In this document: one piece after another, positions 1 through 64,000 of the stretch
Numbering within the stretch: the stretch's first letter is position 1
How the letters are laid out: each line of letters begins with the position of its first letter
NCBI GenBank assembly: GCA_046153685.1
Contig: JBJXGH010000096.1
Span: 491-64,490, forward strand
Direction: 5' to 3'
DNA from: Alphaproteobacteria bacterium
Lineage (GTDB): Bacteria; Pseudomonadota; Alphaproteobacteria; CADEGL01
Length of the DNA: 64,000 nt
Program-made: the position numbers and the translations under genes
Notes under the pieces: model-generated
The model's database searches: none
What the model saw: only the letters and a program-made list of their open reading frames with translations
What the model was told of the DNA's origin: nothing

Positions 1-458
1 GCGACGTGACCCTTGCCCGCGGTAATGCCCCATTCGGACGACATCATCACGATGGAACCACCCTTGCCCTGGCGCTTCATCGCGCGCACAGCCGCGCGCG
101 CGAGAAAGAAAACCGCGTTCACGTTGACCGCCATGGCTTCAAGCCAGTCCTCGTCGCTGGTTGCAAGGGCGTCGTTGCGGTGGATGATGCCGGCGTTGTT
201 GACCAGGGAGTCGATGCGCCCGAAGCGCGCGCAGGTCTCATCCACCACGCGGTCGCAGAACGCGCGTTCCTTCACGTCGCCAGCGAGAAACACCGCCTTT
301 GCGGACTTGGGCAAGCCCGCGAGCACATTTTGGCCTCGCGCCTCGTCCCGGCCCGTCAACATGACGAGGGCGCCTTCGGCGGCGAAGACGCGCGCGCACG
401 CAGCACCGATGCCCGATGTGGCGCCCGTGATCAGAACAACCTTGTCCTTCATCTTCAT
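1..458 (-). CDS. SDR family oxidoreductase (N-terminal ~150 aa; C-terminus runs off window start)
   Basis: Reverse-strand translation from ATG at 458-456 gives [47 protein letters not shown], i.e. Rossmann TGxxxGIG plus NNAG motifs. ATGA start/stop overlap with mtnA. Confidence 0.7.
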
Positions 459-1558
459 CTTTTGCCCCCCGCTGCCCGCTCCGCGAACAGATTTCGCAGA
501 CCTTCCTCCGTCGCTTCGCACACTCCGCGTTCGGTGACGAGCGCAGTCACCAGGCGCGCGGGCGTGACATCGAAGCCGTAATTGGCCGCCTCGCTGCCCT
601 CGGGGGTGAGCATCACGTCGAGAATCTCGCCCGATTGCGCCCGGCCCCGTATCATTGTGACTTCCCGGCCGTCGCGTTCCTCGATGGGAATCGATCTGCC
701 GTCCGACAACTCCCAATCGATGGTCGGCGAAGGCAGGGCGACGTAAAACGGCACGCCATTATCGTTCGCCGCGAGGGCTTTCAAATAGGTGCCGATCTTG
801 TTGCAGACATCGCCCACGCGCGTCGTCCGGTCCGTGCCCACGAGGCAGAGATCGACCATGCCATGCTGCATCAGATGCCCGCCTGCATTATCGGCGATCA
901 CCTTATGCGCGACACCGTGGCCGCCCAATTCCCAGGCCGTGAGCGAGGCGCCCTGATTGCGCGGCCGGGTTTCGTCCACCCAGACATGGATTTCGATACC
1001 GGCGTCGTGCGCCATGTAAATGGGCGCCAGTGCCGTGCCCCAATCGACGGTCGCAAGCCAGCCCGCATTGCAGTGGGTTAGAATATTGACCCGACCGCCG
1101 CCCTTCTTGCGCCGCGCCGCCTCGATGAGGGCAAGGCCGTTGCGCCCGATCGCCTCGTTCATCGCGACATCGTCGTCGCAAATCTTGGCCGCGCGCACAT
1201 ACGCCGCTCCGGCCCGCTCGCCGCGCGGTCGAGTGCGCAGATGATCGCGCATGTCGTCGAGCGCCCATTTGAGATTGATCGCCGTGGGCCGCGTCGCCAG
1301 CAGGGTTTGGTAAGCGGCGTCGAGCGCCGAATCCGAGGAATCCGTGCGCATCGCCAGGGCCACGCCGTAAGCCGCCATCGCCCCGATCAAGGGTGCGCCG
1401 CGCACCTGCATGGCGCGGATCGCATGGGCGGCCGCGGCCAAATCGCCCAAGCGCAGAATCGCGAATTCGTGCGGCAGTCGCGTCTGATCGATGATTTCGA
1501 CCGCGGCGCCGTCAGCCGCGACCCAAATCGTTCGATATCGCTTGCCATTGACCTTCAT
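455..1558 (-). CDS. mtnA: S-methyl-5-thioribose-1-phosphate isomerase (eIF-2B alpha/beta/delta family)
   Basis: 367-aa ORF with N-terminus [41 protein letters not shown], typical of MtnA. Confidence 0.8.
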
Positions 1559-1712
1559 TCGCGCCCTCGCTCGCCGGAGCGAACCCTAGGCGAGGGCCGT
1601 GCCCCGATCAATCACGCACACCGGGTAGGCCAATTGGCCGCGCTTTGGGGGCTGACCGCGATGTGCAGGGGTGTTATCAAGTTCCCAAGCATTTGTACGG
1701 GAGGACGGGCGC

Positions 1713-2462
1713 ATGGCGGGTGTGATGATCGTGACCGGCGGGGGCCGGGGCATCGGTGCGGCGATCGCGCTGCACGCAGGCCGCGCCGGGTATAAGGTTT
1801 GCGTCAACTATGCCAGCTCGAAGGACAAGGCCGAAGCCATCGCCGCGACGATCACCAGCGCGGGCGGACAGGCCATCGCCGTTCAGGCCGACATGGCGTC
1901 CGAGGACGATATTGTCCGCATGTTTCGCGAGATCGACGGCACGCTTGGACGCGTGACCGCGCTCGTCAACAATGCCGGCATCGACGTGACGACGCGCAAT
2001 GTCGAGGACGTGAGACTCGACGACTTGCAGCGCATCTTCGCGGTGAATGTGTTCGGCGCGCTGTTGTGCAGCCGCGAAGCGATCCGGCGCATGTCACCCG
2101 AGAAAGGCGGCCAAGGCGGCGCCATCGTGCATATTTCCTCGCGCGCGTCGGGTCATGGCAATCTCGTCGGAGAAGTGCCCTATACCGCGACCAAGGGTGC
2201 GCTCGATGGCATGACCCTTGTGATGGCGAAGGAAGTCGCCAAGCAGAACATTCGGGTGAATTGCATCCGCCCCGGCCTCATCTTGACAGATATCTTCGAG
2301 CGCTCCGGCGGGCGCGATGCGCTCAAGGAGCGCGCCAAGACCTCGGTGCCCATCGGCCGACCGGGCGAACCCGACGAAGTCGCCGCCGCCGCAATTTGGC
2401 TGTGCTCGAAGGAGGCGTCCTACGTCACGGGTGCGATTCTAGATGTCGGCGGTGGACGCTGA
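1713..2462 (+). CDS. SDR family oxidoreductase
   Basis: Start taken at the internal ATG preceded by gggagga RBS (ORF track begins 1671). VTGGGRGIGAAIA glycine motif, NNAG, YTATK catalytic motif. Confidence 0.8.
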   Translation: MAGVMIVTGGGRGIGAAIALHAGRAGYKVCVNYASSKDKAEAIAATITSAGGQAIAVQADMASEDDIVRMFREIDGTLGRVTALVNNAGIDVTTRNVEDVRLDDLQRIFAVNVFGALLCSREAIRRMSPEKGGQGGAIVHISSRASGHGNLVGEVPYTATKGALDGMTLVMAKEVAKQNIRVNCIRPGLILTDIFERSGGRDALKERAKTSVPIGRPGEPDEVAAAAIWLCSKEASYVTGAILDVGGGR

Positions 2463-3499
2463 TGGCGGAACGCTGGAAAAATCGCCCAGATGGCTCGAAC
2501 TGGGGCGAATTTGGAGCGGACGACCAATTGGGCAGACTCAATCTTCTGACCAAGGAAAAGGTCCTTCAGGGCGTGGCCGAGGTGAAGGAAGGCCGGGCCT
2601 TCGTCCTGAGCCTGCCCCTCGATCGGCCCGGCCGCAGCCCCCATCCCGCGCGCCACCCCCCGCGCCTCGCCGCGACCATTCGCCACGGCCAAGCCGGCTA
2701 CAATCTTTCCCTTTCCGCCGTGGATCCCGATTTCTATGACATCGTATCGGACGACGTGGCGCTGATTCACACGCAGTTTTCGACCCAATGGGATTCCTTC
2801 GCCCATTGGGGGGCGCGCTTCGACGCCGACGCGGACGGCACGGCCGAGCCGGTCTATTATAATGGCTGGCGCGCCGGTCCGGACATCAAAGGGCCGCGCA
2901 AGGACGACCCGGCCAAGGGCTGGGAACGCTTCCCCGGCGTCTCGGCTCAAGCGCTCGGCATCGAAAAAATGGCCGAGACCGGAGTGCAGGGCCGGGGCGT
3001 AATGATCGATCTGCGCCGGCATGTGGGCGACGGCCGGACGATGATCGGCTACGACGGTCTCATGCGCGTGATGGACAAGGACAAGATCGGCGTCGAGCCC
3101 GGCGACATGGTGTGTCTGCACACCGGCTTCGCCGACCGGATTCTCGAGATGGGCGCGAACACGGACGTGGACGGGCTCCATCACCTGTGCGCCGTCCTCG
3201 ATGGCCGCGATGCCCGATTGCTGAAATGGATCTCGGACAGCCAGCTTTCGACGCTGATCGCCGATAATTACGCCGTCGAGGCCTACCCGGCGGGACCCGG
3301 CATGGGCCCGCGCGCCGCATTGCCGCTGCACGAACATTGCCTGTTCAAACTCGGCGTCCATCTCGGCGAAATCTGGCACCTCACCAAGCTGGCCGAATGG
3401 TTGCGCGCGGCGGGACGCGCTCGGTTTCTGCTGACGGCGCCGCCGCTACGCCTGCCGGGCGCGGTCGGCTCGCCCGCTACTCCCGTCGCGACGGTCTGA
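2462..3499 (+). CDS. cyclase family protein (kynurenine formamidase / isatin hydrolase-like, PF04199-type)
   Basis: ATG overlaps the upstream stop (TGATG); in the track it is the 3' part of the composite ORF 1799..3499. Sequence MAERWKNRPDGSNWGEFGADDQLGRLNLLT..FVLSLPLD is typical of the putative-cyclase fold. Confidence 0.7.
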   Translation: MAERWKNRPDGSNWGEFGADDQLGRLNLLTKEKVLQGVAEVKEGRAFVLSLPLDRPGRSPHPARHPPRLAATIRHGQAGYNLSLSAVDPDFYDIVSDDVALIHTQFSTQWDSFAHWGARFDADADGTAEPVYYNGWRAGPDIKGPRKDDPAKGWERFPGVSAQALGIEKMAETGVQGRGVMIDLRRHVGDGRTMIGYDGLMRVMDKDKIGVEPGDMVCLHTGFADRILEMGANTDVDGLHHLCAVLDGRDARLLKWISDSQLSTLIADNYAVEAYPAGPGMGPRAALPLHEHCLFKLGVHLGEIWHLTKLAEWLRAAGRARFLLTAPPLRLPGAVGSPATPVATV

Positions 3500-3503
3500 G
3501 GCC

Positions 3504-4226
3504 ATGGCCAGGCGCGTCACCCTTTTGACCGGCGTATCGAAAGGCATTGGCCGCGCCGTGGCCGAACGCCTCGCGCGCGAGGGGCATTATGTCATCGGCC
3601 TCGCGCGCACCAAGCCCGAATGGGATTTTCGAGGCGATTTTCATGCGATCGATCTGACCGATCTTGAAACCACACGCACGCTCGTGGACAACCTCGCCGC
3701 GCGGCACGCCATCGACGGTCTCGTGCACAATGCCGGCTACGCGAAGATCGAACGGCTTGAGACCATGTCCATCGCCGAACTCGACGACATGATGACCCTG
3801 CATGTGCGCGCCGCGGCGGTGATGGTGCAGGCGCTTGCGCCGGCCATGAAAAAACGCGGCTTCGGCCGCATCGTCCTGGTCGGCAGCCGCGCGGCTCTGG
3901 GCAAGATCGGTCGCGGTGCCTATGCCGCTACGAAATCGGCGATGCTTGGTTTCATGCGCAGCTGGGCGCTCGAACTTGGACCGAGCGGCATAACGGTCAA
4001 TTGCGTGGCCCCGGGCCCGACCGCGACCGAGCTGTTCCGCCGCGGCAATCCACCCGACGCGCCCGCGACCAAGGCGATCATCGCCTCGATTCCGGTGGGA
4101 CGCATGGGCAAGCCCGAGGAGATGGCCGGAGCGGTCGCCTATTTTCTCGGCGAGGATGCTTCCTTCACCACGGGTCAGGCGCTCTATGTCTGTGGCGGGC
4201 TGACCGTGGGCCTATATCCGGGCTGA
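3504..4226 (+). CDS. SDR family oxidoreductase
   Basis: LLTGVSKGIGRAVAERL, HNAG, YAATK motifs; 4 nt after the cyclase stop. Confidence 0.8.
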   Translation: MARRVTLLTGVSKGIGRAVAERLAREGHYVIGLARTKPEWDFRGDFHAIDLTDLETTRTLVDNLAARHAIDGLVHNAGYAKIERLETMSIAELDDMMTLHVRAAAVMVQALAPAMKKRGFGRIVLVGSRAALGKIGRGAYAATKSAMLGFMRSWALELGPSGITVNCVAPGPTATELFRRGNPPDAPATKAIIASIPVGRMGKPEEMAGAVAYFLGEDASFTTGQALYVCGGLTVGLYPG

Positions 4227-4227
4227 C

Positions 4228-5385
4228 ATGGCGCTTCTCTGGGAGCCGCGTTTGGACGACGAGGCGCTTCGCTGGCGCGATCTCGCGCGCGAGCTCACGG
4301 CGAAATATTTCGCGCCCCTCGCCACCGAATTGGACCGCGATCAACGCTATCCATGGGAAAGCGTGAAGCGACTCATCGACGTCAAAATCGCCGGCATGTT
4401 CGTGCCAAAAATCTATGGCGGCGAAGGCGCGTCTCTGACCGCATTTTGTTCAGTGGTCGAGGCAGTCGCGCGCGGCTGCGCCTCGACCTCGGCCATCGTG
4501 GTTGCCTTTCCGCTTGGCGGTTTTCCCCTCCTCCTCGAAGGCAGCGAAGCCCAGAAACACTCCTATCTCGGCGGTTTGGCCCGCGAGGGTGTCGCCATCA
4601 ATTTCGCGCTGTCCGAGCGCGGCGCCGGCTCCGACATCGCCGCCATCTCGACCTCGGCCACGCGCGAGGACGGCAAATGGCGCTTGCGGGGCGAGAAATG
4701 CTGGCTCGGCAATGGCGGCGCCGCGCGCCATTACATCGTATTCGCGCGCGAGGCGGAAAGCCGGGCGATCACGGCCTTTCTTGTGGATAAGGAACAGCCG
4801 GGCGTCGCCATCGATTTCTTCGAGGACAAGATGGGTTTGCGCGGCACGCTGACGAGCAATCTCAAGCTCGACACCCTGGTCGCGGATTCGGCGATCGTCG
4901 GCACGCCGGGCAAGGGCCTGCGTCTCGCGCTCAAGACTCTTGCTGTCGGCCGCGTGACTGTCGCGGCCCAGTCCGTCGGCATAGCGCTTGCCGCCTATGA
5001 CGCGGCCGCGCGCCATGCTGTCGAGCGCCGGGCTTTCGGCCAGGCGATCATCGATCACCAGGCGGTCGGCTTCAAATTGGCGGACATGGCGACCGAGATT
5101 TCCGCCGCGCGCATGATGCTGCACGAGGCGGCGCAAGCCTATGATCGGGGCGAGGACGTCTCTGGCCTCGGCACGATGGCGAAATTGTACGCGAGCGAGG
5201 CCGCTCACCGCGCCGTCGATTCGGCCGTGCAGATTTTCGGCGGCCCGGGTTACGTCAAGCCCAACGCGGTCGAACGCTATTACCGCGATCAGCGCATCAC
5301 CGAAATCTATGAAGGCACCTCGGAAATTCTCCGCATGGTTCTCATGCGCGCCGTTCGCTCGGACTTCGCGCCGCAATCGAAATGA
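4228..5385 (+). CDS. acyl-CoA dehydrogenase family protein
   Basis: 385 aa. ACAD N/M/C domain pattern with GAGSD, QIFGGPGY and YEGTSEI motifs. Confidence 0.85.
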   Translation: MALLWEPRLDDEALRWRDLARELTAKYFAPLATELDRDQRYPWESVKRLIDVKIAGMFVPKIYGGEGASLTAFCSVVEAVARGCASTSAIVVAFPLGGFPLLLEGSEAQKHSYLGGLAREGVAINFALSERGAGSDIAAISTSATREDGKWRLRGEKCWLGNGGAARHYIVFAREAESRAITAFLVDKEQPGVAIDFFEDKMGLRGTLTSNLKLDTLVADSAIVGTPGKGLRLALKTLAVGRVTVAAQSVGIALAAYDAAARHAVERRAFGQAIIDHQAVGFKLADMATEISAARMMLHEAAQAYDRGEDVSGLGTMAKLYASEAAHRAVDSAVQIFGGPGYVKPNAVERYYRDQRITEIYEGTSEILRMVLMRAVRSDFAPQSK

Positions 5386-5410
5386 AACCGCCCGACATGA
5401 GACGCCCCGA

Positions 5411-6748
5411 ATGACCGAGGATCGGCCCCACTCCGCCAAAATCTGGGACGCGCGCGAGCTTTGGACGCGCGACCGTATAGCCGCCCATCAGCTCCAGCGC
5501 CTAACCGCGCAACTCGCCTATGTCGAGGAACACAGCACCTTCTACCGGGCGCGCTTTGCCGATATCGGATTCAAGCCCTGCGACTTCGCCTCGCTCGATG
5601 ATTTGCGCCGCCTGCCGATTACCCGCAAGGCCGATTACGTCGCCGCGGTCGAGTTGGATTTGCCTTGGGGCAGCCATTTGGCAGCCCCCCTTTGCGACGT
5701 GCGCCGCGCGCATTATTCCTCCGGCACCACCTCCAAACCCGTGCCCAATTGCTGGACCGCGCCCGATCTTGATCGCTGGACGGATCTGTACGCGCGCGGC
5801 GGCTATGCCCAAGGTGTCCGCGAGCGCGATATTTTCCAGAATCTCTTTTCCATGTCGTGGTTCGTCGGCGGGCTCGGCGCCATGGCGTCCTACGCCAAGA
5901 TCGGCGCGCTGTGCATCCCCGGCGGCAGCGTCGATTCCGAACGCCAAGTGCGCACGATGTTCGATTACGGCACCACGGCCGTATGCGCGACGCCGTCCTT
6001 CGCCGCTCATTTGGCCGAAACCGCCGCCGCCATGGGGCTTGATCTACGCGATTCGAAGGTCGAGAGCCTGGCGCTCGGCGGCGAGCCGGGCGCTCAAGTT
6101 CCCGCGACGCGCGCGATGATCGAGGACCGTTGGGGCGCCAAGGCCTACGACGCCTATGGCAGCCTCGAATTCAACCCCATCGCCTGGGAATGCGAGGCGC
6201 AAGCCGGCGGCCATCTGTGCGAGGATTTCGCGATTGCCGAGATTCTCGACGCCGATACCGAGGCGCCGGTGCCCGACGGCCAGCCGGGCGTCCTGGTTAT
6301 GACCCATCTCGACAAACAGGCCGTGCCGCTCGTGCGCTGGTGGACGGGCGATGTGGTGGTGCGCGATTCGCGCCCCTGCGCCTGCGGGCGAACCCATGCG
6401 CGCCTTCCCGGCGGAGTGCGCGGGCGCGCCGACGACATGATGATCGTGCGCGGCGTCAATGTCTTCCCAAGCGCGGTCGAGGACGTCGTGCGCTCGATGC
6501 CGGGCCTGTCGGGGGAATATCTCATCGTGCTCGACGCCGACACGACCGATGCCAAGACGGGCTTCCTCACGAGCCTCAAGATTCGCGTCGAGCGCACGCG
6601 CACAGCACCGCCCGACATCGCCGAACGCATCTCGGCGGCGCTGCGCAAATCGCTCAATGTCCGCGTGATCGTGGAAGTCCTCGACGAAGGCGTTTTGCCG
6701 CGCACCACGCACAAGGCCAAACGCATCCTGCGCGAGAAGAAACAATAA
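5411..6748 (+). CDS. phenylacetate-CoA ligase family protein (PaaK-like / F390 synthetase-type adenylate-forming enzyme)
   Basis: In-frame ATG at 5411 (ORF track starts 5141). SSGTTSKP adenylation motif; overall PaaK-like sequence. Confidence 0.75.
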   Translation: MTEDRPHSAKIWDARELWTRDRIAAHQLQRLTAQLAYVEEHSTFYRARFADIGFKPCDFASLDDLRRLPITRKADYVAAVELDLPWGSHLAAPLCDVRRAHYSSGTTSKPVPNCWTAPDLDRWTDLYARGGYAQGVRERDIFQNLFSMSWFVGGLGAMASYAKIGALCIPGGSVDSERQVRTMFDYGTTAVCATPSFAAHLAETAAAMGLDLRDSKVESLALGGEPGAQVPATRAMIEDRWGAKAYDAYGSLEFNPIAWECEAQAGGHLCEDFAIAEILDADTEAPVPDGQPGVLVMTHLDKQAVPLVRWWTGDVVVRDSRPCACGRTHARLPGGVRGRADDMMIVRGVNVFPSAVEDVVRSMPGLSGEYLIVLDADTTDAKTGFLTSLKIRVERTRTAPPDIAERISAALRKSLNVRVIVEVLDEGVLPRTTHKAKRILREKKQ

Positions 6749-6782
6749 ACCCGCCGCGTTCGCGGCAAACGGGAGAACCGCC

Positions 6783-9092
6783 ATGAACGTCGCCATCGGC
6801 CAGCCGATTCGCCGCGTCGAGGATGACCGGCTGCTTCGCGGCCAGGGCCGGTTTCTCGAGGATGTGCGCTTGGCGCACGAAGCCCAAGCCGTGGTGCTGC
6901 GCTCGCCGCACGCGCACGCGCGCATTTGCTCGCTCGATATTGCCGCCGCGCGCGCGGCGCCGGGCGTGCTCGCCGTTCTGACCCACGCGGACTTGGCGGC
7001 CGAGGGCGTGAAGTCGTTGCCGCCGATGACGCGCGATCCGCGCTACGAGATAAAGAATTCCGACGGCAGCCGGATGCCGGAACCCGAGCATTGCCCCCTC
7101 GCCAAGGACAAGGTGCGCCATGTCGGCGATCCCGTCGCCTTCGTGGTCGCCGAAACCCGCGCCCAGGCGCTCGACGCCGCGGCGCTGATCGCGGTCGATT
7201 ACGATCCACTGCCCGCCGTCATCGATGCCGCGTCCGCGCGCGCACCGGGCGCGCCGGTCCTGCATGACGGCGCGCCGGGCAACCGCGTGCTCGAATGGTC
7301 GGTCGGCGACCGCAAGGCAACCGACGAGGCCTTCGCCAAGGCCCATCGTGTGACGCGCCTCAAGCTGCACAATAACCGCCTCATTTGCGCCTATCTCGAG
7401 CCGCGCGCGGCCATGGCGAGCGTCACGGGCCGTGCCATCACGCTTTACGCCTCGGGCCAAGGCGCGCACCGCTTCCGCGAGACGCTTTCCTTCTGTCTCG
7501 GAGTGGCGCAGGACGATGTGCGCGTGGTCATGGGCGATGTCGGGGGCGGATTCGGCCCGCGCGGGTTTTTCCAGCCCGAGAACGTGCTCGTCGCCCTGGC
7601 CGCGCGACGCCTCGGTCGGCCCGTGCGCTGGATCGGCGATCGCGCCGAAGGTTTCACGACCGATGTCCAGGCACGCGACCACGCGATCGAGTGCGCCATC
7701 GCCCTCGATGCCAGCGGCCGGTTCCTCGCCCTGGATGTGACCAGCGATTGGAACATGGGCGCCTATGTGCCGGCGCGCGCGGTCTTCGCCCAGATCGCGC
7801 ACATGGGTCCCGTCATTCCTGGCGCCTATCGCTTCGCCGCGCTCCATTTCACGATCCGCGGATATCTCACCAACATGGCGCCCATCTATGCGCTGCGCGG
7901 CATCGGCCGCGCCGAGGCGAGTCACATCCTCGAACGCCTGATCGAGGAAGCCGCGCACGAGATGAAGCTCGACCGGCTGGAGATTCGCCGGCGCAATCTC
8001 GTGCCCGTCTCGGCCATGCCCTACGACAACAAGGCGGGATCGATTTACGACTCGGGCGAGTTCGAGGCCATCATGGACAAGGCCCTGGCGCTTGGCGATT
8101 GGCAGGGCTTCGCCGCGCGCAAGGCGCAATCGCGCGCGCGCGGGCTGTTGCGCGGCATTGGCCTCTGCAATTTCGTCGAGAACGCGGGCGGCGCGCCATC
8201 GGAATTCGCCGAGGTGAAGGCCGATCCCGCGCGCCGCCTCGATCTATACGTGGGCTCCGGGCCGAGCGGACAGGGCCACGAAACGGTCTATGCCCAGGTG
8301 CTTGCAGCCGAGCTCGGCCTGCCCTTCGAGGACGTGCGCACCCATATCGGCGACACCGCCATCGTCAAGGCGGGTTACGGCTCGGCCGCCTCGCGCTCGA
8401 TGCGCAAGGCGGGGTCCGCCGTCGTGCTCGGCGCGCGCATCATGGTCGAGAAGGGTAAGATTCTCGCCGGCGACATGATGGAGGCGACCCCCGCCGATAT
8501 CGAATACCAAGCGGGCCGGTTCCGCGTCGCGGGCACGGACAAGAGCGTGCATCTTTACGACGTGGCCGCGCACGCCCGCGCCAAGGGCGAGGAGCTATCG
8601 GGCGCCATCGACCACAAACAGCCCGAGGAAACCTTCCCCAATGGCTGCCAGGTGGCCGAGGTCGAAATCGACCCCGAAACCGGCAAGGTCGATTTGGTGC
8701 GCCACAGCTTCGTCAACGATGTCGGGCGGGTCATTAATCCGCTTCTACTCGACGGCCAGTTGCACGGCGGAGTAGCCCAAGGCATCGGCCAGGCGATGAC
8801 CGAGCGAACGGTTTACGGCGCGGACGGCCAGCTGCTTTCGGGCAGTTTCATGGATTATTGCATCCCGCGCGCGGACGACATGCCGATATTCGCCACCGCC
8901 TTCCACGAGGTGCCATGCGCGGGCAATCCCTTGGGCGTCAAGGGCGCGGGCGAAGGCGGCACCACCGGCGCGCCGCCCGCGATTCTGAACGCGGTGATCG
9001 ACGCACTGCGCGATTACGCCGCGACGGACATCGACATGCCCGCCCGGCCGGAAACCGTCTGGCGCGCGATCGGCGCCAGACGGCCCGGTTGA
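6783..9092 (+). CDS. xanthine dehydrogenase family protein, molybdopterin-binding large subunit (orphan; no adjacent FeS/FAD subunits)
   Basis: 769 aa. N-terminal RRVEDDRLLRGQGRF, GGGFGPRG and C-terminal GVKGAGEGG motifs of aldehyde oxidase/CoxL-type enzymes. Active-site loop reads ALRGIGRAEA rather than AYRGAGR. Confidence 0.85.
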   Translation: MNVAIGQPIRRVEDDRLLRGQGRFLEDVRLAHEAQAVVLRSPHAHARICSLDIAAARAAPGVLAVLTHADLAAEGVKSLPPMTRDPRYEIKNSDGSRMPEPEHCPLAKDKVRHVGDPVAFVVAETRAQALDAAALIAVDYDPLPAVIDAASARAPGAPVLHDGAPGNRVLEWSVGDRKATDEAFAKAHRVTRLKLHNNRLICAYLEPRAAMASVTGRAITLYASGQGAHRFRETLSFCLGVAQDDVRVVMGDVGGGFGPRGFFQPENVLVALAARRLGRPVRWIGDRAEGFTTDVQARDHAIECAIALDASGRFLALDVTSDWNMGAYVPARAVFAQIAHMGPVIPGAYRFAALHFTIRGYLTNMAPIYALRGIGRAEASHILERLIEEAAHEMKLDRLEIRRRNLVPVSAMPYDNKAGSIYDSGEFEAIMDKALALGDWQGFAARKAQSRARGLLRGIGLCNFVENAGGAPSEFAEVKADPARRLDLYVGSGPSGQGHETVYAQVLAAELGLPFEDVRTHIGDTAIVKAGYGSAASRSMRKAGSAVVLGARIMVEKGKILAGDMMEATPADIEYQAGRFRVAGTDKSVHLYDVAAHARAKGEELSGAIDHKQPEETFPNGCQVAEVEIDPETGKVDLVRHSFVNDVGRVINPLLLDGQLHGGVAQGIGQAMTERTVYGADGQLLSGSFMDYCIPRADDMPIFATAFHEVPCAGNPLGVKGAGEGGTTGAPPAILNAVIDALRDYAATDIDMPARPETVWRAIGARRPG

Positions 9093-9097
9093 AGGGG

Positions 9098-10300
9098 TTA
9101 TTTCTCGTACAATTTCCTGGGAAGCGAGTTGAGCACCTCGACGCCCGTCCGCGTCACGCGGATGGAATTCGACGTGACGATGCCCATCTCGTCCTGGATG
9201 AGGCAGCCCGGCACCAGGTGGAACGTCATGTTCGGCTGCAACAACCGCTTCTCGCCCTTGCGGATCGAGATGATCTGCCCTTCGCCCCAATCGGGCGGAT
9301 AGTTGATACCGATCGAATAGCCGATGCGATGGACGTGCTGCGCGCCGAAGCCGTTCTTCTCGAAGACGCGGTGGCCAACCTCGTTGACGGATTCGCAACT
9401 GACACCCGGCCGAATCGCGCCGAGCACGGCTTCGAGCGCCTCGACCGTGGTATCGAACAATTTCCGCACGCGCGGGCGGACCTTGCCCGTGGTCGCGGTG
9501 CGGAACACCGCGCCGCAATAGCGGTATTTCGACGCCGCGATTTCGAAGATGCAATGGTCGCTCGCCGTCATCTTGCGCCCGCGCCACGTCGCGTGGCACG
9601 CGCCGGAACGCCGGCCGGAGACGATGAAATTGGGCAGGCCCGTGTACTCGGCGCCCTGTTCGCACCAAACCTTGTGCAAAGCGCCCGCGATCTGGTCCTC
9701 CGACACGCCCGGCTTCACGGCCTTGATGCCGGCCAGGCAGGCCTTGTCGGCAATCGCGACCGCTTGCTTGATGACCTTGACCTCGGCCTCGGACTTGATC
9801 ATCCGGGCTTCCTCGACAAGCGTCGTGGCGTCGGTGAAGCGCGCGCGGGACAATCCGTCCTTGATCGCCTCGTACTCGTTGACGGTGAAGAAGAACCCGC
9901 CCTTCTCCAACCCGATTCGCTTGCCGTCGAGGGCCATGCGGCGCGCCGTCTCGACCGTAACCGAGACCGGCACGACGTGATCCTCGACGGGCGCGGTTTC
10001 GACGAGCCAGGAAAACTCAGGCACGTTCGTGAGTTCGAGCTTGCGCCCGACCAGCACTGGCTGCTGGCCGCGCGCGACGATGAGGCAGTGATAACCGTAA
10101 TAGCCCGGCGTTTCATAGCCCGTAAGGTACGTGATGTTCTCGGGCCCGCGCACGAACAGGGCGTCGAGCCCCGCGCGCTTCATGTTGTCGAGCACGACGT
10201 CGTAGCGCCGCCTGTACTCCTCGAGCTTGAAGGGCAAGCGCGGGTGCTGGACCATGCCCAGCTTGTGTCCGCCCGCCGTCGTCTCGGTTCGCGTTGCCAT
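9098..10300 (-). CDS. M24 family metallopeptidase (creatinase / Xaa-Pro aminopeptidase / ectoine-hydrolase-like)
   Basis: 400 aa. Creatinase_N-like N-terminus plus pita-bread C-terminal domain (HRIGYSIGINYPPDWGEG). Confidence 0.8.
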   Translation of the reverse strand: MATRTETTAGGHKLGMVQHPRLPFKLEEYRRRYDVVLDNMKRAGLDALFVRGPENITYLTGYETPGYYGYHCLIVARGQQPVLVGRKLELTNVPEFSWLVETAPVEDHVVPVSVTVETARRMALDGKRIGLEKGGFFFTVNEYEAIKDGLSRARFTDATTLVEEARMIKSEAEVKVIKQAVAIADKACLAGIKAVKPGVSEDQIAGALHKVWCEQGAEYTGLPNFIVSGRRSGACHATWRGRKMTASDHCIFEIAASKYRYCGAVFRTATTGKVRPRVRKLFDTTVEALEAVLGAIRPGVSCESVNEVGHRVFEKNGFGAQHVHRIGYSIGINYPPDWGEGQIISIRKGEKRLLQPNMTFHLVPGCLIQDEMGIVTSNSIRVTRTGVEVLNSLPRKLYEK

Positions 10301-10358
10301 GCGTTCCTCCCCTAATCGCCAAAATTGTCGATTGAAACGATCTCCAATCGCCGAAAAA

Positions 10359-11159
10359 CTACGTCACGCGCAACCGCGCCTCGCCTAGCCCGTCGATCGC
10401 GGTCACCAACTCCTCGCCCGGCACCAAGGCCCGCGCCGCAACCAGGCTGCCCGTCATGACGAGATGGCCTGCCTTGAGCGGTTGCCCCCGCTCGGCCAAG
10501 CGATTGGCCAGCCACGTCAAGGCTTCGAGCGGGTGGCCGAGCGCGTCGCGCCCGTGCCCCTCGCCCACGATTTCGCCGTTCACGATCATCCGGCAGCACG
10601 CGGCGCCGAGGTCGAGCTTGCGCCAATCGGTAACTTCCGGCCCGGCGACACAGCCGCGCGCCATGGCGTTGTCGGAGACCAGGACCGTGGCGTCGATCGC
10701 GGTCTTGGCGAAATCGCGCAGATCCGCGATTTCGATGCCCGCCATGCAGGCGCCAACCGCCTCGGCCACGCTCTCGGGCGTGTAAGGCGCGCCGGACGCG
10801 GGAAGATCGCGATCGAGCCTGAGCACGATTTCCGATTCCGCGCCGAGCTGAAGGTAATCGCTCGCCTTGAGGGTGTGCGGGCTCGCGTGCATGAGCGTGC
10901 TAAACATGGCGCCTTCGAAGGGGTGATCGACGTGGAAGCCCCGCTGCTGGACCTTGCTGGTCAGCGCGATCTTCCAGCCCGATATCTCTCCGAACCCGCC
11001 CGAGAGATAGCGCGCGATCACGCCGTCTTGAACCTTGAACGCTTCGCCTAGATCGCGCGGATGCAGCCCGCCCGTCAAGCGTCCGATCGGGCGCTTGGCG
11101 CGCTGATCGTCATAGATGGTACGCGCGGCACGCGCGAGGCGATCGTCCACTTCCGCCAT
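10359..11159 (-). CDS. 2-keto-4-pentenoate hydratase family protein (MhpD/HpcG-like)
   Basis: Start set at internal MAEVDDRLARAARTIYDDQRAKRPIGRL (codon 11159..11157); the ORF-track N-terminal extension is Arg-rich junk. Confidence 0.7.
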   Translation of the reverse strand: MAEVDDRLARAARTIYDDQRAKRPIGRLTGGLHPRDLGEAFKVQDGVIARYLSGGFGEISGWKIALTSKVQQRGFHVDHPFEGAMFSTLMHASPHTLKASDYLQLGAESEIVLRLDRDLPASGAPYTPESVAEAVGACMAGIEIADLRDFAKTAIDATVLVSDNAMARGCVAGPEVTDWRKLDLGAACCRMIVNGEIVGEGHGRDALGHPLEALTWLANRLAERGQPLKAGHLVMTGSLVAARALVPGEELVTAIDGLGEARLRVT

Positions 11160-11194
11160 ATCCGTCCTCCTCGCGCGTGCCGCCGCCCTTGCCC

Positions 11195-11617
11195 CTAGAA
11201 CGTCGTCTGGGCGCCGATCGCGGCCAATGCTGCGGCCGCGCATTCCACGTCCTGGTCGCCGGTGCCCGAGCCAACGCCGATGCCGCCAAGGCACTGGCCG
11301 TTCACGATTATGGGCAAGCCGCCCTTCAGGTTCGCGAACTTGCCGCCGGTGGCGATCGCCATCTTGAGCTCGTACTCGGGCGGGGTCTTGCCCGTGGGCT
11401 GGCGCGAGGAGGCGGAGGTCTTTGCCTTCGCCGTCGCCGTGTCGAAGGACAGAACCTTGGCGCCGTCCATGCGCGCGTAGGCCAGCATGTGGCAGCCCTC
11501 GTCCACGATGGCGATGCACTGGGGCACGGCCATGGCTTCGGCCTTCTTCACGGCCGCGTCGAGCATCTTGAGCGCGCCTTCGTGGGTGAGTTTATTGACT
11601 TGAACGGTAACCGCCAT
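11195..11617 (-). CDS. glcG: GlcG/HbpS-like heme-binding protein (DUF336)
   Basis: 140 aa; ...GQCLGGIGVGSGTGDQDVECAAAAL pattern. Confidence 0.7.
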   Translation of the reverse strand: MAVTVQVNKLTHEGALKMLDAAVKKAEAMAVPQCIAIVDEGCHMLAYARMDGAKVLSFDTATAKAKTSASSRQPTGKTPPEYELKMAIATGGKFANLKGGLPIIVNGQCLGGIGVGSGTGDQDVECAAAALAAIGAQTTF

Positions 11618-11770
11618 TGCGGGCCTCCCAGGGTGTTGAAAACAGGGTGTTGTATCGAAGGGGGCACTTTAGGCCGTGGCCGGTCGGGCTGTACAGGCTC
11701 GCGCGGGGCGGCGCGACCGCCATAGAATGGCGAGAATCGAACGGCCCCGAAGGCCAAAAGGACAACCCGC

Positions 11771-13396
11771 ATGCGCGCCACGATGATGGATGTTCCCCTG
11801 ACGGTCGCGCAAATCCTCGAACGCGCGGGGCGACTGTTTCCCGACACCGAAATCGTCTCACGCCGGCCCGACAAATCCATCCATCGCTACAGCCATGCCG
11901 AGTTTCATGGCCGCGCCCGTGCCCTTTCCGCCGCCTTGCGGAAGGCGGGTGTGAAACCGGGCGAGCCCGTCGCCACGCTCATGTGGAATCACGCGGTTCA
12001 TCTCGAAGCCTATTTCGGCATTCCATGCGCGGGCGGCGTGCTGCACACGCTCAATCTCCGCCTGCATCCGAACGATCTCGTCTATATCGTCGATCATGCC
12101 GGGCCGCGAACCCTCATCATCGACGACGTGCTGCTGCCCCTGCTTGCCGAATTCCGCGACCGGGTGCGCCTCGACCGCGTGATCGTGGTGAACTGGGGCA
12201 AGGGGGCATTGCCCGAGGGTGCTGTCGATTACGAGGATTTCATCGCCGCGGGCGATGACGGGTACGTGCCGCAAAAATTGAACGAAAACGACGCAGCAGG
12301 GCTCTGCTATACCTCGGGCACGACTGGAAAACCCAAGGGCGTAGTCTATTCCCACCGCGCCATCGTGCTCCATTCGCTCGCCATCTCGCTGCCCGATATG
12401 CTGTCGATCTCGCACCGCTCGGCGGTCATGCCCGTGGTGCCGATGTTCCACGCCAATGCCTGGGGCGAGCCCTTTGCCTGCGCCATGATGGGCGCAAAGC
12501 AAGTCTTCCCCGGCCCCCATCTCGACGCGGTAAATCTCCTCGATTTGTGGAACGACGAGGGTGTGACCTTGGTCTCGGGCGTGCCCACGGTCTGGCTCGC
12601 CGTCGTGGGCGCTCTCGACGAAAACCCTGGGCGTTGGCCGAGGGTCAAGGGTTTGCGCGCGCTCGTCGGCGGCGCGGCGGCACCCGAGGGTCTGCTGCGC
12701 GCATTGATCAAGCACGGCCTCGACCCCGCGCATGGCTGGGGCATGACCGAGATCACCCCGGTCGGCGCGATCCATTCCTTCAAGCGCAAGCTCGACACTT
12801 TGCCGCCCGATGCGCGCATCGCGCACCTTGCCAAGCAGGGCTTGCCCCTGCCGCTCGTCGAAACGCGCGTCGTCAACGATTCCGGCGAGGCACCGTGGGA
12901 CGGCGCGAGCATGGGCGAGTTGCAGGTGCGCGGCCCCTTCGTCGCCGCGCGATATCACAACCAGCCAGGTGAAAGCGATCGCTGGACCTCCGATGGCTGG
13001 TTCAAGACCGGCGATGTCGTCGCCATGGATGCAGACGGCTATGTGAAGCTGTCGGACCGCACGAAGGATCTCATCAAATCGGGCGGCGAATGGATCAGCT
13101 CGGTCGATCTCGAGAACGCGATCATGGGCCACCCGGCGGTCGCAGAAGCCGCCGTGATCGCCTTGCCCCATCCGCGCTGGGACGAACGCCCCCTGGCCGC
13201 GGTCGCGCTCAAGCCAGGAAACAGCCTGAGCCTCGAGGATTTGCGCGCTTACCTAGCGCCCCATTTCGCCAAGTGGTGGCTGCCGGACGCCATCGCCATC
13301 ATCGATCAGATTCCGCACACCTCGACGGGCAAGTTTCAGAAGTCCGCGCTGCGCGAGCGCTTCAAGGACTGGACCTGGGACAAGCCCGCCCGTTGA
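11771..13396 (+). CDS. long-chain/medium-chain fatty-acid--CoA ligase (AMP-dependent synthetase)
   Basis: 541 aa; [15 protein letters not shown]-binding motif, [16 protein letters not shown]. Confidence 0.85.
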
Positions 13397-13418
13397 AGAA
13401 CCCAAAAGGGAGCGCATC

Positions 13419-14765
13419 ATGGCACGGGACGATCTGCACAGACTAACGGCGAGCGCCGCCGCCGCCCTCATCCGCCGCAAAAAACTCGGTGTCGTCGAAT
13501 ACACCGAGGCGCTCATCGCCCGCATCGAGGCGCGCGAACCCGTTGTGCGCGCCTGGCAGTATTTCGCGGCCGAGCAGGCCCGCGCGAACGCGCGTTGGGT
13601 CGAACGCAATGTCACCGGAGGTGCGCTGCGGGGCGTGCCCATCGGGATCAAGGACATCATCGAAACCAAGGACATGCCGACGACCTACGGCGCCTTGCCG
13701 CTGTATGGCGAACACCGACCGAAATGGGACGCCTCGTGCGTGGCGCTTGCCCGGCAAGCCGGCGCCGTCGTCATGGGCAAGACCGTGACCTCGGAATTCG
13801 CCGGATATTATACCGGACCCAGCGTCAATCCCCACGACCCGACGCGCAGCACCGCGTTTTCATCGATGGGCTCGGCGGCCGCGGTGAGCGATTTCCACGT
13901 TCCGCTCGCCTTCGGCAGCCAAACGGGTGGGTCGATCATCCGGCCGGCAGCGTTCTGCGGGCCGATCGGCTACATGCCGAGTTACGGAATATTCAACACC
14001 ACCGGCGTGCACAATCTCGCGCCCGCGCTCGACCATCTCGGCCATTTCGCGCGCGCGATCGACGATGTCGCCCTGCTCGGCCAGGTGCTGACGGGCGATG
14101 GGCGCTTCGGCATGGGCGCGCCCGGGCGCACACCGCGCATTGGCTTTTTCACCGGCTGGGAAAAGCGCCAGGCCCAGCCGGTCATTTGGGAAACGCTTGA
14201 GGCCGCGCGCGCCTCGCTCGGCAAGGCCGCGCGCGTCGTCGAGGTGAAATTGCCAAAGGCGCTGTTCGCGATGAACGACCATTGCCTGACATTGATCCGC
14301 TACGAGGCGGCACGCACCTTCGCCCATGAATATTTCCAGGAAAAACCCGGCGGGCTCAGCAACACCATGCGCGATCTCGTGCGCGACGGACTCGGCGTGT
14401 CGCGCGCGCACTATTTCGAGGCCCTCGAGGCCGCGCAGTCCGGGCGCGTGCTCCTTGCCGGTTTGTTCAAGGAGCACGATATCGACGTGTTCATTACCCC
14501 TAGCGCCGAGTGCCTGCCGCAATTGCTTGAGGAGGCGGTCAGCCGCTCGGTGTTCAACCGTCTATGGACGATCCTGCACGTGCCGACCATCGCCTTCACT
14601 ACGGGCACCGTGACGCTGAAGCCCACGCTCAAGCAGCCTCAGACCGTGACATTGCCCGTGGGCATTCAGATCGTCGGGCGCTATCTCCGCGATCACGAGG
14701 CTTTGCAGGTGTCGCGCTGGCTGGAAACCCGCCTGGCGCGCGTCGTTGAACCCATGAATTGGTAG
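13419..14765 (+). CDS. amidase (amidase-signature family)
   Basis: 448 aa; GIKD and GGS.IRPAA motifs of the AS family. Confidence 0.8.
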   Translation: MARDDLHRLTASAAAALIRRKKLGVVEYTEALIARIEAREPVVRAWQYFAAEQARANARWVERNVTGGALRGVPIGIKDIIETKDMPTTYGALPLYGEHRPKWDASCVALARQAGAVVMGKTVTSEFAGYYTGPSVNPHDPTRSTAFSSMGSAAAVSDFHVPLAFGSQTGGSIIRPAAFCGPIGYMPSYGIFNTTGVHNLAPALDHLGHFARAIDDVALLGQVLTGDGRFGMGAPGRTPRIGFFTGWEKRQAQPVIWETLEAARASLGKAARVVEVKLPKALFAMNDHCLTLIRYEAARTFAHEYFQEKPGGLSNTMRDLVRDGLGVSRAHYFEALEAAQSGRVLLAGLFKEHDIDVFITPSAECLPQLLEEAVSRSVFNRLWTILHVPTIAFTTGTVTLKPTLKQPQTVTLPVGIQIVGRYLRDHEALQVSRWLETRLARVVEPMNW

Positions 14766-14812
14766 ATTTTATAGCATCTTAGGCGACTTGACAGAGGCGC
14801 TTCTGTGCATTA

Positions 14813-14842
14813 GAACAAACACAGAACGAACAAAACGCGAAC
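14813..14842 (+). promoter_or_regulatory. two tandem alphaproteobacterial LexA (SOS) boxes, GAAC-N7-GAAC x2
   Basis: GAACAAACACAGAAC immediately followed by GAACAAAACGCGAAC, about 20 nt upstream of imuA. Confidence 0.7.
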
Positions 14843-14863
14843 GTTATGATGTGAGCACAAGAC

Positions 14864-15751
14864 ATGCGCGCGGACATGGACCATTGGGACATGGACCATC
14901 GGAGCCATCGGAACGAACATGCCGTGAGCGGAACGCATGGCTTCGCCGCGCAGCCAGCGAAACGGCGCCCGGACCGGGCCGTCCTTCGCAGCCTGCGCCG
15001 CCAAATCGATGCACTCGGGGGCTGCGGCGCCCGGCACGGCACGGTCGCGCTGGGCATCGTCGAAATCGACCGCCATCTGCCTTGGGGCGGACTGCCGCGC
15101 GGCTGCTTGCACGAAATTCTCGGCGACAAGGCTGACGGCGCGCCGCTAGCCTTTACCGCCCATCTGCTTGCCCTGCTCTCGGCGCGCCATGCGGGACCGG
15201 TGCTGTGGCTTTCGGCGCGCGGCGGGCTTTATCCGCCCGGTTTGCACACCTTCGGACCCGAAGGTGCCGGCGCCTGGACCGCGCGCCTGCTCGCGGTGCG
15301 CGCGCGCACTCCCGGCCGGCCCATCTCCGAACAGAGGGGCGCCGGGCACCGGAATCTCATTTGGGCGCTTGAGGAAACCTTGCGCACGCGCGGCCCCGCA
15401 GCGGTCGCCGCGGAAGTGGGGCAACTCGACCTCGTCGCCGCGCGCAGGCTGCAGCTTGCGGCCGAGGAAGGCGGCGCCTTGGCCCTGGTGCTGCGCGAGG
15501 CGGCGAAGGACGACGCGGCGCAAGCGCGCGCCACCGCCGTCACGCGCTGGCATGTGCAAAGCGCGCCGAGCGCTTCGTGCGCCTGGGGCGGGCCGGGGGC
15601 CGTGCGCTGGCGGATCGAGCTTTTGCGTTGCCGTGGCGGAGCGCCGCGCGGCTGGATGGTGGAGAGAGACGATGAGACGGGTGCTTTCGCTGTGGTTGCC
15701 GCGCTTCGCGACGGATCGCGCCACGCGCACGCGGCCGCTCTGGCGGGCTAG
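14864..15751 (+). CDS. imuA: ImuA, SOS-mutagenesis cassette protein (RecA-fold)
   Basis: LRRQIDALGG..GIVEID..LPWGGLPRGCLHEI pattern; position first in an imuA-imuB-dnaE2 array; LexA boxes upstream. The true start may be one of several ATGs at 14864-14891. Confidence 0.7.
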   Translation: MRADMDHWDMDHRSHRNEHAVSGTHGFAAQPAKRRPDRAVLRSLRRQIDALGGCGARHGTVALGIVEIDRHLPWGGLPRGCLHEILGDKADGAPLAFTAHLLALLSARHAGPVLWLSARGGLYPPGLHTFGPEGAGAWTARLLAVRARTPGRPISEQRGAGHRNLIWALEETLRTRGPAAVAAEVGQLDLVAARRLQLAAEEGGALALVLREAAKDDAAQARATAVTRWHVQSAPSASCAWGGPGAVRWRIELLRCRGGAPRGWMVERDDETGAFAVVAALRDGSRHAHAAALAG

Positions 15752-17321
15752 GCCGTTCGTCATTACGCGGGCAGAGGGCGGGCGGTTGCTCGTCGCCGCG
15801 GCGAACGCGCGCGCCGAAAGTTCGGGGATGACGCCGGGCATGACGCTCGCCGACGCCCAGGCGCTCGTGCCGGGTCTGCTGACCTTGCCGACCGAGCCGG
15901 TCGAGGACGCGCGCGCGCTCTTACTCCTGGCCGAATGGTGCGGTCGCTATACCCCCTGGGTCGCCTCCGACGGCGCGGACGGCCTGTTCCTCGAGATCGC
16001 GGGCTGCGGCCATTTGTTCGGCGGCGAAGACGCGCTCGCGCGCGATCTGCTTGAACGCATGGCACGCTTCGGCCTCGCCGCGCGCGTGGCGGTGGCGGAC
16101 ACGCCCGGCGCCGCCTGGGCGCTTGCGCGGTTCGGCGCGGCCAATCCCACCCTGCTCGGCGATGGCTCGTACGAAGGGACCATGCTCGCCGCCGCTCTCG
16201 GCCCCCTGCCCACCTCGGCTCTCCGGCTATCTTCGGCCCATGTCGAGGAATTGCGCCGGCTCGGCCTGCGGCGCATCGCCGATATCGCTGCCCTGCCACG
16301 CGCGGCCCTGACGACGCGCTTCGGCCCGGGCGTTGCGCGCCGCCTCGACCAGGCCTTCGGGCGCGATTTCGAACCCCTCGCCCCCCATCAACCCGCCGCC
16401 CCGGATCGAGTGCGCAGCGCCTTCGCCGAGCCCGTGCGTGCGCGCGAGGCCATCGAAGCCGTTCTCGCTGACCTGCTCGGCCGGTTGTGCGCGCGCCTGG
16501 CTGAACGGGGGCACGGGGCACGGCGGCTCGATTTCGCGCTCTATCGCACCGACGGCACGGTCGCCACCGCCAGCGTTGGCACCAGCCGACCCTCGACCGA
16601 TACCCGCCATCTCGCGCGCCTCTTCGCCGAAAAGCTCGATCATCTCGATCCCGGATTCGGCGCCGACGTGATCGCGCTCGCAGCACCGCTCACCGAGGCT
16701 TTCGCCGCCGCTCAGACCACGCATCTTGCCGTGTATGGCGGGGTTTCATCCGCTACGCGTGGTGGGCTCGACGTACTCGCTCCCCTCGTCGACCGCCTGG
16801 ACAATCGTCTAGGCGCGGGCGCCGTGGCGCGCTTGGCACCGGTGGATAGCCACCTGCCCGAACGCGCCGTCGCGCGCCGCCCGCCATTCGCCGCCGCGGC
16901 GCGCCGCCCCGCGCCCTGGCCGGCGCGGGGACCGCGGCCCGTGCGCCTATTCGACCCCCCCGAACAAGTCGATGCCGTGGCCCCCGTGCCGGACGATCCG
17001 CCCGTCATGTTCCGCTGGCGCAATGTGCTGCACCGGATCGCGCGCGCCGACGGACCCGAACGCATCGCGCCCGAATGGTGGCGCACGCCCGCCGCGCGCA
17101 ACACCTCCAAGACCGCACCCGGCTTGTTTCCCGATTCGTCCTCCGATTCTCCGGACGATGCGCGCGCCCCCACGCGCGCGGCTGCTGCGGACGAAGGCGC
17201 CGCGACCCGCGATTACTACCGGGTCGAGGACACCGAGGGCCGGCGCTTCTGGCTCTACCGGCATGGGTTGTACCGTCCGGGCGCCGCTCCCGCCTGGTTC
17301 CTGCACGGCCTATTCGGCTGA
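15672..17321 (+). CDS. imuB: ImuB, Y-family polymerase-like mutasome subunit
   Basis: Start set at MRRVLSLWLPRFATDR (typical ImuB N-terminus) inside ORF 15168..17321; overlaps the imuA 3' end by 80 nt. Confidence 0.7.
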   Translation: MRRVLSLWLPRFATDRATRTRPLWRARPFVITRAEGGRLLVAAANARAESSGMTPGMTLADAQALVPGLLTLPTEPVEDARALLLLAEWCGRYTPWVASDGADGLFLEIAGCGHLFGGEDALARDLLERMARFGLAARVAVADTPGAAWALARFGAANPTLLGDGSYEGTMLAAALGPLPTSALRLSSAHVEELRRLGLRRIADIAALPRAALTTRFGPGVARRLDQAFGRDFEPLAPHQPAAPDRVRSAFAEPVRAREAIEAVLADLLGRLCARLAERGHGARRLDFALYRTDGTVATASVGTSRPSTDTRHLARLFAEKLDHLDPGFGADVIALAAPLTEAFAAAQTTHLAVYGGVSSATRGGLDVLAPLVDRLDNRLGAGAVARLAPVDSHLPERAVARRPPFAAAARRPAPWPARGPRPVRLFDPPEQVDAVAPVPDDPPVMFRWRNVLHRIARADGPERIAPEWWRTPAARNTSKTAPGLFPDSSSDSPDDARAPTRAAAADEGAATRDYYRVEDTEGRRFWLYRHGLYRPGAAPAWFLHGLFG

Positions 17322-17330
17322 TGCGCGCGC

Positions 17331-20300
17331 ATGGCGCGCTATGCCGAGTTGCAGGTCTCGACCAATTTTTCCTTCCTCCGTGGCGCGTCCCACCCCGAAG
17401 AATTGGTTGAGGCTGCCAAGGCCCTGGGCCACGACGCCATCGCGGTCACCGACCGCAACACCCTGGCCGGTGCGGTGCGCATGCACGGCGCGGCCAAGGC
17501 AGCCGGGTTACGCCTGGTTCCGGGCGTCCGACTCGACCTCATAGATAGCACTAGTATTCTATGTTATCCCATTGATAGAAAATCATATGGGCGACTTTGT
17601 CGTTTGCTGACTCTCGGCCAGAGGCGCGCCGAAAAGGGTGCCTGTGCCCTCCATCTCAGGGACGCGCTCGATCACGCCGAAGGCCAAATCATCGCCATCC
17701 TGCCCCCCGATTCGCCCGGTGATTGGTTGCCCGGTGATCGGTCGCTCGCCGAGCGCACGCTCGCCGAATGGAAATCGGCCGTGGGCGATCGCTGCTATCT
17801 TGTGGGTCACCGCCTCTACCAGGGCGACGACAACCGGCGCCTGGCCACCCTCGCCGACTTGGCGGCGCGGCACGGCGTGCCCCTGCTCGCAACCAATGAC
17901 GTTCACGCCCACATACCCGGCCGGCGCGCGCTCCAAGACGCGCTCGCCTGCATCCGTGCGGGCACGACGATCGAGCGCGCTGGGTCCCTGCTTTTCGCCC
18001 ATGAAGAGCGCCACCTGAAGGCACCAGGCGAGATGGCGCGACTGTTCCGCCACCATCCGGATGCGATCGCGCGCACGGCGGAGATTGGCGCGCGCACCCG
18101 GTTTTCGTTCGACGATCTGCGCTACGAGTATCCGACCGAGACCCTGGCTGGCGAAACCCCGCAACAGACGCTCGAGCGCGAAACCCTAGCCGGCGCGCAC
18201 GCGCGCTATGGCGGCGAGATACCGCCCAAGGTGCAAGCCCAGATCGCATACGAGCTTCGCCTCATTGGCACGCTCGGCTACGCGCCCTATTTCCTCACCG
18301 TGCACGACATCGTGCGCTTCGCGCGCGAGCGCAAGATTTTGTGCCAAGGCCGAGGTTCGGCGGCCAATTCCGCAATCTGCTATTGCCTGGGTATCACTGC
18401 GGTCGATCCCAGCCGGCTGGATTTGCTGTTCGAGCGTTTCGTCTCCGCCGAGCGCAACGAGCCACCCGATATCGACGTCGATTTCGAGCACGAGCGGCGC
18501 GAGGAAGTGATCCAGTACATCTATGCCAAATACGGCCGCGAGCGCGCCGGCATCGCCGCCACCGTCATCCGCTACCGGGCGCGCAGCGCCATCCGCGACG
18601 TGGGCAAGGCCCTGGGCCTGTCGGAGGACATGACCGGCGCACTCGCAGGCACGGTCTGGGGCTGGAGCGGCGACGCCATCCGCCCCGAATGGCTGCGCGA
18701 AACCGGCTTCGATCCGACCGATCCGCGCCTTGGCACGGCCATCGACTTGGCGCGCGCCCTGATCGGTTTTCCCCGCCACCTGTCCCAGCACGTCGGCGGC
18801 TTCGTCATCACCCGCGGCCCGCTCGAGGAAGTCGTGCCCATAGGCAACGCCGCCATGGCCGATCGCACCTTCATCGAATGGGACAAGGACGATCTCGACA
18901 TGCTTGGAATTCTTAAGATCGATATCCTTGCACTCGGCATGCTGACGTGCATCCGCAAGGCCTTCGCATCGATCGAGGCCGAGACCGGAGAGCGCCTCAG
19001 CCTCGCCACCCTGCCGGCCGAGGATCCGGCGGTTTACGACATGCTGTGCCGGGCGGATTCGATCGGCGTCTTCCAGGTCGAAAGCCGGGCGCAAATGAGT
19101 TTTCTGCCGCGCATGAAACCGCGCAATTTCTACGATTTGGTGATCCAGGTCGCGATCGTGCGCCCGGGCCCCATTCAAGGCGACATGGTTCATCCCTATC
19201 TCCGGCGCCGCAACGGCGAGGAGCTCGTCGAGCTGCCCTCGGAGGAGCTGCGCCAAGTCTTGGGCAAAACTTTGGGCGTGCCTCTGTTCCAGGAACAAGC
19301 CATGCGCATCGCCATCGTCGCCGCCGGTTTCACTCCTCCGGAGGCCGATCGGTTGCGCCGTGCCATGGCGAGTTTCCGCAAGACGGGGCAGATTCACATC
19401 TTCCGCGCCAAGATGATCGAAGGCATGACCGCGCGCGGCTACGACCGTGCGTTCGCCGAGCGCTGTTTTCGCCAAATCGAGGGCTTCGGCGAATACGGCT
19501 TTCCCGAATCCCACGCCGCGAGCTTCGCTCTGCTGGTTTACGTTTCGGCTTGGCTCAAATGCCGTCATCCAGCGGCCTTCGCCTGCGCCTTGCTCAACAG
19601 TCAGCCGATGGGCTTCTACGCCCCCGCCCAGATCGTGCGCGACGCTCTCGAACACGGCGTCGAGGTCCTACCCATCGATGCCAACGCATCCGCTTGGGAC
19701 TGCACGCTCGAAACCTCCCCCCAGTGCGCTTCCCCCGCCCTGCGCCTGGGCTTGCGGCAGATCAAGGGTTTCGCCGAGGCCGATGCCCGCCGCCTTCTGG
19801 CCGCGCGCGGCGCGGGCTACCGCGATCCGCGCGCGCTATGGCTGCGCGCGCGCCTGACGCTTGCAGTGCTTGAAAATCTAGCACGCGCCGACAGCTACCG
19901 TTCGATGGGCCTCGATCGCCGCCAGGCGCTATGGGCCATCAAGGCGCTTGGGGCCTCGCCCTTGCCGCTCTTGTCCAGGATCGAGGATGAGGCGCACGAG
20001 CCGACGACCCAGCTTGTCGCCCCGACCAAACTGCCCGCCATGGCCCTGCTGCCTGCAATGACCATGGGTGAACAGATCATGGCCGATTACGCCAGCCTCC
20101 GCCTCAGTCTACGCGCCCATCCGCTGACGCTTTTGCGCGCGCGCCTCGACCGCGACGGCATCGTGCCGTGCGCGCATCTCGCCGCCATCGAGTCCGGTCG
20201 GCGAACGCGCGTCGCCGGCATCGTGCTCGTGCGCCAGCGCCCCGGCAGCGCCAATGGCGTGATCTTCGCCACCCTCGAGGACGAAACCGGCATCGCCAAT

Positions 20301-20609
20301 GTCATCGTTTGGCCCGACACCTTCGAGCGGTATCGCGCCGTCGTCCTGGGCGCGCGCCTCTTGTCGGTCGCCGGACGCGTGCAGCGCGAGGGCATCGTGA
20401 CGCACGTGATCGCCGAGACGCTCGCCGATTTAACCGGCCATCTCGCCGAGCTTGCCGATGCCGGTCTTGCCGGTGAAAGCGAGTCCGCAAACAGCGCGTT
20501 CTCCCGCGCGGGCCAGGTGCGTCAGACCCAAGGGCAAGCCGCTCGGCCGACCACGTCACCGTCCGGCGCGCTCGACGCTGCTGATTTCCCCTCACGGGAC
20601 TTCCACTGA
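17331..20609 (+). CDS. dnaE2: error-prone DNA polymerase DnaE2 (ImuC)
   Basis: 1092 aa; MARYAELQVSTNFSFLRGASHPEELV PHP-domain N-terminus; pol III alpha core. Confidence 0.9.
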   Translation: MARYAELQVSTNFSFLRGASHPEELVEAAKALGHDAIAVTDRNTLAGAVRMHGAAKAAGLRLVPGVRLDLIDSTSILCYPIDRKSYGRLCRLLTLGQRRAEKGACALHLRDALDHAEGQIIAILPPDSPGDWLPGDRSLAERTLAEWKSAVGDRCYLVGHRLYQGDDNRRLATLADLAARHGVPLLATNDVHAHIPGRRALQDALACIRAGTTIERAGSLLFAHEERHLKAPGEMARLFRHHPDAIARTAEIGARTRFSFDDLRYEYPTETLAGETPQQTLERETLAGAHARYGGEIPPKVQAQIAYELRLIGTLGYAPYFLTVHDIVRFARERKILCQGRGSAANSAICYCLGITAVDPSRLDLLFERFVSAERNEPPDIDVDFEHERREEVIQYIYAKYGRERAGIAATVIRYRARSAIRDVGKALGLSEDMTGALAGTVWGWSGDAIRPEWLRETGFDPTDPRLGTAIDLARALIGFPRHLSQHVGGFVITRGPLEEVVPIGNAAMADRTFIEWDKDDLDMLGILKIDILALGMLTCIRKAFASIEAETGERLSLATLPAEDPAVYDMLCRADSIGVFQVESRAQMSFLPRMKPRNFYDLVIQVAIVRPGPIQGDMVHPYLRRRNGEELVELPSEELRQVLGKTLGVPLFQEQAMRIAIVAAGFTPPEADRLRRAMASFRKTGQIHIFRAKMIEGMTARGYDRAFAERCFRQIEGFGEYGFPESHAASFALLVYVSAWLKCRHPAAFACALLNSQPMGFYAPAQIVRDALEHGVEVLPIDANASAWDCTLETSPQCASPALRLGLRQIKGFAEADARRLLAARGAGYRDPRALWLRARLTLAVLENLARADSYRSMGLDRRQALWAIKALGASPLPLLSRIEDEAHEPTTQLVAPTKLPAMALLPAMTMGEQIMADYASLRLSLRAHPLTLLRARLDRDGIVPCAHLAAIESGRRTRVAGIVLVRQRPGSANGVIFATLEDETGIANVIVWPDTFERYRAVVLGARLLSVAGRVQREGIVTHVIAETLADLTGHLAELADAGLAGESESANSAFSRAGQVRQTQGQAARPTTSPSGALDAADFPSRDFH

Positions 20610-20656
20610 ATCGGGCGACGCCCCGAATCGGAAGATGTCCCGAATCGGACGATCCC
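20606..20656 (+). repeat. tandem ~17-nt direct repeats (CCCGAATCGGA[A/C]GAT..), 2.5 copies
   Basis: ctgaatcgggcgacg / ccccgaatcggaagatgt / cccgaatcggacgatcc spanning the dnaE2 stop; followed by an AT-rich stretch. Confidence 0.6.
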
Positions 20657-20730
20657 CGGTCAACTCATTTGCCTCCCAAAAGAAATATCCTTAGGTTTTA
20701 TAGGTACTCAATCTTAGAAAGGATGAAGCG

Positions 20731-21159
20731 ATGACGGTTGCCGCCACCCTGCATACGCTGGCGGTCGCGGTGCTTATAGGCGGCATATGCTTTATGTATT
20801 TTGTCATGCGCCCAGCAGCCGCGAGCGTCGATCCCGGCGTGCGCCTGCCGCTTTGGCGCCGGGCATTCCAATATTTCCTACCATGGCTCATCACCGCGGC
20901 GCTCGTGCTGCCAGCGAGCGGCTACTACATGATCGCGACGGAAACCGCTTCGCCCAATGGCAATATCCATCTCAAGCATTTGGCAAGCTGGCTCGCGAAT
21001 ATCCTCCTGATTTACGCCTATCTCGTGCCGTACCGCCGGATGGAAACCGCCATGGGCCAGGGCGAGCGCCCACGCGCGGCGCGCCAACTTGCCCGAATCC
21101 ACTTCATCATGCTCTGCGCCTTGATCGCCCTAGTGATCGCGGCCATCCTTAGCGCCTAA
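20731..21159 (+). CDS. hypothetical integral membrane protein (4 predicted TM helices)
   Basis: 142 aa, hydrophobic segments; AT-rich promoter-like region and aaaggatgaagcgATG RBS upstream. Confidence 0.5.
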   Translation: MTVAATLHTLAVAVLIGGICFMYFVMRPAAASVDPGVRLPLWRRAFQYFLPWLITAALVLPASGYYMIATETASPNGNIHLKHLASWLANILLIYAYLVPYRRMETAMGQGERPRAARQLARIHFIMLCALIALVIAAILSA

Positions 21160-21249
21160 CCGGCTCATCGCTTGATCGCGACGCCGCCCGGCGCTTGCGC
21201 TGCGCGGATGCAACTCGACTAAGTTAGCCATCGAATTCAGGAACCAGCC

Positions 21250-22305
21250 ATGCGTCCCACCATCCGCGTTGCCGAAACCGATCTCCTGCATTTCGCCCAA
21301 GCACTTCTTGCGGCAGCGGGGGCATCGGAGGAAAACGCGCGCGACGCAGCGGAAATCTTCGTCGAGGCGGATCTGAAGGGCGTCGGTCCCCAAGGCGTCG
21401 ATTATCTCTATTACATCGTGGACAGCCTCAAGCGCGGCCTCATAGACGGTCGGGCACGGCCGCGTCTTGCGCGCGAGACCGCCTCGACCGCGCTCATCGA
21501 CGGCCAGCGCGGCTTCGGCCAGCCGGCAGCGCTCATGGCGGTCGAGATCGCAACCGCAAAGGCGCGCGCCAGCGGCACGGCCACGGTCGCCATCGGCAAT
21601 TCAACCGATATTTTCATGATCGGTGCCTATGCCGAGCGCTTGGCGGCGCAGGGCCTCATCGGCTTGGTCATGACGTCCGGCCCCCCGCTCGTCCATCCGC
21701 ACGGCGGCACCGAGCGCGTGATGTCGACCAATCCCCTCGCCTTCGCCTTTCCGCGTGCGGGCAGCGATCCTTTCGTTCACGACATGGCGACCAGCGCCTA
21801 CTCGTCCTCGCGCGTGCGCCAGGCGGCCTATCACGGCGAGCAACTGGCACCCGGCGCAGGCGTGGGACCGGATGGGGTTGCCACGACCGACGCCGCCACC
21901 ATCCGCAAAGGCGCCATAGCACCCATGGCCGAACATAGGGGCTTCGGCCTCGGCTTGGCGGTGGCACTGCTTTGCGGCCCGCTTTCCGGTTCGGGTGTCG
22001 GACTCGATCTCGGCGGCTGGCAACACGACGGCGAAACTCAGTCGCAGGGCCATTTCGTCCACGCCTGGGATCCCGCCGCATTCGGCGACCCGGCGGCGTT
22101 CGTCGCGGGCTGCGAACGCTATTTTGCGCAAATCAAGGCATCGAGGAAGGCACCGGGCACGACCGAGATCCGCATACCGGGCGAGCGCGCCGCCGCGGCG
22201 CGCCGCCTACAACGTCAGAACGGCATCGAGGTCCTGGCCGCGACTTGGGCCAAACTTGGCGGCTATGCGCGCGAGCTTGGCCTTGCCATGCCGAGGACCA
22301 CCTGA
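21250..22305 (+). CDS. Ldh family oxidoreductase (malate/L-lactate dehydrogenase family 2)
   Basis: 351 aa; Ldh_2 family pattern. Confidence 0.75.
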   Translation: MRPTIRVAETDLLHFAQALLAAAGASEENARDAAEIFVEADLKGVGPQGVDYLYYIVDSLKRGLIDGRARPRLARETASTALIDGQRGFGQPAALMAVEIATAKARASGTATVAIGNSTDIFMIGAYAERLAAQGLIGLVMTSGPPLVHPHGGTERVMSTNPLAFAFPRAGSDPFVHDMATSAYSSSRVRQAAYHGEQLAPGAGVGPDGVATTDAATIRKGAIAPMAEHRGFGLGLAVALLCGPLSGSGVGLDLGGWQHDGETQSQGHFVHAWDPAAFGDPAAFVAGCERYFAQIKASRKAPGTTEIRIPGERAAAARRLQRQNGIEVLAATWAKLGGYARELGLAMPRTT

Positions 22306-23430
22306 ATGAACGCGCTGACGATCGACCGCGTCCGCGCGTACGCCGTCGGCCCACCCGTCGAGCGCTATCGCTGGGCGCATGACATGAAACCGCAATTCGT
22401 GACGCTCACCCTGCTGCGCGTCACGACCAAGGGCGGATTGGAAGGCATCGGCGCCGAAATGACCTATGGCGGTCTCGGCTTCGATGCAACGCTCGCCGAA
22501 ACCTTGCGCCTCTTGGCTCCCGCCCTTCTGGGCCGCAACGCTCTCGACCGCGCCCCCCTTCGGGCGCATGTTTTGCACGAGGGCGGCGGCGCATCGAGCC
22601 AGGCGCTCGGCATGATGGATATCGCGCTTTGGGACATCGCCGGTCGGCATGCCGGACTGCCTATCTGGAAAATGCTCGGCGGCGCGCGGGAAACCATTCC
22701 CGCCTATGCCAGCACCAATACCCTCGATCACCCGCAAGCTTATGTCGATCACGTGGCGGAAATCCTCGAACTTGGGTACACGGCCATCAAGTTCCATTGC
22801 TTTTGCGATTACGCGCAGGATGTGCAGCTGGTGGAGGCGGTGCACAAGGCGCATGGCTCCAAGGGTCTGCGCCTGATGCTTGACGTCGAGCAGCGTTATA
22901 GCCGCGAGGAGGCGTTGCGCATGGCGCACCGCCTCGAGGAATTGGACTACGCTTGGTTCGAGGCACCGATGCCCGATGTCGATTTGGCGGGATATGCCGA
23001 GCTTCGCCGCCGCACCTCGCTGCCGATCCTGCCGGCGGGCAACAGCATCTTAGCCTTGCCGATTCTCGCACGTGCCTTGGAGATGGGGTGCTGGAGCGCA
23101 TTGCGGGTCGCTGCGACGCGAATGGGCGGAATCGGGGAAGCGGCGAAGGCCGTCGCCCTGGCCGAAGCCCACAATTTGCCGGCCGAACTCCAAAGCTGGG
23201 GCTACACGCCCGTGCAAGCCACCAATCTTCACCTCATGCTCGGGCTCGGCAGAACCGCCTATTTCGAGCAACCCTATCCCTATTCCGCGCTCGAGTACGG
23301 CGCCAAGACCGTCATCCGCCCCGATGCCAAAGGCTTGGTGCGCGCGCCCGAAGGCAACGGCCTGGGCATCGAGATGGATTGGGACGCTATCGCGAGCGCC
23401 GCCATCACCAGCTACGATTCCAGCGTCTAA
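22306..23430 (+). CDS. mandelate racemase/muconate lactonizing enzyme family protein (enolase superfamily)
   Basis: 374 aa; ATG directly abuts the Ldh_2 stop (TGAATG); MR/MLE N- and C-domain pattern. Confidence 0.75.
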   Translation: MNALTIDRVRAYAVGPPVERYRWAHDMKPQFVTLTLLRVTTKGGLEGIGAEMTYGGLGFDATLAETLRLLAPALLGRNALDRAPLRAHVLHEGGGASSQALGMMDIALWDIAGRHAGLPIWKMLGGARETIPAYASTNTLDHPQAYVDHVAEILELGYTAIKFHCFCDYAQDVQLVEAVHKAHGSKGLRLMLDVEQRYSREEALRMAHRLEELDYAWFEAPMPDVDLAGYAELRRRTSLPILPAGNSILALPILARALEMGCWSALRVAATRMGGIGEAAKAVALAEAHNLPAELQSWGYTPVQATNLHLMLGLGRTAYFEQPYPYSALEYGAKTVIRPDAKGLVRAPEGNGLGIEMDWDAIASAAITSYDSSV

Positions 23431-23473
23431 ATCTCGCCGTCCGAAGCTCAACGTCTTAACCAAGAGCACAAAC

Positions 23474-24109
23474 ATGGACCGCAAGGTCGCGGGCGCGCCC
23501 CGCCTCATGCGCACCGACGTGGAGATCGTTGAAAAATCCACTCCGTTCCAAGGCTATTTCCGCATCGACCGCTATCGCCTCCGGCACAAATTATTCGCCG
23601 GTGGCTGGAGCGAGGTCTTTTCGCGCGAGGTCTTCGAACGCGGACATGCGGTCGCCGTGCTGCCATACGATCCGGTGCGCGATGAGGTGGTGCTGATCGA
23701 GCAGTTCCGCGCCGGCGCCTATGCCGCCGGACGCGGCCCTTGGCTGGTCGAATTGGTCGCGGGCATCATCGAGCCCGGCGAAGAACCCGAAGCGGTCGCA
23801 CGGCGCGAGACGAAGGAAGAAGCGGGGCTCGAAGTGCGCGCCCTCGAACCGGTTGCCGATTATCTCGCCAGCCCCGGCGGCATGAGCCATTGGGTAAAGG
23901 TCTATGTCGGCCAGGTGGATGCAACTGGCGTGGGCGGCATCCACGGCCTGGCGGACGAGCAAGAGGATATCCGGGTCGAGGCCCTGCCTCTGCTTGATGG
24001 CTTCGAACTCATCGCGACGGGACGGGTTTGCGACGCGGCCACGATCATCCCGCTGCAATGGCTCATGTTGAACCGCGACGATCTTCGCCGACGCTGGGGG
24101 GCTGCTTGA
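23474..24109 (+). CDS. nudF: ADP-ribose pyrophosphatase (Nudix hydrolase)
   Basis: In-frame ATG at 23474 (track ORF starts 23072); Nudix box RRETKEEAGLEV. Confidence 0.75.
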   Translation: MDRKVAGAPRLMRTDVEIVEKSTPFQGYFRIDRYRLRHKLFAGGWSEVFSREVFERGHAVAVLPYDPVRDEVVLIEQFRAGAYAAGRGPWLVELVAGIIEPGEEPEAVARRETKEEAGLEVRALEPVADYLASPGGMSHWVKVYVGQVDATGVGGIHGLADEQEDIRVEALPLLDGFELIATGRVCDAATIIPLQWLMLNRDDLRRRWGAA

Positions 24110-24169
24110 TCGGTCGCCGCGCGCGAACTAGCTTCACGGGCATAAACTCAGGACCGTCCAAGGAACATC

Positions 24170-25210
24170 ATGGACACGCGCAGCGATTTTCCGGACGCCA
24201 TCGGCAATACCCCGCTCATTCGCTTGCGGCGCGCCTCCGAGGCTACGGGCTGCGAAATTTTCGGCAAGGCTGAGTTCATGAATCCCGGCCAATCGGTCAA
24301 GGATCGCGCCGCCCTGTTCATCGTCAAGGATGCCGAGGAACGGGGCGTGCTTCGCCACGGCGGCACGATCGTAGAAGGCACCGCCGGAAACACGGGCATC
24401 GGGCTCGCCCTCGTCGCAAACGCGCGCGGCTATCGCACCGTCATCGTCATCCCCGACACCCAGTCCCAGGAAAAAAAGGACGCCCTGCGCCTGTTCGGCG
24501 CCGAATTGGTCGAAGTTCCAGCCGTGCCCTACAAAAATCCAAACAACTACGTCCACATTTCCGAACGCATCGCGCGGCGCCTCGCCAAAAGCGAGAAAAA
24601 CGGCGCGATCTGGGCACAACAATTCGACAACCAGGCCAATCGGCGCGCCCATTTCGAAACCACCGGTCCTGAAATCTGGCGTCAAACCTCGGGCAAGATC
24701 GACGGATTCATATGCGCCGTCGGTACCGGCGGCACGCTTGCCGGAACCGGCATGTTTCTCAAATCGAAAAATGCGGCCATTCGCGTCGGCCTCGCCGATC
24801 CCATGGGCGCGGCGCTGTACAGCTATTACACGACGGGCGCACTCAAATCCGAAGGCTCTTCCATCGCCGAAGGCATCGGTCAGGGACGCATCACCAAGAA
24901 TCTCGAGGACGCCCCGATAGACATGGCCTTTCAAATTCCCGACGAAGAAGCCCTTCCCATCGTGTTCGACCTGATGGAGCACGAGGGGCTCTGCCTGGGC
25001 GCGTCCAGCGGCATCAACGTCGCCGGCGCGATCCGCCTCGCCAAGGCGTTGGGGCCGGGCCATACGATCGTCACGGTGTTGTGCGATTACGGCACGCGCT
25101 ATCAAAGCAAGTTGTTCAATCCGACTTTTCTGCGCGAGAAAAAACTACCGCTGCCGCGCTGGCTCGCTGATGCTCGTGCGCCCATCGCCATTCCCTTCGA
25201 GGCCGGCTGA
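24170..25210 (+). CDS. cysteine synthase family PLP-dependent enzyme (CysK/CysM/CBS-like)
   Basis: 346 aa; IGNTPLIRL...SVKDR lysine motif, GTAGNTGIGLA, GTGGT. Confidence 0.8.
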   Translation: MDTRSDFPDAIGNTPLIRLRRASEATGCEIFGKAEFMNPGQSVKDRAALFIVKDAEERGVLRHGGTIVEGTAGNTGIGLALVANARGYRTVIVIPDTQSQEKKDALRLFGAELVEVPAVPYKNPNNYVHISERIARRLAKSEKNGAIWAQQFDNQANRRAHFETTGPEIWRQTSGKIDGFICAVGTGGTLAGTGMFLKSKNAAIRVGLADPMGAALYSYYTTGALKSEGSSIAEGIGQGRITKNLEDAPIDMAFQIPDEEALPIVFDLMEHEGLCLGASSGINVAGAIRLAKALGPGHTIVTVLCDYGTRYQSKLFNPTFLREKKLPLPRWLADARAPIAIPFEAG

Positions 25211-25222
25211 AGGAGGCAATCC

Positions 25223-26068
25223 ATGGCAAAAACCGCCGCCTTGGTATCGACGGATTTTCTCGCGACCGAACTTGGCGCGGCGGATTTGCGAATCCTCGAC
25301 GCCTCCTGGTATCTCCCACAGCACAAGCGCGACCCCAAGGCCGAATACTTGGAACGCCATATTCCCGGCGCGGTGTATTTCGACATCGACGCGATCTCCG
25401 ACGCCTCCGTTCCCCTGCCCCATACCTTTCCCGCGCCCGAGCAATTTTCCGCGCAAGTCGGCGCCCTCGGCATAGGCGATGGCGACCGCGTTGTCTGCTA
25501 TGACGGCATGGGGCTGTTCAGCGCGGCGCGCGCCTGGTGGATGCTCCGCGCCATGGGCCACACCCATGTCGCCGTGCTCGACGGCGGCTTGCCGAAATGG
25601 CTTGGCGAGGGCCGGGCCACGCAAAGCGGCAAGGCCGATCCCCTGCCGAGACGGTTCACGGCACGCCCCGACCGTTCGCTCATTCGCCATCTCGATCAGA
25701 TGCGCGCGAATCTCGCGACCAAGGCCGAGCAGGTGCTTGATGCCCGGGCACGCGGTCGATTCACCGGCGCCGAGCCAGAGCCGCGCCCCGGAGTGCGGGG
25801 GGGGCACATCCCCGGCGCGCGCAACCTACCCTATAACGAGCTGATCGACCCCAAGACCGGCACTCTGCTGTCGCAAGCGCAATTGCGCCGGCTTTTCGAG
25901 GCGGTCGGAATCGACCTCGCGAAACCCATCGTCACGAGCTGCGGCTCCGGGATCACGGCCTCGGCTCTGGCGCTCGGCCTCTACCTCGCCGGACGGCCCG
26001 ATATCGCCGTTTACGACGGCTCGTGGAGCGAGTGGGGCGCGCGTACCGATACCCCCGTCCAGACGTGA
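25223..26068 (+). CDS. sseA: 3-mercaptopyruvate sulfurtransferase (tandem rhodanese)
   Basis: 281 aa; two rhodanese domains, active-site CGSGITA. Confidence 0.85.
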   Translation: MAKTAALVSTDFLATELGAADLRILDASWYLPQHKRDPKAEYLERHIPGAVYFDIDAISDASVPLPHTFPAPEQFSAQVGALGIGDGDRVVCYDGMGLFSAARAWWMLRAMGHTHVAVLDGGLPKWLGEGRATQSGKADPLPRRFTARPDRSLIRHLDQMRANLATKAEQVLDARARGRFTGAEPEPRPGVRGGHIPGARNLPYNELIDPKTGTLLSQAQLRRLFEAVGIDLAKPIVTSCGSGITASALALGLYLAGRPDIAVYDGSWSEWGARTDTPVQT

Positions 26069-26154
26069 TCATCCGCGATTTCACCGGCATCACCGTGATC
26101 GGCGGCGAGCGCGCCGTCCGCGACGAAGCGCCCTTGCCCGAGGGCAAGCTACGC

Positions 26155-26694
26155 ATGACCATCACCTATCTTGAAATGTCGGAAGCGCCGGGCCCGGCTC
26201 CGCCCGCGCCGCGCGGGCGCAAGATCGCGCTGATGCGTGCCGATCCCATGACCGTGTCGTTCTATCGCTATCTCTACAACACGGTGGGTGAATCGCATCT
26301 GTGGTATGAGCGCCGGGCCATGACGGATGAACAATTGGGCGCCATCATCGGCAACGAAGACGTCGAAATTTACGTCCTCTATGTCGGCGGCGTGCCTGCG
26401 GGCTATGCCGAACTCGACCGCCGCAAGTCGCCTGATATCGAGCTTGCCTATTTCGGCCTCGTGGCCGAATTCGTGGGGCAGGGCCTGGGGCGTTACCTCC
26501 TGGGCTGGGCGGCCGAGGCCGCGTGGCGCCACCAACCGCGCCGCCTGCTGGTGAACACCAATAATTTCGACCACCCCCGCGCCTTGCCGAATTACCAGAA
26601 GGTCGGTTTCGTGCCGGTGCGCCAGGATGTTCTGGTGTTCGACGATCCGCGCCTGAACGGCCTCATACCACCCCACATCGTGGTTCGCGGCTAA
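26155..26694 (+). CDS. GNAT family N-acetyltransferase
   Basis: Start set at MTITYLEM downstream of the sseA stop; the ORF-track start at 26023 overlaps sseA. Confidence 0.6.
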   Translation: MTITYLEMSEAPGPAPPAPRGRKIALMRADPMTVSFYRYLYNTVGESHLWYERRAMTDEQLGAIIGNEDVEIYVLYVGGVPAGYAELDRRKSPDIELAYFGLVAEFVGQGLGRYLLGWAAEAAWRHQPRRLLVNTNNFDHPRALPNYQKVGFVPVRQDVLVFDDPRLNGLIPPHIVVRG

Positions 26695-26721
26695 ATTCGC
26701 CGCGCGCCCAGGAGTCGCGCC

Positions 26722-27894
26722 ATGACGCTGTTCGAACGCTCCGAGTACCTCGAACGAATCGCCCGCACGAAGAAAAGCATGGCCGCCCGCGGCCTCGACG
26801 TGCTGCTTGTGGCCAGCCCGGCGAACCAGTTCTATCTCACGGGCTATGACGGCTGGTCCTTCTACACCCCGCAGATGGTCGTGGTCGCCCGCGACATCGA
26901 AGAGCCCCTCATTTTCGTGCGCAAGATGGATGCGGTCGGCGCCAAGTTCACCGCCTTCGTCAAGGATGAGAACGTCGTTCCCTATCCCGATGGCTATGTC
27001 GCCTCCGCCGAACGCCACCCGATCGAGCTTCTGGTTCAGCTCGTCAAGGACCGCAAATGGGACAAATCGCGCATTGGCGTCGAAAAGGACGAGTATTATT
27101 ACACCGCGCGCTGGCACGAGATTTTGACCCACGGCCTGCCCAACGCCCGATTCGAGGATGCGTTCCTATTGGTCAATTGGGCCCGCATGAGGAAATCGGC
27201 GCGCGAAATCGAATTCATGATGCAGGCCGGACGCATCGCGGGCGCCGCCATGCAGGCCGCAATCGACAAGGCCGAGGCTGGGGTTCGGCAATGCGACGTG
27301 ATGGCCGAGTTGTACAAGGTCACCACCGGCGGCACGCCCGAGCACGGCGGTACATTTCCCTGCAAGCCGCCGAACGCCATGGTGGGCGAGTTGTGCTCGG
27401 CGCCGCATCTATCGTGGACCGACGCTCCGCTCGAGCGCGGGGAGATTTTTTACATCGAAATGGGCGGCGTCCGGCATCGCTATCACTCGCCGCTATCGCG
27501 CTGCGTGCATATCGGCGCGGCGCCCGCGAAATTGACCGAGACCACGCGCGTCATCGCCGAAGGCCTGAACGCGGTGCTTGAAACCGCGAAGCCCGGCGCG
27601 CGCTGCGAGGAACTCGAGGCCGCCTGGAAGCGGACCATCGCCAGGTACGGCTTCGAGAAGGATTCCCGCATTGGCTATCCGGTCGGCATCGGCTATCCCC
27701 CGACCTGGGGCGAACTGACCTGTTCGTTCCGCGCCGGCGACAAGACCGTTCTCGAGGAAGGCATGACCTTCCATTGCATCCCCGCCCTCTGGCTGGACAA
27801 GTATGGCCTTGTCGTGAGCGAGACTTTCGTCGTCACCGCAAACGGCGCCAAGACCTTCGCCGACTTTCCCAGATCATTGTTCGAGAAGGCCTGA
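26722..27894 (+). CDS. M24 family metallopeptidase (creatinase/ectoine-hydrolase-like), paralog of 9098..10300
   Basis: 390 aa; same domain order as the upstream M24 gene (..YPVGIGYPPTWGE..). Confidence 0.8.
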   Translation: MTLFERSEYLERIARTKKSMAARGLDVLLVASPANQFYLTGYDGWSFYTPQMVVVARDIEEPLIFVRKMDAVGAKFTAFVKDENVVPYPDGYVASAERHPIELLVQLVKDRKWDKSRIGVEKDEYYYTARWHEILTHGLPNARFEDAFLLVNWARMRKSAREIEFMMQAGRIAGAAMQAAIDKAEAGVRQCDVMAELYKVTTGGTPEHGGTFPCKPPNAMVGELCSAPHLSWTDAPLERGEIFYIEMGGVRHRYHSPLSRCVHIGAAPAKLTETTRVIAEGLNAVLETAKPGARCEELEAAWKRTIARYGFEKDSRIGYPVGIGYPPTWGELTCSFRAGDKTVLEEGMTFHCIPALWLDKYGLVVSETFVVTANGAKTFADFPRSLFEKA

Positions 27895-28017
27895 TCGACC
27901 GCGGTGCGGCTGGCCTTGGTCGATCTCTTCCATGGCCTTAGACATTAGACACGACGCGTACAACATGGTCGGCGCCGCGGCCGGCGCGTGGAATTCCCGC
28001 CAGCCGTTCCGTAAGCC

Positions 28018-28998
28018 CTAGCCTCGCTCGCTCCGGGTCTTGACGAGCGAGAACGCAACCCCGCCGGCCAGCAGGCCGATGGTCACGCCGAGCGAAATTT
28101 CGGTGGGAATTTTCCCGAGAATATCGGCGAAGAAGATCTTTCCCCCAACGAACACGAGAATGAGGCCAAGCGCTTTCTCAAGGTAACGGAAGCGGTGAAT
28201 GGCCGCAGCGAGCGCGAAGTACAGTGCACGCAGCCCCAGAACCGCGAAAATATTGCTCGTATAAACGATGAACGGATCGGTCGTGACGGCAAAAATCGCC
28301 GGCACGCTATCGACCGCGAACACCAGGTCCGCACCCTCGACCAGCATGAGACACAAGAACAGCGGCGTCGCATAAAGCAATGTCTTGCCCGGGCGAGCGG
28401 GGTCGGGCTTGCGCACGAAAAAGCGATGCCCCTCAAGCGTCTCGGTCACCCGCATATGCCCACGCAGATATTTCAACAGCGGATTGTTCGCTAGATCGGG
28501 CTTGTGATCCCCCCGCACCAGCATCTTGATGCCCGTGAACACGAGAAATGCCCCGAAGACGTAAAGGATCCAGGAAAACTCCTGCACCAATGCGGCGCCG
28601 ACGCCGATGAGCACGGCGCGGAACACGATGACGCCCAGAAGGCCCCAGAACAACACGCGGTACTGATATTCCCGCGGGATGGCGAAGAAGCCGAAAATCA
28701 GCGCCATCACGAAGATATTGTCGACCGACAAACTCCATTCGATGAGATAGCCGGTGAGGTATTCAAGGCCCGCCTCGGGGCCGAGCTCAGCCCACACCCA
28801 GCCGCCGAAAGCCAAGGCAATGGCCATGTAACCGGCAGACAGAAGAACGCTCTCGCGAACTCCGATTTCGCGACTCGAACGATGGAGCAGGCCAAGATCG
28901 AGGAATAGAAGCGTCACTACGATGGCGAGAAAGACCAGCCAGAACCAGGCTTCCTTGCCGAGAAAAGTTCCAAAAATAAAGGGATCTAGGAAATCCAA
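28018..28998 (-). CDS. TerC family membrane protein
   Basis: 326 aa polytopic; TerC signature SVDNIFV. Confidence 0.85.
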   Translation of the reverse strand: MDFLDPFIFGTFLGKEAWFWLVFLAIVVTLLFLDLGLLHRSSREIGVRESVLLSAGYMAIALAFGGWVWAELGPEAGLEYLTGYLIEWSLSVDNIFVMALIFGFFAIPREYQYRVLFWGLLGVIVFRAVLIGVGAALVQEFSWILYVFGAFLVFTGIKMLVRGDHKPDLANNPLLKYLRGHMRVTETLEGHRFFVRKPDPARPGKTLLYATPLFLCLMLVEGADLVFAVDSVPAIFAVTTDPFIVYTSNIFAVLGLRALYFALAAAIHRFRYLEKALGLILVFVGGKIFFADILGKIPTEISLGVTIGLLAGGVAFSLVKTRSERG

Positions 28999-29147
28999 GG
29001 GGCGCCCTCCAATGAAGCATAATGGCCATCAAACAGCGCCGACATCGCGGCGCATTCGCACCGCCAGAGGGGCCCGGCACTGATTGCCAATTTTGAGGCG
29101 CGCGATTGGCGCCGTCAAGTCTGGCCTAGGATAACTTTGCGCCGATC

Positions 29148-29891
29148 CTAGTGATGCAAAATCTGCGAAAGGAACAGCTTCGTCCGTTCGGATTTTGGTC
29201 GATTGAAAAATTCCTCGGGTGGGCTCCGCTCGACGACTTCACCCTTGTCCATGAAAATGACCTGGTTCGCCACCGTGCGCGCGAAACCCATCTCGTGGGT
29301 TACGCACAGCATCGTCATGCCCGAGCCCGCGAGCTCGACCATGACGTCGAGCACTTCCTTGATCATCTCGGGATCGAGAGCGGAGGTCGGTTCGTCGAAC
29401 AACATGATCTTCGGATTCATGCACAAAGCCCGGGCAATCGCCACGCGCTGCTGCTGGCCGCCCGATAATTGGCCCGGGTACTTGGCCGCCTGCTCGGGAA
29501 TCTGGACGCGATTGAGATAGGCCATGGCCAACTCTTCGGCCTCTTTCTTCGGCAATTTTTTCACCCAGATGGGTGCGAGCGTGAGGTTTTCCAGGACCGT
29601 GAGGTGCGGGAACAGATTGAACGACTGAAACACCATGCCGACCTCGCGCCGGATGGCCTCGATTTGCTTCACGTCGTTCGTCAGCTCGATGCCATCGACG
29701 ATGATTTGTCCCTGCTGGTGCTCCTCCAGCCGATTGATGCAGCGGATGAGCGTGGACTTGCCCGAACCCGACGGCCCGCAGATGACGATCCGTTCGCCCT
29801 TGGCGACCTCGAGATCGATGTCCTTGAGAACATGGAACTGGCCAAACCATTTGTTGACGGCGGCAAGTTTGATGATGGGCGGCTCGGCCAT
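29148..29891 (-). CDS. aapP: general L-amino acid ABC transporter ATP-binding protein
   Basis: Start at MAEPPIIKL; Walker [25 protein letters not shown], Walker [12 protein letters not shown]. The track ORF 29148..30710 is an artefactual extension. Confidence 0.85.
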
Positions 29892-29905
29892 GAATTTTCC
29901 CCCTC

Positions 29906-31012
29906 CTAGCGCCTGGATCCGGAACGAAGCTGGATTTCGAGGTGCTGGCTGTAGCGGGACATGAAGAAACAGAACACGAAGTAGATCAGGGCGATGAAGA
30001 TATAACCTTCGACGAAGAACGCGCGCCAATTTGGATCCGAGATCGCCTGCCTGGTCGCCAAAAGCAGGTCGGTCAGGCTGACGATCGCGACGAGCGAGGT
30101 ATCCTTGAACATGCCGATGAACGTGTTGACGATCGGCGGAATGACCGCGCGGATGGCCTGGGGCAGGACGATCTTGCGCATCGACAGCCAATAGCCAAGG
30201 CCAATGGCCGAAGCCGCCTCGTACTGGCCCTTGGGAATGGACTGCAAGCCGCCGCGGATGACTTCGGCCAAATAGGCGGCCGTGAACATGACGATCGCGA
30301 CCTGGGCGCGCAACAGGGCGTTGAACTTCATCCCCGTCGGCAGGAAAAGCGGCAGCATGAACGACGCCATGAACAACAGGCTGATCAGCGGAACGCCGCG
30401 AATGAGCTCGATATAGGTCACGCAGACCGCGCGCATGGCCGGCATGTGCGAACGCCGGCCCAACGCCAAAAGTATCGAGAATGGGAAGGCCACGACGATG
30501 CCGACAACAGACAGAATGAGCGTGAGCGGCAGGCCGCCCCATAGATTGGTTTCGACAAAACTCATGCCGAGCACGCCGCCCCACATCAGGACACCGAACA
30601 GCCCGAGCGCGCCGAGCCAGATTGCGGCCAGCCAGTTGCGCCAGAAGCGCCGGTCGCACGAGAAGGCGATGGCGGCAATCAGCACGAGCATGGCCAGAAG
30701 CGGGCGCCACTGCTCGTCAAACGGATAGCGGCCAAATAAAATAAGACGGTACTTCTCGGCGATGAAGGCCCAGCAAGCCCCCTGATCGGGATTTTCCTTG
30801 CACACCTCCGGCGCGACATGCGCCCAGACCGCGCCGAAGATCGCCCAATCCGCGATCCGCCACCCGACCCAGCCGATGACGTATAGCAAAAACACGCTCA
30901 GCAGTGAGTTGAGCGGCGAGTTGAAGAGATTGACGCGCAGCCAACCCAAGATTCCGCCCGCGGCGAGCGGCGCCGTCCGGTCGGGAATCGGAACGTGGAA
31001 GTCCACCGACAT
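29906..31012 (-). CDS. aapM: general L-amino acid ABC transporter permease
   Basis: 368 aa; His/Glu/Gln/Arg/opine family permease with EAA-like loop. Confidence 0.8.
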
Positions 31013-31015
31013 GGC

Positions 31016-32203
31016 CTAGCGCTCCACCAGCGCTATGCGCCGGTTGTACCAGTTCATGTAGCCCGCAATGCCGAGGCTGATCGATAGATAGACCGCCATC
31101 AGGATGGCGATGCATTCGATCGCCTGACCGGTTTGATTGAGTGTGGTGTTCGCCACCGAAACCAAATCGGGATATCCGATCGCGACCGCGAGCGAGCTGT
31201 TCTTGGTGATGTTGAGATATTGGCTCGTGAGCGGCGGCACGATGACGCGCAAGGCCTGGGGCAGGACGATGAGGCGCAAGACCCGGCCGCGCGGCAGCCC
31301 CAGCGCGCTCGCCGCCTCGGTCTGGCCCCAATTCACCGCCAGGATGCCCGCGCGCACGATTTCAGCGATGAAAGTAGCGGTGTAAGTCACAAGCCCGACA
31401 AGGAGCGCGAGAAATTCCGACGTGACGGCCGTGCCCCCGACAACGGCGAACCTGCTCTTCTCCGGCATATCGACGCCGATCGGCATGCCGCCAGCGAACC
31501 AGACCAGAAGCGGCAAGGTCACGACGATGGCAATCGCCGGAAGAAAGATCGGCGCGATTTGCCCGGTTTTTTCTTGCCGTCGCGCTGCCCAATGCCGGTA
31601 ACACCACAGCAGCGCAAATCCCAACAGCAGCGCCACGCCCATCGGCGCATGCACCGGGTGGTCCACGACCGCCGGGTAGGTCAGTCCACTCTTGGACAGA
31701 AAGACGCCTGGAACGATCGCCTCGGTTTCGAGCGCATCGGGAAAAAGATTGGTCACCGTTGCGTACCAGAAGAACAGTTGCAGCAGCAGAGGAATATTGC
31801 GCAGCGTCTCGACGTATATCGTGGCCAGGCGCGCGACCAGCCAATTCCGAGACAGCCGCGCAATGCCCACCACGACGCCCAGAATCGTCGCCAGAACGAT
31901 GCCGATGACGGCGACTTTCATGGTATTGAGCAAGCCGGCGACAAAGGCGAGGCCATAGCTATCGGCGGCGTCAAAAACGATGACCGACTCGCCGATGAAA
32001 AACCCGGCTTCTTGCGACAAAAAGTTGAAACCGGAGCGGATCTGCCGCTCCTCGAGATTTCTGAGGGTATTCGAGACGAGAAAAACGCCGAGCAGAACGA
32101 TGCCCAGGATCAGCACGGCCTGATAGGCGATGGCGCGGATATGGGGGTCGTTCCAAGGGGCGGGTCGGGGCGCCGCGTTACGCTCGGTCATCGACCTGCC
32201 CAT
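31016..32203 (-). CDS. aapQ: general L-amino acid ABC transporter permease
   Basis: 395 aa polytopic permease adjacent to aapM. Confidence 0.8.
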   Translation of the reverse strand: MGRSMTERNAAPRPAPWNDPHIRAIAYQAVLILGIVLLGVFLVSNTLRNLEERQIRSGFNFLSQEAGFFIGESVIVFDAADSYGLAFVAGLLNTMKVAVIGIVLATILGVVVGIARLSRNWLVARLATIYVETLRNIPLLLQLFFWYATVTNLFPDALETEAIVPGVFLSKSGLTYPAVVDHPVHAPMGVALLLGFALLWCYRHWAARRQEKTGQIAPIFLPAIAIVVTLPLLVWFAGGMPIGVDMPEKSRFAVVGGTAVTSEFLALLVGLVTYTATFIAEIVRAGILAVNWGQTEAASALGLPRGRVLRLIVLPQALRVIVPPLTSQYLNITKNSSLAVAIGYPDLVSVANTTLNQTGQAIECIAILMAVYLSISLGIAGYMNWYNRRIALVER

Positions 32204-32318
32204 CCGATATATTCGATATCCTATATTCGATATTTTGGCAGACCAGCCGCGAAAGTGGCTGGTGGCATGAAAAAAATGGCGCCGCCCGATTGCCGCCGGG
32301 CGGCGCCATTTGCGTCAC

Positions 32319-33353
32319 TTAGCGAATCGGCGCGGAGTACATGAGGCCGCCGTCCTTCCATGAAGCGTTCAAGCCACGCGCGAGTCGCAGCGGAGTCTTT
32401 TGCCCCACATTGCGCTCGAAGATGTCGCTGTAATTGCCGACCTGCTTGACGACATTATACGCCCAAGCATTGTCGAGGCCGAGCTTCTGGCCCATATCGC
32501 CCGTCGTGCCGAGCACGCGCGCGATGTTCGGGTCCTTCGAGGTCTTCAACTGGTCAACATTGGCCTGCGTGATTCCGAGTTCCTCGGTCTCAAGCAACGC
32601 GTTCAACGTCCATTTGACGATGGCGAACCACTCGTCGTCGCCGCGCCGCACGACGGGGCCCAGGGGCTCCTTCGAAATCAACTCGGGCAGGATGACGTAA
32701 TCGTCGGGCTTGGGTGCATCCTTGGCGCGGATCGAAGCCAGGCCCGAGGCGTCCGTCGTATAGGCCTTGCATCGGCCGCCAAAGAACGCGACTTTCGATT
32801 CCTCCAGGCCCTCGAACACGACGGGCTTGATCTGGATTCTATTGGCGCGCGCGAAGTCCGCGAGATTGAGCTCGGTCGTTGTTCCGGTCTGCACGCAGAT
32901 CTCGGCGCCGTTCAGTTCCTTCGCGCTCTTGACGTTGATCGACTTCGGCACCATGAAGCCCTGGCCGTCGTAATAGGTTACGCCCGCGAACACCAAACCC
33001 AGGGATGCGTCGCGCACGAGAGTCCAGGTGGTGTTGCGCGACAGGATATCGACTTCGCCCGATTGAAGCGCGGTGAAGCGCTGCTGGGCGTTGAGCGGCG
33101 AGTATTTGACCTTCTTCGAATCGCCGAACACCGCTGCGGCCACCGCCTTGCAGAAATCGACGTCTAGCCCGGTCCAATTGCCCTGGCTGTCGGCGATTGA
33201 GAAGCCGGCCAGACCCGTGTTGACGCCGCACTGGACGAAGCCCTTTTGTTTGATCGCAGTCAACGTCGCGCCGGCTTGGGCGGTCGCAACCAACCCGAAG
33301 AGGCCGAGCGCGGTGAAAGCCGCGCCCATTATGTGACGATAGCGCATTCCCAT
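32319..33353 (-). CDS. aapJ: general L-amino acid ABC transporter substrate-binding protein
   Basis: 344 aa with signal peptide (..LGLFGLVATAQA); SBP family 3. Confidence 0.8.
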   Translation of the reverse strand: MGMRYRHIMGAAFTALGLFGLVATAQAGATLTAIKQKGFVQCGVNTGLAGFSIADSQGNWTGLDVDFCKAVAAAVFGDSKKVKYSPLNAQQRFTALQSGEVDILSRNTTWTLVRDASLGLVFAGVTYYDGQGFMVPKSINVKSAKELNGAEICVQTGTTTELNLADFARANRIQIKPVVFEGLEESKVAFFGGRCKAYTTDASGLASIRAKDAPKPDDYVILPELISKEPLGPVVRRGDDEWFAIVKWTLNALLETEELGITQANVDQLKTSKDPNIARVLGTTGDMGQKLGLDNAWAYNVVKQVGNYSDIFERNVGQKTPLRLARGLNASWKDGGLMYSAPIR

Positions 33354-33583
33354 TTCTCCCTATGCTTCACAGTTCAGCCGCGCATTCTCCAGCGCCGCTT
33401 GCATGGCGATAAATCTACAGCCCGAGCGCTCCACGCACAACAGAACCCCGAATGGCACAAATCGGGCATTCGCAGGCGCAACACGACCCTCAATTGGGTT
33501 GTGCGAGCCGGCAATGGCGGGGCGATGCATTAAAAGGTTTCATTTGCGCGCCTGAACGGAAGGCAGCGCCGGTAAAGGGCGAG

Positions 33584-35527
33584 TTAGATCGCCATCTGGG
33601 CGCCCATTTCGACCACCCGATTGGGCGGCAATTTGTAGAAATCGGGCGCGCTCAGGGCGTTTTTGGTCGCAAAGACGAACAACCAGCGTCGCCAGCGCGC
33701 CAGTTTCGGCCGATCCGCATCGACCAGATTGACCCGACCGACGAAAAAGCTGAGTTCCTCCGGGACAAGCGGCAATCCGAGCGCGGCGTATTCCTTGAGC
33801 GCCTCGGGCACGTCGGGCTGCTCGCGGAAGCCGTAATGCAATGTCGCGCGGTAGAACCCGCCGCCCAAATCCGTCAATTCCGCGCGCCGGCTGCGCTCGA
33901 CCTCGGGTACGTCGTCGGTGCGAACGGAAAGTAACAGCACGCGGTCGTGCAGAATCTTGTTGTGCTTCAAATTGTGCAGCAATGCGTGGGGCACGCTGGC
34001 GCCGATGCGCGTCATGTACACCGCAGTGCCCGGCACCCGTTGAATCGGCCGTTTGGCGATGGTCGAAAGGAACGTGTCGATGTTCATTCCGTCCTCGGCC
34101 AACGCGCGGTACAAAATCTTTCGGCCGCGCAACCAGGTGATCATCAGGACGAACATCGCTAGCGCGACGGCCAGAGGCACCCAACCGCCCGAGAGGAATT
34201 TCATCGCAGTGGCCGAGAAAAACGCCAGATCGACGGCGAGCAACGCGCCGAACAGCGCCGTCACCGGCAGCCAATGCCAGCGCCAAATGAAGATCGCCGC
34301 GATGGCGGCCAGCACGGTGTCGATCGCCATCGTTCCGGTCACCGCAATGCCGTAGGCCGAGGCCAGGCCATCGGACGAACCGAAGCCCAGGACCAGGGCT
34401 CCCACCGAGACCATCAGCCACCAATTGAGCTTGGGAACGTAAATCTGCCCGCGCTCGGCTTCGGAAGTGTAGATGACCTTAAGGCGCGGCAGGAAGCCGA
34501 GCTGCATCCCTTGATGGACCATCGAATACGCGCCCGTGATCACCGCTTGCGAGGCTATGACCGTCGCAGCGGTCGCCAAGCCCACGAGTGGCAGCAACAA
34601 CCAAGACGGCGCCAATAAAAAGAATGGACTCTCCACGGTCGTCGGATCGCCGAGAATCAGTGCGCCTTGGCCGAAATAGTTCAAGAGCAGTCCCGGAAAG
34701 ACGACGCTCATCCAGGCAACGCGAATGGGCCGGCGGCCGAAATGCCCCATATCGGCATAGAGCGCCTCCGCCCCCGTGACCGCGAGGACAACGGCGGCGA
34801 GCGAAACCATCACCGACCAGCCGTTCGACTGCACGAAGGCCGCCGCGTAACGCGGATCGAGTGCCGCGAGCACAACCGGATTTTCGACGATCTGAACCGC
34901 GCCCAATCCGCCGATGACCACGAACCATATCCCGGTTATGGGTCCGAACAGAGAACCCAGCACGGCGGACCCACGGCGCTGGATGACGAACAATCCGATC
35001 AAGATACCGAGTGCGAGCGGCACGATGTAGGGCGTGAACATCGGCGTCACCAATTCGAGCCCCTCGACGGCGCTCAACACCGAAATAGCTGGAGTGATGA
35101 TGCTGTCGCCGAGAAATAAGGAGAATCCCAAGAGGCCGGCGACGAGCGCGAACTGGCGCAGGGCGGGACGTGCACGCAGGCTGCGCATGACCAAGGCCAG
35201 CAAGGCCAGGATGCCGCCCTCGCCCTTGTTGTCGGCGCGCATGATGACGAGGACATATTTGATGAAGACGACGACGATCAACGACCAGGCAATAAGCGAC
35301 AAGATCCCGAGCACGTTGTCTGGCGTCACGGGAAAATCGTCCCGACCGCCAAAACACTGGCGCAGCGTATAGAGCGGCGAGGTGCCGATATCGCCGTAAA
35401 CCACGCCAAGCGCTGCGAGCACCAGGGGTGCCAATGCGTGAGGCGGCGCGGACGAAGCGGCATCCCGCGAACCGGTCGTTTTTGCCATGCTGGATTGGCT
35501 TTTGCTTGCCCAGGAAAATCCGGCCAT
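33584..35527 (-). CDS. kup: potassium uptake transporter Kup
   Basis: 647 aa; ALGVVYGDIGTSPLY signature. An alternative start is the ATG at 35488. Confidence 0.85.
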   Translation of the reverse strand: MAGFSWASKSQSSMAKTTGSRDAASSAPPHALAPLVLAALGVVYGDIGTSPLYTLRQCFGGRDDFPVTPDNVLGILSLIAWSLIVVVFIKYVLVIMRADNKGEGGILALLALVMRSLRARPALRQFALVAGLLGFSLFLGDSIITPAISVLSAVEGLELVTPMFTPYIVPLALGILIGLFVIQRRGSAVLGSLFGPITGIWFVVIGGLGAVQIVENPVVLAALDPRYAAAFVQSNGWSVMVSLAAVVLAVTGAEALYADMGHFGRRPIRVAWMSVVFPGLLLNYFGQGALILGDPTTVESPFFLLAPSWLLLPLVGLATAATVIASQAVITGAYSMVHQGMQLGFLPRLKVIYTSEAERGQIYVPKLNWWLMVSVGALVLGFGSSDGLASAYGIAVTGTMAIDTVLAAIAAIFIWRWHWLPVTALFGALLAVDLAFFSATAMKFLSGGWVPLAVALAMFVLMITWLRGRKILYRALAEDGMNIDTFLSTIAKRPIQRVPGTAVYMTRIGASVPHALLHNLKHNKILHDRVLLLSVRTDDVPEVERSRRAELTDLGGGFYRATLHYGFREQPDVPEALKEYAALGLPLVPEELSFFVGRVNLVDADRPKLARWRRWLFVFATKNALSAPDFYKLPPNRVVEMGAQMAI

Positions 35528-35701
35528 CTAGCGCGCCAATGTGGGCGCGCGGGGGCGCGATCAAATCTAGGCTACCCTATATATCTTTTTGTGCGATGCA
35601 GCAAACGCCCCGGACAGTCGCCCCCGGTGGGCCCGCCGCAGCTAGCCCCGCACGAGTAAGCAAGGTACAAGGAGAGCCCCTCCCCTAACTCCGATAGGCC
35701 C

Positions 35702-36889
35702 ATGAAGCGCTTGGGAAAAGACCTTAAGGAAGACACGGTATTGGCCCATGTCGGGCGCGATCCGCGCGCCAATCACGGCATCGTCAATCCGCCCGTTTAC
35801 CACGCCTCGACCGTGCTGTTCCCAACCGTCGCCGCCATGGAGGAATCGGGCAAGGACCCCTATGCCGGGGTCCGCTATGGCCGCTACGGCACGCCGACGA
35901 CGCATGCCTTCGAAGAGGCCGTCGCGGCGTTGGATGGCGGCGCGAGATGCGTGCAAGTGTCCTCGGGCCAGGCGGCAATCACCTGCGCCCTGCTCGCTTT
36001 CCTTAAAAGCGGCGATCATTTGTTGATGACCGATTCGTGCTACGGCCCGACAAGGCGGTTTTGCGGTCAATTCCTCACGCGCTTCGGCGTCGAGACGACC
36101 TATTACGACCCCGCAATCGGTGCCGGGATCGCCGCGCTCATCCGCCCGAACACCAAGGTCGTCTATCTTGAATCCCCAGGCTCGATAACCTTCGAGGTCC
36201 AAGACACCCCCGCCATCGCCAAGGCGGCGCGCCAGGCGGGTGCCAAGGTTCTGATCGACAATACCTGGGCGTCCGGGTTGTTCTTCAAACCCTTCCAGCA
36301 CGGCGCCGATGTCGCGATCTACGCCGCGACCAAATACATCGTCGGCCATTCGGACGCCATGCTTGGCGCGATCACGATGCGCGACGAGGATTTTTACGCC
36401 GTCAAGCATTCGGCCATGACGCTTGGCAATTCCGGTGGGCCGGACGACTGCTATCTCGGCCTGCGCGGTCTTCGCACCATCGGCGTGCGCATGCGCCAGC
36501 ACCAGGAAAACGGCCTCACCGTCGCGCGCTGGCTTCAGGCGCGGCCCGAGGTCACGCGCATCCTGCACCCCGCCCTGCCCCAGGACCCAGGCCACAGATT
36601 GTGGAAACGCGATTTCACCGGCGCCTGCGGCCTATTCGGCTTCATCGTCAAGCCGACGCCGAAAAAGGCTATCGATGCCATGCTCGACGGCATGGAATTG
36701 TTCGGCATGGGCTTCAGCTGGGGCGGGTTCGAAAGTCTGATCCTGCCGGAAAATCTCGATGGCGCGCGGACCGCCGCGCCCTGGCTCGAAACGGGCTCGC
36801 TCATCCGCGTCCATATCGGACTCGAAAGTCCGGACGATCTGATCAAGGATCTGGAACGCGGCTTCAAACGGCTTCACGCCAACGCATGA
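35702..36889 (+). CDS. metC: cystathionine beta-lyase
   Basis: 395 aa; Cys/Met metabolism PLP fold; PLP-lysine region AIYAATKYIVGHSD. Confidence 0.8.
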   Translation: MKRLGKDLKEDTVLAHVGRDPRANHGIVNPPVYHASTVLFPTVAAMEESGKDPYAGVRYGRYGTPTTHAFEEAVAALDGGARCVQVSSGQAAITCALLAFLKSGDHLLMTDSCYGPTRRFCGQFLTRFGVETTYYDPAIGAGIAALIRPNTKVVYLESPGSITFEVQDTPAIAKAARQAGAKVLIDNTWASGLFFKPFQHGADVAIYAATKYIVGHSDAMLGAITMRDEDFYAVKHSAMTLGNSGGPDDCYLGLRGLRTIGVRMRQHQENGLTVARWLQARPEVTRILHPALPQDPGHRLWKRDFTGACGLFGFIVKPTPKKAIDAMLDGMELFGMGFSWGGFESLILPENLDGARTAAPWLETGSLIRVHIGLESPDDLIKDLERGFKRLHANA

Positions 36890-37320
36890 TACCGCCCGCC
36901 CCCGCGCCTAGCCCATCCCCGATTGCCCCGCCGGATGTCGTCGCGCGCATTCTCGGCATGATCGCATTCAACGCCGAAGGCTTGGTTCCAGCCATCGCAC
37001 AACAAGGCGATACGGGACAGGTCTTGATGCTGGCCTGGATGAACCGCGCGGCTTTGCGCGAAACGCTGGAGACGGGATGGGCGACCTATTGGTCACGCAG
37101 CCGTAAGGTGATCTGGCGCAAGGGCGAGACCTCGGGCCACCGCCAGCGCGTAATCGAATTCCGCTTCGATTGCGACAGCGACACCGTCCTGATGATCGTC
37201 GAGCAAGCGGGCGTCGCCTGCCACACGGGGCGCATGAGCTGCATGTTCAATGCCGTGCGCGACGGCAAACTCGAAATCATTCACCCGGTTGAGGCGGAGG
37301 CGGAAAGTCACACGCGCTAA
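36886..37320 (+). CDS. hisI: phosphoribosyl-AMP cyclohydrolase
   Basis: 144 aa; ATGA overlap with metC stop; LMLAWMNRAAL..YWSRSR..WRKGETSG..C.SD..L..VEQ.G.ACHTG. Confidence 0.8.
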   Translation: MIPPAPAPSPSPIAPPDVVARILGMIAFNAEGLVPAIAQQGDTGQVLMLAWMNRAALRETLETGWATYWSRSRKVIWRKGETSGHRQRVIEFRFDCDSDTVLMIVEQAGVACHTGRMSCMFNAVRDGKLEIIHPVEAEAESHTR

Positions 37321-37351
37321 CCGAAAAGACGCATCTTTCTCGCCCGAGGGC

Positions 37352-37428
<77 letters not shown>

Positions 37429-37532
37429 ACGAATCGCCAGCATCAGAGCCAGTATATCACGACGTCGCATCGCGCCGCGCGTTACGCCGCTCCGCCCGAG
37501 GGGGCGAGGACGCGATGCCTCCAGTATCCGAC

Positions 37533-37826
37533 CTAACGTATCCGGCTCCAGGAGAAATTGGCGGAGTAACTTTTCGGCGGCACCGTTCTAGTGCGTGCCG
37601 GCACTACGACATGCGCGATGCCGCGCGCCTTTGCATAGGCGACAGCTTCCTCGCAGCTCGCGAATTCGAGACATAGCTGCTGGCGGGTGTCGCCCGAACT
37701 CGTCCAACCCATCAATGGGTCGCGGGCCTTGCGTTCGGACAGCTCGAATTCAAGCACCCATTTATGGGTTTTTGCCCGGCCGGACTGCATGGCCGTTTTC
37801 GTGGGCTGAAAGATGCGCGCAGTCAT
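37533..37826 (-). CDS. ETC complex I subunit family protein (NDUFS4-like)
   Basis: 97 aa; conserved ..KWVLEFE..DPLMGWTSSGDT..QQL.L.F.S.E.A..YA...G pattern. Confidence 0.65.
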   Translation of the reverse strand: MTARIFQPTKTAMQSGRAKTHKWVLEFELSERKARDPLMGWTSSGDTRQQLCLEFASCEEAVAYAKARGIAHVVVPARTRTVPPKSYSANFSWSRIR

Positions 37827-37896
37827 CGTTCTCGTCTTCCCCCGGCGATTTGCCGGACGTTTTGATCATCACGCTTTCCACCGCCGTCCGGGCGAA

Positions 37897-37973
<77 letters not shown>

Positions 37974-38138
37974 CCGCCCCGTGGGCCCGATAGGAGATAC
38001 ACGAACCCCGGCTCCGGCGAAAGATGCCCGGCAAAGAACTTGAGTGGACTGCGTCGCGCTTGGCCCGCGACGGATCGTCTTGAGTGTGCAATTCAGCCAT
38101 AATGGCGCCTTCCCCAGGACCCGAAATGCGAGTGCGCG

Positions 38139-38801
38139 ATGTCATCACGGACCCTCAATCTCGACGACCGGCTGATCGACTATCTCCGATCGGTTTCGGT
38201 CAAGGACACCCCCATTCTCGCCAAGCTGCGCGCCGAAACGGCCAAGCAGAAAATGGCGGTCATGCAGATCTCGCCCGAGCAGGGCCAGTTCATGGCCCTG
38301 CTGGTCGAACTCATGGGCGCGAGGCGCACCATCGAGGTCGGAACGTTCACGGGCTATAGCGCGCTCGTCGTCGCCATGGCTCTACCGGCGCAGGGCCGGG
38401 TCGTCGCTTGCGATGTCAGCGAGGAATGGACGTCGATCGGTCGGCGCCATTGGGCCGAAGCCGGGGTCGCGCATAAGATCGACCTCCGCCTAGGGCCCGC
38501 CGCCAAGACGCTCGATGCCATGATCGAATCAGGCGAATCGGCGTTATACGATTTCGCCTTCATCGACGCCAACAAGGAGGATTACGACGCCTATTACGAA
38601 CGCTGCCTTGTCCTTCTTCGCCAAGGCGGCATCGTCGCCATAGACAACGTACTGTGGAGCGGCAAGGTCGCCGACGACAAAGCCCACGACAAGGACACGG
38701 ATGCGATTCGCGCCCTCAACGCCAAGATTGCCGAGGATTCGCGCGTGACATCATGCATGCTGCCCATCGGCGACGGCTTGACCCTTTGCCGCAAGCGCTA
38801 G
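38139..38801 (+). CDS. class I SAM-dependent O-methyltransferase (caffeoyl-CoA OMT family)
   Basis: 220 aa; EVGTFTGYS SAM-binding motif. Confidence 0.8.
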   Translation: MSSRTLNLDDRLIDYLRSVSVKDTPILAKLRAETAKQKMAVMQISPEQGQFMALLVELMGARRTIEVGTFTGYSALVVAMALPAQGRVVACDVSEEWTSIGRRHWAEAGVAHKIDLRLGPAAKTLDAMIESGESALYDFAFIDANKEDYDAYYERCLVLLRQGGIVAIDNVLWSGKVADDKAHDKDTDAIRALNAKIAEDSRVTSCMLPIGDGLTLCRKR

Positions 38802-38812
38802 TGGCCTAATAT

Positions 38813-39595
38813 CTAGCGACCAAACATACGGTCGAACGCCGGCAGGCTGACGAGCGCCACGAGGACGATGAGGCCGAAGCCGATTCGCCGGTAGTTGCGC
38901 TCACCCGCCAGCGGAAAAGCACGCGCGCCGAGCCAGGTCCCCAGGGCAAAGGGTATCACCAGAATCGCCGATAAGACCGCCGCCTCGCGCGTCAGCAGCC
39001 CCGCGCCCCAGTACGACAGCCCCGAAACCACCGTCGTCGTCGAGAAAAATACGATCAGATTGGCCCGAACCTGCACCGCCGATTTACCGCTCGTGAGATA
39101 GAAGATAATGACCGGCGGGCCGGGAATACCCGCAGCACCGCCGAACAGGCCCGCGAGCGCGCCGATACCCACCTGCCCAGCCGTGCCCGGCGCTCGGGCT
39201 GGCCGCCAACCGGCCGCCAAGACCCCAACCGCGATCAGAATCAATGCGCAAATCATCCAACGCAGCACGTCCCGATCGGCGAGCACGAGAATGGCAACCC
39301 CCGGTGGCGTGAAAGCCATGGCCGCCAAGGCCAGCGCCGCGATCTCGCGCCACACCGCGTGCCGCAGCGCACGCAGGAGCAGCGGAATTTGGATGACAAG
39401 ATCAAAAAACCAAATGCAAGCGACCGCGACGGGTGGGCCGAGGATGGCGGCGGTTGCCGGAACGAAGACCATCGCGCCTCCGAAACCCATGAAGCCGCGC
39501 GTGAACCCCGATGCAAAGGCGGCCGCGACGATGGCGGGCACCCAGCCCTCGTATGGGGCCACGGCTTCGGCGAGAGCGGATATCACTGTTGTCAT
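38813..39595 (-). CDS. sulfite exporter TauE/SafE family membrane protein
   Basis: 260 aa, two-fold repeat of 4 TM helices (DUF81). Confidence 0.75.
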   Translation of the reverse strand: MTTVISALAEAVAPYEGWVPAIVAAAFASGFTRGFMGFGGAMVFVPATAAILGPPVAVACIWFFDLVIQIPLLLRALRHAVWREIAALALAAMAFTPPGVAILVLADRDVLRWMICALILIAVGVLAAGWRPARAPGTAGQVGIGALAGLFGGAAGIPGPPVIIFYLTSGKSAVQVRANLIVFFSTTTVVSGLSYWGAGLLTREAAVLSAILVIPFALGTWLGARAFPLAGERNYRRIGFGLIVLVALVSLPAFDRMFGR

Positions 39596-39744
39596 CGGAG
39601 TGGTTCAAGGGGCAGTGGCGGCGAAGGAACGACGGCATTGACTACCATGAGCCGTCGCTCGCTTCACGGAGCATTAACGACTCTGGCGCTAATATGGTGA
39701 TTGGCGCCATGTAGGCGTCGCACGATCCAGGATGGAGATCGAAC

Positions 39745-40050
39745 ATGTACAGGATGTACGCGGTTCTAGCCCTCGTCCCGAGCCTGCTATGCGCGGCTCC
39801 GGCAATGGCGCAATCGGCCCAGCAATGCGGCGAACGCCCCCGCGTCCTGCAAGCGCTGGCGGATCGCTATCAGGAAGTCCCCGTGGCCATGGGTCTCGAC
39901 GCCAATGGCGGCGTCGTGGAGATTCTATCAAATCGCGCCGCCCGAACTTGGACGATTCTGGTGACGATGCCGAACGGCGTGTCTTGCCTGGTTGCAACCG
40001 GCGAACACTGGGAATCGCTGACCGTCGCGAGCACCGGGCCGAAAATCTAG
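39745..40050 (+). CDS. hypothetical small secreted protein
   Basis: 101 aa with signal peptide MYRMYAVLALVPSLLCAAPAMA; 2 Cys. Confidence 0.45.
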   Translation: MYRMYAVLALVPSLLCAAPAMAQSAQQCGERPRVLQALADRYQEVPVAMGLDANGGVVEILSNRAARTWTILVTMPNGVSCLVATGEHWESLTVASTGPKI

Positions 40051-40062
40051 GACGCCACGCCT

Positions 40063-40602
40063 CTAGGGCGCGGTTTTGAATATCCGGTGAAGCACCTTGT
40101 CGCCGGCCTTGATGCCCAAGCGCTCGACGCTGCCTCCGGCCAATTCGAGCACGCCGAGCACGCGCTCGCCCGCCGCGATGGTGGCGAGCGAATGGGGCAC
40201 CGCGCGCTCGTGAATGCGCGCGATGGTGCCGTCGGCTCGGATGAAGATCATGTCCAGGGGAATGAGGGTATTTTTCATCCACATGGCGATCTCGGCCGGC
40301 TGGCCGAAATCGAACATCATGCCTTCGCCCGGGCCCAATTTCGTCCGGCACATCAGGCCGCGCGCGCGCTGATCGTCGAAGACGGCGAGTTCGATCGCGA
40401 AGGCATGCGTCTTCGCGCCGCTCTGGATGCGGACATCGCTCTTCTGGAATTTGACCATCGAGGGCACGTCGCAATCATTCCCGAACGCCTCGCAGGCTGG
40501 AAGAACCGCCACTAGGCAAATCGATATCGCGGCGCCCGAAGCCAAGCGTCGGGCCGCTGCCCGCGCGATACTAAAGGGTCCAATCATGGCTCGGTGGATC
40601 AT
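40063..40602 (-). CDS. DUF192 domain-containing protein
   Basis: Start set at internal MIHRAM.. (signal-like segment); DUF192 pattern ..GLM.R..L....GMLF.F......MWMKNT.IPLD..F. Confidence 0.55.
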   Translation of the reverse strand: MIHRAMIGPFSIARAAARRLASGAAISICLVAVLPACEAFGNDCDVPSMVKFQKSDVRIQSGAKTHAFAIELAVFDDQRARGLMCRTKLGPGEGMMFDFGQPAEIAMWMKNTLIPLDMIFIRADGTIARIHERAVPHSLATIAAGERVLGVLELAGGSVERLGIKAGDKVLHRIFKTAP

Positions 40603-40699
40603 GCGGATTGTTCCATTCGACGATGGACGCACGCTAGGCGGGGTTGAGGGTGCGCGCAACGCCCCTTGCCAGCCTCAACGGTTTGGCTAGGATCGCACT

Positions 40700-40790
40700 C
40701 AAGCACTCGGGGGAGCCTTCGGGCTGAGAGGTTTCGCTTCGGCGGGACGACCCCAGGAACCTGAACCGGATCATGCCGGCGGAGGGAAGA
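40700..40790 (+). promoter_or_regulatory. TPP (thiamine pyrophosphate) riboswitch
   Basis: CACTCGGGGGAGCC..GGCTGAGAGG..GACCCC..GAACCTGAACCGGATCATGCCGGCGGAGGGAAG matches the THI-element consensus; sits directly 5' of the ABC operon start at 40799. Confidence 0.8.
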
Positions 40791-40798
40791 GTGGGTTC

Positions 40799-41539
40799 AT
40801 GCCGAAATCCGTAGCCGCTTTCGATGTCCGTCTGACGGATGCGCGTCTCGCATTCGCCGGAGCAAAGCTATTCGATGGCCTTGGCCTCACGCTTGAGGCC
40901 GGACTTTGGACGTGCCTGCTCGGCCCGAGCGGGGTGGGCAAAACGAGCCTTCTGCGCCTCCTCGCCGGCCTGCTTCGGAATATGGACGGCGTCATCGAAT
41001 GCGGCGATGGCGAGCCGCTTGCAGGCCGGCTCGCCTATATGGGCCAGCAGGACTTATTGCTGCCCTGGTTGTCGGCCGAGGCCAATGTGGGGCTCGGCGC
41101 GCGGCTGCGCGGCCAGGCACCCGACCGCGCACGCGCGCGCGCCATGCTCGCGCGCGTCGGGCTGGCCGGACGCGAGGCGGACCTGCCGCGCACGCTTTCG
41201 GGCGGCATGCGCCAGCGCGTGGCGCTCGCGCGCACGCTCATGGAAGACAAACCCGTGGTGCTGATGGACGAACCGTTCTCGGCCCTCGACGCCATCACGC
41301 GCCACCGCATCCAGGATCTGGCCGCGGACGTGCTAGCCGGACGGACGGTTTTGCTCGTCACGCACGATCCGGCGGAAGCGCTGCGCCTGGGGCACCGCAT
41401 CCTCGTGATGTCGGGTGCGCCGGCGCGCCTCGAAGACACCGCCCCGCCGCCGGGCGTGCCGCCGCGCGATCCGGCCGCCCCGGACATGGGCGGACAGCTC
41501 GGCCTCCTGCTTGGCCGTTTGGCGGCGGCGGCATTCTGA
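40799..41539 (+). CDS. ABC transporter ATP-binding protein (NitT/TauT family; ThiZ-like)
   Basis: Walker A GPSGVGKTS, signature LSGGMRQRVALARTL, Walker B VLMDEPFSALD. Confidence 0.85.
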   Translation: MPKSVAAFDVRLTDARLAFAGAKLFDGLGLTLEAGLWTCLLGPSGVGKTSLLRLLAGLLRNMDGVIECGDGEPLAGRLAYMGQQDLLLPWLSAEANVGLGARLRGQAPDRARARAMLARVGLAGREADLPRTLSGGMRQRVALARTLMEDKPVVLMDEPFSALDAITRHRIQDLAADVLAGRTVLLVTHDPAEALRLGHRILVMSGAPARLEDTAPPPGVPPRDPAAPDMGGQLGLLLGRLAAAAF

Positions 41540-41544
41540 TCGCC

Positions 41545-42324
41545 ATGCGCCGCCGCCTCGAACGCATGTGCATCACCGCCCTAGGCCTCGTCTTGCTCTG
41601 GCAGATGGCCGTGTGGACCGCGGGCATGCCGGCTTTCATCCTGCCTGGGCCCGTTGCCGTCATGAATGCCTTCGTCGTCCATGCCGAGGTGCTGTGGGAC
41701 GACACACTGATCACACTCGCCGAGATCGCTCTCGGTCTCGCCCTTGGCTGCGCGCTCGGCATCGCCACGGCCCTGTTCATCTCATACGCGCGCCCGGCGA
41801 GGCGCTGGTTGCTGCCCGTGCTCGTCGCCAGCCAAGCCGTTCCGGTCTTCGCGCTCGCGCCGGTCCTGGTCCTATGGTTCGGCTACGGCATGGCATCGAA
41901 GGTGGTCATGGCGGCGCTGGTCATTTTTTTTCCGGTCACGGCCGCGTTCTTCGACGGGCTCCGGCGCACCGAGCCCGGCTGGCTCGATCTTGCCCGCACG
42001 ATGGGAGCGTCGCGCGAGGCGATCTTGCGCCATGTGCGCGTGCCGGCGGCCCTGCCGGCGCTGGGCTCGGGTCTGCGCATGGCGGCGGCCTTCGCACCCA
42101 TCGGGGCCATCATCGGCGAATGGGTCGGCTCGAGCGGCGGCCTCGGCTACCGGATGATTCAAGCAAATGCCCGCGTGCAGATCGATCTTCTGTTCGCCGC
42201 CCTACTCATCCTCGCCGTCTTCGGCGTCCTTCTCTATTACGCGGTCGATGCCGGGGTTCGGCGCGCGCTCCACTGGCAACCCGAAACCATCCCCACAGAC
42301 GACGAAAACGGCGCACCACCTTGA
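41545..42324 (+). CDS. ABC transporter permease (NitT/TauT family; ThiX-like)
   Basis: In-frame ATG 41545 (MRRRLERM..) within track ORF 40906..42324; 6 TM. Confidence 0.75.
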   Translation: MRRRLERMCITALGLVLLWQMAVWTAGMPAFILPGPVAVMNAFVVHAEVLWDDTLITLAEIALGLALGCALGIATALFISYARPARRWLLPVLVASQAVPVFALAPVLVLWFGYGMASKVVMAALVIFFPVTAAFFDGLRRTEPGWLDLARTMGASREAILRHVRVPAALPALGSGLRMAAAFAPIGAIIGEWVGSSGGLGYRMIQANARVQIDLLFAALLILAVFGVLLYYAVDAGVRRALHWQPETIPTDDENGAPP

Positions 42325-42406
42325 GCCTCCCACCGGCCAGCCGCCCACACCCGCAGAAACGCGAATTCGAACCCCCGAACGATTTCGAACGAAGGAGAAC
42401 CGCCGC

Positions 42407-43366
42407 ATGACCCGCCTTCTCGCACGCCTAGCCGCCCTCTTGTTATCGGCCGTCCTGCTGTCGGCCGCTTCGCCGGCCGCGCGGGCCGCCGACAAACTGA
42501 CCCTGCTTCTGGATTGGCACATCAACCCCGATCACGGTCCGCTCTTCGTCGCGCTCGAAAAGGGTTATTTCGCCGATGCCGGGCTCGAAGTCAGGATGAT
42601 CGAGCCGGCCGATCCGAACGACCCGCCCAAGATGGTCGCGGCGGGTAAAGCCGAACTCGCCGTTTCCTATCAGCCGCAACTGCACATCCAGGTGGCGGCG
42701 GGATTACCCATCGTACGGATCGCCACGCTCGTCGCCACGCCGCTCAACACGCTCATGGTCATGGCCGACGGCCCCATCAAGACCTTGGCGGATCTCAAGG
42801 GCCGCAAGATCGGCTATTCGGTCAGCAGCACCGAACATGCCGTTCTCGGCACCATGCTGAAGAAGCACAAACTGACCCTCAAGGACGTGACCCTGGTCAA
42901 CGTCAATATGGGCCTCACCGCGGCGCTCGCCTCGGGGCAAGTCGATGCCATCATCGGCGGTTACCGGAATTTCGAGATGACGCAGATGGAGCTTCTCGGC
43001 AAAAAGGCCCGCGCGTTCTACGTGGAGGAGGAAGGCGTGCCCGCCTTCGACGAACTCATCCTCGTCACCAACCGCAATCTGGTGAACGACAAACGCCTGC
43101 GCCGCTTCGTGGACGCGCTCGAATTTGGCGTCCAGTTCATGGTCAATCGCCCCGACGAAGCCTGGCAGCTCTTCATCAAGGGCCGCAAATCGCTCGACAC
43201 CGAACTCAACCGCCGCGCCTGGCGCGACACGCTGGCGCGCTTCTCCCTCACCCCCGCCGCGCTCGACCGCGCGCGCTACGAGCGCTTCGCGGCCTTCCTC
43301 AAGGAGAACAACCTTGTGAAAACCCTGCCGCCGCTAAAGGATTACGCCGTCGAACTCGCCTGGTGA
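42407..43366 (+). CDS. ABC transporter substrate-binding protein, NMT1/THI5-like (ThiY-like)
   Basis: ATG 42407 with signal peptide MTRLLARLAALLLSAVLLSAASPAARA; NMT1/THI5 domain. Confidence 0.8.
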   Translation: MTRLLARLAALLLSAVLLSAASPAARAADKLTLLLDWHINPDHGPLFVALEKGYFADAGLEVRMIEPADPNDPPKMVAAGKAELAVSYQPQLHIQVAAGLPIVRIATLVATPLNTLMVMADGPIKTLADLKGRKIGYSVSSTEHAVLGTMLKKHKLTLKDVTLVNVNMGLTAALASGQVDAIIGGYRNFEMTQMELLGKKARAFYVEEEGVPAFDELILVTNRNLVNDKRLRRFVDALEFGVQFMVNRPDEAWQLFIKGRKSLDTELNRRAWRDTLARFSLTPAALDRARYERFAAFLKENNLVKTLPPLKDYAVELAW

Positions 43367-43449
43367 TGGTACGCGCATCGGGCGCGCATCGAACACGCGG
43401 CAGCGAGCGCTTGGAGACGCGCCCGGCCCGGTGTAGGTGTCATTCTTTA

Positions 43450-43530
43450 GAGGTGCCATCGGATCGGGCTTTTGAGACGCCACCGGACCGGGCTGGCCTT
43501 CGAGGCGCCACTCGACGAGGTTAGTCGTCG
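43450..43530 (+). repeat. three imperfect tandem direct repeats (~26-28 nt unit)
   Basis: gaggtgccatcggatcgggct.. / gagacgccaccggaccgggct.. / gaggcgccactcgacgagg.. in the thiY-SDR intergenic region. Confidence 0.6.
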
Positions 43531-43555
43531 GGTGGCCACTGGGGGATGAGATGAG

Positions 43556-44308
43556 ATGAACCAATACGATTTATCCGACCGCACCGCCGTCGTCACCGGC
43601 GGCGCGCGCGGCATTGGCCTTGGTATCGCCGAGCGTTTCCTGCGCTCGGGCGCCAAGGTCAGCCTTTGGGACACCAATGCAAAGGGTTTGGCCGAGGCCA
43701 CGAGCCGCCTGGCCAATGCGGGCGCGGTGCACACCCAAGTCGTCGATGTGACCGATTCGAAAATGGTCAACGACGCGGTGGCGGAACTCGAACGCTTATG
43801 GGGGCGCATCGACATCCTTTGCAACAACGCCGGTATTCTGGGGCCGCGCAAGGCCGGGCTCGAACATAGCGACCGGGAATGGCACGATTGCGTCGGCGTC
43901 GTGTTGACCGGGACCTATTTTTGCACACGCGCGGTGATGACCGGCATGGTCGTGCGGGGCTATGGCCGCATCGTCAATATTGCGTCGATTTCCGGCAAGG
44001 AAGGCTCGCCCATGATGCCTGCCTACAGCGCGGCCAAAGCGGGGGTTATCGGACTCACCAAATCGCTGGGGCGCGAGTACGGCACCTCGGGCGTACTGGT
44101 GAATTGCGTGACACCGGCAACGATCGAAACCGACATGGTCAAGGACCTGGGCGAGGAGTACAAAGCCTTCGTGCTCGCCCGCGTGCCGATGAAGCGTTAC
44201 GGGCGAATCGAGGAAATCGCCGCGCTCGTAACTTTTCTCGCCTCAGAGGAAAACTCGTTCGAAACCGGCGGCGTGTTTGACATTTCCGGCGGTCGCTCGG
44301 CCTATTGA
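43556..44308 (+). CDS. SDR family oxidoreductase (3-oxoacyl-ACP reductase-like)
   Basis: 250 aa; VTGGARGIGLGIA, NNAG, YSAAK. Confidence 0.85.
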   Translation: MNQYDLSDRTAVVTGGARGIGLGIAERFLRSGAKVSLWDTNAKGLAEATSRLANAGAVHTQVVDVTDSKMVNDAVAELERLWGRIDILCNNAGILGPRKAGLEHSDREWHDCVGVVLTGTYFCTRAVMTGMVVRGYGRIVNIASISGKEGSPMMPAYSAAKAGVIGLTKSLGREYGTSGVLVNCVTPATIETDMVKDLGEEYKAFVLARVPMKRYGRIEEIAALVTFLASEENSFETGGVFDISGGRSAY

Positions 44309-44364
44309 GCGCGCCCACGGCGTGCACCATCGAGTTTCCCCCTTTATCGCGCAGGCTCCCATCT

Positions 44365-45006
44365 ATGGCCAAGACCGAGATCGAAGCCCTTATCGCCAAG
44401 GCCAGGGGGCCGCTTGCGCTCGACGAGGCGACGATCGCGCTACTGTCGGACTCGGCAAATCTCGAAGCCATCGAACAGTTGGAAGGCGCCCTCCATGGTT
44501 TCAAGCAACTGATCGGCCGGCAATTCATCGATCGGCTGCGTCGCGAGCTTGCCGAAGCCGCCGCGCGGCAAGGCGGCAATTGGCAACTGGTCGAGACCTC
44601 TCGGGTCGAGACCTATATCGGCCTCAAGCCAGCGGGCGAAATGCAACTTTTTGCCGAGGATTTTTGGCTCGTTTTCGCCTACTCCACCTCGCCCGGCCTG
44701 CCCTTCGCCGCGCCGTGGCTTGGATTGTTCACCACTCCGCGTGCTCAAGCCGCGATCAAGCGCGAATTGTACGACCGGACGCGCGCTGCATTCCGCAACC
44801 CCAAGCGCGACAGCCCCGCCGATTGGTGGGTGCAGTGGGATTGGGTTCCCGATTGGCCGGATACGACGCGCCCGCGCAATCTGGCGCTTTTGGTCGGCGA
44901 GTCCCAAGCGCGCCTCGCGGTGGCGGTCGCAAATTGGCTGGAGACCCAGGCGCCCATCGTTGCCGACATTCTACGCCGCGAAAGTGGCGTCGGCTGGAAC
45001 GGCTGA
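44365..45006 (+). CDS. hypothetical protein (Trp-rich C-terminal half; no recognised domain)
   Basis: 213 aa from in-frame ATG 44365; WWVQWDWVPDWPD segment. Confidence 0.45.
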   Translation: MAKTEIEALIAKARGPLALDEATIALLSDSANLEAIEQLEGALHGFKQLIGRQFIDRLRRELAEAAARQGGNWQLVETSRVETYIGLKPAGEMQLFAEDFWLVFAYSTSPGLPFAAPWLGLFTTPRAQAAIKRELYDRTRAAFRNPKRDSPADWWVQWDWVPDWPDTTRPRNLALLVGESQARLAVAVANWLETQAPIVADILRRESGVGWNG

Positions 45007-45115
45007 AGAAGGTACGGCCCTCGCGCCCGGATATCGCGCCATTCAAGTTGAAGATCGCGCGGTGCCGAACTAACTTGCATCATCCACGAACGCAGACCGC
45101 TAGGGGGAATACGCC

Positions 45116-45718
45116 ATGGACATGACCGGCGAGTTCAGGCTCGACGCGCCGCCGGAAGTCGTGTGGCGCGCGCTCAACGACCCCGAAGTCCTCAAGCAGT
45201 GCATTCCCGGCTGTGAAACCTTGACCAAGAACTCGGATACCGAGTTCGTGGCGGAGGTGCGCGCCAAGGTCGGGCCGGTATCGGCCAGATTTACCGGCAA
45301 GGTCAGCCTGACCGATCTTGATCCGCCGAACGGCTATAGGATCTCGGGCGAGGGCCAGGGCGGCGTCGCCGGTTTTGCCAAAGGCGGAGCTGAGGTCAAA
45401 TTGGTGCCCGACGGCGCTGGCACTCTGTTGTCATACAGCGCCAACGGTCAGGTTGGCGGCAAGCTCGCCCAGATTGGCTCGCGCCTAATCGACGCAACCG
45501 CGCGCAAGATGGCCGACGATTTTTTCACCCGCTTCGCCGATGCGGTCAAAGGCGCGGCGACCGGCGCCACCGACGGCGCGGGCAAGGCCGAATCCGGAAC
45601 GCCAGCACCCGATCAACCCCTGGCCGCAGCCGCCAAGCGCAAGGGGCTTTCGCCGCTGGTTTGGATTGCGGCGGTCATCGCCGGGATCGTCATCATTTTG
45701 GCCGCATTCGGGCGCTAA
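45116..45718 (+). CDS. coxG: carbon monoxide dehydrogenase subunit G-like (SRPBCC family)
   Basis: 200 aa; N-terminal CoxG/SRPBCC fold pattern plus C-terminal TM anchor. Confidence 0.75.
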   Translation: MDMTGEFRLDAPPEVVWRALNDPEVLKQCIPGCETLTKNSDTEFVAEVRAKVGPVSARFTGKVSLTDLDPPNGYRISGEGQGGVAGFAKGGAEVKLVPDGAGTLLSYSANGQVGGKLAQIGSRLIDATARKMADDFFTRFADAVKGAATGATDGAGKAESGTPAPDQPLAAAAKRKGLSPLVWIAAVIAGIVIILAAFGR

Positions 45719-45876
45719 CTTCGGGTCGCGCCTAAATTCCCCCCGGCGCTCCCCGCATCCGGTCTTGACCGGGCGTGGACCGCCGGGGAGACTGGTGCCA
45801 AGATCGCCAAGGGGCGGCAAAGTGCGGGATTTTCGCGGGTCCGGGCAGGGCGCGCGTGTCAATGAGGGAGGAATTC

Positions 45877-46344
<468 letters not shown>

Positions 46345-46348
46345 CGCC

Positions 46349-48727
46349 ATGGCAGTATCCGGCATCGGAGCATCTGTCCGCCGAGTTGAGGATTTCCGCT
46401 TCCTGACCGGCCGTGGAAACTACACGGATGATATCAACCGGCCAAATCAGCTCCACGCACATATCCTCCGCTCGCCCCACGCCCATGCGAAGATCAAGAA
46501 GATCGACGCGTCCAAGGCGTTGAAGGCCCCGGGCGTCGTCGCCGTCTTCACGGGCGCCGATATCGAGAAGGATCAAATCGGCGGCCTGCCCTGCGGTTGG
46601 CTCGTCACCGACCGTAACGGCCAGCCCATGGTCGAGCCGCCTCACCCCATCTTGGTGGCCGAACGCGCGCGCCATGTCGGCGATCAAGTCGCGGTCGTCA
46701 TCGCCGAGACCCGCGCCCAGGCGCGCGACGCGGCGGAATTGGTCAAGATCGATTACGACGAACAGGGCGCAGCCATAGGCCTTGCTGACGCGACGAAGAA
46801 AGGCGCGCCCCTCGTGTGGGACCAGGCGCCCGGCAATATTTGCTACGATTGGGCGCTCGGCGACTCCGCCGTAGTGGACTCCGCCTTCAAGACGGCCGCC
46901 AAGGTCGCCAAGGTCGATATCGTCAACAACCGCCTCATTCCCAACGCGATGGAACCCCGCGCCGCGATCGGCGATTACGACCTCTCGAAAGGCAATTACA
47001 ATCTCTACACCACGAGCCAAAATCCGCACGTCATCCGCCTGTTGATGTCGGCCTATGTACTCAAGGTTTCCGAGCACAAGGTGCGTGTGTATTCGCCCGA
47101 TGTCGGCGGCGGGTTCGGCTCCAAGATCTACCACTATGCCGAGGAAGCCATCGTCTGCTGGGCCTCGCGGAAGCTGGGCCGGCCGGTCAAATGGACCGCC
47201 GATCGCAGCGAATCCTTCATGTCGGACGCTCACGGCCGCGATCATCTGACCAAGGCCGAAATCGCCCTCGACGCGGGCGGAAAGTTCCTGGCGATGCGCG
47301 TCGTGACGGTCGCGAACATGGGTGCCTATCTTTCGACCTTCGCGCCGTGTATTCCGACCTATCTTTACGCTCTCTTGCTGGCCGGCACCTACACCACGCC
47401 CGCGATCTTCTGCGAGGTAAAGGCGGTATTCACCCATACCGTGCCTGTCGATGCCTATCGCGGCGCGGGTAGGCCGGAAGCGACCTATGTCGTCGAACGC
47501 CTGGTGGACGAAGCCGCGCGCGTGACGGGACTGGATGTCGCGGAGATCCGGCGGCGTAATTTCATCCCGCGCGATGCCTTCCCCTACCAGACTCCGGTTG
47601 TCGTGCAGTACGATTCAGGCGACTACCAATCGACGCTCGAAATCGCGCTAAAGACGGCCGATTATTCGGGTTTCGCCGCGCGGCGCGGCGAATCGGCCAA
47701 ACGCGGCAAGCTCCGCGGCCTAGGGCTTTCGACCTATATCGAGGCCTGCGGCATCGCGCCCTCGGCGGTCGTGGGCTCGGTCGGCGCGCGAGCGGGGCTT
47801 TACGAATCGGGCCTTGTGCGCGTGCATCCGACCGGTTCGGTCACGATCCTCACCGGCTCGCACAGCCATGGCCAAGGTCACGAGACGACCTTTGCTCAGC
47901 TGGCCGCCGAACGTCTGGGCGTCGATTTCGACAAGGTCGAGGTGGTCCACGGCGACACGGACAAGATTCCGTTCGGCATGGGCACTTACGGTTCGCGCTC
48001 GCTCGCGGTCGGCGGCTCGGCGCTCGTGAAGGCCATGGACAAGATCATCGCCAAGGGCAAGAAGATCGCCGCCCATCTGCTCGAAGCGGCCGAGGCCGAT
48101 ATCGAGTTCAAGGACGGCACCTTCTCGATCGCCGGCACCGACAAGAAAAAAACCCTCGCCGAGATTTCGGGCGCGGCCTACGTGCCGCACAACTACCCGA
48201 TCGACACGCTCGAGCCGGGCCTCGAGGAGCAGGCGTTCTACGATCCGACGAATTTCACCTTCCCAGGCGGCTGTCACGTGGCCGAGGTTGAGATCGATCG
48301 CGACACGGGCGTCGTGCAATTGGTGAGCTTTGTCGCCGTCGACGACGTGGGTCGGGTCATCAATCCCATGATCGTCGAGGGTCAGGTACACGGCGGGGTC
48401 GCGCAGGGCATGGGTCAGGCGCTGCTCGAGGGCTGCGTGTACGATCAGAAGACCGGCCAACTCGTCACCGGCTCATACATGGACTACACGATGCCGCGCG
48501 CGAGCGATCTGCCGACCCTCAAGGTCAGCACCCATAATACCCTGTGCACGCACAATCCGCTGGGCGTGAAGGGTGTCGGCGAGGTCGGCGCCATCGGCTC
48601 TCCGGCCGCCATCATGAATGCCGTTCATAACGCCGTGGCGCCTTTCGGTGTCACGCATGTCGAAATGCCCGCCACGCCCGAGCGCGTTTGGCGGGCGCTG
48701 CAAAGCGCGCCCAAGGCGGCGGAATAG
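46349..48727 (+). CDS. coxL: Mo-hydroxylase large subunit, form II CoxL-like (xanthine dehydrogenase family)
   Basis: 792 aa; active-site loop AYRGAGR (form II, not the VAYRCSFR of bona fide CO dehydrogenase). Confidence 0.9.
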
Positions 48728-48741
48728 GGAGGAGATCAAAC

Positions 48742-49539
48742 ATGTACGCCTTCAACTATCACCGCGCAAAGAGCGTGGACGAGGCGGTCAAGCTCCAAAA
48801 GGGCTCGTCCGAAGGCAGTTTTCTGGCGGGCGGGCACACGCTCATCCCGACCTTGAAGCAGCGCCTCGCGAAGCCGTCGGACGTCATCGACATCTCTGGG
48901 ATCATGGAACTTCAGGGCATATCCGTCGCCGGCGGAACGGTGACGATCGGTGCTGCGACTCGCCACGGCGACGTGGCGAACTCGCCCGATGTCAAAAAGG
49001 CGATTCCGGCGCTCGCCGAACTGGCCGGACACATTGGCGATCCACAGGTGCGCAACCGCGGCACCATCGGCGGCTCGCTCGCCAATAACGACCCCGCCGC
49101 TGACTATCCAGCCGCGGTGCTCGGTCTTGGCGGGACGGTGCACACCAACAAACGGGCGATCGAGGCCGACAAGTACTTCAAGGGCCTGTTCGAGACTGCG
49201 CTCGAACAGGGCGAGGTCATCACCAAGGTAACCTTTCCGGTCGCCGAGAAGGCGGCCTACATGAAGTTCCCCAACCCCGCCTCGCGCTATGCCCTCGTAG
49301 GCGTATTCGTCGCCAAAACCAAGGGCGGCGTTCGGGTCGCGGTCACGGGCGCGGGCCCTGGCGTGTTCCGCTCGGCGGACATGGAAAAGGCTCTCGGCGC
49401 CAAGTTCGAGGCCGATGCGGTCGCCAACATCAAGGTCTCGCCCAAAAACCTCAATAGCGACATTCACGCGAGCGCCGATTATCGCGCCCATCTCGTGACG
49501 GTCATGGCCAAGCGCGCGGTCGCGAAAGCCAATAGCTGA
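48742..49539 (+). CDS. coxM: FAD-binding medium subunit of Mo hydroxylase
   Basis: 265 aa from ATG 48742 after gggaggag RBS; FAD_binding_5 / CO_deh_flav_C pattern. Confidence 0.85.
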   Translation: MYAFNYHRAKSVDEAVKLQKGSSEGSFLAGGHTLIPTLKQRLAKPSDVIDISGIMELQGISVAGGTVTIGAATRHGDVANSPDVKKAIPALAELAGHIGDPQVRNRGTIGGSLANNDPAADYPAAVLGLGGTVHTNKRAIEADKYFKGLFETALEQGEVITKVTFPVAEKAAYMKFPNPASRYALVGVFVAKTKGGVRVAVTGAGPGVFRSADMEKALGAKFEADAVANIKVSPKNLNSDIHASADYRAHLVTVMAKRAVAKANS

Positions 49540-49566
49540 TCCCGCGCCCTCGACTGCGATGAGAGC

Positions 49567-49598
49567 GGCAGGGGACCTCCCCTGCCCTCTCTGTTTTT
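49567..49598 (+). terminator. Rho-independent terminator between coxM and coxD
   Basis: GGCAGGGGA-CCT-CCCCTGCC hairpin followed by CTCTCTGTTTTT. Confidence 0.7.
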
Positions 49599-49654
49599 GG
49601 GCCCCAGCGCTCCCTACATTTGTGTAACCACCCACCGCACCGGAACCGGACTCC

Positions 49655-50575
49655 ATGGTCGCAATCCCCGCCTCGGTCGATGCCACCCTTGCCCTGTTGG
49701 CAAAGGGCAATTACATCGCCGAACGCAGCTTGGCGACGGCGACATTTTTGTCGCTCAAGCTCGGCCGTCCCCTCTTTCTCGAGGGCGAGGCCGGAGTGGG
49801 CAAGACCGAGATCGCCAAGGTTCTCGCGGCCATGCTCGGCCGCAATCTCGTGCGCCTGCAATGCTACGAGGGCCTCGATATCGCCTCGGCCGTGTATGAG
49901 TGGAATTATTCGCGCCAGATGATCGAAATACGCCTCGCCGAAGCGAGTGGAAATCTCGACCGCGAGCAATTGGGCACGGATATCTTCGCCCGCCGATTTC
50001 TCATCGAGCGCCCGCTGCTTAAGGCGCTCGAACCCGATATCGCGGGTCCACCCGTATTGCTGATCGACGAGCTCGACCGGGCGGACGAGCCCTTCGAGGC
50101 TTATTTGCTCGAAGTTCTATCCGACTACCAGATCACCATCCCGGAGTTCGGCACGATAAAGGCCGAATCTCCGCCCATCGTGATCGTAACCTCCAACCGC
50201 ACGCGCGAAATCCACGACGCGCTGAAGCGCCGCTGCTTCTATCACTGGGTCGACTTTCCGGATGCCGCGCGCGAACTCGAAATTCTACGACTCAAGGTGC
50301 CGGGTGCGGATGCGCGACTGTCGCGCGAGGTCGTATTGTTCGTCCAGCGGCTGCGCAAGATGGACCTGTTCAAGCAGCCCGGAATCGCCGAGACCATCGA
50401 TTGGACCCAGGCCCTCACCCAGCTCGACGCCATCGCGCTCGATCCCGACACGATCAACGATACCGTCGGCGCCCTGCTGAAATACCAGGACGACATCGCC
50501 AAGATCCGGGGCAGCCAGGCCGCCCAGATCCTGGAACAGGTCAAGGCGGAAATCGCGGCAACGAGCCCCGCCTAG
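49655..50575 (+). CDS. coxD: MoxR-like AAA+ ATPase
   Basis: 306 aa; Walker A GEAGVGKT, Walker B LLIDELDRA. Confidence 0.85.
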   Translation: MVAIPASVDATLALLAKGNYIAERSLATATFLSLKLGRPLFLEGEAGVGKTEIAKVLAAMLGRNLVRLQCYEGLDIASAVYEWNYSRQMIEIRLAEASGNLDREQLGTDIFARRFLIERPLLKALEPDIAGPPVLLIDELDRADEPFEAYLLEVLSDYQITIPEFGTIKAESPPIVIVTSNRTREIHDALKRRCFYHWVDFPDAARELEILRLKVPGADARLSREVVLFVQRLRKMDLFKQPGIAETIDWTQALTQLDAIALDPDTINDTVGALLKYQDDIAKIRGSQAAQILEQVKAEIAATSPA

Positions 50576-50583
50576 GCCGCGCC

Positions 50584-51828
50584 ATGGAGGACGCACGCAA
50601 CCCCGCGGACGAGGCGCTTCCAGGCGGCAAGCTGCTTGCCAATATCATGCATTTTGCGCGCGCGCTGCGCGCCGCCGGCCTGCCCATCGGCCCCGGACGG
50701 GTGATCGAGGCGGTGCGCGCGGTTGAGTGCGCGGGCATGGGCAATCGCGGCGACTTTTACTGGGCGCTCCATTCGGTGTTCGTGAGCCGGCGCGACCAAC
50801 GCGAATTGTTTGATCAAGCATTTCATGTCTTTTGGCGCAACCCGCGCATTCTCGAACGCATGATGTCCATGCTTCTGCCCCAACTCGACATTCCCGGCGC
50901 CGAGCAGGGCCAGGAGCTGTCGAAACGCGTGGCCGACGCGCTGCGCGGCAATCAGGCAAGCGACGCCGAGCGCGAGATCGAGAAGGAGCCGGAAATCACC
51001 ATCGACGCGGTGATGACATATTCCGACCGCGAATTGCTGCAAAAGATGGATTTCGAGACCATGTCCGCGGTCGAGATCGCCGAGGCGAAGAAGCGCATCC
51101 GCTCGATGCGCCTGCCCATCGCCGAGGTCCCCACGCGCCGCCACGCGCCAGACCGCGCTGGCGCACGTATCGACATGCGGGCGACATTGCGCGCGAGCCT
51201 GCGCGCGGGCGGCGGCGATATTCCCTTGAAGCGCAGAGAACCGCGCCGGCGCCATCCCCCGCTCGTCATTCTGTGTGATATTTCGGGTTCCATGAGCCGC
51301 TATTCGCGCATGTTGCTACACTTCATGCATGCCGTGACGAACGACCGCGACCGCGTGTTTTCGTTCCTGTTTGGAACGCATCTGACGAACGTCACCCGAC
51401 ATCTGCGCCAGCGCGACGTGGACGTGGCGCTGGAGCGCTGCGGCGAAGCCGCCGGCGATTGGTCCGGCGGCACACGCATCGGCCAGTCGCTCAAGGATTT
51501 CAACCGCCAGTGGTCGCGACGCGTGCTCGGCCAGGGCGCGCTCGTGTTGTTCATATCCGACGGCCTCGACCGCGACGCGGGCGATGGTCTCGCCGGCGAA
51601 ATCGAGCGGCTGCACAAATCCTGCCGCCGGCTAATTTGGCTCAATCCCCTGTTGCGTTACCAGGGATTCGAACCCAGATCATTGGGCATGCGGGCCATTC
51701 TCCCGCATGTGGACGAGTTTCGACCCGTTCATAATCTCGAAAGTCTTGCGTCGCTTGCGGCGGCCCTATCCAGCCCCGCCCCGCGACGCGGAGAGGGCAT
51801 GGCAAAATGGCAAGCGACGCTCCATTGA
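50584..51828 (+). CDS. coxE: VWA domain-containing CoxE-like protein
   Basis: In-frame ATG 50584; C-terminal VWA with MIDAS-like LCDISGSM. Confidence 0.8.
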   Translation: MEDARNPADEALPGGKLLANIMHFARALRAAGLPIGPGRVIEAVRAVECAGMGNRGDFYWALHSVFVSRRDQRELFDQAFHVFWRNPRILERMMSMLLPQLDIPGAEQGQELSKRVADALRGNQASDAEREIEKEPEITIDAVMTYSDRELLQKMDFETMSAVEIAEAKKRIRSMRLPIAEVPTRRHAPDRAGARIDMRATLRASLRAGGGDIPLKRREPRRRHPPLVILCDISGSMSRYSRMLLHFMHAVTNDRDRVFSFLFGTHLTNVTRHLRQRDVDVALERCGEAAGDWSGGTRIGQSLKDFNRQWSRRVLGQGALVLFISDGLDRDAGDGLAGEIERLHKSCRRLIWLNPLLRYQGFEPRSLGMRAILPHVDEFRPVHNLESLASLAAALSSPAPRRGEGMAKWQATLH

Positions 51829-52163
51829 ACGCGCAAGCGAACGCGCTCGCGCACGAGAACATTCTCGAAGCGGCCTCCGAATGGTTGCAATCTGGCCGTC
51901 GGGTGGCACTGGCGACTGTGGTCACGACCTGGGGTTCTTCTCCCCGCCCGATCGGTAGCCAGTTGGCGGTCGACGACAAGGGCGCGATGATCGGCTCTGT
52001 TTCCGGCGGCTGCATCGAAGGTGCGGTGGTGCAGGAGGCCCTGGCTGCCATCGAGGACGGCAAGCCGCGCGTGCTCGATTTCGGCGTCACGCACGAACAG
52101 GCCTGGGCCGTGGGCCTTGCGTGCGGCGGCAAGGTGCAGGTTTACCTCGAGCGCATGGAATGA
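51807..52163 (+). CDS. XdhC family protein, N-terminal (XdhC_CoxI) module as separate ORF
   Basis: 118 aa; ..VALATVVTTWGSSPRPIGSQLAV...GSVSGGCIE. Confidence 0.7.
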   Translation: MASDAPLNAQANALAHENILEAASEWLQSGRRVALATVVTTWGSSPRPIGSQLAVDDKGAMIGSVSGGCIEGAVVQEALAAIEDGKPRVLDFGVTHEQAWAVGLACGGKVQVYLERME

Positions 52164-52882
52164 AACGCGAGCTCCTCGGCGCCCTGCTGGCCGCGCGGGC
52201 GGCAAAAACCCCGATCGCGCTCGCAACCAGACTCGACACCGGTGCACAAGCCTTGATCGGGCCTATGCCGGTCGGCGGGACCTGGTCGCGCGGCGATCTC
52301 ACGCTCGACGCGGATTCGCTTGCGGCCGTACACCTTGCGCTTGCCGGCGACACGAGCGGCATGATCGAAACACCTTCGTTCCGGATATTCGTCCAGGTGT
52401 ACAACCCGCCCCTGCGCCTCATCGTGGTCGGAGCCGTGCACATCGCCCAGGCGCTCGTGCCCATGGCCGCGCTCGCGGGCTACTCGGTCGTAGTCGTCGA
52501 TCCGCGCCGCGCCTTCGCTACCGATGCGCGCTTTCCCCATACCACCGTCACGACCGAATGGCCGGACGACGCCATGTCGCGACTCGCGCCCGATCGACGC
52601 ACGGCCGTCGTGACCCTAACCCACGATCCCAAGCTCGACGACCCGGCGCTGACGGTGGCGCTCAAATCCGATGCCTTTTACATCGCGGCGCTCGGAAGCC
52701 GGAAAACCCATGGCGCGCGCCTGAAACGCCTCAAGGATGCGGGCTTCGACGGCGCGGCGCTTGCGCGCATCCACGGCCCCGCGGGCCTTGCCATCGGCGC
52801 CAAGTCCCCTGCCGAAATTGCGCTTTCCATCATGGCCCAGGCGACCCAGATTCTCCACGCGAAGACCGGGGCGGAAGGGTGA
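52160..52882 (+). CDS. XdhC/CoxI family protein, C-terminal Rossmann-like module
   Basis: ATGA overlap with the preceding ORF; LIVVGAVHIAQALVPMAALAGYSVVVVDPR pattern. Confidence 0.7.
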   Translation: MKRELLGALLAARAAKTPIALATRLDTGAQALIGPMPVGGTWSRGDLTLDADSLAAVHLALAGDTSGMIETPSFRIFVQVYNPPLRLIVVGAVHIAQALVPMAALAGYSVVVVDPRRAFATDARFPHTTVTTEWPDDAMSRLAPDRRTAVVTLTHDPKLDDPALTVALKSDAFYIAALGSRKTHGARLKRLKDAGFDGAALARIHGPAGLAIGAKSPAEIALSIMAQATQILHAKTGAEG

Positions 52883-54540
52883 AGTTCGGCGACGTGCCGC
52901 TCGCCGAAGCCGAGGGCGCGATCCTCGCCCATGGTCTTGTTCTGCCCGGCCCAAGCGGCCCGCGTGGGGCCACCTACAAGAAGGGCCGGCGCCTGACGGC
53001 CGAGGATATCGGCGCCATCGCAAGAGCGGGAATCACGCGCGTGACAGTCGCGCGGCTCGACGGGGCGGACGCGCACGAGGACGAAGCGGCCGCAACCCTC
53101 GCCCGAGCCGCCGCGGGCCCGGGTCTCGAGACCGCGGCCCCCTTCACGGGGCGCGCCAATCTGTTCGCTGCGGCGCGCGGCCTCGCGGTCATCGATCGCA
53201 CCCGCATCGACGCCATCAACACCATCGACGAAGCCATCACGCTTGCGACCGTGCCGCCTTACGAGGTGGTCGAGGCGCGCCAGATGGTGGCGACGGTGAA
53301 GATCATCCCCTTTGCCGTGCCGCGCGCCTTGCTCGACCGCGCTCTGGCTATCACGAGCGCGGGCGGCGCGCTGGCTCGCGTCGCCCCCTTCCGGCCGCGC
53401 CCCGTCGCGCTCATCCAAACGCGCCTGGCAGGGATGAAAGAAGCCGTTCTCGACAAGACCGTCGCGATCGTTCGCGCGCGCATCGAGGCGCTGGGCAGCA
53501 CCCTTTCCGGCGAGCAGCGGTGCGCGCACGAAATAGAGGCGGTGCGCGCGGCCATCGCAAAGGCACAGAGCAGCGGCGCCGAGCTCGTGCTGATCGCCGG
53601 CGCGTCCGCGATCACCGATCGGCGTGACGTCGTGCCCGCGGCCATCGTCGCCGCGGGCGGGCGCATCGAGCATTTCGGCATGCCGGTCGATCCCGGAAAC
53701 CTTCTGCTACTCGCGCACGGCAACGCCAGCATCATATTGGGCCTGCCGGGCTGCGTGCGCTCGCCCAAGTTCAACGGTTTCGACTGGGTGCTGCGCCGCA
53801 TTCTCGCCGACGTGCCGGTCGTGGGGCGCGATCTCATGCTGATGGGCGCGGGTGGACTGCTCAATGAAATCCCAAGCCGCCCGATGCCGCGCGCGGGCGA
53901 TGCGGCGCCTGACGATCGCGCGCACAGCCAAAAGCGCCCAAAAATCGCCGCGCTGGTACTGGCCGCGGGGCTGTCGCGCCGGATGGGGCCGCGGAACAAA
54001 TTGCTTGCCGCGATCGACGGCGCACCCATGGTTGCACGCGCGGTGGACGCGGCGCTCGCCTCGCGCGCGCGACCCGTGGTCGTCGTGATCGGGCACGAGG
54101 CCGAGCGGGTGCAGAACGCCTTGGGTCACAAGCGCAAAGTCGAATTCGTCCACAATCCTGACTTCGCCCAGGGTTTGAGCGCTTCGCTGCAGCGCGGTCT
54201 CGCCGCCCTACCGCGGGATTGCGACGGCGTGCTGATCTGCCTTGGCGATATGCCGCGCGTAAGGGCGCAGACTCTTGACGCCCTGATCGACGCGTTCCAG
54301 CCGCTCGAGGGTCGCGCCATCTGCGTGCCGACCTTCCGCGGCAAGCGCGGCAATCCCGTGCTGTTCGCACGGCAGTTTTTCGCCGAAATGGCAGCGATCG
54401 CGGGCGATGTGGGCGCTCGCCACCTGATCGGAGAAAATACCGAGCTCGTCGCCGAAATCGACATGACCGACGAGGGTATCTTGCTCGATGTCGATTCGCC
54501 CGATGCGCTGGCCGCGCTCGATCCGGCCAAAACCGCGTGA
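52879..54540 (+). CDS. molybdopterin-binding (MoCF-biosynthesis domain) / MocA-like cytidylyltransferase fusion protein
   Basis: GTG start overlapping the xdhC stop (GTGA). The N-terminal half is a MoeA/CinA-like Moco-binding domain. The C-terminal half has the AALVLAAGLSRRMG..NK nucleotidyltransferase motif of MocA/MobA. Confidence 0.7.
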   Translation: MKFGDVPLAEAEGAILAHGLVLPGPSGPRGATYKKGRRLTAEDIGAIARAGITRVTVARLDGADAHEDEAAATLARAAAGPGLETAAPFTGRANLFAAARGLAVIDRTRIDAINTIDEAITLATVPPYEVVEARQMVATVKIIPFAVPRALLDRALAITSAGGALARVAPFRPRPVALIQTRLAGMKEAVLDKTVAIVRARIEALGSTLSGEQRCAHEIEAVRAAIAKAQSSGAELVLIAGASAITDRRDVVPAAIVAAGGRIEHFGMPVDPGNLLLLAHGNASIILGLPGCVRSPKFNGFDWVLRRILADVPVVGRDLMLMGAGGLLNEIPSRPMPRAGDAAPDDRAHSQKRPKIAALVLAAGLSRRMGPRNKLLAAIDGAPMVARAVDAALASRARPVVVVIGHEAERVQNALGHKRKVEFVHNPDFAQGLSASLQRGLAALPRDCDGVLICLGDMPRVRAQTLDALIDAFQPLEGRAICVPTFRGKRGNPVLFARQFFAEMAAIAGDVGARHLIGENTELVAEIDMTDEGILLDVDSPDALAALDPAKTA

Positions 54541-54547
54541 CCGGATA

Positions 54548-54976
54548 GTGGCCGAAGACCTATACCAAACCCGCTTGATCGCCCACGCCAAAGCGGCCCA
54601 CGGCAAGGGCCGAATCGCGCATCCCCATGGCAGCGCGCTTGCGGACAATCCGTTGTGCGGCGACCGCGTGCGCGTCGATATCCGCCTGCATCTCGGTCAG
54701 ATCGCCGAACTCAAGCACGAAGTGCGCGGCTGTCTCTTGTGCGAAGCGGCCGCCTCGGTCATGGGCGCGCACGTGCCTGGACTCGACGCATCCGCAATCG
54801 CCGACGCCGCGCGCGCGCTTGGCGCTTTTCTCAAGGGCAAGTCCGAGGCATTACCAGCGAACTGGCCGGAACTGGCCGATTTCGCCCCGGTGCGCGGCCA
54901 TCGCAGCCGGCATGGCTGCGTCCTTCTGCCTTTCGCCGCCGCCGAACAGGCGCTGCACAAGGCGCGCGGCGGCTGA
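54548..54976 (+). CDS. NifU/IscU-like Fe-S cluster assembly scaffold family protein
   Basis: LYQTRLIAHAKA..NPLCGDRV..GC..C pattern; start uncertain (GTG 54548 or ATG 54488). Confidence 0.55.
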   Translation: MAEDLYQTRLIAHAKAAHGKGRIAHPHGSALADNPLCGDRVRVDIRLHLGQIAELKHEVRGCLLCEAAASVMGAHVPGLDASAIADAARALGAFLKGKSEALPANWPELADFAPVRGHRSRHGCVLLPFAAAEQALHKARGG

Positions 54977-55020
54977 CGCCAAGAGACGCGCGCCCGCGCC
55001 ATGGGCTATGGTTCCCGGCC

Positions 55021-56712
55021 ATGGGACGCAGGGAATTATGGGCGAACGTTCGCACGGTACGGTTGATCACCGGCCTTGTGCTCTTTGCCTATGTGGCGAC
55101 GCATCTGCTCAATCACGCGGTGGGGGTTTTCTCTCTCGGCGCCGCCGAGAGCGCGCGTCACTGGTTTCTCTGGCTCTGGCGTAATCCCATCGGAACGCCG
55201 GTTCTGTATGCCAGCATCGCGATCCATTTCTTGCTCGCGCTGTGGTCGGTGTATCGCCGCCGAATCTTGCGCATGAAAGCGTGGGAAGCGGCGCAAATGC
55301 TGCTGGGCCTATCCATCCCGCCGCTCCTGATCGAGCACGCCATCGGCACGCGCGGCCTACACGAAATCACCGGATTGCAAGACAGCTACACCTACATTTC
55401 TCTCGTCCTTTGGGTTTGGCTGCCGGAGAAGGCCACGCAACAGATCGCGGCCCTTGCCATTGCCTGGTTGCACGGCTGCATCGGATTGCATTTCTGGCTG
55501 CGTCTCAAGCCTTGGTACCGAAGGGCGGTGCCGGTCTTTTACGCGGGCGCGCTCGTCCTGCCGCTGCTGGCTGTCGGCGGCTTTGTCAATATGGGCCGCG
55601 AGGCCGCCGCGCTGGCACGCGATCCGTCTTGGCTCGACACCGCGAAAGCCGCCATTGGATTTCCGGGAAAGGATATCGTGGCCGAAGCGGGTGCCATGCG
55701 CGACACGCTATTGTATCTGTTTGTCGCGCTGCTGGCCGCGACCTTTGCCTTGCGCGCGCTACGGCTATGGGTGGAGCGCCGACGCGGCATCGTGCGCGTG
55801 ACCTATTTCAGCAAGCGGCAGGTCGAGATCACGCCTGGCATGACACTGCTTGAAGCCAGCCGCATGGCCGGAATTCCCCATGCCTCAGTGTGTGGAGGGC
55901 GCGGGCGGTGCTCGACCTGCAGAGTGCGCGTGAGCACCGGCCTTGACCGCCAGCCGCAAGCGAGCGATGCCGAACGCAAGGTCCTTGACCGAGTGGGCGC
56001 GCCGCCCAATGTGCGCCTCGCCTGTCAACTGCGACCGAAATTCGACCTGACGATTGTGCCGCTATTGCCAACGGACGTCTCGCCGCGAGCGGCCCAGGCA
56101 CGGCCTGCCCATCTCGGCGGCGAGGAAATGGAGATCGCCATCCTGTTCGCCGATCTCCGCGGTTTCACCAAGCTGTCCGAGGGCAGGCTGCCCTACGACG
56201 TCGTCTTCGTTCTCAACCGATATTTCGAGGCCATGGGCCGGGCGGTCGAGGAATCCGGCGGCACGCTCGACAAGTTCATTGGCGACGGCGTCATGGCACT
56301 ATTCGGAATCGAGCGCGGCACCACCGCTGGCTGCCGCGAAGCCCTGGCCGCCGCCCGCGCGATGGCCACGCGCCTGGCCGAACTTAACCGCTCGCTCGGA
56401 TCGGACCTCGAAGAGCCGCTACGCATCGGCATCGGCATCCATGTGGGCACCGCAATCGTCGGCGAGATGGGTTATGCCCGCGCAGTCTCGGTCACCGCCG
56501 TCGGCGACGCCGTGAATACGGCCAGCCGACTCGAAGGCCTGACGAAGGGATACGGCGCGGAATTGGTGATATCGGAGGGGGTGGCCGAGGCGGCGGGCAT
56601 CAATCTCGATGCGCACGACCGCCACCGCGTGGAGATTCGCGGCCGAAGCGAACCGTTGCACATCCGGGTGATTGTCGAAGCCATCAGCCTCCCCAAAGGT
56701 CCGCCCCCCTAG
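55021..56712 (+). CDS. membrane-anchored [2Fe-2S] ferredoxin / class III adenylate-guanylate cyclase fusion
   Basis: 563 aa. About 6 N-terminal TM helices. Plant-type ferredoxin segment ..CGGRGRCSTCRV..LAC.. at ~aa 255-345. CHD cyclase domain (ILFADLRGFT..GDGVMALFG..) at ~aa 370-540. Confidence 0.8.
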   Translation: MGRRELWANVRTVRLITGLVLFAYVATHLLNHAVGVFSLGAAESARHWFLWLWRNPIGTPVLYASIAIHFLLALWSVYRRRILRMKAWEAAQMLLGLSIPPLLIEHAIGTRGLHEITGLQDSYTYISLVLWVWLPEKATQQIAALAIAWLHGCIGLHFWLRLKPWYRRAVPVFYAGALVLPLLAVGGFVNMGREAAALARDPSWLDTAKAAIGFPGKDIVAEAGAMRDTLLYLFVALLAATFALRALRLWVERRRGIVRVTYFSKRQVEITPGMTLLEASRMAGIPHASVCGGRGRCSTCRVRVSTGLDRQPQASDAERKVLDRVGAPPNVRLACQLRPKFDLTIVPLLPTDVSPRAAQARPAHLGGEEMEIAILFADLRGFTKLSEGRLPYDVVFVLNRYFEAMGRAVEESGGTLDKFIGDGVMALFGIERGTTAGCREALAAARAMATRLAELNRSLGSDLEEPLRIGIGIHVGTAIVGEMGYARAVSVTAVGDAVNTASRLEGLTKGYGAELVISEGVAEAAGINLDAHDRHRVEIRGRSEPLHIRVIVEAISLPKGPPP

Positions 56713-56738
56713 TGCAGACATGCCCGCATGGGCTGGTC

Positions 56739-57218
56739 CTACGAGCCCTTGGCTTTCTTGTGCTTCTCGATCTTCTCGGCGAGGTCGCGCTTCTCCTCGC
56801 AATTGCGGCACGCCCTATCGAGCACCTTGAGGCGCTCCTCGGCGGCCGCCAGATCGCCCATCTGCAGATAAAGCTCGCCCAAATATTCGTTCGCGCCTAA
56901 GTGGTTTGGCTCGATGTCGAGGGCGCGTTTGTAGTATCCGAGCGCCTTCTCGCGCTCGCCGAGATTACGGTGGCTATAGCCGAGATAGTTAAGCGCGTTG
57001 GCATTGCGCGGTTCGGTCGCGATGATCTTCTCGAAAAGCGCGATGGCGCCCTTGAAATCCTTGTCCTTCACGGCCTTTTCGGCCTTTGTGTAATCGGGCG
57101 AGCCCTTCGCCGCGCCTGCCGCAGGATCGCTGCCCATCGCCCATGCGCGCTCCGGTCCAGAGCATACCGCCACCAGCAATGCGCCAAGGCCGACCACCAT
57201 CCATATTGGAAATCTCAT
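56739..57218 (-). CDS. TPR repeat-containing secreted protein
   Basis: Start at MRFPIWMVVGLGALLVAVCSG (signal peptide) with GGGGAG RBS; TPR motifs (NALNYLGYSHRNLGEREKALGYYKRALDIEPNH..). Confidence 0.65.
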   Translation of the reverse strand: MRFPIWMVVGLGALLVAVCSGPERAWAMGSDPAAGAAKGSPDYTKAEKAVKDKDFKGAIALFEKIIATEPRNANALNYLGYSHRNLGEREKALGYYKRALDIEPNHLGANEYLGELYLQMGDLAAAEERLKVLDRACRNCEEKRDLAEKIEKHKKAKGS

Positions 57219-57633
57219 CGCGACAACTCCCCGCTTAGTCATGCTCGCCACTTTTGGTTCAACCGATGGGGATAATACGCATGGCGATGTGGCAGGTCCG
57301 TCGCCGAATCGGTAAAAAGGAAATTTATCCGGCTGGGACGACCGAAGCGATTTGGATTCGGCCGACGCCGCCCAGGGTAATTGACCATGGCCCGGATTGC
57401 GATTTAAGGACCTCGATTCGAGGGTAATTCAGAGAAATAAGACAAACTTACAGGTACAATATTATGGTTCAACCTTGGAATTTTAATTCGCGCCGACCAA
57501 TTCGGCCAAGTTTCTATTTTAGAATTAGGTGCTCCTTAGGGCCTTCTTTAATTTGACGAAATAAATTGACATTTTAGCCTTTTCCTAGGTACTATGGTTG
57601 TGACCGGCACCCAGAGATTATACAAACGAGACC
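57219..57633. repeat. anomalous AT-rich intergenic region with multiple short direct repeats
   Basis: About 40-45% GC versus ~65% flanking. TGGTTCAACC appears twice, GGGTAATT twice, GATTCG several times, AGGTAC-(N)-TATGGTT twice, and TTGAC -35-like hexamers several times. Confidence 0.6.
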
Positions 57634-58986
57634 ATGGCACGCGTTACTTTTACTGACGATGTCCTTCAGGTTCAGCCCCCTTCTCGCGGGCAAATCGATC
57701 TTTGGGACGAATCGTTCCCCGGATTCGGTCTGCGTATTTCGCAAGGTGGAACCCGCGCATGGGTAGTCATGGTTCGCCGCGACCGCCGCAAGGTTCGCGT
57801 GACGCTCGGCACCTATCCCGAAATGCCCGTCGAGACCGCACGTGGCCTGGCCCGCAGCCTGCTAGATGAAAGTCGCCGGCAGCACGGTACGCCACGACGC
57901 GGACGCGTCCCACGCGCCATGAGGTCTGCGGACTCGCGACATGCGCCTGCGGAGTATGCCGTCGATCCCGCCGCCGCCGGACTCCTGCCGGTATCATCGG
58001 CCGAGTTCCGGCGCACGGCCGCGCGACTCATTCAATTGATGGGCGAATTGCTTCGCCCCGATATGGCCCCCCCCGAACGCGACGCGCTCGACCGCCTGAT
58101 CCAGGCTGGCGCGCATATGGCCCCGACTCCCCCCGGGCTAGCGAAGGCCAGCCCGACCCTTCCCTCGGAAAGCCATGCGCCCGTCGCCACAGCGGACGTT
58201 ACGACCCCGATCCATAAGCCGCCCTCCGCCCAAAAGCCGCGCCTATTGCTGGTGGAGGACACCGAGCTCAATCGTTTGGTCACGCTGGCCATGCTGGGCA
58301 CGGCGCGGTTCGACATCGATTGCGTAACCAGCGGTGAAGCTGCTCTGGCCTCGGCGCAGGAAATTCTCTACGACGTGATTCTCATGGATATTTCCATGCC
58401 CGAAATGGACGGCATCGCCGCCACGCGCGCAATCCGCAGCCTGGCACCGCCCGTGTGCGACGTTCCGATTCTGGCTTTGACCGCCCATGCCATGGTTGGC
58501 GACCGCGAGCGCTGCCTAGCTGCGGGCGTGGATGACTACCTGCCCAAGCCCGTATCACGCAGCGATCTGTTGGAGCGCGTCGAGCGCTTCGCCCGGCATG
58601 GCCGCGCAGCCGCCGCCGATATCACGGGTGCGAGCGATGAGCCCGCGCTGAATCCCGAAGCGTTCGAGCAGCTACGAAGGGATTTAGGCCCGGCCTCGTT
58701 GATGCAGCTGTATGACGCAACCTTGCCTGAGCTTCAGACCCGCACGGCGGCCGCCAAGGCCGCCAACGAAGCTCGCGATCTCGACGCCCTGGCCCGCATC
58801 GCCCACTCGCTCAAGGGCGTCGCGACAACAATCGGCGCAAGGCGCCTTCAGGCCGCGACGACAGCGCTCGAAGCTGCGGCGCGCTCGGGCAGTACTCACG
58901 AAATCGCGCGCCTCCTCGAAAGCCTCGATGCACTTTCGGAAAAAACCATTCGCGCAATCGCCGCCGAACGCAGTCGAATCAGCTAG
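57634..58986 (+). CDS. chimeric regulator with phage-integrase N-terminal arm-type DNA-binding domain (DUF4102), receiver (REC) domain and Hpt domain
   Basis: aa 1-80: LQVQPPSRGQIDLWDESFPGFGLRISQGGTRAWVVMVRRDRRKVRVTLGTYPEMPVETARGLA matches the P4-type integrase arm-binding domain. aa ~202-318: REC with LLLVEDTELN..D(252)ISMPEMDG..ALTAH..K(305)P. aa ~340-445: Hpt with H391 in IAHSLKGVA. No integrase catalytic domain is present. The 5' ~150 nt has lower GC and AT-ending codons. Confidence 0.7.
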   Translation: MARVTFTDDVLQVQPPSRGQIDLWDESFPGFGLRISQGGTRAWVVMVRRDRRKVRVTLGTYPEMPVETARGLARSLLDESRRQHGTPRRGRVPRAMRSADSRHAPAEYAVDPAAAGLLPVSSAEFRRTAARLIQLMGELLRPDMAPPERDALDRLIQAGAHMAPTPPGLAKASPTLPSESHAPVATADVTTPIHKPPSAQKPRLLLVEDTELNRLVTLAMLGTARFDIDCVTSGEAALASAQEILYDVILMDISMPEMDGIAATRAIRSLAPPVCDVPILALTAHAMVGDRERCLAAGVDDYLPKPVSRSDLLERVERFARHGRAAAADITGASDEPALNPEAFEQLRRDLGPASLMQLYDATLPELQTRTAAAKAANEARDLDALARIAHSLKGVATTIGARRLQAATTALEAAARSGSTHEIARLLESLDALSEKTIRAIAAERSRIS

Positions 58987-60242
58987 TAGCGTCCGCCTTC
59001 GAGCGTCAGCCCCTCCATATCGATGGCGGGCTTTCTGCCCTGGACCAGATCCGCGCAGATCCGCGCCGAGCCGCACGCCATGGTCCAACCGATATGGCCA
59101 TGACCGGTATTGATGTGCAGATTCGCATACTTGGCGGTGCCAAATATTGGCGGCCCGTCGGGCGTCATGGGCCTCAAGCACGCCCAATAATCTGGCGGCG
59201 CGTGCCAGTCGCAGGCATCGGGGAACATTTCCTTGGCCGTCGCCAAGATGGCCGAAAAATCGGCCGGCTTGAACGCGGTTGAATAGCCCGCGAACTCCGC
59301 CTTGCCGCCAACGCGGAACGTGTTACCGAACTTGCCCCACGCGACCAGCAAATCCTCGTCCACGCCGCCGACCTCGGGTGTCAGTTGGCCGTCGCGGCAG
59401 GGGAATGAGGCGGTGTAGCCCTTTATGGGGTAGATCGGCAGACGCACCCCGACCGAACGCGCGATTTCAGGCGAGAAGCTGCCGAGCGACAAGATATAGC
59501 AATCCGCCGTCATTTCGCCCTTCTCCGTCACCACGGCCTCGATCTTCCCGCCGCTCGCGCGCAAGCCACGCACCGCCGTGCCGTACACGAACTTGGTGCC
59601 CATTCCGCGCGAAAGTTCCGCGAGCTTGCGCGTCCACACACGCGCGTCGCCCGATTCGTCCGTCGGGCAATACAGAGCGCCGACGTATTTTTCCTTCACC
59701 GGCGCGAAGGCCGGTTCGATGCGCACCACCTCGTCACGCGTCTTGAGCTCAACCTTGACCCCGTTATCGGTCAGGAATTTCGCCGCCGCGGCCGCCTGAT
59801 GCATATGCACCTCGTCGCGAAAGGCATAGAGCAAGCCTTTTTTCAGGTCGTCGAACTCAAGCGAGATATCGCGCCTCAGCTCGTCCATCATCGCCTGGCT
59901 ATATTTGCAGATTCGCAGTTTGCGCAGTGTATTCACCTTGAATCGCTCGGCCGTGCAGTTCCTGAGGAACTGCAGACTCCACAGATACATTCGCGGATCG
60001 AGATTGAGGCGGAAAATCAGCGCCGCGTTCTTGTCCCAAAGGGATCGCAAGAGGATTTTCGGCGAACGCGGCGACGCCCAGGCAAAGGCATGGGCGACAG
60101 CCAATAGGCCGGCATTTTGGAAGCTGGTTTCCATTGCCGCATCGGGTTGACGGTCGATCACCGTCACCTCGTGGCCATCCTTCGCCAAATAATAGGCCGT
60201 GGTCGTTCCGACCACGCCCGCGCCCAAGACTAATATCCGCAT
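58983..60242 (-). CDS. dadA: D-amino acid dehydrogenase
   Basis: 419 aa; MRILVLGAGVVGTTTAYYLAKDGHEVTVIDR dinucleotide fold; collinear with E. coli DadA to the C-terminus. Confidence 0.85.
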   Translation of the reverse strand: MRILVLGAGVVGTTTAYYLAKDGHEVTVIDRQPDAAMETSFQNAGLLAVAHAFAWASPRSPKILLRSLWDKNAALIFRLNLDPRMYLWSLQFLRNCTAERFKVNTLRKLRICKYSQAMMDELRRDISLEFDDLKKGLLYAFRDEVHMHQAAAAAKFLTDNGVKVELKTRDEVVRIEPAFAPVKEKYVGALYCPTDESGDARVWTRKLAELSRGMGTKFVYGTAVRGLRASGGKIEAVVTEKGEMTADCYILSLGSFSPEIARSVGVRLPIYPIKGYTASFPCRDGQLTPEVGGVDEDLLVAWGKFGNTFRVGGKAEFAGYSTAFKPADFSAILATAKEMFPDACDWHAPPDYWACLRPMTPDGPPIFGTAKYANLHINTGHGHIGWTMACGSARICADLVQGRKPAIDMEGLTLEGGRY

Positions 60243-60329
60243 CCCTGGAGCCTCCCCTGAATTGAGGCTAGGTTAGCCCCAGCACCAAAGCGGCGCCAGA
60301 CCTTCACCACGCTACCGGAGCCCCGATCG

Positions 60330-61724
60330 ATGACCTACCCCGTCAACGACGACAAAGGACGCCTGGCCACGCTATCGGCTCATGACGCGCGCCATCACAT
60401 CCACCCTTGGGGCAACCACCATGCCTTGCGCCAGGCTGGGCCGAATATGCTGGTGCGCGGCGAGGGACCTTATGTCTGGGATTCGACCGGGCACCGCCTG
60501 ATCGACGGCGTGGCGGGGTTGTGGTGCGTCAATATCGGCCATGGCCGCGCCGAAATGGCCGATGCCATCGCCCAGCAGGTCAAGACACTCACGTTCTATT
60601 CGACCTTTTCCAATCTCACCAACCCCGTCGCGGCGGAGCTTGCGGAAAAACTCTGCGCGCGCACACCCAAAAACCTGTCGCACGTGTTTTTCTCGACCAG
60701 TGGTTCGGACGCGAACGAAACCGCGATCCGTACGGTCCAGCGCTACTTCACCCTCATCGGCAAGCCAAACAAGCGCTACATCCTTGCCCGCCAGGACGCC
60801 TATCACGGCAGCACCTATCTGACCGCATCCCTGTCGGGCCGCAGTTTCTTTCCCGGCTGGCACGCCGAGGAACGCCTGATCCATCGCTTGTCCACGCCCT
60901 ATATCTATCGGCGCCCCGAGGGCATGGGCATCACCGCCTACGAGGACGCGCTGGTGCGCGAAGCGGAGGAGACGATCCTGCGCTTGGGACCCGAAAACGT
61001 GGCGTGCTATATCGCGGAACCCATCATGGGACGCGGCGTGATGGCGCCGCCGCCGGGCCTGCACCGGCGCACGCGCGAGATTTGCCACAAGCACGGCGTG
61101 CTCTATATCGCGGACGAAGTCGTGAGCGGGTTCGGCCGGCTCGGACATCTGTTCGCCTCCGAGCCCGTCTTCGGCGTGACGCCCGATATTCTGGTTTCGG
61201 CGAAAGGCATTTCGTCAGGATACATCCCGTTTGCCGCAACCTTCGTGTCGGATGAAATTTACGAAGTTCTGGCGCGCCCCGACGAGATTTTCTATCACGG
61301 ATTCACCTACTCGGCCCATCCCGTGGCCTGCGCCGCCGCGCTCAAAAACCTCGAAATCATCGAGCGCGAGGATATTTGTGGCCGCGTGCGCAACGAAGGC
61401 GCGCGCTTTCATCGGGCGATCGCCGGCCTCGCCGATTTACCGCTCGTCGGCGACGTGCGCGGCAGCCATTACATGATCGGAATCGAACTGGTGGCCGATC
61501 AGGCAACCAAGGCGCGCATTCCCGACGCAGCCAAGGTATCCGAACGCATCTCGCGTAAATGCTATGACGGCGGCCTCATGGCGCGCGCGATTCTCGGCGA
61601 TTGCATCTTGCTGTCGCCGACCCTCGTCATGTCGGACGACGATCGTGCCGATTGCGAACGCATCTTGCGCGCGGCCGTCCGCGAGACTACGGATGAGCTT
61701 ACGCGCGAGGGATACCTCAAATGA
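60330..61724 (+). CDS. aspartate aminotransferase family protein (class III / omega-transaminase)
   Basis: 464 aa; class-III pattern with PLP-lysine region DILVSAKGISSGYIP. Confidence 0.85.
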   Translation: MTYPVNDDKGRLATLSAHDARHHIHPWGNHHALRQAGPNMLVRGEGPYVWDSTGHRLIDGVAGLWCVNIGHGRAEMADAIAQQVKTLTFYSTFSNLTNPVAAELAEKLCARTPKNLSHVFFSTSGSDANETAIRTVQRYFTLIGKPNKRYILARQDAYHGSTYLTASLSGRSFFPGWHAEERLIHRLSTPYIYRRPEGMGITAYEDALVREAEETILRLGPENVACYIAEPIMGRGVMAPPPGLHRRTREICHKHGVLYIADEVVSGFGRLGHLFASEPVFGVTPDILVSAKGISSGYIPFAATFVSDEIYEVLARPDEIFYHGFTYSAHPVACAAALKNLEIIEREDICGRVRNEGARFHRAIAGLADLPLVGDVRGSHYMIGIELVADQATKARIPDAAKVSERISRKCYDGGLMARAILGDCILLSPTLVMSDDDRADCERILRAAVRETTDELTREGYLK

Positions 61725-61727
61725 ACG

Positions 61728-61760
61728 TCGTGCACGACTCGCAACCGGTCGACCGGTTGC
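61728..61760. repeat. two adjacent perfect palindromes (12 bp GTCGTGCACGAC; 20 bp GCAACCGGTCGACCGGTTGC)
   Basis: Located between the aminotransferase stop and benE start; no T-tract follows. Confidence 0.6.
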
Positions 61761-61761
61761 G

Positions 61762-62925
61762 ATGAGAGGGCCGTCGCTCCAAGCCACCACCACCGGTTTT
61801 TTGGCTGGCCTGGTCGGGTTTTCGAGCTCTTTTGCCATTCTGCTGCAAGGCTTCACCGCAGTCGGCGCAAGCCAGGCGGAAGCGGCGTCGGGATTGATGG
61901 CGGCATCGATCGCCATGGGCGTGGGCGGGGTTTACCTGAGTCTCACGACCAGGCTGCCCATTAGCGTTGCCTGGTCAACGCCAGGGGCGGCATTGCTCGT
62001 CACCACCCCGGCATTGCCGGGCGGTTTCCCCGAAGCCGTCGGCGCTTTCGTCCTCGCAGGCCTCATGATCGTGCTCACCGGGTGCTGGGCGCGCTTGGGC
62101 AGGCTGGTCGGGTCCATTCCGCCTGCGATCGCCAATGCCATGCTTGCCGGAGTGCTTCTCGGCCTATGCCTTGCACCCATGCGCGCGATCGGCCAGGCGC
62201 CCCTGCTCGGCCTTGCCATCGCCGCGACCTGGGCCGTTACCGGCATCTTCAGCCGCTTATTTGCCGTGCCCGCGGCTGTCGCCACGGCCATGGCGCTCAT
62301 CGCCTGGACAACCCCCGTGCCGGAAATCGGCCTTGCGACACTGCCCCAACCTGTTTTCGTCATGCCCAGCTTCTCGATGTCCGGCGCGATCGGCATCGCC
62401 TTGCCGCTGTACCTCGTGACCATGGCATCGCAGAACATTCCGGGCATGGCGGTGCTGAACGCGAACGGCTATCACCCTGCGCCCGGCCCCCTGCTGCGCG
62501 CGACGGGAATCCTCGGCACGCTTGCCGCTCCCTTCGGATCGCATGCGGTCAATCTAGCCGCGATCACCGCCGCGCTATGCGCCGGCCCCGAAGCCCATGC
62601 CGATCCCACGCGGCGCTATTGGGCGGCGGCGGCATCGGGCATCGCCTATATCGCCTTCGGTCTGGCGGCGGGTGCCGTCACCGCCTTCATTGTCGCCTCG
62701 CCGGCTTTTCTCATCGAGGCGGTCGCGGGTCTCGCCCTATTCGGCGCGTTGGGCGCGGCCCTCGGAGCCGCCCTGTCCAAGGTCGAACACCGGGAAGAAG
62801 CGGTCGTTACCTTCATCGTAACCGCCTCGGGCCTCTCGGCCTTCGGCATCGGCGGAGCGTTCTGGGGTCTGGTTGCGGGCGGCGCCATGCTTGGAATGAA
62901 ACGCCTGCGGTCCGGCACGCACTAG
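61762..62925 (+). CDS. benE: benzoate/H+ symporter BenE family transporter
   Basis: 387 aa from in-frame ATG 61762; 12 TM, BenE family pattern. Confidence 0.75.
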   Translation: MRGPSLQATTTGFLAGLVGFSSSFAILLQGFTAVGASQAEAASGLMAASIAMGVGGVYLSLTTRLPISVAWSTPGAALLVTTPALPGGFPEAVGAFVLAGLMIVLTGCWARLGRLVGSIPPAIANAMLAGVLLGLCLAPMRAIGQAPLLGLAIAATWAVTGIFSRLFAVPAAVATAMALIAWTTPVPEIGLATLPQPVFVMPSFSMSGAIGIALPLYLVTMASQNIPGMAVLNANGYHPAPGPLLRATGILGTLAAPFGSHAVNLAAITAALCAGPEAHADPTRRYWAAAASGIAYIAFGLAAGAVTAFIVASPAFLIEAVAGLALFGALGAALGAALSKVEHREEAVVTFIVTASGLSAFGIGGAFWGLVAGGAMLGMKRLRSGTH

Positions 62926-63926
62926 GGCTTGAAGCGCCAGCCATCGACGCGCCCGGCGCGGCGGGCCGCCAGACAACACATCGCTTCGCACACAAGGCGC
63001 GCTGCAAGCAGGCTGGTGGTGCCGCTCTCGCTGTCGAAATCGGGCGAGACCTCGACCACATCGAAGCCCGTGAAGCCCTCGCGACAAACGATGCGCACGC
63101 CCTCGATAATTTCGCGGCTGGTGAGGCCGCCGGGCTCCGGGCTGTTTGTGCCGGGCGCGAAGGCCGGATCGACCGCGTCGATATCAACGCTGACATATGG
63201 CAAGCGGCCGTCCGGCGAGGCGATTCGCAGCGCCTCCTCCGCCACCGCCGCCATGCCGCGCGCTGCGACCTCGGCGATGGAATAGACGCGCATGCCGAGC
63301 GATTTGTAGAGCGGCGTCCACTCCGGCACGTTGCGCGGCCCTTTTATGCCGATCATCACCACGCGGCGCGGATCGATCTCGGGAAGCTCGCAAATTCGCT
63401 TGACCGGCGAAGCCCGCGTCAAGCGGTCGCCATTGAGATGTTCGGACAGATCGAGGTGGGTATCAAAAACGATCACGCCCATGGGAGCGCCCGCCTTGCG
63501 CGCAACCGCCTTGACCGCCGGATAGGTCACGCCGTGATCGCCGCCGAGCATCAGCGGCACGGCGCCCGCCGCCTGGATCTCATCGACCCGCCGTTCGAGC
63601 CGGATATAGCTCTCCGCTGTCCGGCCGGGCGCGACATCGATATCGCCGCAATCGAGCACTTCAAGGTGCGCGAAGGTATCCATGTCCCAATCGAAATTAT
63701 AACCGCCGAACAGCAGCGAGAATTTGCGGATTTCCTGCGGCGCGCGGCGCGTGGCTCCGCCGCGATAGGTCGCGATGCCATCGAAGGGCATCCCAAGGAC
63801 AATCGCATCGGCGCGCGCGCCTTTGAGATCGGGCGCGTAAGCCATTGCCATGAAGGGCGGCACATCGCCGTACATCTTGGGCACGCCCGCGGGTTGCAAT
63901 GCGGTTTCGCGTTTATCGGCCATCAT
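62922..63926 (-). CDS. agmatinase / guanidino-acid hydrolase (arginase/ureohydrolase family)
   Basis: 334 aa; metal-binding motifs GGDHGVTYP, DTHLD, SVDIDAVDP. Confidence 0.8.
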   Translation of the reverse strand: MMADKRETALQPAGVPKMYGDVPPFMAMAYAPDLKGARADAIVLGMPFDGIATYRGGATRRAPQEIRKFSLLFGGYNFDWDMDTFAHLEVLDCGDIDVAPGRTAESYIRLERRVDEIQAAGAVPLMLGGDHGVTYPAVKAVARKAGAPMGVIVFDTHLDLSEHLNGDRLTRASPVKRICELPEIDPRRVVMIGIKGPRNVPEWTPLYKSLGMRVYSIAEVAARGMAAVAEEALRIASPDGRLPYVSVDIDAVDPAFAPGTNSPEPGGLTSREIIEGVRIVCREGFTGFDVVEVSPDFDSESGTTSLLAARLVCEAMCCLAARRAGRVDGWRFKP

Positions 63927-63946
63927 TGGCTCCCTTGGCCCGTGTT

Positions 63947-64000
63947 CTATTGATCGCCGTAACGCAATCCTTCCATGTCCATTTCGGGCTTGCGTCCGGC
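63947..64000 (-). CDS. C-terminal end of a second D-amino acid dehydrogenase-like gene (partial, runs off window)
   Basis: Reverse translation of the window end gives ..AGRKPEMDMEGLRYGDQ*, close to the C-terminus of dadA at 58983..60242 (..GRKPAIDMEGLTLEGGRY*). Confidence 0.4.
   Translation of the reverse strand, partial: AGRKPEMDMEGLRYGDQ

Follow-up and report, generated by a model that had tools for sequence, protein, structure and literature searches.

The window, that is, the whole 64-kb stretch of DNA that was analysed, carried at positions 6783..9092 of the + strand a gene with an ATG start whose 769-aa product, here designated MoL, is a large subunit of the XDH family of molybdopterin enzymes, predicted to be of the MCD type and placed in a group referred to below as clade A. 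The protein was identical to MFN0043175.1 from an Alphaproteobacteria MAG. MoL belonged to a six-gene + strand operon with the order SDR1, cyclase-family gene, SDR2, acyl-CoA dehydrogenase (ACAD), PaaK-like ligase and MoL, in which the successive genes were separated by an overlap and by 4, 1, 25 and 34 bp. An earlier note on this DNA had described MoL as the end of an operon whose upstream members were a ligase, an ACAD, two SDRs and a cyclase-family gene; the order and strand were confirmed, and the starts of the ligase and SDR1 genes were corrected.

The first gene of the operon encoded the short-chain dehydrogenase SDR1 (1713..2462, + strand), which scored 298 bits with an NCBIfam SDR model, below the equivalog cut-off. 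Its ORF was listed from a GTG at 1671; the ATG at 1713 is the likelier start, since the orthologue in a relative with 94% identity is 249 aa long. A 64% orthologue occupied the corresponding place in locus L095. SDR2 (3504..4226, + strand), a short-chain dehydrogenase of 240 aa, matched Pfam adh_short_C2 (E=8e-47) and was the most recurrent neighbour of MoL; in L001/L002 and L095 the gene immediately before the MoL orthologue encoded a 63-64% orthologue of SDR2. The 385-aa ACAD (4228..5385, + strand) contained all three ACAD domains; its best NCBIfam models, acryloyl-CoA reductase and cyclohexane-1-carbonyl-CoA dehydrogenase, were far under their cut-offs.

Between the two SDR genes lay a gene for a 345-aa cyclase-family (PF04199) protein (2462..3499, + strand; Pfam E=1e-7). 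This protein was divergent, with the metal motif H-x4-TQxDxxxH instead of HxGTHxD. The kynurenine formamidase/isatin hydrolase motif HxGTHxDxPxH was not found in it, as no H.G[TS]H.D match was present and the region read IHTQFSTQWDSFAHW. The top PDB match was the uncharacterised protein 5IBZ (E=2e-35), and a 63% orthologue adjoined ACAD and ligase orthologues in L091/L092. The adenylate-forming CoA ligase (5411..6748, + strand; 445 aa), which starts at the ATG at 5411 and not at the ORF start at 5141, was identical to MFN0043174.1 and contained the Pfam domains AMP-binding and AMP-binding_C_2. It matched PDB 4R1L (E=1e-75) and 2-hydroxyisobutyryl-CoA synthetase (E=4e-59). A true phenylacetate-CoA ligase (PaaK) was rejected on the basis of the scores for TIGR02155 (274 bits versus a cut-off of 646) and NF041878 (288 versus 700), and by its sequence the ligase is PaaK-like in fold family only. 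An indoleacetate/isatin pathway, with an IaaB-like ligase and an isatin-hydrolase-like cyclase, was also rejected: the cyclase lacked the canonical metal motif and its sole PDB relative was uncharacterised, the ligase scored equally well against 2-hydroxyisobutyryl-CoA synthetase, and no literature support was found.

The 34-bp spacer between the ligase gene and MoL (6749..6782, + strand) contained a short GC hairpin without a + strand T-run and a ribosome binding site, GGGAGAA, located 6 nt before the ATG. The hairpin was called by the terminator scan on the - strand alone, where no gene lies. With such close gene spacing, a ribosome binding site and no + strand terminator ahead of it, MoL fits a common transcript with the upstream genes, and in this organism it probably shares one with the ligase and ACAD genes. 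Downstream, a convergent gene for an M24/creatinase-like hydrolase (9098..10300, - strand), which resembled ectoine hydrolase at a score below cut-off, followed after 5 bp, which makes MoL the last gene of the operon. The convergent M24 arrangement was also present in the 94% relative, and in L003 an M24 gene with 33% identity was convergent with the MoL orthologue. The promoter scan revealed no sigma-70-like site, and terminator-like sites occurred at chance level. No Moco riboswitch or other RNA element was detected by Rfam upstream of the operon; Rfam matches elsewhere in the window were two tRNAs, a TPP riboswitch and a terC motif.

The domain architecture of MoL was that of a complete XDH-family large subunit. 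The hammerhead domain and the two Moco-binding domains (Ald_Xan_dh_C, PF01315, residues 20-144; MoCoBD_1, PF02738, 160-406; MoCoBD_2, PF20256, 434-701) were all far over their cut-offs (E values of 1e-25 to 1e-74) and spanned residues 20-701. These three standard domains filled the protein, and no extra redox domain was found by Pfam. The catalytic and Moco-contact motifs of the family also were present: GGGFG at 254, Gln226, Arg372 in the active-site loop, GQGHET at 496, SRS at 537 and KGAGE724. All were invariant in an alignment of 17 relatives with a mean column identity of 72%, they were retained in relatives down to 55% identity, and they are under purifying selection. The codon for Glu724, the catalytic glutamate of the family within KGAGEGG, was located at 8952..8954 (+ strand), and the residue aligned with the KG(V/I)GE glutamate of CoxL and the KGLGE glutamate of KdhL, in which E748 is the conserved catalytic glutamate (PMC8305194). 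The family was widespread and conserved. MoL is an intact and catalytically plausible large subunit; the FeS (usually also FAD) module that normally is adjacent to, or fused with, such a subunit was absent.

The solved structures nearest to MoL were heterotrimeric MCD enzymes, with which it aligned end to end: M. smegmatis CoxL (488 bits), KdhL (386 bits), CutL/CoxL (365-377 bits) and QorL (358 bits). The top match was thus a Mo-Cu CoxL (M. smegmatis, 8UEM; compare O. carboxidovorans, 1N5W), and the Glu, Gln and Moco motifs of these proteins aligned with those of MoL. Nevertheless, MoL was rejected as a form I Mo-Cu CoxL, because there was no AYxCSFR motif, a Gly replaced the Cu-ligand Cys, and the TIGR02416 score was 484.5 versus a cut-off of 991 bits. 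The coxMSL gene order of form I was not observed either, as neither coxM nor coxS was adjacent to MoL. The putative form II ('BMS') CoxL proteins, such as the CoxL2 encoded downstream in the window, resembled MoL in being three-domain MCD-type large subunits with no Cu-binding cysteine, and shared with it a longer hammerhead loop that is absent from form I CO dehydrogenases. They differed in that MoL has a distinct active-site loop, five extra residues at 85-89 and no flanking coxS, coxM, coxG or accessory genes. MoL was therefore rejected as a form II CoxL: the loop read ALRGIGR, not AYRGAGR, and there was a clean split from RGAGRPE sequences that coincided with the 5-aa indel. The coxSLM order, present for CoxL2 at 45775-49539, was absent at MoL.

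Quinoline 2-oxidoreductase (Qor) is a QorMSL heterotrimer, and its large subunit (PDB 1T3Q) aligned with MoL over the full length at the 358 bits given above. Of the characterised loops, its AYRGVG comes closest to ALRGIG (PMC8305194); MoL has Leu for Tyr and Ile for Val. There was no evidence of orthology between MoL and QorL, since M. smegmatis CoxL scored higher. KdhL, of 6-hydroxypseudooxynicotine (ketone) dehydrogenase (PDB 7DQX), is an N-heterocycle hydroxylase subunit that also aligned over the full length. It has the loop AYRAPG, and on pAO1 another gene separates kdhL from kdhMS (PMC10494377), so that these partner genes are one gene off in the same cluster, whereas MoL has no small or medium subunit gene within 36 kb. 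Glyceraldehyde dehydrogenase alpha (NF041018), although it was the best NCBIfam match, was rejected at 567 versus a cut-off of 790 bits. The enzymes invoked by the earlier note, 4-hydroxybenzoyl-CoA reductase (HcrA) and 2-furoyl-CoA dehydrogenase (HmfA), are members of the XDH family that act on aromatic CoA thioesters, which was its analogy for an operon with a CoA ligase gene. MoL was rejected as HcrA/HbaC, the alpha subunit of 4-hydroxybenzoyl-CoA reductase, with scores of 337.7 versus a cut-off of 994.55 bits for TIGR03194 and 228 bits for PDB 1RM6, which makes HcrA a distant relative. In both 4-hydroxybenzoyl-CoA reductase and 2-furoyl-CoA dehydrogenase the FeS and FAD subunit genes are encoded together with the large subunit gene, and the three-gene arrangement of the hmfABC type was absent at MoL.

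The earlier note had reported an unusual active-site loop, ALRGIGRAEA, unlike that of the CoxL2 gene at 46349. This reading was correct: the MoL translation contained the loop at residues A370-379 (7890..7919, + strand). The segments aligned with it are AYRCSF in CO dehydrogenases and AYRAPG in KdhL, and the loop of quinoline 2-oxidoreductase is AYRGVG (PMC8305194). The variant did not hold up as a special feature, however, since a loop of the form RG[IV][GA]R marks the subfamily, Leu and Tyr toggled at one loop position among the closest MoL orthologues, and the sequence is near the AYRGVG of quinoline 2-oxidoreductase. The loop is a subfamily signature and nothing exceptional. The second marker of clade A was a 5-residue insertion in the hammerhead domain, DPRYE at residues 85-89 (7035..7049, + strand). 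In the alignment the insertion and the RG[IV][GA]R loop, two independent characters, co-occurred in 42 of 42 sequences, and the insertion was found in none of 80 RGAGRPE sequences. Among named sequences, the Thalassobaculum sp. protein P0051 carried the RG[IV]GR loop. Clade A was monophyletic in the NJ tree. As judged from these sequences and their contexts, clade A forms a separate alphaproteobacterial subfamily without a characterised member, and its genes habitually stand alone.

The statement that no [2Fe-2S] or FAD subunit genes adjoin MoL, and that the nearest coxS and coxM genes are about 37 kb away, was borne out across the window. Counted downstream from the MoL stop codon, it was 36.7 kb to the start of CoxS and 39.6 kb to that of CoxM, with no homologue of either closer, and tblastn of these two proteins against the entire window detected no further copy. 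Both genes were part of a canonical form-II-type cluster on the + strand, which was opened by a CoxG-like gene (45116..45718; Pfam COXG E=2e-39). It continued with the CoxS-like [2Fe-2S] small subunit gene (45775..46344; Fer2_2 E=4e-35, Fer2), the gene for CoxL2 (46349..48727), a form-II-type large subunit 43% identical to MoL with a loop that differs from ALRGIGRAEA, and the CoxM-like FAD medium subunit gene (48688..49539; FAD_binding_5 E=2e-47, CO_deh_flav_C). The coordinates of the CoxS-like and CoxM-like genes are those of the ORFs; the true start of the former is probably later. They are the sole copies in the window, and their products are candidate trans partners of MoL. Accessory genes followed at 49655..54540 (+ strand), which by Pfam encode a CoxD-like AAA ATPase, a CoxE-like VWA protein and an ORF with MoCF_biosynth and MobA-like NTP-transferase domains. 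The family is defined in part by a sulfurated Mo-pterin (MCD) cofactor and assembly into an (LMS)2 complex; the MobA-like transferase gene (52021-54540) is compatible with production of a dinucleotide pterin cofactor such as MCD, and its product may supply this dinucleotide cofactor. A complete set of small and medium subunit genes, maturation genes and a MobA-like transferase gene therefore was present on the contig that carries MoL.

Orphan status, which had been presented as a peculiarity of this gene, proved to be shared. CoxS and CoxM were absent in all ten distinct clade-A contexts sampled (53-94% identity), and among the matches listed (E<=0.01) just four of 80 CoxL-like genome loci had a CoxS gene within 10 kb, leaving 76 of these related loci in the same condition as MoL. 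The 80-locus sample was collected with generic peptide patterns and consisted mostly of RGAGRPE relatives, with one clade-A locus (L004). All-versus-all clustering of the flanking ORFs of 88 loci revealed no recurrent alternative electron partner; the only synteny was lineage specific, for example with Bradyrhizobium housekeeping genes. In a metagenome pattern scan for YAxRGIGRAE codons, four of 20 matches were real relatives, none of which was accompanied by small or medium subunit genes or by the CoA module. A literature search on orphan or shared coxL, coxS and coxM genes found no report showing subunit sharing between operons. CoxL-like paralogues are very numerous, as a marine survey counted 9,462 such genes in 1,063 genomes (PMC13203968). 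For a large set of alphaproteobacterial relatives of this gene, a solitary layout is thus the norm, and the MoL case is fairly ordinary.

On balance, we favour, with some reserve, the explanation that MoL is the functional catalytic subunit of a clade-A hydroxylase of the XDH family, which would receive its [2Fe-2S] and FAD subunits in trans and, together with SDR2, convert a small (hetero)cyclic substrate. By the mechanism of the family, a Mo-OH activated by Glu724 would attack an activated C-H carbon and two electrons would pass to Mo; since MoL has no further redox centre, these electrons must exit via a separately encoded partner. The most probable partner would be a CoxS-type 2x[2Fe-2S] subunit together with a CoxM-type FAD subunit. 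The coxGSLMDE cluster, 37 kb downstream, or a pair elsewhere in the genome could provide them in trans, and such a supply is the only conventional way for MoL to work. Joint action of MoL and SDR2 on such a compound is most likely because SDR2, and not the CoA ligase, is kept across relatives: L001/L002 and L095 maintained the adjacency of SDR2 and MoL (63-70% identity), and in MoL relatives at 66-70% it was all that was kept. The link was seen in three related lineages only and may be local, since the genes that flank more remote clade-A members are unrelated. MoL follows a widespread catabolic module of cyclase, ACAD and PaaK-like ligase genes in what seems to be a combination of two units specific to this lineage.

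An alternative, closer to the earlier note, is that MoL would hydroxylate a (hetero)aromatic acyl-CoA produced by the PaaK-like ligase, with small and medium subunits borrowed from the cox cluster. The part of that proposal that stood is the operon itself: the two genes are on one strand, 34 bp apart, with a ribosome binding site and no intervening + strand terminator, and the six-gene order was repeated in the 94% relative. Membership of one operon argues for some role of MoL in the ligase/ACAD pathway in this organism. The cyclase 3'-end relic in L095, which shows that the module at least partly predates this lineage, also favours this alternative; between SDR2 and MoL in L095 and L001, the spacers contained no relic of the ligase gene. 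What did not stand is the analogy with known acyl-CoA enzymes. Among the sampled contexts, the combination of MoL with the ligase and ACAD genes was confined to this MAG and the 94% relative, while MoL orthologues at 53-70% identity occurred in nine other contexts without either gene. Conversely, ligase/ACAD/cyclase orthologues (60-66%) in Stella, Amycolatopsis and JGI contigs, in which the ACAD and ligase genes adjoined, had beta-oxidation genes as neighbours; no XDH-family gene lay alongside these orthologues of the module, other phyla included. The HcrA match was poor (TIGR03194, 338 against a cut-off of 995 bits; 1RM6, 228 bits against 488 bits for CoxL), and known enzymes that act on CoA thioesters keep their three subunit genes together. 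An acyl-CoA hydroxylase role for MoL is a weakly supported possibility, and we consider the full proposal, including the borrowed subunits, unlikely.

The remaining explanations concern the electron partner and the integrity of the gene. Clade-A subunits might dispense with CoxS and CoxM, acting alone or with a non-canonical acceptor such as a GltD-like FeS flavoprotein, a quinone or O2, as might be suggested by the lack of coupling to these subunits in every clade-A context sampled and by the MoL gene of L003, which is located 55 bp after a Fer4_20/Pyr_redox_2 (GltD-like) gene. However, no alternative partner recurred in the flanks, RGAGRPE-type genes, which are just as orphaned, are closely related to form-II CoxL genes that do have partners, and MoL aligned end to end with partnered enzymes and had no added redox domain. 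To our knowledge, no XDH-family enzyme is known to work without a [2Fe-2S] module, and we regard this explanation as improbable. Slightly less doubtful is a dedicated pair for MoL that is encoded elsewhere in the genome, in trans and separate from the cox cluster; the window represents 64 kb of a 66.9-kb MAG contig, and the separation of kdhL and kdhMS on pAO1 means that strict contiguity is not obligatory (PMC10494377). Against such a pair, there was none within 10 kb in any clade-A context, and a pair that is always distant across ten arrangements would be unusual. Decay of MoL into a non-functional paralogue is highly improbable; the absence of partner genes beside it would fit, but the ORF is full length, the motifs are invariant down to 55% identity, and the family is widespread and conserved.

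MoL itself is an ordinary clade-A member in a lineage-specific operon, which is a modest result; the group to which it belongs has wider implications. The lack of electron-transfer subunit genes in all sampled contexts of clade A sharpens the question of how orphan catalytic subunits obtain their FeS and FAD partners. As a speculation that we rate as rather unlikely, clade-A subunits, and perhaps many orphan alphaproteobacterial CoxL-like subunits, might be interchangeable cartridges on a shared pool of CoxS and CoxM or, more radically, might have no [2Fe-2S]/FAD module and a different acceptor. If true, either version would revise the textbook view that each heterotrimer among the bacterial molybdenum hydroxylases has its own operon. 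Many bacterial, and above all alphaproteobacterial, CoxL-like genes are routinely mis-annotated as CO dehydrogenase, and the RG[I/V]GR loop together with the 5-residue insertion provides a marker that separates clade A from CO-oxidation genes in surveys.

The XDH-family molybdopterin large subunit gene MoL (6783-9092, + strand; identified as an ORF and by Pfam) has an ATG start and encodes a 769-aa protein (MFN0043175.1) on a 66,884-bp contig of an uncultivated alphaproteobacterial MAG. Its three Pfam domains (residues 20-144, 160-406 and 434-701) fill the protein, leaving no space for an additional redox domain. Upstream on the same strand lie the genes for, in order, the short-chain dehydrogenase SDR1 (1713-2462), a cyclase-family protein (2462-3499), a second short-chain dehydrogenase, SDR2 (3504-4226), an acyl-CoA dehydrogenase (ACAD; 4228-5385) and a PaaK-like ligase (5411-6748), with spacing that ranges from overlap to 34 bp. 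The ligase-MoL spacer contains a ribosome-binding site (GGGAGAA) and a hairpin that lacks a T-run on the + strand. Since a convergent M24/creatinase-like gene (9098-10300, - strand) is only 5 bp away, MoL is the last gene of the unit. The active-site loop reads A370-LRGIGRAEA; at the same place the second large subunit, CoxL2 (46349-48727), has [10 protein letters not shown]. Within the window, homologues of CoxS and CoxM occur solely in a canonical coxG-S-L-M-D-E cluster (45116-51828), at distances of 36.7 kb and 39.6 kb, respectively, from the MoL stop codon. The ORF, loop, upstream genes and distant CoxS/CoxM were all as the earlier note had described them.

All of the family motifs were found in MoL (GGGFG254, Gln226, Arg372, GQGHET496 and SRS537), with the catalytic Glu724 located in KGAGEGG, and they were unchanged across an alignment of 17 relatives with identities down to 55% (mean column identity 72%). 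The best match among solved structures was Mycobacterium smegmatis CoxL (488 bits), followed by KdhL (386 bits), CutL/CoxL (365-377 bits) and QorL (358 bits), all aligned end to end and all from heterotrimeric MCD enzymes; 4-hydroxybenzoyl-CoA reductase scored far lower (228 bits). No NCBIfam equivalog cut-off was reached, the highest score being that for glyceraldehyde dehydrogenase alpha (567 bits, compared to a cut-off of 790). Judged from these sequence comparisons, MoL is an intact member of the CoxL/Qor/Kdh branch, without an equivalog assignment. Assignment as a form I or a form II CoxL was rejected, because both motif and gene order failed in each case; an HcrA-like assignment was also rejected.

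The loop had been regarded as unusual, but proved to be a family trait. Among the best 120 database matches, the exact YALRGIGRAE[AV] loop was present in a relative with 94% identity (the 94% relative) and in a group with 57-59% identity; relatives with 66-70% identity carried AYAYRGIGRAEA, and remoter relatives A[YF]RG[IV]GR[AVM]E. When these matches were aligned with the large subunits of 80 genome loci among the matches listed (125 sequences), the RG[IV][GA]R loop was paired with a five-residue insertion (MoL residues 85-89) in 42/42 cases and was found in none of the 80 RGAGRPE sequences. The 42 sequences formed a single clade, designated clade A, in a neighbour-joining tree. Leu-bearing members of this clade were paraphyletic to the Tyr-bearing P0002-P0006 group of database relatives; Leu371 therefore toggles between close orthologues and marks no special adaptation. 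Quinoline 2-oxidoreductase has the loop AYRGVG and Kdh has AYRAPG (PMC8305194), so that variation at these positions is normal for the organic-substrate hydroxylases of the family. MoL belongs to an uncharacterised subfamily within a well-known enzyme family.

The absence of adjacent partner genes, also considered unusual, was likewise shared by relatives. Ten different clade-A gene arrangements were examined over their available flanks. The window and the 94% relative had the six-gene operon in common; P0002 had SDR1, SDR2 and MoL; in P0006 an opposite-strand amidase gene was followed by SDR2, MoL and an MFS transporter gene; and P0007 had fragments of FGGY kinase on one side and a convergent amidase gene on the other. 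On the 5' side there was an M23 peptidase gene in P0008, GltB/GltD-like genes in P0010 (with a convergent M24 gene 3'), sigma factor and rhodanese genes in P0016, and an NMT1-type binding protein gene in P0018. P0015 and locus L004 were flanked by bipA and merB/recJ, and L097 was also counted. CoxS or CoxM homologues were found in none of the ten. A genome scan, which took in mostly the neighbouring RGAGRPE clade (Bradyrhizobium, Azospirillum, Acetobacteraceae, Reyranella and others), placed CoxS within 10 kb in 4/80 large-subunit loci among the matches listed, even at E≤0.01, and a complete G-S-L-M set only at two true CoxL2 orthologues; 54 of these 80 loci had flanks of at least 5 kb on each side. 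When flank ORFs were clustered, no alternative partner was seen repeatedly. CoxL-like paralogues are very numerous, with 9,462 genes in 1,063 marine genomes (PMC13203968). Taken together, these results show that large-subunit genes in this part of the family normally stand alone, and how they obtain partners is a real general puzzle. At two RGAGRPE-type loci, a distant CoxS-like gene (L056:8322-8771 and L078:14624-15070) with 40-42% identity was encoded on the strand opposite to the large subunit, at a separation of 1-2.3 kb, and no CoxM was present, possibly a two-component (IorAB-like) arrangement.

It had also been proposed that MoL might hydroxylate a (hetero)aromatic acyl-CoA. Ligase orthologues were numerous in Alphaproteobacteria and Actinobacteria (58-73% identity), and in Stella sp., Amycolatopsis thermophila and JGI contigs one (63-65%) adjoined an ACAD orthologue (60-66%), in one case with a cyclase orthologue (63%) as well; the Amycolatopsis locus had instead a Pfam cyclase-family gene with no tblastn match to the window's cyclase. 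These were accompanied by beta-oxidation genes, CoA transferases, AtuA-like genes or a branched-chain-type ABC transporter, and never by an XDH-family gene. Conversely, in the clade-A contexts sampled, neither ligase nor ACAD was found near MoL orthologues outside the 94% relative. SDR2 was immediately 5' of MoL in the nearest relatives (L001/L002 and L095; 63-64% identity), with SDR1 likewise present in L095.

A 570-bp repeat-rich gap in L095 stands where the cyclase gene would be and contains a probable leftover of its 3' end (L095:2545-2653, contig JBGPGW010000190.1, compared to window 3461-3499). The relic ends in AVGSPATPAAAV-stop and the window cyclase in AVGSPATPVATV-stop, with an identical 14/14-nt core, and both lie a few bases 5' of SDR2. 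The L095 ancestor would thus have had the cyclase and later deleted it, which indicates loss in that lineage, not gain in the window's. No ligase relic was detected in the SDR2-MoL spacers examined, including that of L095, where a ~15-bp unit (CCCATGTGAATGCGG) was repeated in tandem roughly three times (L095:3377-3450). The neighbour comparisons and the relic identify the operon, at the level of gene order, as a widespread cyclase/ACAD/ligase module joined to an SDR2-MoL pair, a combination that would predate this MAG yet be dispensable for retention of MoL. Acyl-CoA hydroxylation is possible in this organism, but comparative genomics lent it no support.

MoL is most likely a working Mo-MCD hydroxylase subunit, the electrons of which would have to exit via a separately encoded partner. 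The most economical candidate would be a CoxS/CoxM-type pair acting in trans, encoded either by this contig's cox cluster or at another genome site. No published demonstration of subunit sharing was found in the literature on orphan or shared coxL, coxS and coxM; in pAO1 a single gene separates kdhL from kdhMS (PMC10494377), the nearest, albeit weak, precedent. In locus L003 (4410-9946), a clade-A MoL gene (59% identity) lies 55 bp 3' of a glutamate-synthase-like set comprising a GATase, a GXGXG/Glu_synthase protein and an 836-aa Fer4_20/Pyr_redox_2 protein; this FeS flavoprotein, seen once, could in principle be an alternative electron acceptor. Amidase and M24 hydrolase genes recurred beside clade-A genes (window, L084, L001 and L003), the L084 amidase-signature gene being 46% identical to window 13419-14765; along with the relationship to hydroxylases of N-heterocycles, this pattern is a faint and speculative hint of a nitrogen-containing cyclic substrate. 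The M24 gene convergent with MoL resembles the ectoine hydrolase DoeA (278 bits, cut-off 575) and is 32% identical to a paralogue at 26722-27894 (+).

A MobA-like transferase ORF is located downstream of the cox cluster, 3' of coxE (52021-54540, +; 839 aa counted from GTG). Its initial ~470 residues had no Pfam match and were followed by MoCF_biosynth (residues 473-581) and MobA-like NTP transferase (644-806) domains. This ORF may represent either a gene fusion or two or three genes taken as one, and both large subunits could obtain their dinucleotide pterin cofactor (MCD) from its product. A TPP riboswitch (40699-40805, +; 64 bits) precedes ABC permease and NMT1/THI5-like binding protein genes (40906-43366), which are thus assigned to thiamine-precursor transport rather than to the downstream cox cluster. 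Elsewhere, what looks like an imuA'-like/imuB/dnaE2 mutagenesis cassette (14864-20609, +) consists of an unassigned ORF of 295 aa, an ImuB resembling a Y-family polymerase (IMS domains) and an error-prone Pol III alpha of the DnaE2 type (1092 aa). A terC RNA motif (29030-29085, -; 53 bits) lies immediately 5' of a TerC-family membrane protein gene (28018-28998, -). The surrounding region (28000-40000) had a lower G+C content (0.58-0.63) and a strongly positive AT skew, and contained minus-strand transport genes (TerC, an amino-acid ABC transporter, a Kup K+ transporter and TauE) and two tRNA genes (Arg-TCT and Pro-TGG); the compositional shift is probably due to membrane-protein coding and not to foreign DNA.

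Follow-up and report, generated by a model that had tools for sequence, protein, structure and literature searches.

The 64-kb stretch of alphaproteobacterial DNA analysed here (the window) carries a dnaE2 gene in which some 70 nt are written in A/T-rich, rare codons. The locus raises the questions of how such a patch came to stand inside a GC-rich coding sequence and whether it influences the output of an error-prone polymerase.

The dnaE2 operon and its rare-codon island

The dnaE2 gene (17331..20609, forward strand) encodes an error-prone DNA polymerase of 1092 amino acids. The product scored 1423.5 bits against the NCBIfam model NF004225, 'error-prone DNA polymerase' (cutoff 939), while replicative DnaE models scored under their own cutoffs. 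It contains the Pfam domains PHP, DNA_pol3_alpha, finger, HHH_6 and OB, and is 100% identical to a protein recorded as 'MAG: error-prone DNA polymerase [Alphaproteobacteria bacterium]' (P0001). Upstream on the same strand lies an imuB-like homologue of the Y-family polymerases (15672..17321; Pfam IMS and IMS_C). Its ORF spans 15168-17321, and the probable start, 15672, is an ATG preceded by GGAGAG. An imuB-like gene was found upstream of dnaE2 in 80 related loci. The imuA-like gene (14864..15751, forward strand) gave its best NCBIfam match to NF033429, ImuA_translesion, at E = 3e-14, which is under the curated cutoff; homologous ORFs also occur upstream in two other loci discussed below, L026 and L062. 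Two tandem LexA-type boxes, GAAC-N7-GAAC, were identified by motif match upstream of imuA (14813-14827 and 14828-14842, forward strand). Neither GAAC-N7-GAAC nor GTTC-N7-GTTC occurs anywhere else in the 64 kb; we take the former motif to be the alphaproteobacterial SOS box. With the dnaE2 model match, the imuA-like and imuB-like genes upstream and the SOS box, the locus has the expected make-up of a DnaE2/ImuABC mutasome cassette, as judged from sequence. The known control of this cassette is mainly transcriptional, via LexA.

The AT-rich island (17541..17612, forward strand) corresponds to dnaE2 codons 71-94, which encode IDSTSILCYPIDRKSYGRLCRLLT and read ata gat agc act agt att cta tgt tat ccc att gat aga aaa tca tat ggg cga ctt tgt cgt ttg ctg act. 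The most extreme part, 17541-17600, has a GC content of 0.333, compared with a window mean of 0.643 (sd 0.069, 60-mers). It is the joint second-lowest-GC 60-mer of the 64 kb; the two others at this extreme both lie between genes. In 20-codon windows, the GC3 of the patch was 0.15-0.20 (mean 0.786, sd 0.10, for 14,416 coding windows), with only 3 of 20 codons ending in G/C, where the coding average is 79%. Within their codon families, eight of the codons are used at a frequency below 0.08 (ATA, ACT twice, AGT, CTA, AGA, TCA and CGA) and a ninth, CGT, stands at 0.079; GAT and TAT, also present, are not rare in the source genome. AGA is decodable, given the presence of a tRNA-Arg(UCU) gene. Of the 5730 72-mers of the operon, the patch is also the richest in AU (0.639) and, as read from the sequence, it has 9 TpA steps within 50 nt.

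The significance of this codon usage was evaluated by random reverse translation, in which the proteins were held fixed and the codons were redrawn from the window's own usage. Not one of 3000 simulations produced, in any gene, a 20-codon window with three or fewer G/C-ending codons; four or fewer were reached in 0.07%. The pointwise probability of the patch codons given the peptide was approximately 1.3e-9. Significance relative to random reverse translation is a property of the rare-codon clusters of Chaney et al. 2017, and the patch shares it. These values bear out the earlier note, which had described an AT-rich patch of rare A/T-ending codons in dnaE2 and had allowed that the local usage might prove not to be deviant; the deviance is statistically extreme. 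When aligned with E. coli Pol III alpha, the patch falls at residues ~74-105, inside the PHP domain and between small structural motifs.

Origin and recurrence of the island

The nearest sampled relative, L081, is 77% identical in amino acid sequence and has GC-rich, normal codons over the patch. The dnaE2 alignment thus did away with the concern that relatives might carry the same AT codons. Of 21 differences from L081 within the patch, 18 had A/T in the window and G/C in L081, none had the reverse, and 3 were of other kinds. Outside the patch, the same classes stood at 14:12:22, 82:54:70 and 229:138:201 (Fisher p = 2.7e-4). Differences without direction occupied 3 of 72 positions in the patch and 16-20% in the flanks, and overall nucleotide identity to L081 was 0.71 in the patch and 0.69 in the flanks. 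At 17 of the 18 one-way sites, most of 39 outgroups carry G/C, which identifies the A/T state of the window as derived. As read from these alignments, at least 17-18 one-way G/C to A/T substitutions occurred within 72 nt since the split from the nearest sampled relative.

The converted sites were distributed unevenly over the codon: 7 of 16 available G/C sites at first positions, 0 of 12 at second positions and 11 of 16 at third positions (second versus third, p = 2.5e-4). The untouched second positions indicate that selection on the protein filtered the changes, which did not arise as one random burst. Indeed, a single mutational burst, such as that of a deaminase or an oxidative shower, is ruled out by this filter together with the mixture of 10 transitions and 8 transversions in the alignment. 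The peptide keeps lineage-specific residues common only to the nearest relative (P0009), and shows a few conservative amino acid changes toward A/T-coded residues (I, K, S, F and N). What is being acted on, these shifts indicate, is base composition, not the rarity of the codons in itself. Taken together, the one-way derived changes, the untouched second positions and the lineage-specific residues argue that the patch formed in place, and we consider it very probable that it is real and native, being neither foreign DNA nor an artefact.

A second island was found in L026, a locus of a distant Caulobacterales genome, where GC3 was 0.08-0.17 over codons 77-92 and ~0.8 elsewhere. Over the same codons, its differences were skewed one way toward A/T, 21:3 relative to L085 and 20:3 relative to L086, with balanced flanks. 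The part of the window that overlaps this independent island (17562..17606, forward strand) was a reciprocal best blastn-short match to it at 31 of 36 nt, sharing TTATCCCATTGATnGAAAA and, further on, TATGGnCGACTTTGyCGT. The two genes use identical codons at 10 of 16 positions against 6.7 expected, p = 0.014 under a naive convergence null. L026 does not share the first half of the patch. A search for close relatives of L026 found none, the best being 66-70% identical.

Across 52 high-GC dnaE2 genes (50,943 windows), there were only three strong dips, two of them at or beside the patch site. The third, in L062, lies elsewhere, in a dnaE2 gene with a broken frame, which weakens the case for the patch site being special. 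The gene-wide GC3 minimum fell at the patch site in 5 of the 52 genes, as compared with 1.8 expected: strongly in L026 and weakly in L072, L021, L083 and L059. The whole of the N-terminal 180 codons is enriched in such minima, and the family mean of GC3 at the patch site is normal, with a mean z of -0.2 to -0.5. Most high-GC homologues have GC3 at this site equal to or above that of their own flanks, and the island is lacking in ~50 other high-GC dnaE2 genes, including that of the nearest relative. The known instances number two or three, all from metagenome-assembled genomes, with no isolate among the loci that have a strong island. When 240 homologues were screened for A/T-coded residues over this segment, the window came joint first and no new case emerged; a profile search with the two patch peptides recovered nothing but short dnaE2 fragments of consensus type. 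A metagenome scan whose pattern ignored codon choice turned up L082 and L083, in which the YPIDRK peptide is not tied to AT codons: L082 encodes it with GC-rich codons, and the L083 gene is of moderate GC throughout.

Whatever its function, the island is a clean example of a composition anomaly of the sort routinely read as foreign DNA that formed in place by one-way substitution. As such it is useful for molecular evolution, and the A/T enrichment occurred twice at the same codons.

Local signals and candidate functions

The small motifs listed in the earlier note, namely an inverted repeat, two copies of GATAG, and SpeI and NdeI sites, are all present, but the palindromes and the repeat occur at chance frequency. 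The imperfect repeat (17540..17563) pairs CATAGA at 17540-45 with TCTATG at 17558-63 and spans the SpeI site, ACTAGT, at 17550-17555; the NdeI site, CATATG, lies at 17584-17589. The probability of at least one 6-bp inverted repeat was 0.21-0.48 under two nulls, and the repeat has no counterpart in L026. That of at least two palindromic hexamers was 0.20-0.37, so the restriction sites are unremarkable. Template-switch correction of a quasi-palindrome could account for the 6-bp arms alone, leaving the rest of the 72 nt unexplained. A by-eye comparison with XerCD dif, DnaA box, IHF and CtrA motifs gave partial matches only. A conserved small ORF was also rejected: in the window, the out-of-frame ATG at 17587 opens just 7 codons, and the ORF that it opens in L026 is not homologous. 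ORFs on the reverse strand are the usual artefacts of high-GC DNA.

The suggestion of an RNA structure embedded in the coding sequence found no support. The predicted fold of the patch was not significantly stable (z = -1.49; 16 of 200 shuffles were at least as good), and Rfam gave no match in 14000-21500 at E <=1 apart from a spurious lncRNA match elsewhere. A scan of both strands of the patch for sigma-70-type promoters (-35 and -10 elements at 16-18 nt spacing), to which the scan was confined, found none. Predictions for naked RNA gave a mean probability of being unpaired of 0.386 for single bases (operon, 0.39) and 0.039 for 6-mers (operon, 0.053); the most accessible 25-nt stretch of the patch ranked 77 of 5877. 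The RN|WUU motif occurred at 27.8 per kb in the patch against 8.1 per kb, a density that represents just 2 motifs. With respect to RNase E sites of the puf type, the patch is AU-rich but is not predicted to be accessible as a single strand.

Of the four readings offered in the earlier note, a putative translational pause or attenuation device that would throttle the polymerase is the most plausible functional one. We tentatively favor the view that the patch may be a locally selected, nucleotide-level brake on DnaE2 output. An unrelated high-GC lineage shows the same feature at the same codons, and a force that acts across the genome cannot be suspended for just 70 nt; from this we infer local selection on the nucleotides. 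Such a patch would cap the production of DnaE2 below that of ImuA and ImuB. It might do so through slow decoding of ATA, AGA, CTA, AGT, ACT and TCA, through a candidate AU-rich entry site for RNase E in the 5' portion of the final cistron, of the kind described for the Rhodobacter puf operon, or through both. If the patch is a brake, then its lack in ~50 other genes means that most lineages do without one. The average predicted accessibility, the amino acid shifts, the decodable AGA, the presence of the non-rare codons GAT and TAT and the small number of instances also speak against this reading. If DnaE2 output is limited by an island in the coding sequence, the supply of mutations would have a new point of control. 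The broader proposal, that distant alphaproteobacterial lineages convergently built an AU-rich, rare-codon cis element in 5' dnaE2 that caps the catalytic subunit of the mutasome post-transcriptionally, is rather unlikely on the present comparisons; if true, the element would back up LexA repression as a second safeguard on induced mutagenesis.

It is also possible, if on the whole doubtful, that the island is a non-adaptive by-product: a functionless AT-rich scar left by a local, lineage-specific shift in mutation or repair bias, or by a run of fixations of slightly deleterious GC to AT changes. Purifying selection on the protein would explain the codon-position pattern, and the direction of change fits the usual mutation bias of bacteria, which runs from GC to AT. 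The absence of the island from the nearest relative and ~50 other genes, the location of the L062 island at another site in a broken frame, and the lack of a regulatory signal in the promoter, Rfam, fold and accessibility scans are likewise consistent with a scar. Moreover, dnaE2 is a low-expression, DNA-damage-induced gene, so selection on its codons should be weak. However, the flanks keep a GC3 near 0.8, and no mechanism is known to us by which an altered bias of mutation or fixation would be restricted to ~70 nt. Recurrence at the same codons in two independent lineages, conversion of third-position G/C sites to near saturation, and the failure of all 3000 codon-usage simulations to produce such an event also argue against it.

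An improbable alternative is that the rare codons impose a pause that aids co-translational folding of the PHP domain and does not limit output. The location of the patch, inside this domain and between small structural motifs, is typical of such clusters (PMC5438181), and among 53 genes the gene-wide GC3 minimum coincides with its position strongly in two and more weakly in four. Against this, the rarity is not conserved across the family, as the small mean z indicates, and the amino acids changed too, which a pure pausing device would not need.

It is quite improbable that the patch is a DNA-level site for an AT-preferring protein, such as the alphaproteobacterial silencer MucR or another nucleoid protein, acting as a putative transcription roadblock or nucleation point for silencing inside the operon. 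A segment of 33% GC in a 64% GC genome is of the type that MucR-like silencers prefer (PMC9410896), and the TpA steps, the TTATCCCATTGATnGAAAA common to the window and L026 and the codon identity slightly above the naive null are compatible with such a site. Nevertheless, documented MucR targets, which are AT-rich islands and promoter regions, are far larger than 70 bp. The patch has no dyad or repeat beyond chance, its first half is not in L026, and shared ancestral codons together with transitions could account for the excess codon identity.

Gene conversion from a low-GC donor, another proposal of the earlier note, is very unlikely and has been largely refuted, whether the short patch is supposed to have been converted or imported from a low-GC homologue of dnaE2, a paralogue or a mobile element. 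The local composition does resemble that of low-GC dnaE2 genes (Bacteroidota, SAR116), and imuABC cassettes are often plasmid-borne and multi-copy. Nevertheless, no candidate donor emerged. In a codon-aligned comparison with 81 dnaE2 loci, the best nucleotide identity was 0.60, and blastn-short against a wider DNA set found no donor of the patch. Searches by blastn returned nothing from plasmids and one chance match from phages (E = 0.7). Viral contigs scanned for exact patterns yielded a single 19-nt match, which lies in an AT-rich, non-dnaE2 contig and is estimated to be about chance, and none for the first half of the patch. A tblastn search of plasmids matched 531 dnaE2 records, none with the A/T-shifted peptide. 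The patch is as near to L081 as its flanks are and, the 18:0 one-way changes aside, more conserved; its peptide carries native, lineage-specific residues; and the flanks have no stretch of identity to a low-GC donor for recombination.

An artefact of assembly, sequencing or engineering, though all three island-bearing loci (the window, L026 and L062) are metagenome-assembled and none with a strong island is an isolate, is extremely unlikely: errors or chimeras would not respect codon position, frame and lineage-specific residues, a chimeric path would require, at either side, long k-mers in common with a low-GC genome, and three assemblies with unrelated accession series and differing contig-naming styles show the pattern. 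The engineered segment suggested in the earlier note is not supported, given the chance-level occurrence of the SpeI and NdeI sites and the same phenomenon in the unrelated L026 genome.

Comparison with known systems

In high-GC Streptomyces, TTA codons and the bldA tRNA gate expression, and stress-dependent, codon-biased translation acts likewise. The dnaE2 island similarly places very rare A/T-ending codons, in a high-GC genome, in a gene needed only under particular conditions. It differs in that such gating relies on one specific codon and its tRNA, whereas the island clusters many different rare codons, with no regulated tRNA known.

Targets of MucR and H-NS-like proteins (AT-rich islands and promoter regions; PMC9410896) are, like the patch in this alphaproteobacterium, far more AT-rich than the genome average. 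Those targets are horizontally acquired islands or promoters of at least hundreds of bp, whereas the patch is a native 70-bp segment inside a coding sequence.

Position-specific rare-codon clusters typically lie inside domains between small structural motifs (Chaney et al. 2017, PLoS Comput Biol, PMC5438181). The island resembles them in being dense, well inside the coding sequence and a structural domain, significant, and recurrent at the aligned position in a distant homologue. It departs from them in that the rarity is seen in only 2 strong and ~4 weak cases among 53 genes, and in that the patch alters amino acids, so that the trait under pressure looks like base composition.

In high-GC Rhodobacter, RNase E begins rate-limiting decay at AU-rich sequences inside pufQ and the 5' pufL coding region (PMC6238624; Fritsch 1995 and Heck 2000, as cited therein). 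Unlike the puf sites as described there, the dnaE2 patch is known from its sequence, and its predicted single-strandedness is average. The setting is otherwise similar to that account of puf: the genome is that of a high-GC alphaproteobacterium, the operon is polycistronic, and the AU-rich island stands in the 5' portion of a distal cistron. By analogy with what is described for puf, such an island could set the stability of a specific mRNA segment and, hence, the ratio of the products.

Composition of the dnaE2 patch

The window derives from a metagenome-assembled alphaproteobacterial contig of 64% GC. Its dnaE2 gene (17331-20609) encodes a 1092-residue DnaE2 that scores 1423 bits on NF004225 (cutoff 939) and contains the domains PHP, Pol III alpha, finger, HHH, and OB; this product matches P0001, 'MAG: error-prone DNA polymerase [Alphaproteobacteria bacterium]', at 100% identity. 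The gene is the last of a cassette, preceded by an imuA-like gene (14864-15751) and an imuB-like gene (ORF 15168-17321). Directly upstream of imuA, at 14813-14842, are two tandem GAAC-N7-GAAC boxes, the sole two matches in 64 kb, which we take to be of the alphaproteobacterial LexA type; this region is also the most accessible part of the predicted operon leader.

The codon reading of 17541-17612 (dnaE2 codons 71-94) in the earlier note matched the sequence exactly. The GC content of the 60-mer at 17541-17600 was 33.3%, versus an average of 64.3% (sd 6.9%) across the window. Equally low or lower 60-mers occurred in two stretches and nowhere else, both apparently intergenic: 57427-57486 (GC 0.283) and 20668-20727 (0.333), the latter just 3' of the dnaE2 stop codon. 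The share of codons ending in G or C, GC3, was 0.15-0.20 in 20-codon windows of the patch as compared to a mean of 0.786 (sd 0.10; 14,416 coding windows), the most deviant stretch well within any gene. As a null, we held all window proteins fixed and redrew their codons at random according to codon usage within the window; in 3000 such simulations, no 20-codon window had three or fewer G/C-ending codons. The pointwise probability of the patch codons given the peptide was ~1.3e-9, and far fewer than one such event is expected even genome-wide. The patch thus exceeds chance by a wide margin, and the codon deviance described in the earlier note stands.

Eight patch codons had a within-family frequency below 0.08 (ATA, ACT twice, AGT, CTA, AGA, TCA, and CGA), and CGT, at 0.079, was a ninth rare codon. 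The very rare AGA is decoded by the window's tRNA-Arg(UCU), which is encoded with tRNA-Pro(UGG) on the minus strand at 37352-37428 and 37897-37973. The SpeI and NdeI sites, 6-bp inverted repeat, and two GATAG copies that had drawn attention are indeed present, but are unremarkable in so AT-rich a stretch (P = 0.20-0.48 under two nulls). A milder GC dip in dnaE2, at 18870-18929 (GC 0.417, on FIEWDKDDLDMLGILKIDIL), was rejected as a rare-codon island: 12 of its 20 codons end in G/C and the dip arises mostly from amino-acid composition.

Formation in place

The protein closest to the window's DnaE2 was P0009 (77% identity, partial), all others being at most 69% identical; the lineage is poorly sampled. 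We compared the gene with the DNA of P0009, L081, and with 80 other dnaE2 loci. Aligned over the patch codons, this nearest relative lacked the AT codons and used ordinary GC-rich ones throughout. The 72-nt patch differed from L081 at 21 nucleotides, of which 18 were A/T in the window and G/C in L081, none were the reverse, and three were GC-neutral. Outside the patch, the corresponding counts were 14:12:22, 82:54:70, and 229:138:201 (Fisher p = 2.7e-4 for the one-way skew). At 17 of the 18 one-way sites, the majority of 39 high-GC outgroups carried G/C, indicating that the A/T states were derived in the window's lineage.

Conversions affected 11 of 16 available G/C sites at third codon positions, seven of 16 at first, and none of 12 at second (p = 2.5e-4), a pattern that indicates filtering by selection on the protein. 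This filter is incompatible with sequencing errors, with random chimerism, and with one mutational burst not subject to selection. The amino-acid changes that did occur were toward A/T-coded residues: G to S, P to T, L to I, T to I, and A/E to K. Non-directional differences from L081 amounted to 3 of 72 sites in the patch versus 16-20% in the flanks; thus, with the one-way changes set aside, the patch is closer to L081 than its flanks are. The peptide also contains residues exclusive to the window and P0009 (LID.TS and.SYGRLCRLLT.GQRRAEKGAC). Together, direction, polarity, codon position, and native background show that the ancestor of the patch was GC-rich and resembled L081, and that A/T enrichment took place in situ.

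Gene conversion from a low-GC donor and engineering, both proposed in the earlier note, were rejected. The highest nucleotide identity of the patch to low-GC dnaE2 genes (Bacteroidota, SAR116, and others) was 0.60, as compared to 0.71 for L081, and no donor was found by blastn-short over all DNA searched or among plasmids, phages, and viral contigs. Moreover, YPIDRK is not tied to AT codons: another dnaE2 locus, L082, writes YPIDRKAYGRLC with GC-rich codons. Separately, the N-termini of Bacteroidota DnaE2 (L002, L006-L010, L012, and others) were 50-57% identical to the window protein, a level on a par with that of many alphaproteobacterial homologues, which is consistent with inter-phylum transfer of the cassette.

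Recurrence in other dnaE2 genes

A second, independent island occurs at the same codons in L026, from a Caulobacterales metagenome-assembled genome with the same imuA-imuB-dnaE2 context, a gene GC3 of ~0.8, and an N-terminal amino-acid identity to the window of only 52%. Its GC3 was 0.08-0.17 across codons 77-92. Over codons 71-95, differences favoured A/T by 21:3 and 20:3 versus its nearest relatives, L085 and L086 (both GC3 0.81), respectively, with balanced flanks (16:23 and 131:137; 18:28 and 128:136). Here too, the amino acids gained are A/T-coded (P to F, T to I, A to K, and D to N), so the force in both genes appears to act on base composition and not merely on synonymous choice. The two patches were mutual best nucleotide matches (31 of 36 nt, blastn-short), and their codon identity, 10 of 16, exceeded the 6.7 expected under a naive convergence null (p = 0.014). 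This excess is ambiguous because common GC-rich ancestral codons with single transitions (CGG to CGA, CTC to CTT, CGC to CGT) could give the same identity.

Dips to GC3 ≤0.31 numbered three in 52 high-GC dnaE2 genes (50,943 sixteen-codon windows): L026 at codon 77, L072 at codon 90 (mild), and L062 at codon 386. With neighbouring genes counted in (~80,000 high-GC codons), the only true strong islands were those of the window, L026, and L062. The L062 island (4126-4200) lies on the ultra-conserved DFEHERREEVIQ motif of an alphaproteobacterial dnaE2 and is likewise enriched one-way, GC to AT (13-16 to 2-3). About 30 codons 3' of it the reading frame is broken, and the ORF ends at codon 433, so this gene is a pseudogene or else misassembled. 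Localised one-way AT enrichment is therefore recurrent in dnaE2, twice at the patch site and once elsewhere. The gene-wide GC3 minimum began in codons 60-95 in five of the 52 genes versus 1.8 expected; however, such minima are over-represented throughout the first 180 codons, and at the patch site the family has a normal mean GC3. The evidence for a special position is suggestive, not strong.

In-frame insertions of ~7-50 residues occur in the loop just before the 'SLLxYP' strand (~window codons 70-76) in many dnaE2 genes (L018 3196-3441, L048 3187-3360, L059 1865-2086; P0035, P0045, P0057, P0063, P0093, P0107), and several of these peptides resemble translated repeat elements, e.g. SPSPLVGEGGSRQRRETDEG...LLPQGEKGG. 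The loop appears to be a permissive insertion hotspot. ORFs of 62-97 residues encoding N-terminal DnaE2 fragments with consensus peptides (P0241-P0244, contigs of 7-799 kb), some with repeat-like tails (…PSPCKGG…), suggest disrupted dnaE2 copies in other genomes. The 1123-residue homologue P0004 contains an internal duplication of ~250 residues (the TIWGLSNSALPEEYVRQAGLDP... block twice), which probably reflects misassembly or tandem duplication.

Possible function and known systems

We are confident that the patch is real, native, lineage-derived, one-way GC-to-AT, protein-filtered, and replicated at the same codons in a second lineage. Genome-wide forces that hold GC3 at ~0.8 cannot be suspended for a mere 70 nt, and two lineages were affected at the same codons; the nucleotides of the patch are therefore probably under local selection. 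The reading we prefer, although tentatively, is that the patch limits synthesis of DnaE2 relative to ImuA and ImuB. Slow decoding at a run of the rarest codons would lower DnaE2 synthesis; an AU-rich entry site for RNase E within the 5' portion of dnaE2, the last cistron, would be an alternative or additional route. In AU content, the patch ranked first of 5730 72-mers of the operon mRNA. Its predicted unpaired probability equalled the operon average (0.386 versus 0.39; 6-mers, 0.039 versus 0.053), and its best 25-nt stretch ranked 77th of 5877 for predicted accessibility. An embedded RNA structure, another suggestion of the earlier note, was not borne out: the fold was no better than that of shuffles (z = -1.49) and an Rfam search matched no family. 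Scanning both strands of the patch revealed no sigma-70-like promoter.

The main rival to limited DnaE2 synthesis, a non-adaptive scar, is less likely but deserves weight: it fits the absence of the island from the nearest relative and ~50 other genes, although no mechanism is known at a scale of ~70 nt. The patch aligns with E. coli Pol III alpha residues ~74-105, within the PHP domain; a co-translational folding pause there is unlikely. Slightly less likely again is that the patch DNA binds an AT-preferring protein, MucR for instance (PMC9410896). Import from an unsampled donor is very improbable, and an artefact hardly credible.

The strengths of the case are its statistical extremity, the clean demonstration of in-place formation, and replication in a second lineage; the cases are few, two at the site and one elsewhere, all in metagenome-assembled genomes lacking close relatives. 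Clusters of rare codons at specific positions have been described as a class (PMC5438181). For the RNase E route, the puf operon of high-GC Rhodobacter provides a direct precedent, an AU-rich site within a coding region: rate-limiting RNase E cleavage starts there at AU-rich sequences inside pufQ and 5' pufL, resulting in segment-specific mRNA stability (PMC6238624). Rare-codon clusters and AU-rich decay sites within cistrons are thus already known; what is new is the in-place, convergent instance in dnaE2.

Follow-up and report, generated by a model that had tools for sequence, protein, structure and literature searches.

A probable CyaC-type class IIIb adenylate cyclase with a dihaem cytochrome b-like membrane domain and a [2Fe-2S] ferredoxin domain, encoded beside a cox-like gene cluster in an alphaproteobacterium

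Introduction

A cluster of class IIIb cyclases carrying a ferredoxin between the membrane anchor and the catalytic domain was described by Beltz et al. 2016 (eLife 5:e13098; PMC4821796), who noted four precisely spaced intramembrane His residues and predicted the presence of two haems. Cluster 1 of their six-transmembrane (6TM) anchors, which occurs in alpha- and beta-proteobacteria and at that time comprised 30 sequences (PMC4821796), combines the four His, a ferredoxin and a class IIIb domain (e.g. Rhodopseudomonas palustris Q132R4), as does the protein described here.

According to a passage in Klein et al. 2023 (PMC10463352) that cites Wissig et al. 2019 (Mol Microbiol 112:16), the family member CyaC of Sinorhizobium meliloti (SMc01818) carries two haem B and a [2Fe-2S] cluster; it is stated there that the haems are oxidised or reduced by ubiquinone and that oxidation activates the cyclase. 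The same authors drew a parallel with the E. coli histidine kinase ArcB, whose regulatory output follows the ubiquinone/ubiquinol ratio (PMC10463352). ArcB is a functional analogue only, unrelated to our protein; it employs cysteine oxidation and a phosphorelay rather than putative haem/Fe-S cofactors and cAMP.

CyaC-type enzymes were thus foreseen in 2016, their characterisation followed in 2019, and the family is now far larger than cluster 1 was. Here we describe an ordinary member of this known, large family, encoded within an alphaproteobacterial contig (the window, i.e. the whole analysed stretch of DNA, 64,000 nucleotides). Its host belongs to a lineage of the Alphaproteobacteria different from that of S. 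meliloti.

Results and Discussion

Gene and domain organization

Translation revealed that the gene is an intact ORF of 563 codons with an unbroken reading frame, whose start codon at position 55021 matches the N-terminus of a homologue with 91% identity (P0001). Its main parts are as follows:

55021–56712, plus strand: complete gene of probable CyaC type, stop codon included, product of 563 aa (ORF, Pfam, full-length homologues)
55021–55785, plus strand: N-terminal membrane domain, residues 1–255 (hydropathy, AlphaFold2 model, Foldseek)
55813–56040, plus strand: predicted cytoplasmic Fer2 [2Fe-2S] domain, residues 265–340 (Pfam, NCBIfam and PDB profile matches)
56131–56652, plus strand: class IIIb cyclase catalytic domain, residues 371–544 (Pfam, PDB matches, residue conservation)

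In the protein, six TM helices are followed by the Fer2 domain and then by the class III cyclase domain. The initial annotation had proposed such a three-part fusion of membrane, ferredoxin and cyclase segments, and this was borne out by Pfam (which found both Fer2 and Guanylate_cyc), hydropathy analysis and the AlphaFold2 model. The motifs on which that proposal was based are also present, at residues 291–302 (CGGRGRCSTCRV), 333–335 (LAC) and 374–383 (ILFADLRGFT).

Full-length homologues, with up to 91% identity to the window cyclase, all contain PF00111 and PF00211, and are so numerous that the architecture is far beyond what chance could produce. Species-representative genomes contain at least 596 loci of the family, and a search with the TM domain alone matched 1,963 clusters (defined at 50% identity) at E≤1e-10. 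The nearest relatives of the protein are encoded by metagenome-assembled genomes (MAGs) of unclassified Alphaproteobacteria; a megablast search of the PLSDB plasmids produced no match to the region.

The S. meliloti enzyme shares with the window protein the order 6TM anchor, [2Fe-2S] ferredoxin, class III domain, as well as the tetra-His signature, and homologues from Rhizobiaceae can be aligned with the window protein over the full length at 40–47% identity. These rhizobial homologues, the common architecture and the matching residue numbers (see below) point to homology with CyaC. We therefore regard the product of the window gene as a probable redox-regulated class IIIb adenylate cyclase of the CyaC type, with dihaem b-like and [2Fe-2S] modules.

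Membrane domain

The predicted transmembrane helices (hydropathy, AlphaFold2 model) and the candidate haem ligands within them are located as follows:

55054–55131, plus strand: TM1 (residues ~12–37)
55102–55104, plus strand: His28 codon, TM1, candidate axial ligand of the putative distal haem, invariant (90/90)
55186–55254, plus strand: TM2 (residues ~56–78)
55225–55227, plus strand: His69 codon, TM2, candidate axial ligand of the putative proximal haem, invariant (90/90)
55288–55344, plus strand: TM3 (residues ~90–108)
55336–55338, plus strand: His106 codon, TM3 near the periplasmic end, candidate axial ligand of the putative distal haem, invariant (90/90)
55441–55500, plus strand: TM4 (residues ~141–160)
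55471–55473, plus strand: His151 codon, TM4, candidate axial ligand of the putative proximal haem, invariant (90/90)
55519–55590, plus strand: TM5 (residues ~167–190)
55696–55770, plus strand: TM6 (residues ~226–250)

Hydropathy analysis identified six hydrophobic segments, and in the AlphaFold2 model of residues 1–258 (mean pLDDT 92.1) the same positions are occupied by six long helices, in agreement with the approximately six helices initially annotated. The distribution of K/R residues in the loops (14 cytoplasmic vs 8 periplasmic) fits the predicted N-in/C-in topology.

An alignment of 90 full-length family members, sharing 39–91% identity with the window protein, contains exactly four invariant His residues (H28, H69, H106 and H151), each of the helices TM1–TM4 carrying one. 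The same four residues are also invariant in a 25-sequence alignment reaching 33% identity.

Comparison of the anchor model with the PDB (Foldseek) placed dihaem cytochrome b subunits (chain C) in the top six positions, all with a probability of 1.00 and with TM-scores of 0.45–0.55. These belong to the quinol:fumarate reductases of Wolinella succinogenes and D. gigas and to the succinate dehydrogenase of Chloroflexus; the next matches had probabilities of ≤0.25, and the top hits thus stand well apart, although their E-values are marginal (0.04–0.12). FrdC of W. succinogenes (chain C of 1QLB/2BS2/1E7P) and the related type-B complex II anchors 5XMJ_C of D. gigas and 9LAY_C of Chloroflexus are the sole confident structural matches of the model, with a TM-score of ~0.5 over ~225 columns and a sequence identity of 14–17%.

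A search of all PDB sequences with a HMMER profile built from the TM domain retrieved only a designed coiled coil (E 1.3) and no cytochrome b. Alignment of the TM profile with FrdC by hhalign (the sequence used is identical to 1QLB_C) yielded a weak local match of 30 residues (probability 3.7%), which sets His106 opposite His44 of FrdC. Neither method gave a significant match, so that the likeness of the anchor to cytochrome b was seen here at the level of the fold, and the BLAST-level likeness to cytochrome b subunits described by Beltz et al. (PMC4821796) was not reproduced against PDB sequences.

FrdC consists of five TM helices, to which a flavoprotein/Fe-S dimer docks, whereas the window anchor has six and continues into the ferredoxin and cyclase domains of the same polypeptide. 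In both proteins each of the four His sits on a helix of its own, and the intervals between them are comparable in size, 41/37/45 residues in the window protein versus 49/50/39 for the haem ligands H44/H93/H143/H182 of FrdC.

The model thus supports a dihaem cytochrome b-like fold for the anchor. This fold, together with four invariant intramembrane His residues, suggests that the membrane domain is itself the redox input and not a mere anchor. The initial annotation had treated this part of the protein as a membrane anchor; the six helices are real, but the four invariant His and the dihaem b-like fold had been overlooked.

Ferredoxin domain

The Fer2 domain was recognized by Pfam in residues 265–340 (E 2.3e-10; 40.7 bits vs a cutoff of 21). 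Its predicted cluster ligands are encoded as follows:

55891–55893, plus strand: C291 codon, predicted [2Fe-2S] ligand
55909–55911, plus strand: C297 codon, predicted [2Fe-2S] ligand
55918–55920, plus strand: C300 codon, predicted [2Fe-2S] ligand
56023–56025, plus strand: C335 codon, predicted [2Fe-2S] ligand

These residues are retained in 90, 90, 89 and 90 of the 90 homologues, respectively. The reading of this segment as a ferredoxin, which loss of the cysteines from homologues would have called into question, therefore survives. The initial term "plant-type" was imprecise: plant-type ferredoxins have the spacing C-x4-C-x2-C-x29-C, whereas the predicted ligands in the window protein are arranged as C-x5-C-x2-C-x34-C. 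The best matches of the domain are the N-terminus of NqrF and the ISC ferredoxin (NCBIfam), and ferredoxins of the ISC and putidaredoxin/adrenodoxin types (PDB profile search).

Positions 7–118 of the NqrF model align with TM6 and Fer2 of the window protein (residues 231–345; E 4.8e-10). The score of 38.9 against a cutoff of 295 bits indicates that the two proteins have only the domain type in common, and the FAD/NADH domain of NqrF is absent from the window protein.

Cyclase domain

Residues 371–544 were assigned to Guanylate_cyc by Pfam (E 4.3e-18; 66 bits vs a cutoff of 21.9). The best PDB sequence matches are the bacterial adenylate cyclases 2W01, 1WC0 and 3R5G (E 1e-23 to 1e-31). The catalytic domain aligns end to end with these class IIIb structures, including 3R5G "CyaB", and with the photoactivated cyclases 5M27 and 4YUS (E 1e-20 to 1e-31 for the whole set), and has metal, substrate and transition-state residues in common with them. 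The inputs of these enzymes are light or other signals, and none of them has a dihaem anchor, unlike the window protein.

The domain contains the metal-binding D378 and D422, the adenine-specifying K418 and T492, the transition-state residues N499 and R503, and, in addition, R468 and K509. D378, D422 and R503 are invariant, while K418, T492, N499 and K509 are present in 72–88 of the 90 homologues. In S. meliloti CyaC the counterparts of K418/T492/N499/R503, shifted uniformly by eight positions (+8 in the window protein), are K410/T484/N491/R495, i.e. the residues that were mutated in order to inactivate that enzyme; these include the Lys/Thr pair specifying adenine in class IIIb enzymes, mutation of which was used to kill CyaC activity (PMC10463352).

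Proposed mechanism of regulation

In the mechanism that we propose, TM1–TM4 would form the haem-binding bundle of a six-helix dihaem cytochrome b-like module that exchanges electrons with the quinone/quinol pool. The distal haem b, on the periplasmic side, would be ligated by H28 and H106, and the proximal haem b, on the cytoplasmic side, by H69 and H151. The [2Fe-2S] domain (C291, C297, C300, C335), which directly follows TM6, appears to be suitably placed to pick up the redox state of the proximal haem or pass it on. The cyclase domain, starting ~25 residues beyond Fer2 and equipped with all of the residues expected for the conversion of ATP to cAMP, would function as a homodimer. If the protein behaves like CyaC, cyclase activity would rise when quinone oxidises the cofactors and fall when NADH or quinol reduces them.

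The presence of all cofactor ligands and catalytic residues means that gating by quinone is supported by homology, and it is from homology that we infer haem and Fe-S occupancy, quinone responsiveness, the direction of regulation, dimerization and downstream targets. The original suggestion, in which electron flow in the membrane or the state of the quinones gates second-messenger output, agrees with what was found for S. meliloti CyaC (PMC10463352). A search of 40 ORFs of the window for genes encoding CRP/cNMP-binding or TetR (CycR-like) proteins found none.

Genomic neighbourhood

The cyclase gene is flanked by the following features:

45116–54540, plus strand: form-II cox-like cluster comprising coxG, coxS, coxL, coxM, an AAA coxD-like gene, a VWA coxE-like gene, a split xdhC and a MoeA-like/MocA fusion (Pfam)
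54548–54976, plus strand: SufU/NifU_N-like Fe-S scaffold gene, ending 44 nt before the cyclase gene (Pfam NifU_N; NCBIfam SufU 63 bits, below the cutoff)
56739–57251, minus strand: gene of a small, predicted secreted TPR protein, convergent with the cyclase gene (Pfam TPR)

The annotated order of Mo-hydroxylase genes, MoeA/MocA fusion, NifU_N/SufU-like gene and cyclase was confirmed by Pfam, with MoCF_biosynth and NTP_transf_3 domains detected in the fusion protein. This setting differs from that of S. meliloti cyaC, which is adjoined by the TetR-type gene cycR, a trait of that locus and not necessarily of the family; the window gene has no such gene upstream, but the SufU-like gene and the cox-like cluster on one side and the TPR gene on the other. 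Inspection of the most frequent neighbour clusters around the 65 loci revealed no TetR-like family.

The neighbouring CoxL has the form-II motif AYRGAGR, and its NCBIfam scores are under the cutoffs for both CO dehydrogenase and glyceraldehyde dehydrogenase. Given this motif and the sub-cutoff score, identity as a CO dehydrogenase is not demonstrated, and we rejected the possibility that this is a bona fide CO dehydrogenase cluster. Also rejected was the NifU-like gene as a specific partner of the cyclase: in L164 and L167 it trails the MoeA/MocA-like gene with the cyclase not directly adjoining, i.e. it travels with the Moco/cox maturation genes and not with the cyclase.

The most recurrent neighbour within the cyclase subfamily is the TPR protein, whose gene adjoins that of the cyclase at 12 of 65 genome loci, in varying orientation. 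Alignment revealed a conserved C-x2-3-C pair near its C-terminus. In a reciprocal test the cyclase was present at 15 of 80 metagenomic TPR loci. The TPR protein is a possible partner of the cyclase.

Is the cyclase linked to the cox-like system?

The immediate setting of the gene suggests another reading, that the cyclase is a dedicated sensor of the adjoining cox-like molybdenum hydroxylase, co-transcribed with its structural and maturation genes and coupling enzyme turnover to cAMP, either by taking the enzyme's electrons at the membrane or by reading local quinone reduction. The cyclase gene lies on the same strand, 44 nt past the last gene of the cluster, with no terminator- or promoter-like site in the gap, and the same layout, with gaps of 40–44 nt, occurs in L003, L081, L082 and L083, whose cyclases are 64–69% identical. 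Looser versions are found in L014, L054, L110 and L164. In a neighbour-joining tree (unbootstrapped, star-like at depth, with L164 left out), L014, L054 and L110 fall outside the clade of the window protein.

Across the family, however, the association is rare. Among 65 species-level loci, namely those encoding a full-length family member, cox genes are located beside the cyclase in three, and none occurs within 10 kb in the remaining 62; no family of neighbours recurs at more than 11 of the 65 loci. Reciprocally, of eight Moco-maturation clusters (MoeA/MocA-like protein 59–64% identical) only that of L164 has the cyclase nearby. The initial annotation had hinted at a redox-to-cAMP link with the cox/Moco system, and had named a lack of linkage to cox genes in most genomes as evidence against its reading, which is what the 62 loci display; as a property of the family, such a link is unsupported by these counts, adjacency of cyclase and cox genes being conserved only among close relatives of the window.

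In L054 and L164 a gene on the opposite strand lies between cluster and cyclase, which means that co-transcription has not been conserved. In the close relatives, synteny runs past the cyclase into TPR, RR-Hpt, DAO, aminotransferase and arginase genes, which fits inherited gene order better than selection on the pair. Furthermore, S. meliloti CyaC answers to the general quinone pool (PMC10463352). A dedicated sensor of the cox-like enzyme is for these reasons unlikely, and our search of the literature for a cox–cyclase link found nothing relevant.

In a more elaborate version, which we regard as quite unlikely, the cyclase would have been recruited in these uncultured Alphaproteobacteria as a dedicated reporter of the form-II CoxSLM-like enzyme, sharing a transcript with the Moco and Fe-S maturation genes of the latter. 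The dihaem anchor would be, or adjoin, the enzyme's point of electron entry into the membrane, and the convergently encoded secreted TPR/Cys-pair protein would, as a periplasmic partner, tune the distal haem, the whole constituting a substrate-specific redox-to-cAMP circuit instead of a sensor of the quinone pool at large.

Other alternatives to the CyaC-type reading

Nucleotide cyclases under the control of haem-based gas sensors are known, CyaC activity in membranes is reportedly also responsive to O2, and the window gene adjoins a CO dehydrogenase-like cluster; the putative haem anchor might accordingly bind O2, CO or NO as a ligand and sense such a diatomic gas instead of quinone redox state. 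Four invariant His on four helices nevertheless imply two bis-His six-coordinate haems, as in the cytochrome b of fumarate reductase, and haems of this kind are typically electron carriers that lack an open coordination site. Moreover, the adjoining CoxL resembles form II and is not an established CO dehydrogenase, and linkage to cox genes is rare in the family, so that gas sensing is very improbable.

That the cyclase domain is catalytically dead or produces cGMP, the protein serving mainly in electron transfer or as a scaffold, is extremely improbable: Gln or Asn replaces the adenine-specifying Lys in 18 of the 90 family members, and activity may thus be altered in some branches of the family, but the window protein keeps all eight of the residues listed above (D378, K418, D422, R468, T492, N499, R503 and K509), the class IIIb Lys/Thr pair among them, and guanylate cyclase activity of CyaC is said to be undetectable.

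Significance

On the reading that we prefer, a CyaC-type cyclase regulated by quinone redox state, the fusion is of a kind already explained. The analysis goes slightly beyond the literature consulted in three respects. The family is very large, the anchor alone being matched at E≤1e-10 by ~2,000 clusters defined at 50% identity; hardly any member departs from the pattern of four His and four Cys; and one subfamily recurs beside the TPR/Cys-pair protein, while a few lineages have the gene beside a form-II cox-like cluster. If the TPR or the cox association is functional, it would give a hint of how one of the many sources of cAMP becomes wired to a specific input, which matters in bacteria that have dozens of cyclases.

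Domain layout and membrane anchor

The cyclase gene of the window is intact, and its ATG start yields the same N-terminus as that of a 91%-identical database protein. Two domains scored above the curated Pfam cutoffs, and no Pfam match was obtained for residues 1-255:

55021-56712, + strand: cyclase gene, single unbroken 563-codon ORF
Residues 265-340 of the cyclase: Fer2 (Pfam E 2.3e-10)
Residues 371-544 of the cyclase: Guanylate_cyc (Pfam E 4.3e-18)

Hydropathy analysis revealed six hydrophobic segments, at about residues 12-37, 56-78, 90-108, 141-160, 167-190 and 226-250. The ORF, the Pfam matches, the hydropathy profile and the presence of the quoted motifs bear out the fusion of TM helices, ferredoxin and cyclase described in the initial annotation.

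Alignments were built from the window protein and 24 full-length homologues, with distant members (down to 33% identity) included for the N-terminal domain. Only four histidines (H28, H69, H106 and H151) stay unchanged throughout this N-terminal alignment, and the helices TM1-TM4 carry one apiece. Each is also a histidine in 90/90 sequences of a larger alignment (39-91% identity), in which the remaining anchor histidines, H32 and H157, are variable.

The AlphaFold2 model of residues 1-258 was confident (mean pLDDT 92.1, pTM 0.86). When this model was compared with the PDB using Foldseek, a probability of 1.00 was reached only by chain C, the dihaem cytochrome b subunit, of three enzymes – the quinol:fumarate reductases of Wolinella succinogenes and Desulfovibrio gigas, and the succinate dehydrogenase of Chloroflexus (TM-scores 0.45-0.55 over approx. 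225 columns); all other matches had a probability of ≤0.25 and a TM-score of <0.3. At the sequence level, a profile search of PDB sequences with the anchor returned nothing relevant to cytochrome b kinship, and hhalign against W. succinogenes FrdC (sequence of 1QLB_C) produced only a weak local match, placing TM3/H106 opposite helix I/H44 of FrdC. The loop charges, together with the requirement that the Fe-S and ATP-using domains be cytoplasmic, predict an N-in/C-in topology. Judging by depth within the helices, H28 and H106 are candidate ligands of a periplasm-side haem, and H69 and H151 of a cytoplasm-side haem.

Ferredoxin and catalytic domains

The predicted cysteine ligands of the [2Fe-2S] cluster are spaced C-x5-C-x2-C-x34-C in the window protein and are conserved in the homologues (C291, C297 and C335 in 90/90, C300 in 89/90). 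At the level of families, this part matched best the N-terminal region of NqrF, which comprises a TM helix and Fer2 (E 4.8e-10), and ISC ferredoxin; the closest solved structures were those of ISC ferredoxin and putidaredoxin. A [2Fe-2S] ferredoxin domain is thus present as first described, but the label "plant-type" is imprecise, given the cysteine spacing and these matches.

Over its whole length, the cyclase domain can be aligned with the structures of the bacterial adenylate cyclases 2W01, 1WC0 and 3R5G (E 1e-23 to 1e-31), and it retains the catalytic residues for metal binding (D378, D422), adenine specificity (K418, T492) and the transition state (N499, R503), as well as R468 and K509. 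Threonine at the adenine-specifying position is a hallmark of class IIIb.

Replacements at these positions occur elsewhere in the family (homologous loci from other genomes or metagenomes are designated by L numbers). The equivalent of K418 is Gln or Asn in 18/90 members: Gln in L007, L010, L016, L019, L025, L027, L038, L039, L043, L044, L048, L050, L051, L055, L058 and L068, and Asn in L056 and L074, both of which additionally carry Pro where the window protein has T492. The four histidines are kept in 18/18 of these members and all four cysteines in 17/18; His occupies the N499 position in four loci. The replacements at K418, T492 and N499 suggest that some branches may have altered nucleotide specificity or activity.

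Relationship to CyaC

Class IIIb cyclases in which a ferredoxin separates the anchor from the catalytic domain were described as one cluster by Beltz et al. 2016 (PMC4821796); the anchors of these cyclases resemble the cytochrome b subunits of fumarate reductase/succinate dehydrogenase and contain four precisely spaced intramembrane histidines, from which two haems were predicted. Klein et al. 2023 (PMC10463352), with reference to Wissig et al. 2019, describe CyaC of Sinorhizobium meliloti (SMc01818) as having a 6TM domain with two haem B, which are oxidised or reduced by ubiquinone, plus a [2Fe-2S] cluster, and as being activated by oxidation. CyaC is inactivated by mutation of K410/T484 and N491/R495 (Klein et al. 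2023, PMC10463352); compared by residue number, these correspond to K418/T492 and N499/R503 of the window protein with a single constant offset of +8. On the strength of the anchor, ferredoxin and catalytic features and of this constant match, the window protein is of the CyaC type as far as sequence can tell, and has all of its sequence-testable defining features.

In species-representative genomes the family has at least 596 loci. The full-length query matched 7,991 proteins at E≤1e-10, the best 120 of which are all full-length with both Pfam domains, while lower-ranking matches may cover the cyclase domain only. The anchor alone matched 2,767, 1,963 and 836 clusters (50% identity) at E≤1e-3, 1e-10 and 1e-30, respectively. 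The CyaC-type family is large and already known, and the window protein is one more member.

Genomic neighbourhood of the cyclase gene

The genes 5' of the cyclase are, as originally stated, coxG, coxS, coxL, coxM, AAA coxD-like, VWA coxE-like, a split xdhC, a MoeA-like/MocA fusion and a SufU/NifU_N-like gene. Two of them are considered individually:

46349-48727, + strand: CoxL-like large subunit with the form-II active-site motif AYRGAGR
54548-54976, + strand: SufU/NifU_N-like scaffold gene (also in L164, 5729-6163, and L167, 5678-6109)

CoxL fell short of the NCBIfam cutoff for aerobic CO dehydrogenase (659 vs 991 bits) and also of that for glyceraldehyde dehydrogenase (683 vs 790 bits). 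From its motif and these scores, the "cox" cluster is identifiable as a Mo-hydroxylase only. A second molybdenum hydroxylase large subunit is encoded at 6783-9092 (+).

XdhC/CoxF is split into overlapping ORFs at 51807-52163 (XdhC_CoxI N-domain) and 52121-52882 (XdhC_C Rossmann domain), both on the + strand. The split is identical in every related locus examined (L081-L083, L164-L171), which indicates a conserved arrangement and not a frameshift.

In several lineages the SufU-like gene is the final gene of a coxDE-xdhC-MoeA/MocA-like maturation set. In L164 and L167 it comes after the MoeA/MocA-like gene, and no cyclase is its immediate neighbour there; it thus belongs with the maturation genes, and is rejected as a cyclase-specific partner on this gene order. 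The scaffold may be the source of the [2Fe-2S] clusters in CoxS.

The initial annotation had tied the cyclase to the cox system, a proposal that was to fall if the majority of genomes showed no linkage of the gene to cox genes, and this is what we observed. Of 65 species-level loci encoding a full-length member of the family (≤10 kb of flank per side), only L003, L014 and L054 have cox genes beside the cyclase (with an opposite-strand TPR gene in between in L054), and clustering of all neighbours revealed no family common to more than 11/65 loci. Reciprocally, the cyclase was near one (L164) of eight clusters with a MoeA/MocA-like protein 59-64% identical to that of the window, separated from it by an opposite-strand hydrolase gene. 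Cox-adjacent cyclases occupy more than one place in an unbootstrapped NJ tree, whose deep branches lack resolution.

The window arrangement is kept, with gaps of 40-44 nt, in L081, L082 and L083 (cyclases 64-69% identical). These loci also share the genes past the cyclase (TPR, RR-Hpt, DAO, aminotransferase, arginase), which points to ordinary lineage synteny. The 44-nt gap before the cyclase contains no promoter-like or terminator-like site, so co-transcription with the upstream cluster is possible in the source organism. We consider it improbable that the cyclase has a lineage-specific functional link to the cox cluster.

The convergent gene on the 3' side is the following:

56739-57251, - strand: TPR protein of approx. 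160 aa with a signal peptide and TPR repeats

Close to its C-terminus the encoded protein has a conserved C-x2-3-C pair, and its only NCBIfam matches were generic TPR ones. Orthologues (37-62% identity) adjoin the cyclase in 12/65 genome loci, which come from several lineages at the family level and show four relative orientations of the two genes. The cyclase was present in 15/80 metagenomic loci found via the TPR protein, and in four of the 24 with ≥1.2 kb of flank per side. The protein was seen in L003, L005, L014 (two tandem copies), L015, L021, L023, L028, L032, L041, L049, L054, L070, L081-L083 and L171; in L171 its gene lies beside a cox-maturation cluster without the cyclase. Every TPR-linked cyclase falls in the subfamily whose identity to the window protein is approx. 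49% or more. These data are suggestive, short of proof, of an association of the TPR protein with the cyclase, of which it is a more recurrent neighbour than the cox genes.

A 450-aa ORF at 57634-58986 (+) contains Arm-DNA-bind_3 (integrase-type, residues 20-79), receiver (205-317) and Hpt (359-435) domains, and also adjoins the TPR gene in L003, L081, L082 and L083. A 788-aa relative (L171, 9570-end) additionally contains PAS, HisKA and HATPase_c, and by this comparison the window ORF looks like a hybrid kinase without its kinase core. Elsewhere in the window, a DnaE2-like DNA polymerase III alpha subunit is encoded at 17331-20609 (+); two ORFs just upstream of it, 14864-15751 (+) and 16227-16724 (-), had no Pfam matches.

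Proposed mode of action

A scan of 40 ORFs of the window turned up no CRP/cNMP-binding or TetR gene as a possible cAMP target. That the window protein binds the cofactors and responds to redox state, and in which direction it is regulated, is presumed by analogy. The dihaem b anchor would equilibrate with the quinone pool, the fused [2Fe-2S] domain would pass on the redox state, and the class IIIb catalytic domain, presumably a homodimer, would produce cAMP, with higher activity in the oxidised state, as in CyaC. The combination of dihaem anchor, [2Fe-2S] relay and class IIIb cyclase probably constitutes a quinone-responsive source of cAMP.

Follow-up and report, generated by a model that had tools for sequence, protein, structure and literature searches.

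Among the systems closest to the locus analyzed here is the integrase gene intS of the Escherichia coli KplE1 (CPS-53) prophage. The sigma-70 promoter of intS is repressed by IntS itself, and its -10 box shares sequence with the arm-type site P'1 (PMC2951348). The intS promoter also has a TTGACA -35 hexamer, and a Pfam check showed that IntS carries the arm-type DNA-binding domain PF13356 (Arm-DNA-bind_3). In phage lambda, the arm-type sites of Int (P1, P2, and P'1-P'3) are short direct repeats approximately one helical turn apart, which are bound by an N-terminal β-sheet domain. Phased direct repeats, with an 11-bp period, are also found at the autoregulated promoters of PhoB/OmpR-type response regulators. 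In eukaryotes, the AP2/ERF and ApiAP2 factors use an integrase-type β-sheet domain as a transcription factor module, and it has been proposed that the AP2 domains arose by domestication of a DNA-binding module from a mobile element. Arm-type sites, self-repressed integrase promoters, and autoregulated response regulators are all already known.

The window in this work is the whole 64-kb stretch of DNA that was analyzed (64,000 nt). Within it, we focused on the spacer between two divergent genes, one encoding a small TPR protein and the other a protein in which an Arm-DNA-bind_3 domain is followed by a REC and an Hpt domain (Table 1). From comparative sequence evidence, we consider that this spacer is probably a divergent regulatory region, in which an autoregulated promoter carries arm-type operator boxes for a domesticated integrase arm domain. 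Similar to intS, the locus combines a PF13356 Arm protein, a TTGACA -35 hexamer, and a candidate arm-type box over the -10 hexamer directly upstream of the gene, with further boxes upstream. Unlike IntS, the Arm-REC-Hpt protein has no recombinase core or catalytic domain, it is encoded by a stable chromosomal gene, and the locus has no core-type site, tRNA, or excisionase. The boxes also differ in sequence, with TAAA in those of IntS and TAGGT in those found here, and repression is an experimental result for IntS whereas for the Arm-REC-Hpt protein it is proposed by analogy. By the same kind of analogy, the boxes resemble the lambda Int sites in being short direct repeats with adjacent sites approximately one helical turn apart, but the Pfam family and the site sequence differ and the lambda sites serve intasome assembly rather than the transcription of a signaling gene. 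As with PhoB and OmpR, a REC protein would be matched with direct repeats approximately one turn apart at its own promoter, and binding would probably be controlled by phosphorylation. In contrast to those regulators, which have a C-terminal winged helix, the DNA-binding domain here is N-terminal and of the integrase arm type, and REC is followed by Hpt, an arrangement also found C-terminally in hybrid kinases of the BarA/ArcB/TorS type. The likeness to the AP2/ERF and ApiAP2 factors lies in the use of an integrase-type β-sheet domain, but those factors are eukaryotic and lack REC or Hpt, and there is no significant match in sequence or structure; in Foldseek, matches to a Plasmodium AP2 domain were weak and non-significant (E>1) and ranked after the integrases.

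Table 1. Features of the spacer and its two flanking genes, in window coordinates (aa, residues of the 450-aa protein).
Feature	Position	Strand	Basis or remark
Small TPR protein gene	56739-57218	-	Pfam TPR families; N-terminal signal-peptide-like segment
AT-rich divergent intergenic region	57219-57633	.	415 bp, 47% GC, core 36.5% GC
Clade-A invariant 11-nt block, minus strand GGGGAGTTGTC	57222-57232	-	alignment A5
Longest clade-A invariant block GGGGATAATACG	57268-57279	-	clade-A alignment
Candidate composite box AGGTACAATATTATGGTTC	57452-57470	+	16/19 positions of clade-C invariant block AGGTACTATATTTAGGTTC, opposite orientation
Putative distal arm-type box TAGGTGC, context TTAGGTGC	57526-57532	+	TAGGTA in L001 and L002
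Putative degenerate second box TAGGGCC, context TTAGGGCC	57537-57543	+	11 bp downstream of the 57526 box
TTGACA, candidate -35 of regulator gene	57566-57571	+	promoter scan; conserved in A1, A3, A4, A5
Putative proximal arm-type box TAGGTAC, context CCTAGGTACTA	57586-57592	+	11-nt invariant run, clade A
TACTAT, candidate -10 of regulator gene	57590-57595	+	promoter scan; predicted start near 57602
450-aa Arm-REC-Hpt protein gene	57634-58986	+	Pfam, AlphaFold, Foldseek, phmmer, alignment A2
Arm-DNA-bind_3 domain	aa 1-85 (57634-57888)	+	disordered linker after domain
Helical hairpin	aa 123-161	+	450-aa protein model
REC domain	aa 203-322 (58240-58599)	+	Pfam match aa 205-317, 86.7 bits
Hpt domain	aa 341-449 (58654-58980)	+	Pfam match aa 359-435, 41.6 bits

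An earlier, sequence-only reading of the window had singled out the spacer as an AT-rich island between these two genes. The boundaries hold, and the composition is more skewed than had been claimed: the GC content is 47.0% in the spacer (57219-57633) versus 64.3% in the whole window, 200-nt windows below 50% GC are confined to 57266-57755 within the whole 64 kb, and the minimum of 36.5% at 57396-57595 lies approximately 6 SD under the mean. The orthologous spacers, which are 224-420 bp long, are all AT-rich (42-51% GC versus 63-68% in the surrounding loci), indicating that AT-richness is an old and maintained property of the spacer and arguing against a recently decayed island. On this comparison, it is best explained as the conserved composition of promoter and operator DNA rather than that of a recent foreign insert. 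Proteins of the MucR/Ros and H-NS type prefer AT-rich DNA in GC-rich genomes, and AT-richness itself would be what matters if the spacer were the target of such a nucleoid-associated silencer. The spacer is the most AT-rich stretch in the 64 kb and its orthologues share the composition, as would be expected of such a target, but a specific G-containing box, its fixed positions, and the 11-bp phasing described below would be left unexplained. We regard silencing as a very improbable explanation of the island, and it would be compatible with the autoregulated promoter rather than exclusive of it.

On the left side, the TPR gene is the neighbor of the spacer in all recovered orthologous loci that reach this far. 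The invariant block adjoining this gene in clade A (the window, L001, and L002) is probably its ribosome-binding region. The longest invariant block of the same clade contains the minus-strand hexamer TATTAT (57272-57277), a candidate -10 element of the TPR gene, and similar minus-strand hexamers, TATGAT and TGTTAT, occur in the spacers of clades B and C. A convincing -35 element was not found near the candidate TATTAT. Another minus-strand pair, TTGGCC-18-TAAAAT (57509-57480), was set aside as a promoter because the segment is missing in L001 and L002.

On the right side, the N-terminal domain of the 450-aa protein scores 36.2 bits for Arm-DNA-bind_3 (PF13356) over residues 20-79 (Pfam gathering cut-off 27; E=6.7e-9), and phmmer matched it to 3JTZ (E=0.006). 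Because a Foldseek search with the full-length protein returned REC domains only, we built and searched a separate model of the Arm domain. This AlphaFold model (pLDDT 89.7) has the β-sheet and C-terminal helix of the arm-domain fold, and its only significant PDB matches are 3JTZ, 3RMP, and 3JU0, the arm-type domains of the HPI and HAI7 integrases, with TM scores of 0.72-0.76 and rmsd of 1.5-2.2 Å; the best is 3JTZ (TM 0.76/0.83, rmsd 1.5 Å). The REC fold is closest to the receiver domains of hybrid kinases. Residues D209, D252, T283, and K305 of REC are invariant in the family alignment A2, and H391 of Hpt is nearly invariant, with one aligned sequence ending before that position. The protein has the acidic pocket, phospho-acceptor Asp, Thr, and Lys of a receiver together with the His of a phosphotransfer domain. 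Since a part similar to REC-Hpt forms the C-terminal end of hybrid kinases of the BarA/ArcB/TorS type, the protein may also relay phosphate onward.

A search of 5.8 billion proteins recovered the Arm+REC+Hpt architecture in approximately two dozen clusters with 42-88% identity, and few parts of the family alignment are as conserved as the Arm domain, indicating strong constraint. Nine of these clusters, plus the locus L097, fall into three syntenic clades, in which the gene order is XdhC, MobA-like transferase, NifU-like, Fer2-cyclase, TPR (minus strand), spacer, Arm-REC-Hpt (plus strand), and DAO oxidoreductase (minus strand). This order is kept in every recovered case, down to 43% protein identity. 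On this evidence, the Arm-REC-Hpt proteins are a conserved chromosomal family and not debris. A genome-collection scan with the full-length alignment gave 80 loci with L007 as the only family member; the scan patterns derived from the REC domain, so the other 79 of the 80 are unrelated REC proteins, and these loci were reused as a 611-kb negative control. Full-text literature searches for the DUF4102/Arm domain combined with response regulators or receivers found nothing relevant.

The domain content and synteny bear on the proposal, made in the sequence-only reading, that the region is a relic attP/attL-like sequence. According to this explanation, the spacer is the non-functional end of a decayed island, the truncated integrase gene was fused to REC-Hpt, and the boxes are fossils. 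Several features would fit: the boxes are identical in sequence to those beside true integrase genes with related Arm domains, AT-rich DNA before an integrase gene is typical of att arms, and the layout resembles the autoregulated integrase-attL arrangement (PMC2951348). Repeated arm-type boxes, as expected of an att site, would be provided by the candidates at 57526, 57537 (degenerate), and 57586. However, Pfam finds only Arm, REC, and Hpt in the 57634-58986 product, with no recombinase catalytic or core-binding domain. A tblastn search with the IntS catalytic region found nothing in the 64-kb window, in which no integrase or second Arm-domain gene was detected, and a mobile element was not indicated by any further gene either. 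A search for tRNAs and tRNA fragments in 57100-57800 gave no hit even at E<=10, the only tRNA genes being approximately 19 kb away (37352-37973), and the comparison of the spacer with phage DNA revealed no similarity. An island edge is not apparent either, because the same genes flank both sides in relatives down to 43% identity. The identical gene order over this range indicates that the fusion is old. Both the boxes and the Arm domain have been conserved over a time in which the remainder of the spacer diverged, which argues for selection rather than fossil status. The evidence thus does not support a site of present-day recombination or an island that decayed recently, and we consider a relic of this kind improbable. 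An ancestral integrase gene may nevertheless have passed on its promoter and arm boxes along with the Arm domain.

The same reading had nominated a set of short direct repeats as candidate arm sites for the downstream protein. All of them are present, each within 1 nt of where it had been placed: TGGTTCAACC at 57255 and 57465, GGGTAATT at 57375 and 57422, AGGTAC at 57452 and 57587, and TATGGTT at 57463 and 57593. GATTCG, which was said to precede each GGGTAATT, occurs at 57355 and 57415; it directly adjoins the second copy but lies 20 nt upstream of the first. The several TTGAC hexamers that had been mentioned were found at 57381, 57553, and 57566. Measured against 2000 dinucleotide-preserving shuffles of the spacer, the excess of exact repeats is marginal, with six repeated 8-mers versus 1.9 expected (P=0.04), three repeated 9-mers versus 0.5 (P=0.04), and a longest exact repeat of 10 nt (P=0.10). 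In the closest orthologous spacers, those of L001 and L002 (88% and 86% protein identity, respectively), TGGTTCAACC, GGGTAATT, and TATGGTT are not conserved. Judging from the shuffles and this comparison, TGGTTCAACC, GGGTAATT/GATTCG, and TATGGTT are specific to the lineage and hardly exceed chance, and the nominated repeats are mostly incidental. The only elements on that list that are conserved in relatives are AGGTAC at 57587, which lies within CCTAGGTACTA, and TTGAC at 57566. The two copies of TGGTTCAACC, 210 bp apart, were also considered as a target-site duplication and rejected, as the intervening DNA aligns with relatives.

To look for shared elements without relying on these repeats, all 5-, 6-, and 7-mers were counted in seven representative orthologous spacers from the three clades and compared with 2000 dinucleotide shuffles. 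TAGGT/ACCTA is the top 5-mer, with 26 copies versus 3.6 ± 1.9 in the shuffles (maximum 12 in 2000), and the sole 5-mer with at least two copies in 7/7 spacers. The box reaches 5-27 copies per kb in the spacers versus 0.6-1.9 per kb in their loci. These counts are not independent, as the spacers within a clade are related by descent, and the window's own spacer contains two exact TAGGT boxes (P=0.09 versus shuffles). Between clades, the spacers are almost unalignable, and TTGAC(A) and a TAGGT[A/G]C box survive in all of them. Clade by clade, the fraction of invariant columns is 0.77 in the boxes versus 0.48 elsewhere, 1.00 versus 0.52, and 0.49 versus 0.16. In clade A, no invariant run in the 3' half of the alignment is longer than CCTAGGTACTA; in clade C, the longest invariant runs are ATAGTACC, TAGGTG, TTGACA, TAGGT, and ACCTA. 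Across the orthologous spacers, the box consensus is YTAGGT[A/G/T]C. As a result, the idea of direct-repeat arm sites for the downstream protein stands in a modified form: most of the repeats first put forward lack conservation, and the comparative evidence points in their place to YTAGGTDC, which overlaps only AGGTAC among them. A position weight matrix built from the other clades, the hybrid kinase locus, and the integrases described below, with no clade-A sequence, has its best match in the whole 64-kb window at 57586 (16.8 bits); the matrix was picked after looking at the data.

The boxes fall into a proximal and an upstream group. In every clade, the first TAGGT begins 17-20 nt after the start of TTGAC. 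The upstream boxes lie 80-135 nt from the start codon and always form a pair or an array: two direct copies in clade A, an inverted pair in clade B, and an opposite-strand array in clade C. Clade C also has an exact 11-bp tandem pair, TAGGTGCCTCTTAGGTG, adjoining its TTGACA. Given that the orientation and number of the upstream boxes vary by clade, the architecture is not fixed. For the window's box at 57526, a pair of boxes takes the equivalent place in both other clades. The counterpart of its degenerate partner at 57537 is AAGGTAC in L001 and AAGGTAG in L002; this box is weak as a single site, and the 11-bp phasing of the two is that of the integrase tandem pairs described below.

A promoter scan placed a sigma-70-type promoter for the regulator gene at TTGACA-18-TACTAT (57566-57595), with 10/12 matches (two sites versus 0.4 expected) and with the hexamers separated by a spacing within the usual 16-18 nt upstream of the gene. 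The TTGAC at 57566 is the sole one of the three copies that is conserved in all clades. The -10 hexamer is TACTAA in L001 and L002, at a spacing of 17 nt; a good hexamer is limited to clade A, with weaker versions in clades B and C. The promoter model transfers uncleanly to clade C, where a poor sequence occupies the place in which a -10 element would normally follow TTGACA. An EcfG-type promoter (GGAAC-N16-17-CGTT) was tried for clade C and discarded, as GGAAC is present but CGTT is absent at the right distance.

In this placement, the proximal box at 57586 overlaps the -10 hexamer, so its conservation could reflect promoter function alone. This raises the possibility of an ordinary AT-rich divergent promoter, in which TAGGTAC is part of a -10 or extended -10 element, or a site for an unlinked factor, and the other boxes are by-products of composition and ancestry. 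The low number of exact boxes in the window's own spacer and the different box layouts of the clades would also agree with this view, as would the lack of conservation of a possible second target. That target, at 20692-20705, is the sole tandem TAGGT pair in the window (0.01 expected) and sits upstream of a CopD/DUF2269-like ORF; exact copies of its boxes were not found in the clade-B relative L096, and support for the arm-box reading at the level of a regulon is therefore lacking. In contrast, an ordinary promoter does not account for boxes that are multi-copy, lie in both orientations, and extend up to 135 nt upstream of the start codon, and composition-preserving shuffles fail to give the TAGGT count. 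It is also difficult to reconcile with the occurrence of the same box at other Arm-domain genes, as described below. On balance, we consider an ordinary promoter unlikely, though the likeliest of the alternatives, and continue to favor an autoregulated promoter with arm-type boxes. The sequence-only reading had mentioned a complex autoregulated promoter as a second option, and this fared better than the relic: the conserved TTGACA, the enrichment of the boxes, and their fixed position are consistent with it, on comparative grounds.

A further element in the middle of the spacer, the candidate composite box at 57452-57470, overlaps copies of AGGTAC, TATGGTT, and TGGTTCAACC from the nominated list. 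None of 2000 shuffles (0/2000) reaches its 16 matches to AGGTACTATATTTAGGTTC, a 16/19 match that, like the matrix, was picked after looking at the data. The site is missing in L001 and L002 (12/19), leaving its status uncertain.

A further alternative, which the length of the spacer (415 bp) would suit, is that it encodes an sRNA, a cis-regulatory RNA leader, or a small protein, which would explain both composition and conservation. The inverted boxes of clade B do co-vary (TAGGTGCC...GGCACCTA against TAGGTTCC...GGAACCTA), and Rfam gave a faint match to Atu_C8. This match is at chance level, with 14.7 bits versus a gathering score of 50 (E=7.6), no family reached its gathering score, and nothing else appeared at E<=10. 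The folding energy of the spacer is no better than that of shuffles on either strand (z = 0.26, 0.15), RNAalifold found no covariation (covariation term -0.3 kcal/mol), and no terminator-like site was found in the spacer. A structured RNA or sRNA was rejected on these grounds, and a conserved sRNA, which the sequence-only reading had allowed as another source of the unusual composition, does not account for it. The small ORFs are short and fall where the spacer is poorly conserved, and the predicted leader is only approximately 30 nt. Taken as a whole, an RNA or small protein is hardly credible as the explanation.

We also scanned a metagenome collection with an alignment of the Arm domain only. 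The scan recovered one extra family member (L097), one hybrid-kinase locus (L100), and several dozen loci that are integrase-like. The L100 product, the orthologue of P0077, is a kinase with the Pfam architecture Arm-PAS-HisKA-HATPase-REC-Hpt; its Arm domain is 60% identical, and its gene context is different. In the AT-rich spacer of L100, within a locus of 69.5% GC, three TTTAGGTAC boxes lie between 33 and 110 nt ahead of the start, and the proximal one follows a TTGCAT hexamer at a distance of 13 nt, as in clades A and B. L100 shares with the window's locus the Arm domain only and is otherwise unrelated, which argues against an ordinary promoter.

Among the integrase-like loci, five were confirmed by Pfam as encoding full P4-type integrases with Arm, central, and catalytic domains, and one of these genes adjoins a tRNA-Arg. 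Boxes of the form (G)GTACCTA are found directly upstream of several integrase genes with related Arm domains. Exact TAGGT pairs at 11-bp phasing occur in 6/42 integrase upstream regions (14 kb), versus a single pair in the 62 kb that follow the starts within these loci and 0 in 611 kb of unrelated control loci, a distribution that likewise argues against an ordinary promoter. Judging from these pairs, the tandem one-turn phasing is as expected of arm-type sites. The presence of the boxes at Arm-REC-Hpt, hybrid kinase, and integrase genes indicates that the box tracks the Arm domain across three architectures.

Based on these comparisons, we infer which protein binds the boxes, the sign of the regulation, the start of transcription, and the role of phosphorylation as follows. 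The sigma-70-type promoter formed by TTGACA (57566) and TACTAT (57590) would drive the regulator gene and be surrounded by the arm-type boxes, with the distal pair at 57526/57537 approximately 65-76 nt upstream of the predicted start and the proximal box at 57586 on the -10 hexamer. The N-terminal domain of the gene's own product, a domesticated P4-family integrase arm domain, would most likely bind these boxes. By occupying the proximal box, the protein would compete with RNA polymerase for the -10 hexamer, leading to negative autoregulation or at least to tuning of the promoter. Phosphorylation of REC would probably modulate the binding, and the upstream boxes may add cooperativity or control the divergent TPR gene.

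In a broader and more tentative reading, to which we give somewhat less than even chances, Arm-REC-Hpt and Arm-PAS-histidine-kinase-REC-Hpt proteins would form a class of two-component proteins that has not been described before. These proteins would bind DNA through an arm domain domesticated from a P4 integrase, and the cognate TAGGT(A/G)C arm sites and a self-repressed integrase-type promoter would have been co-opted along with the domain; the island would be a still functional descendant of an attL arm, an operator read by a phosphorelay protein. If so, what is new is that an integrase arm domain, with its cognate sites, has a function other than recombination and serves a phosphorelay protein as the part that reads DNA, and the locus would be a clean bacterial case in which a DNA-binding module from a mobile element was domesticated to act in transcriptional control, as a transcription factor. 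For the integrases themselves, YTAGGTDC with 11-bp phasing is a testable candidate arm-site motif for a subgroup of the P4-type enzymes, and it could help to mark island ends in metagenomic assemblies.

The TAGGT-type boxes found in the AT-rich spacer before the Arm-REC-Hpt gene also occur at genuine integrase genes. Exact TAGGT pairs with a phasing of 11 bp lie upstream of the integrase genes of L098, L103, L115, L133, L139, and L152, at a distance of 19–76 nt from the Arm-domain match, which approximates the gene start. These integrases are true P4-type enzymes with related Arm domains, and four or five copies of GGTACCTA are present at L103. The 11-bp-phased TAGGT pair is a candidate arm-site motif for this subgroup of P4-type integrases, and such a motif could aid the marking of island ends.

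Boxes are also present at an Arm-domain gene in another context. The L100 locus encodes a hybrid histidine kinase, orthologous to P0077, that begins with an integrase Arm domain (Arm-PAS-HisKA-HATPase-REC-Hpt), and three TTTAGGTAC boxes are located upstream of its own start. This architecture suggests a wider, undescribed group of arm-domain-based two-component proteins that would bind DNA. Arm+REC proteins may also exist outside Alphaproteobacteria, as indicated by a tblastn match (33% identity) at 4001-4942 of an Acidobacteriota MAG contig (L066, CAVYQB010000022.1), which spans query residues 23-321, from the Arm to the REC domain.

Locations of box arrangements, the linker hairpin, and RNA features
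Feature	Location	Strand	Remark
Tandem TAGGT pair	window 20692-20705		context 20685-20735
TTTAGGTAC boxes (n=3)	L100:1340-1455		metagenome contig Ga0335072_10019253
Two inverted boxes	L003:4898-4923; L093:677-702; also L097:1135-1160		clade B
Tandem TAGGTGAC(G/A)TAGGT pair	L006:2981; L087:1981	-	inside Fer2/cyclase gene
Arm-REC helical hairpin	window 57964-58120		protein aa 111-161
TPP riboswitch	window 40699-40805	+	above Rfam gathering score
terC RNA motif	window 29030-29085	-	above Rfam gathering score
tRNA-Arg(tct) and tRNA-Pro(tgg) genes	window 37352-37973	-	above Rfam gathering scores

Across the 64-kb window, TAGGT forms a tandem pair just once, as TAGGTtttaTAGGT, with 0.01 expected by chance, and the second-ranking match of the box matrix in the window, TATAGGTACTCA, falls at 20701. 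The pair directly follows a DnaE2-like polymerase gene and precedes by approximately 30 nt the start of a 142-aa CopD/DUF2269-like membrane ORF (20731-21159). The Arm-domain protein may have a second target here. No exact boxes were found at the corresponding place in the clade-B relative L096. The RNA features of the window are unrelated to the spacer finding.

The two inverted boxes of clade B co-vary, reading TAGGTGCC-N9-GGCACCTA versus TAGGTTCC-N9-GGAACCTA. The two halves have changed jointly, by G-to-T and C-to-A substitutions, which could reflect either the concerted evolution of a palindromic operator or a small hairpin. Two clade-C loci, L006 and L087, share a tandem TAGGTGAC(G/A)TAGGT pair that lies within the coding region of the Fer2-adenylate/guanylate cyclase gene upstream, where it could represent coding conservation or an internal site.

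In the Arm-REC-Hpt protein itself, the hairpin between the Arm and REC domains carries the conserved motif R-T-A-A-R-L-I-x-L-M-G-x-L-L and matches no Pfam family. The linkers on either side of it are disordered (AlphaFold pLDDT below 50), and the hairpin may serve as a dimerisation element.
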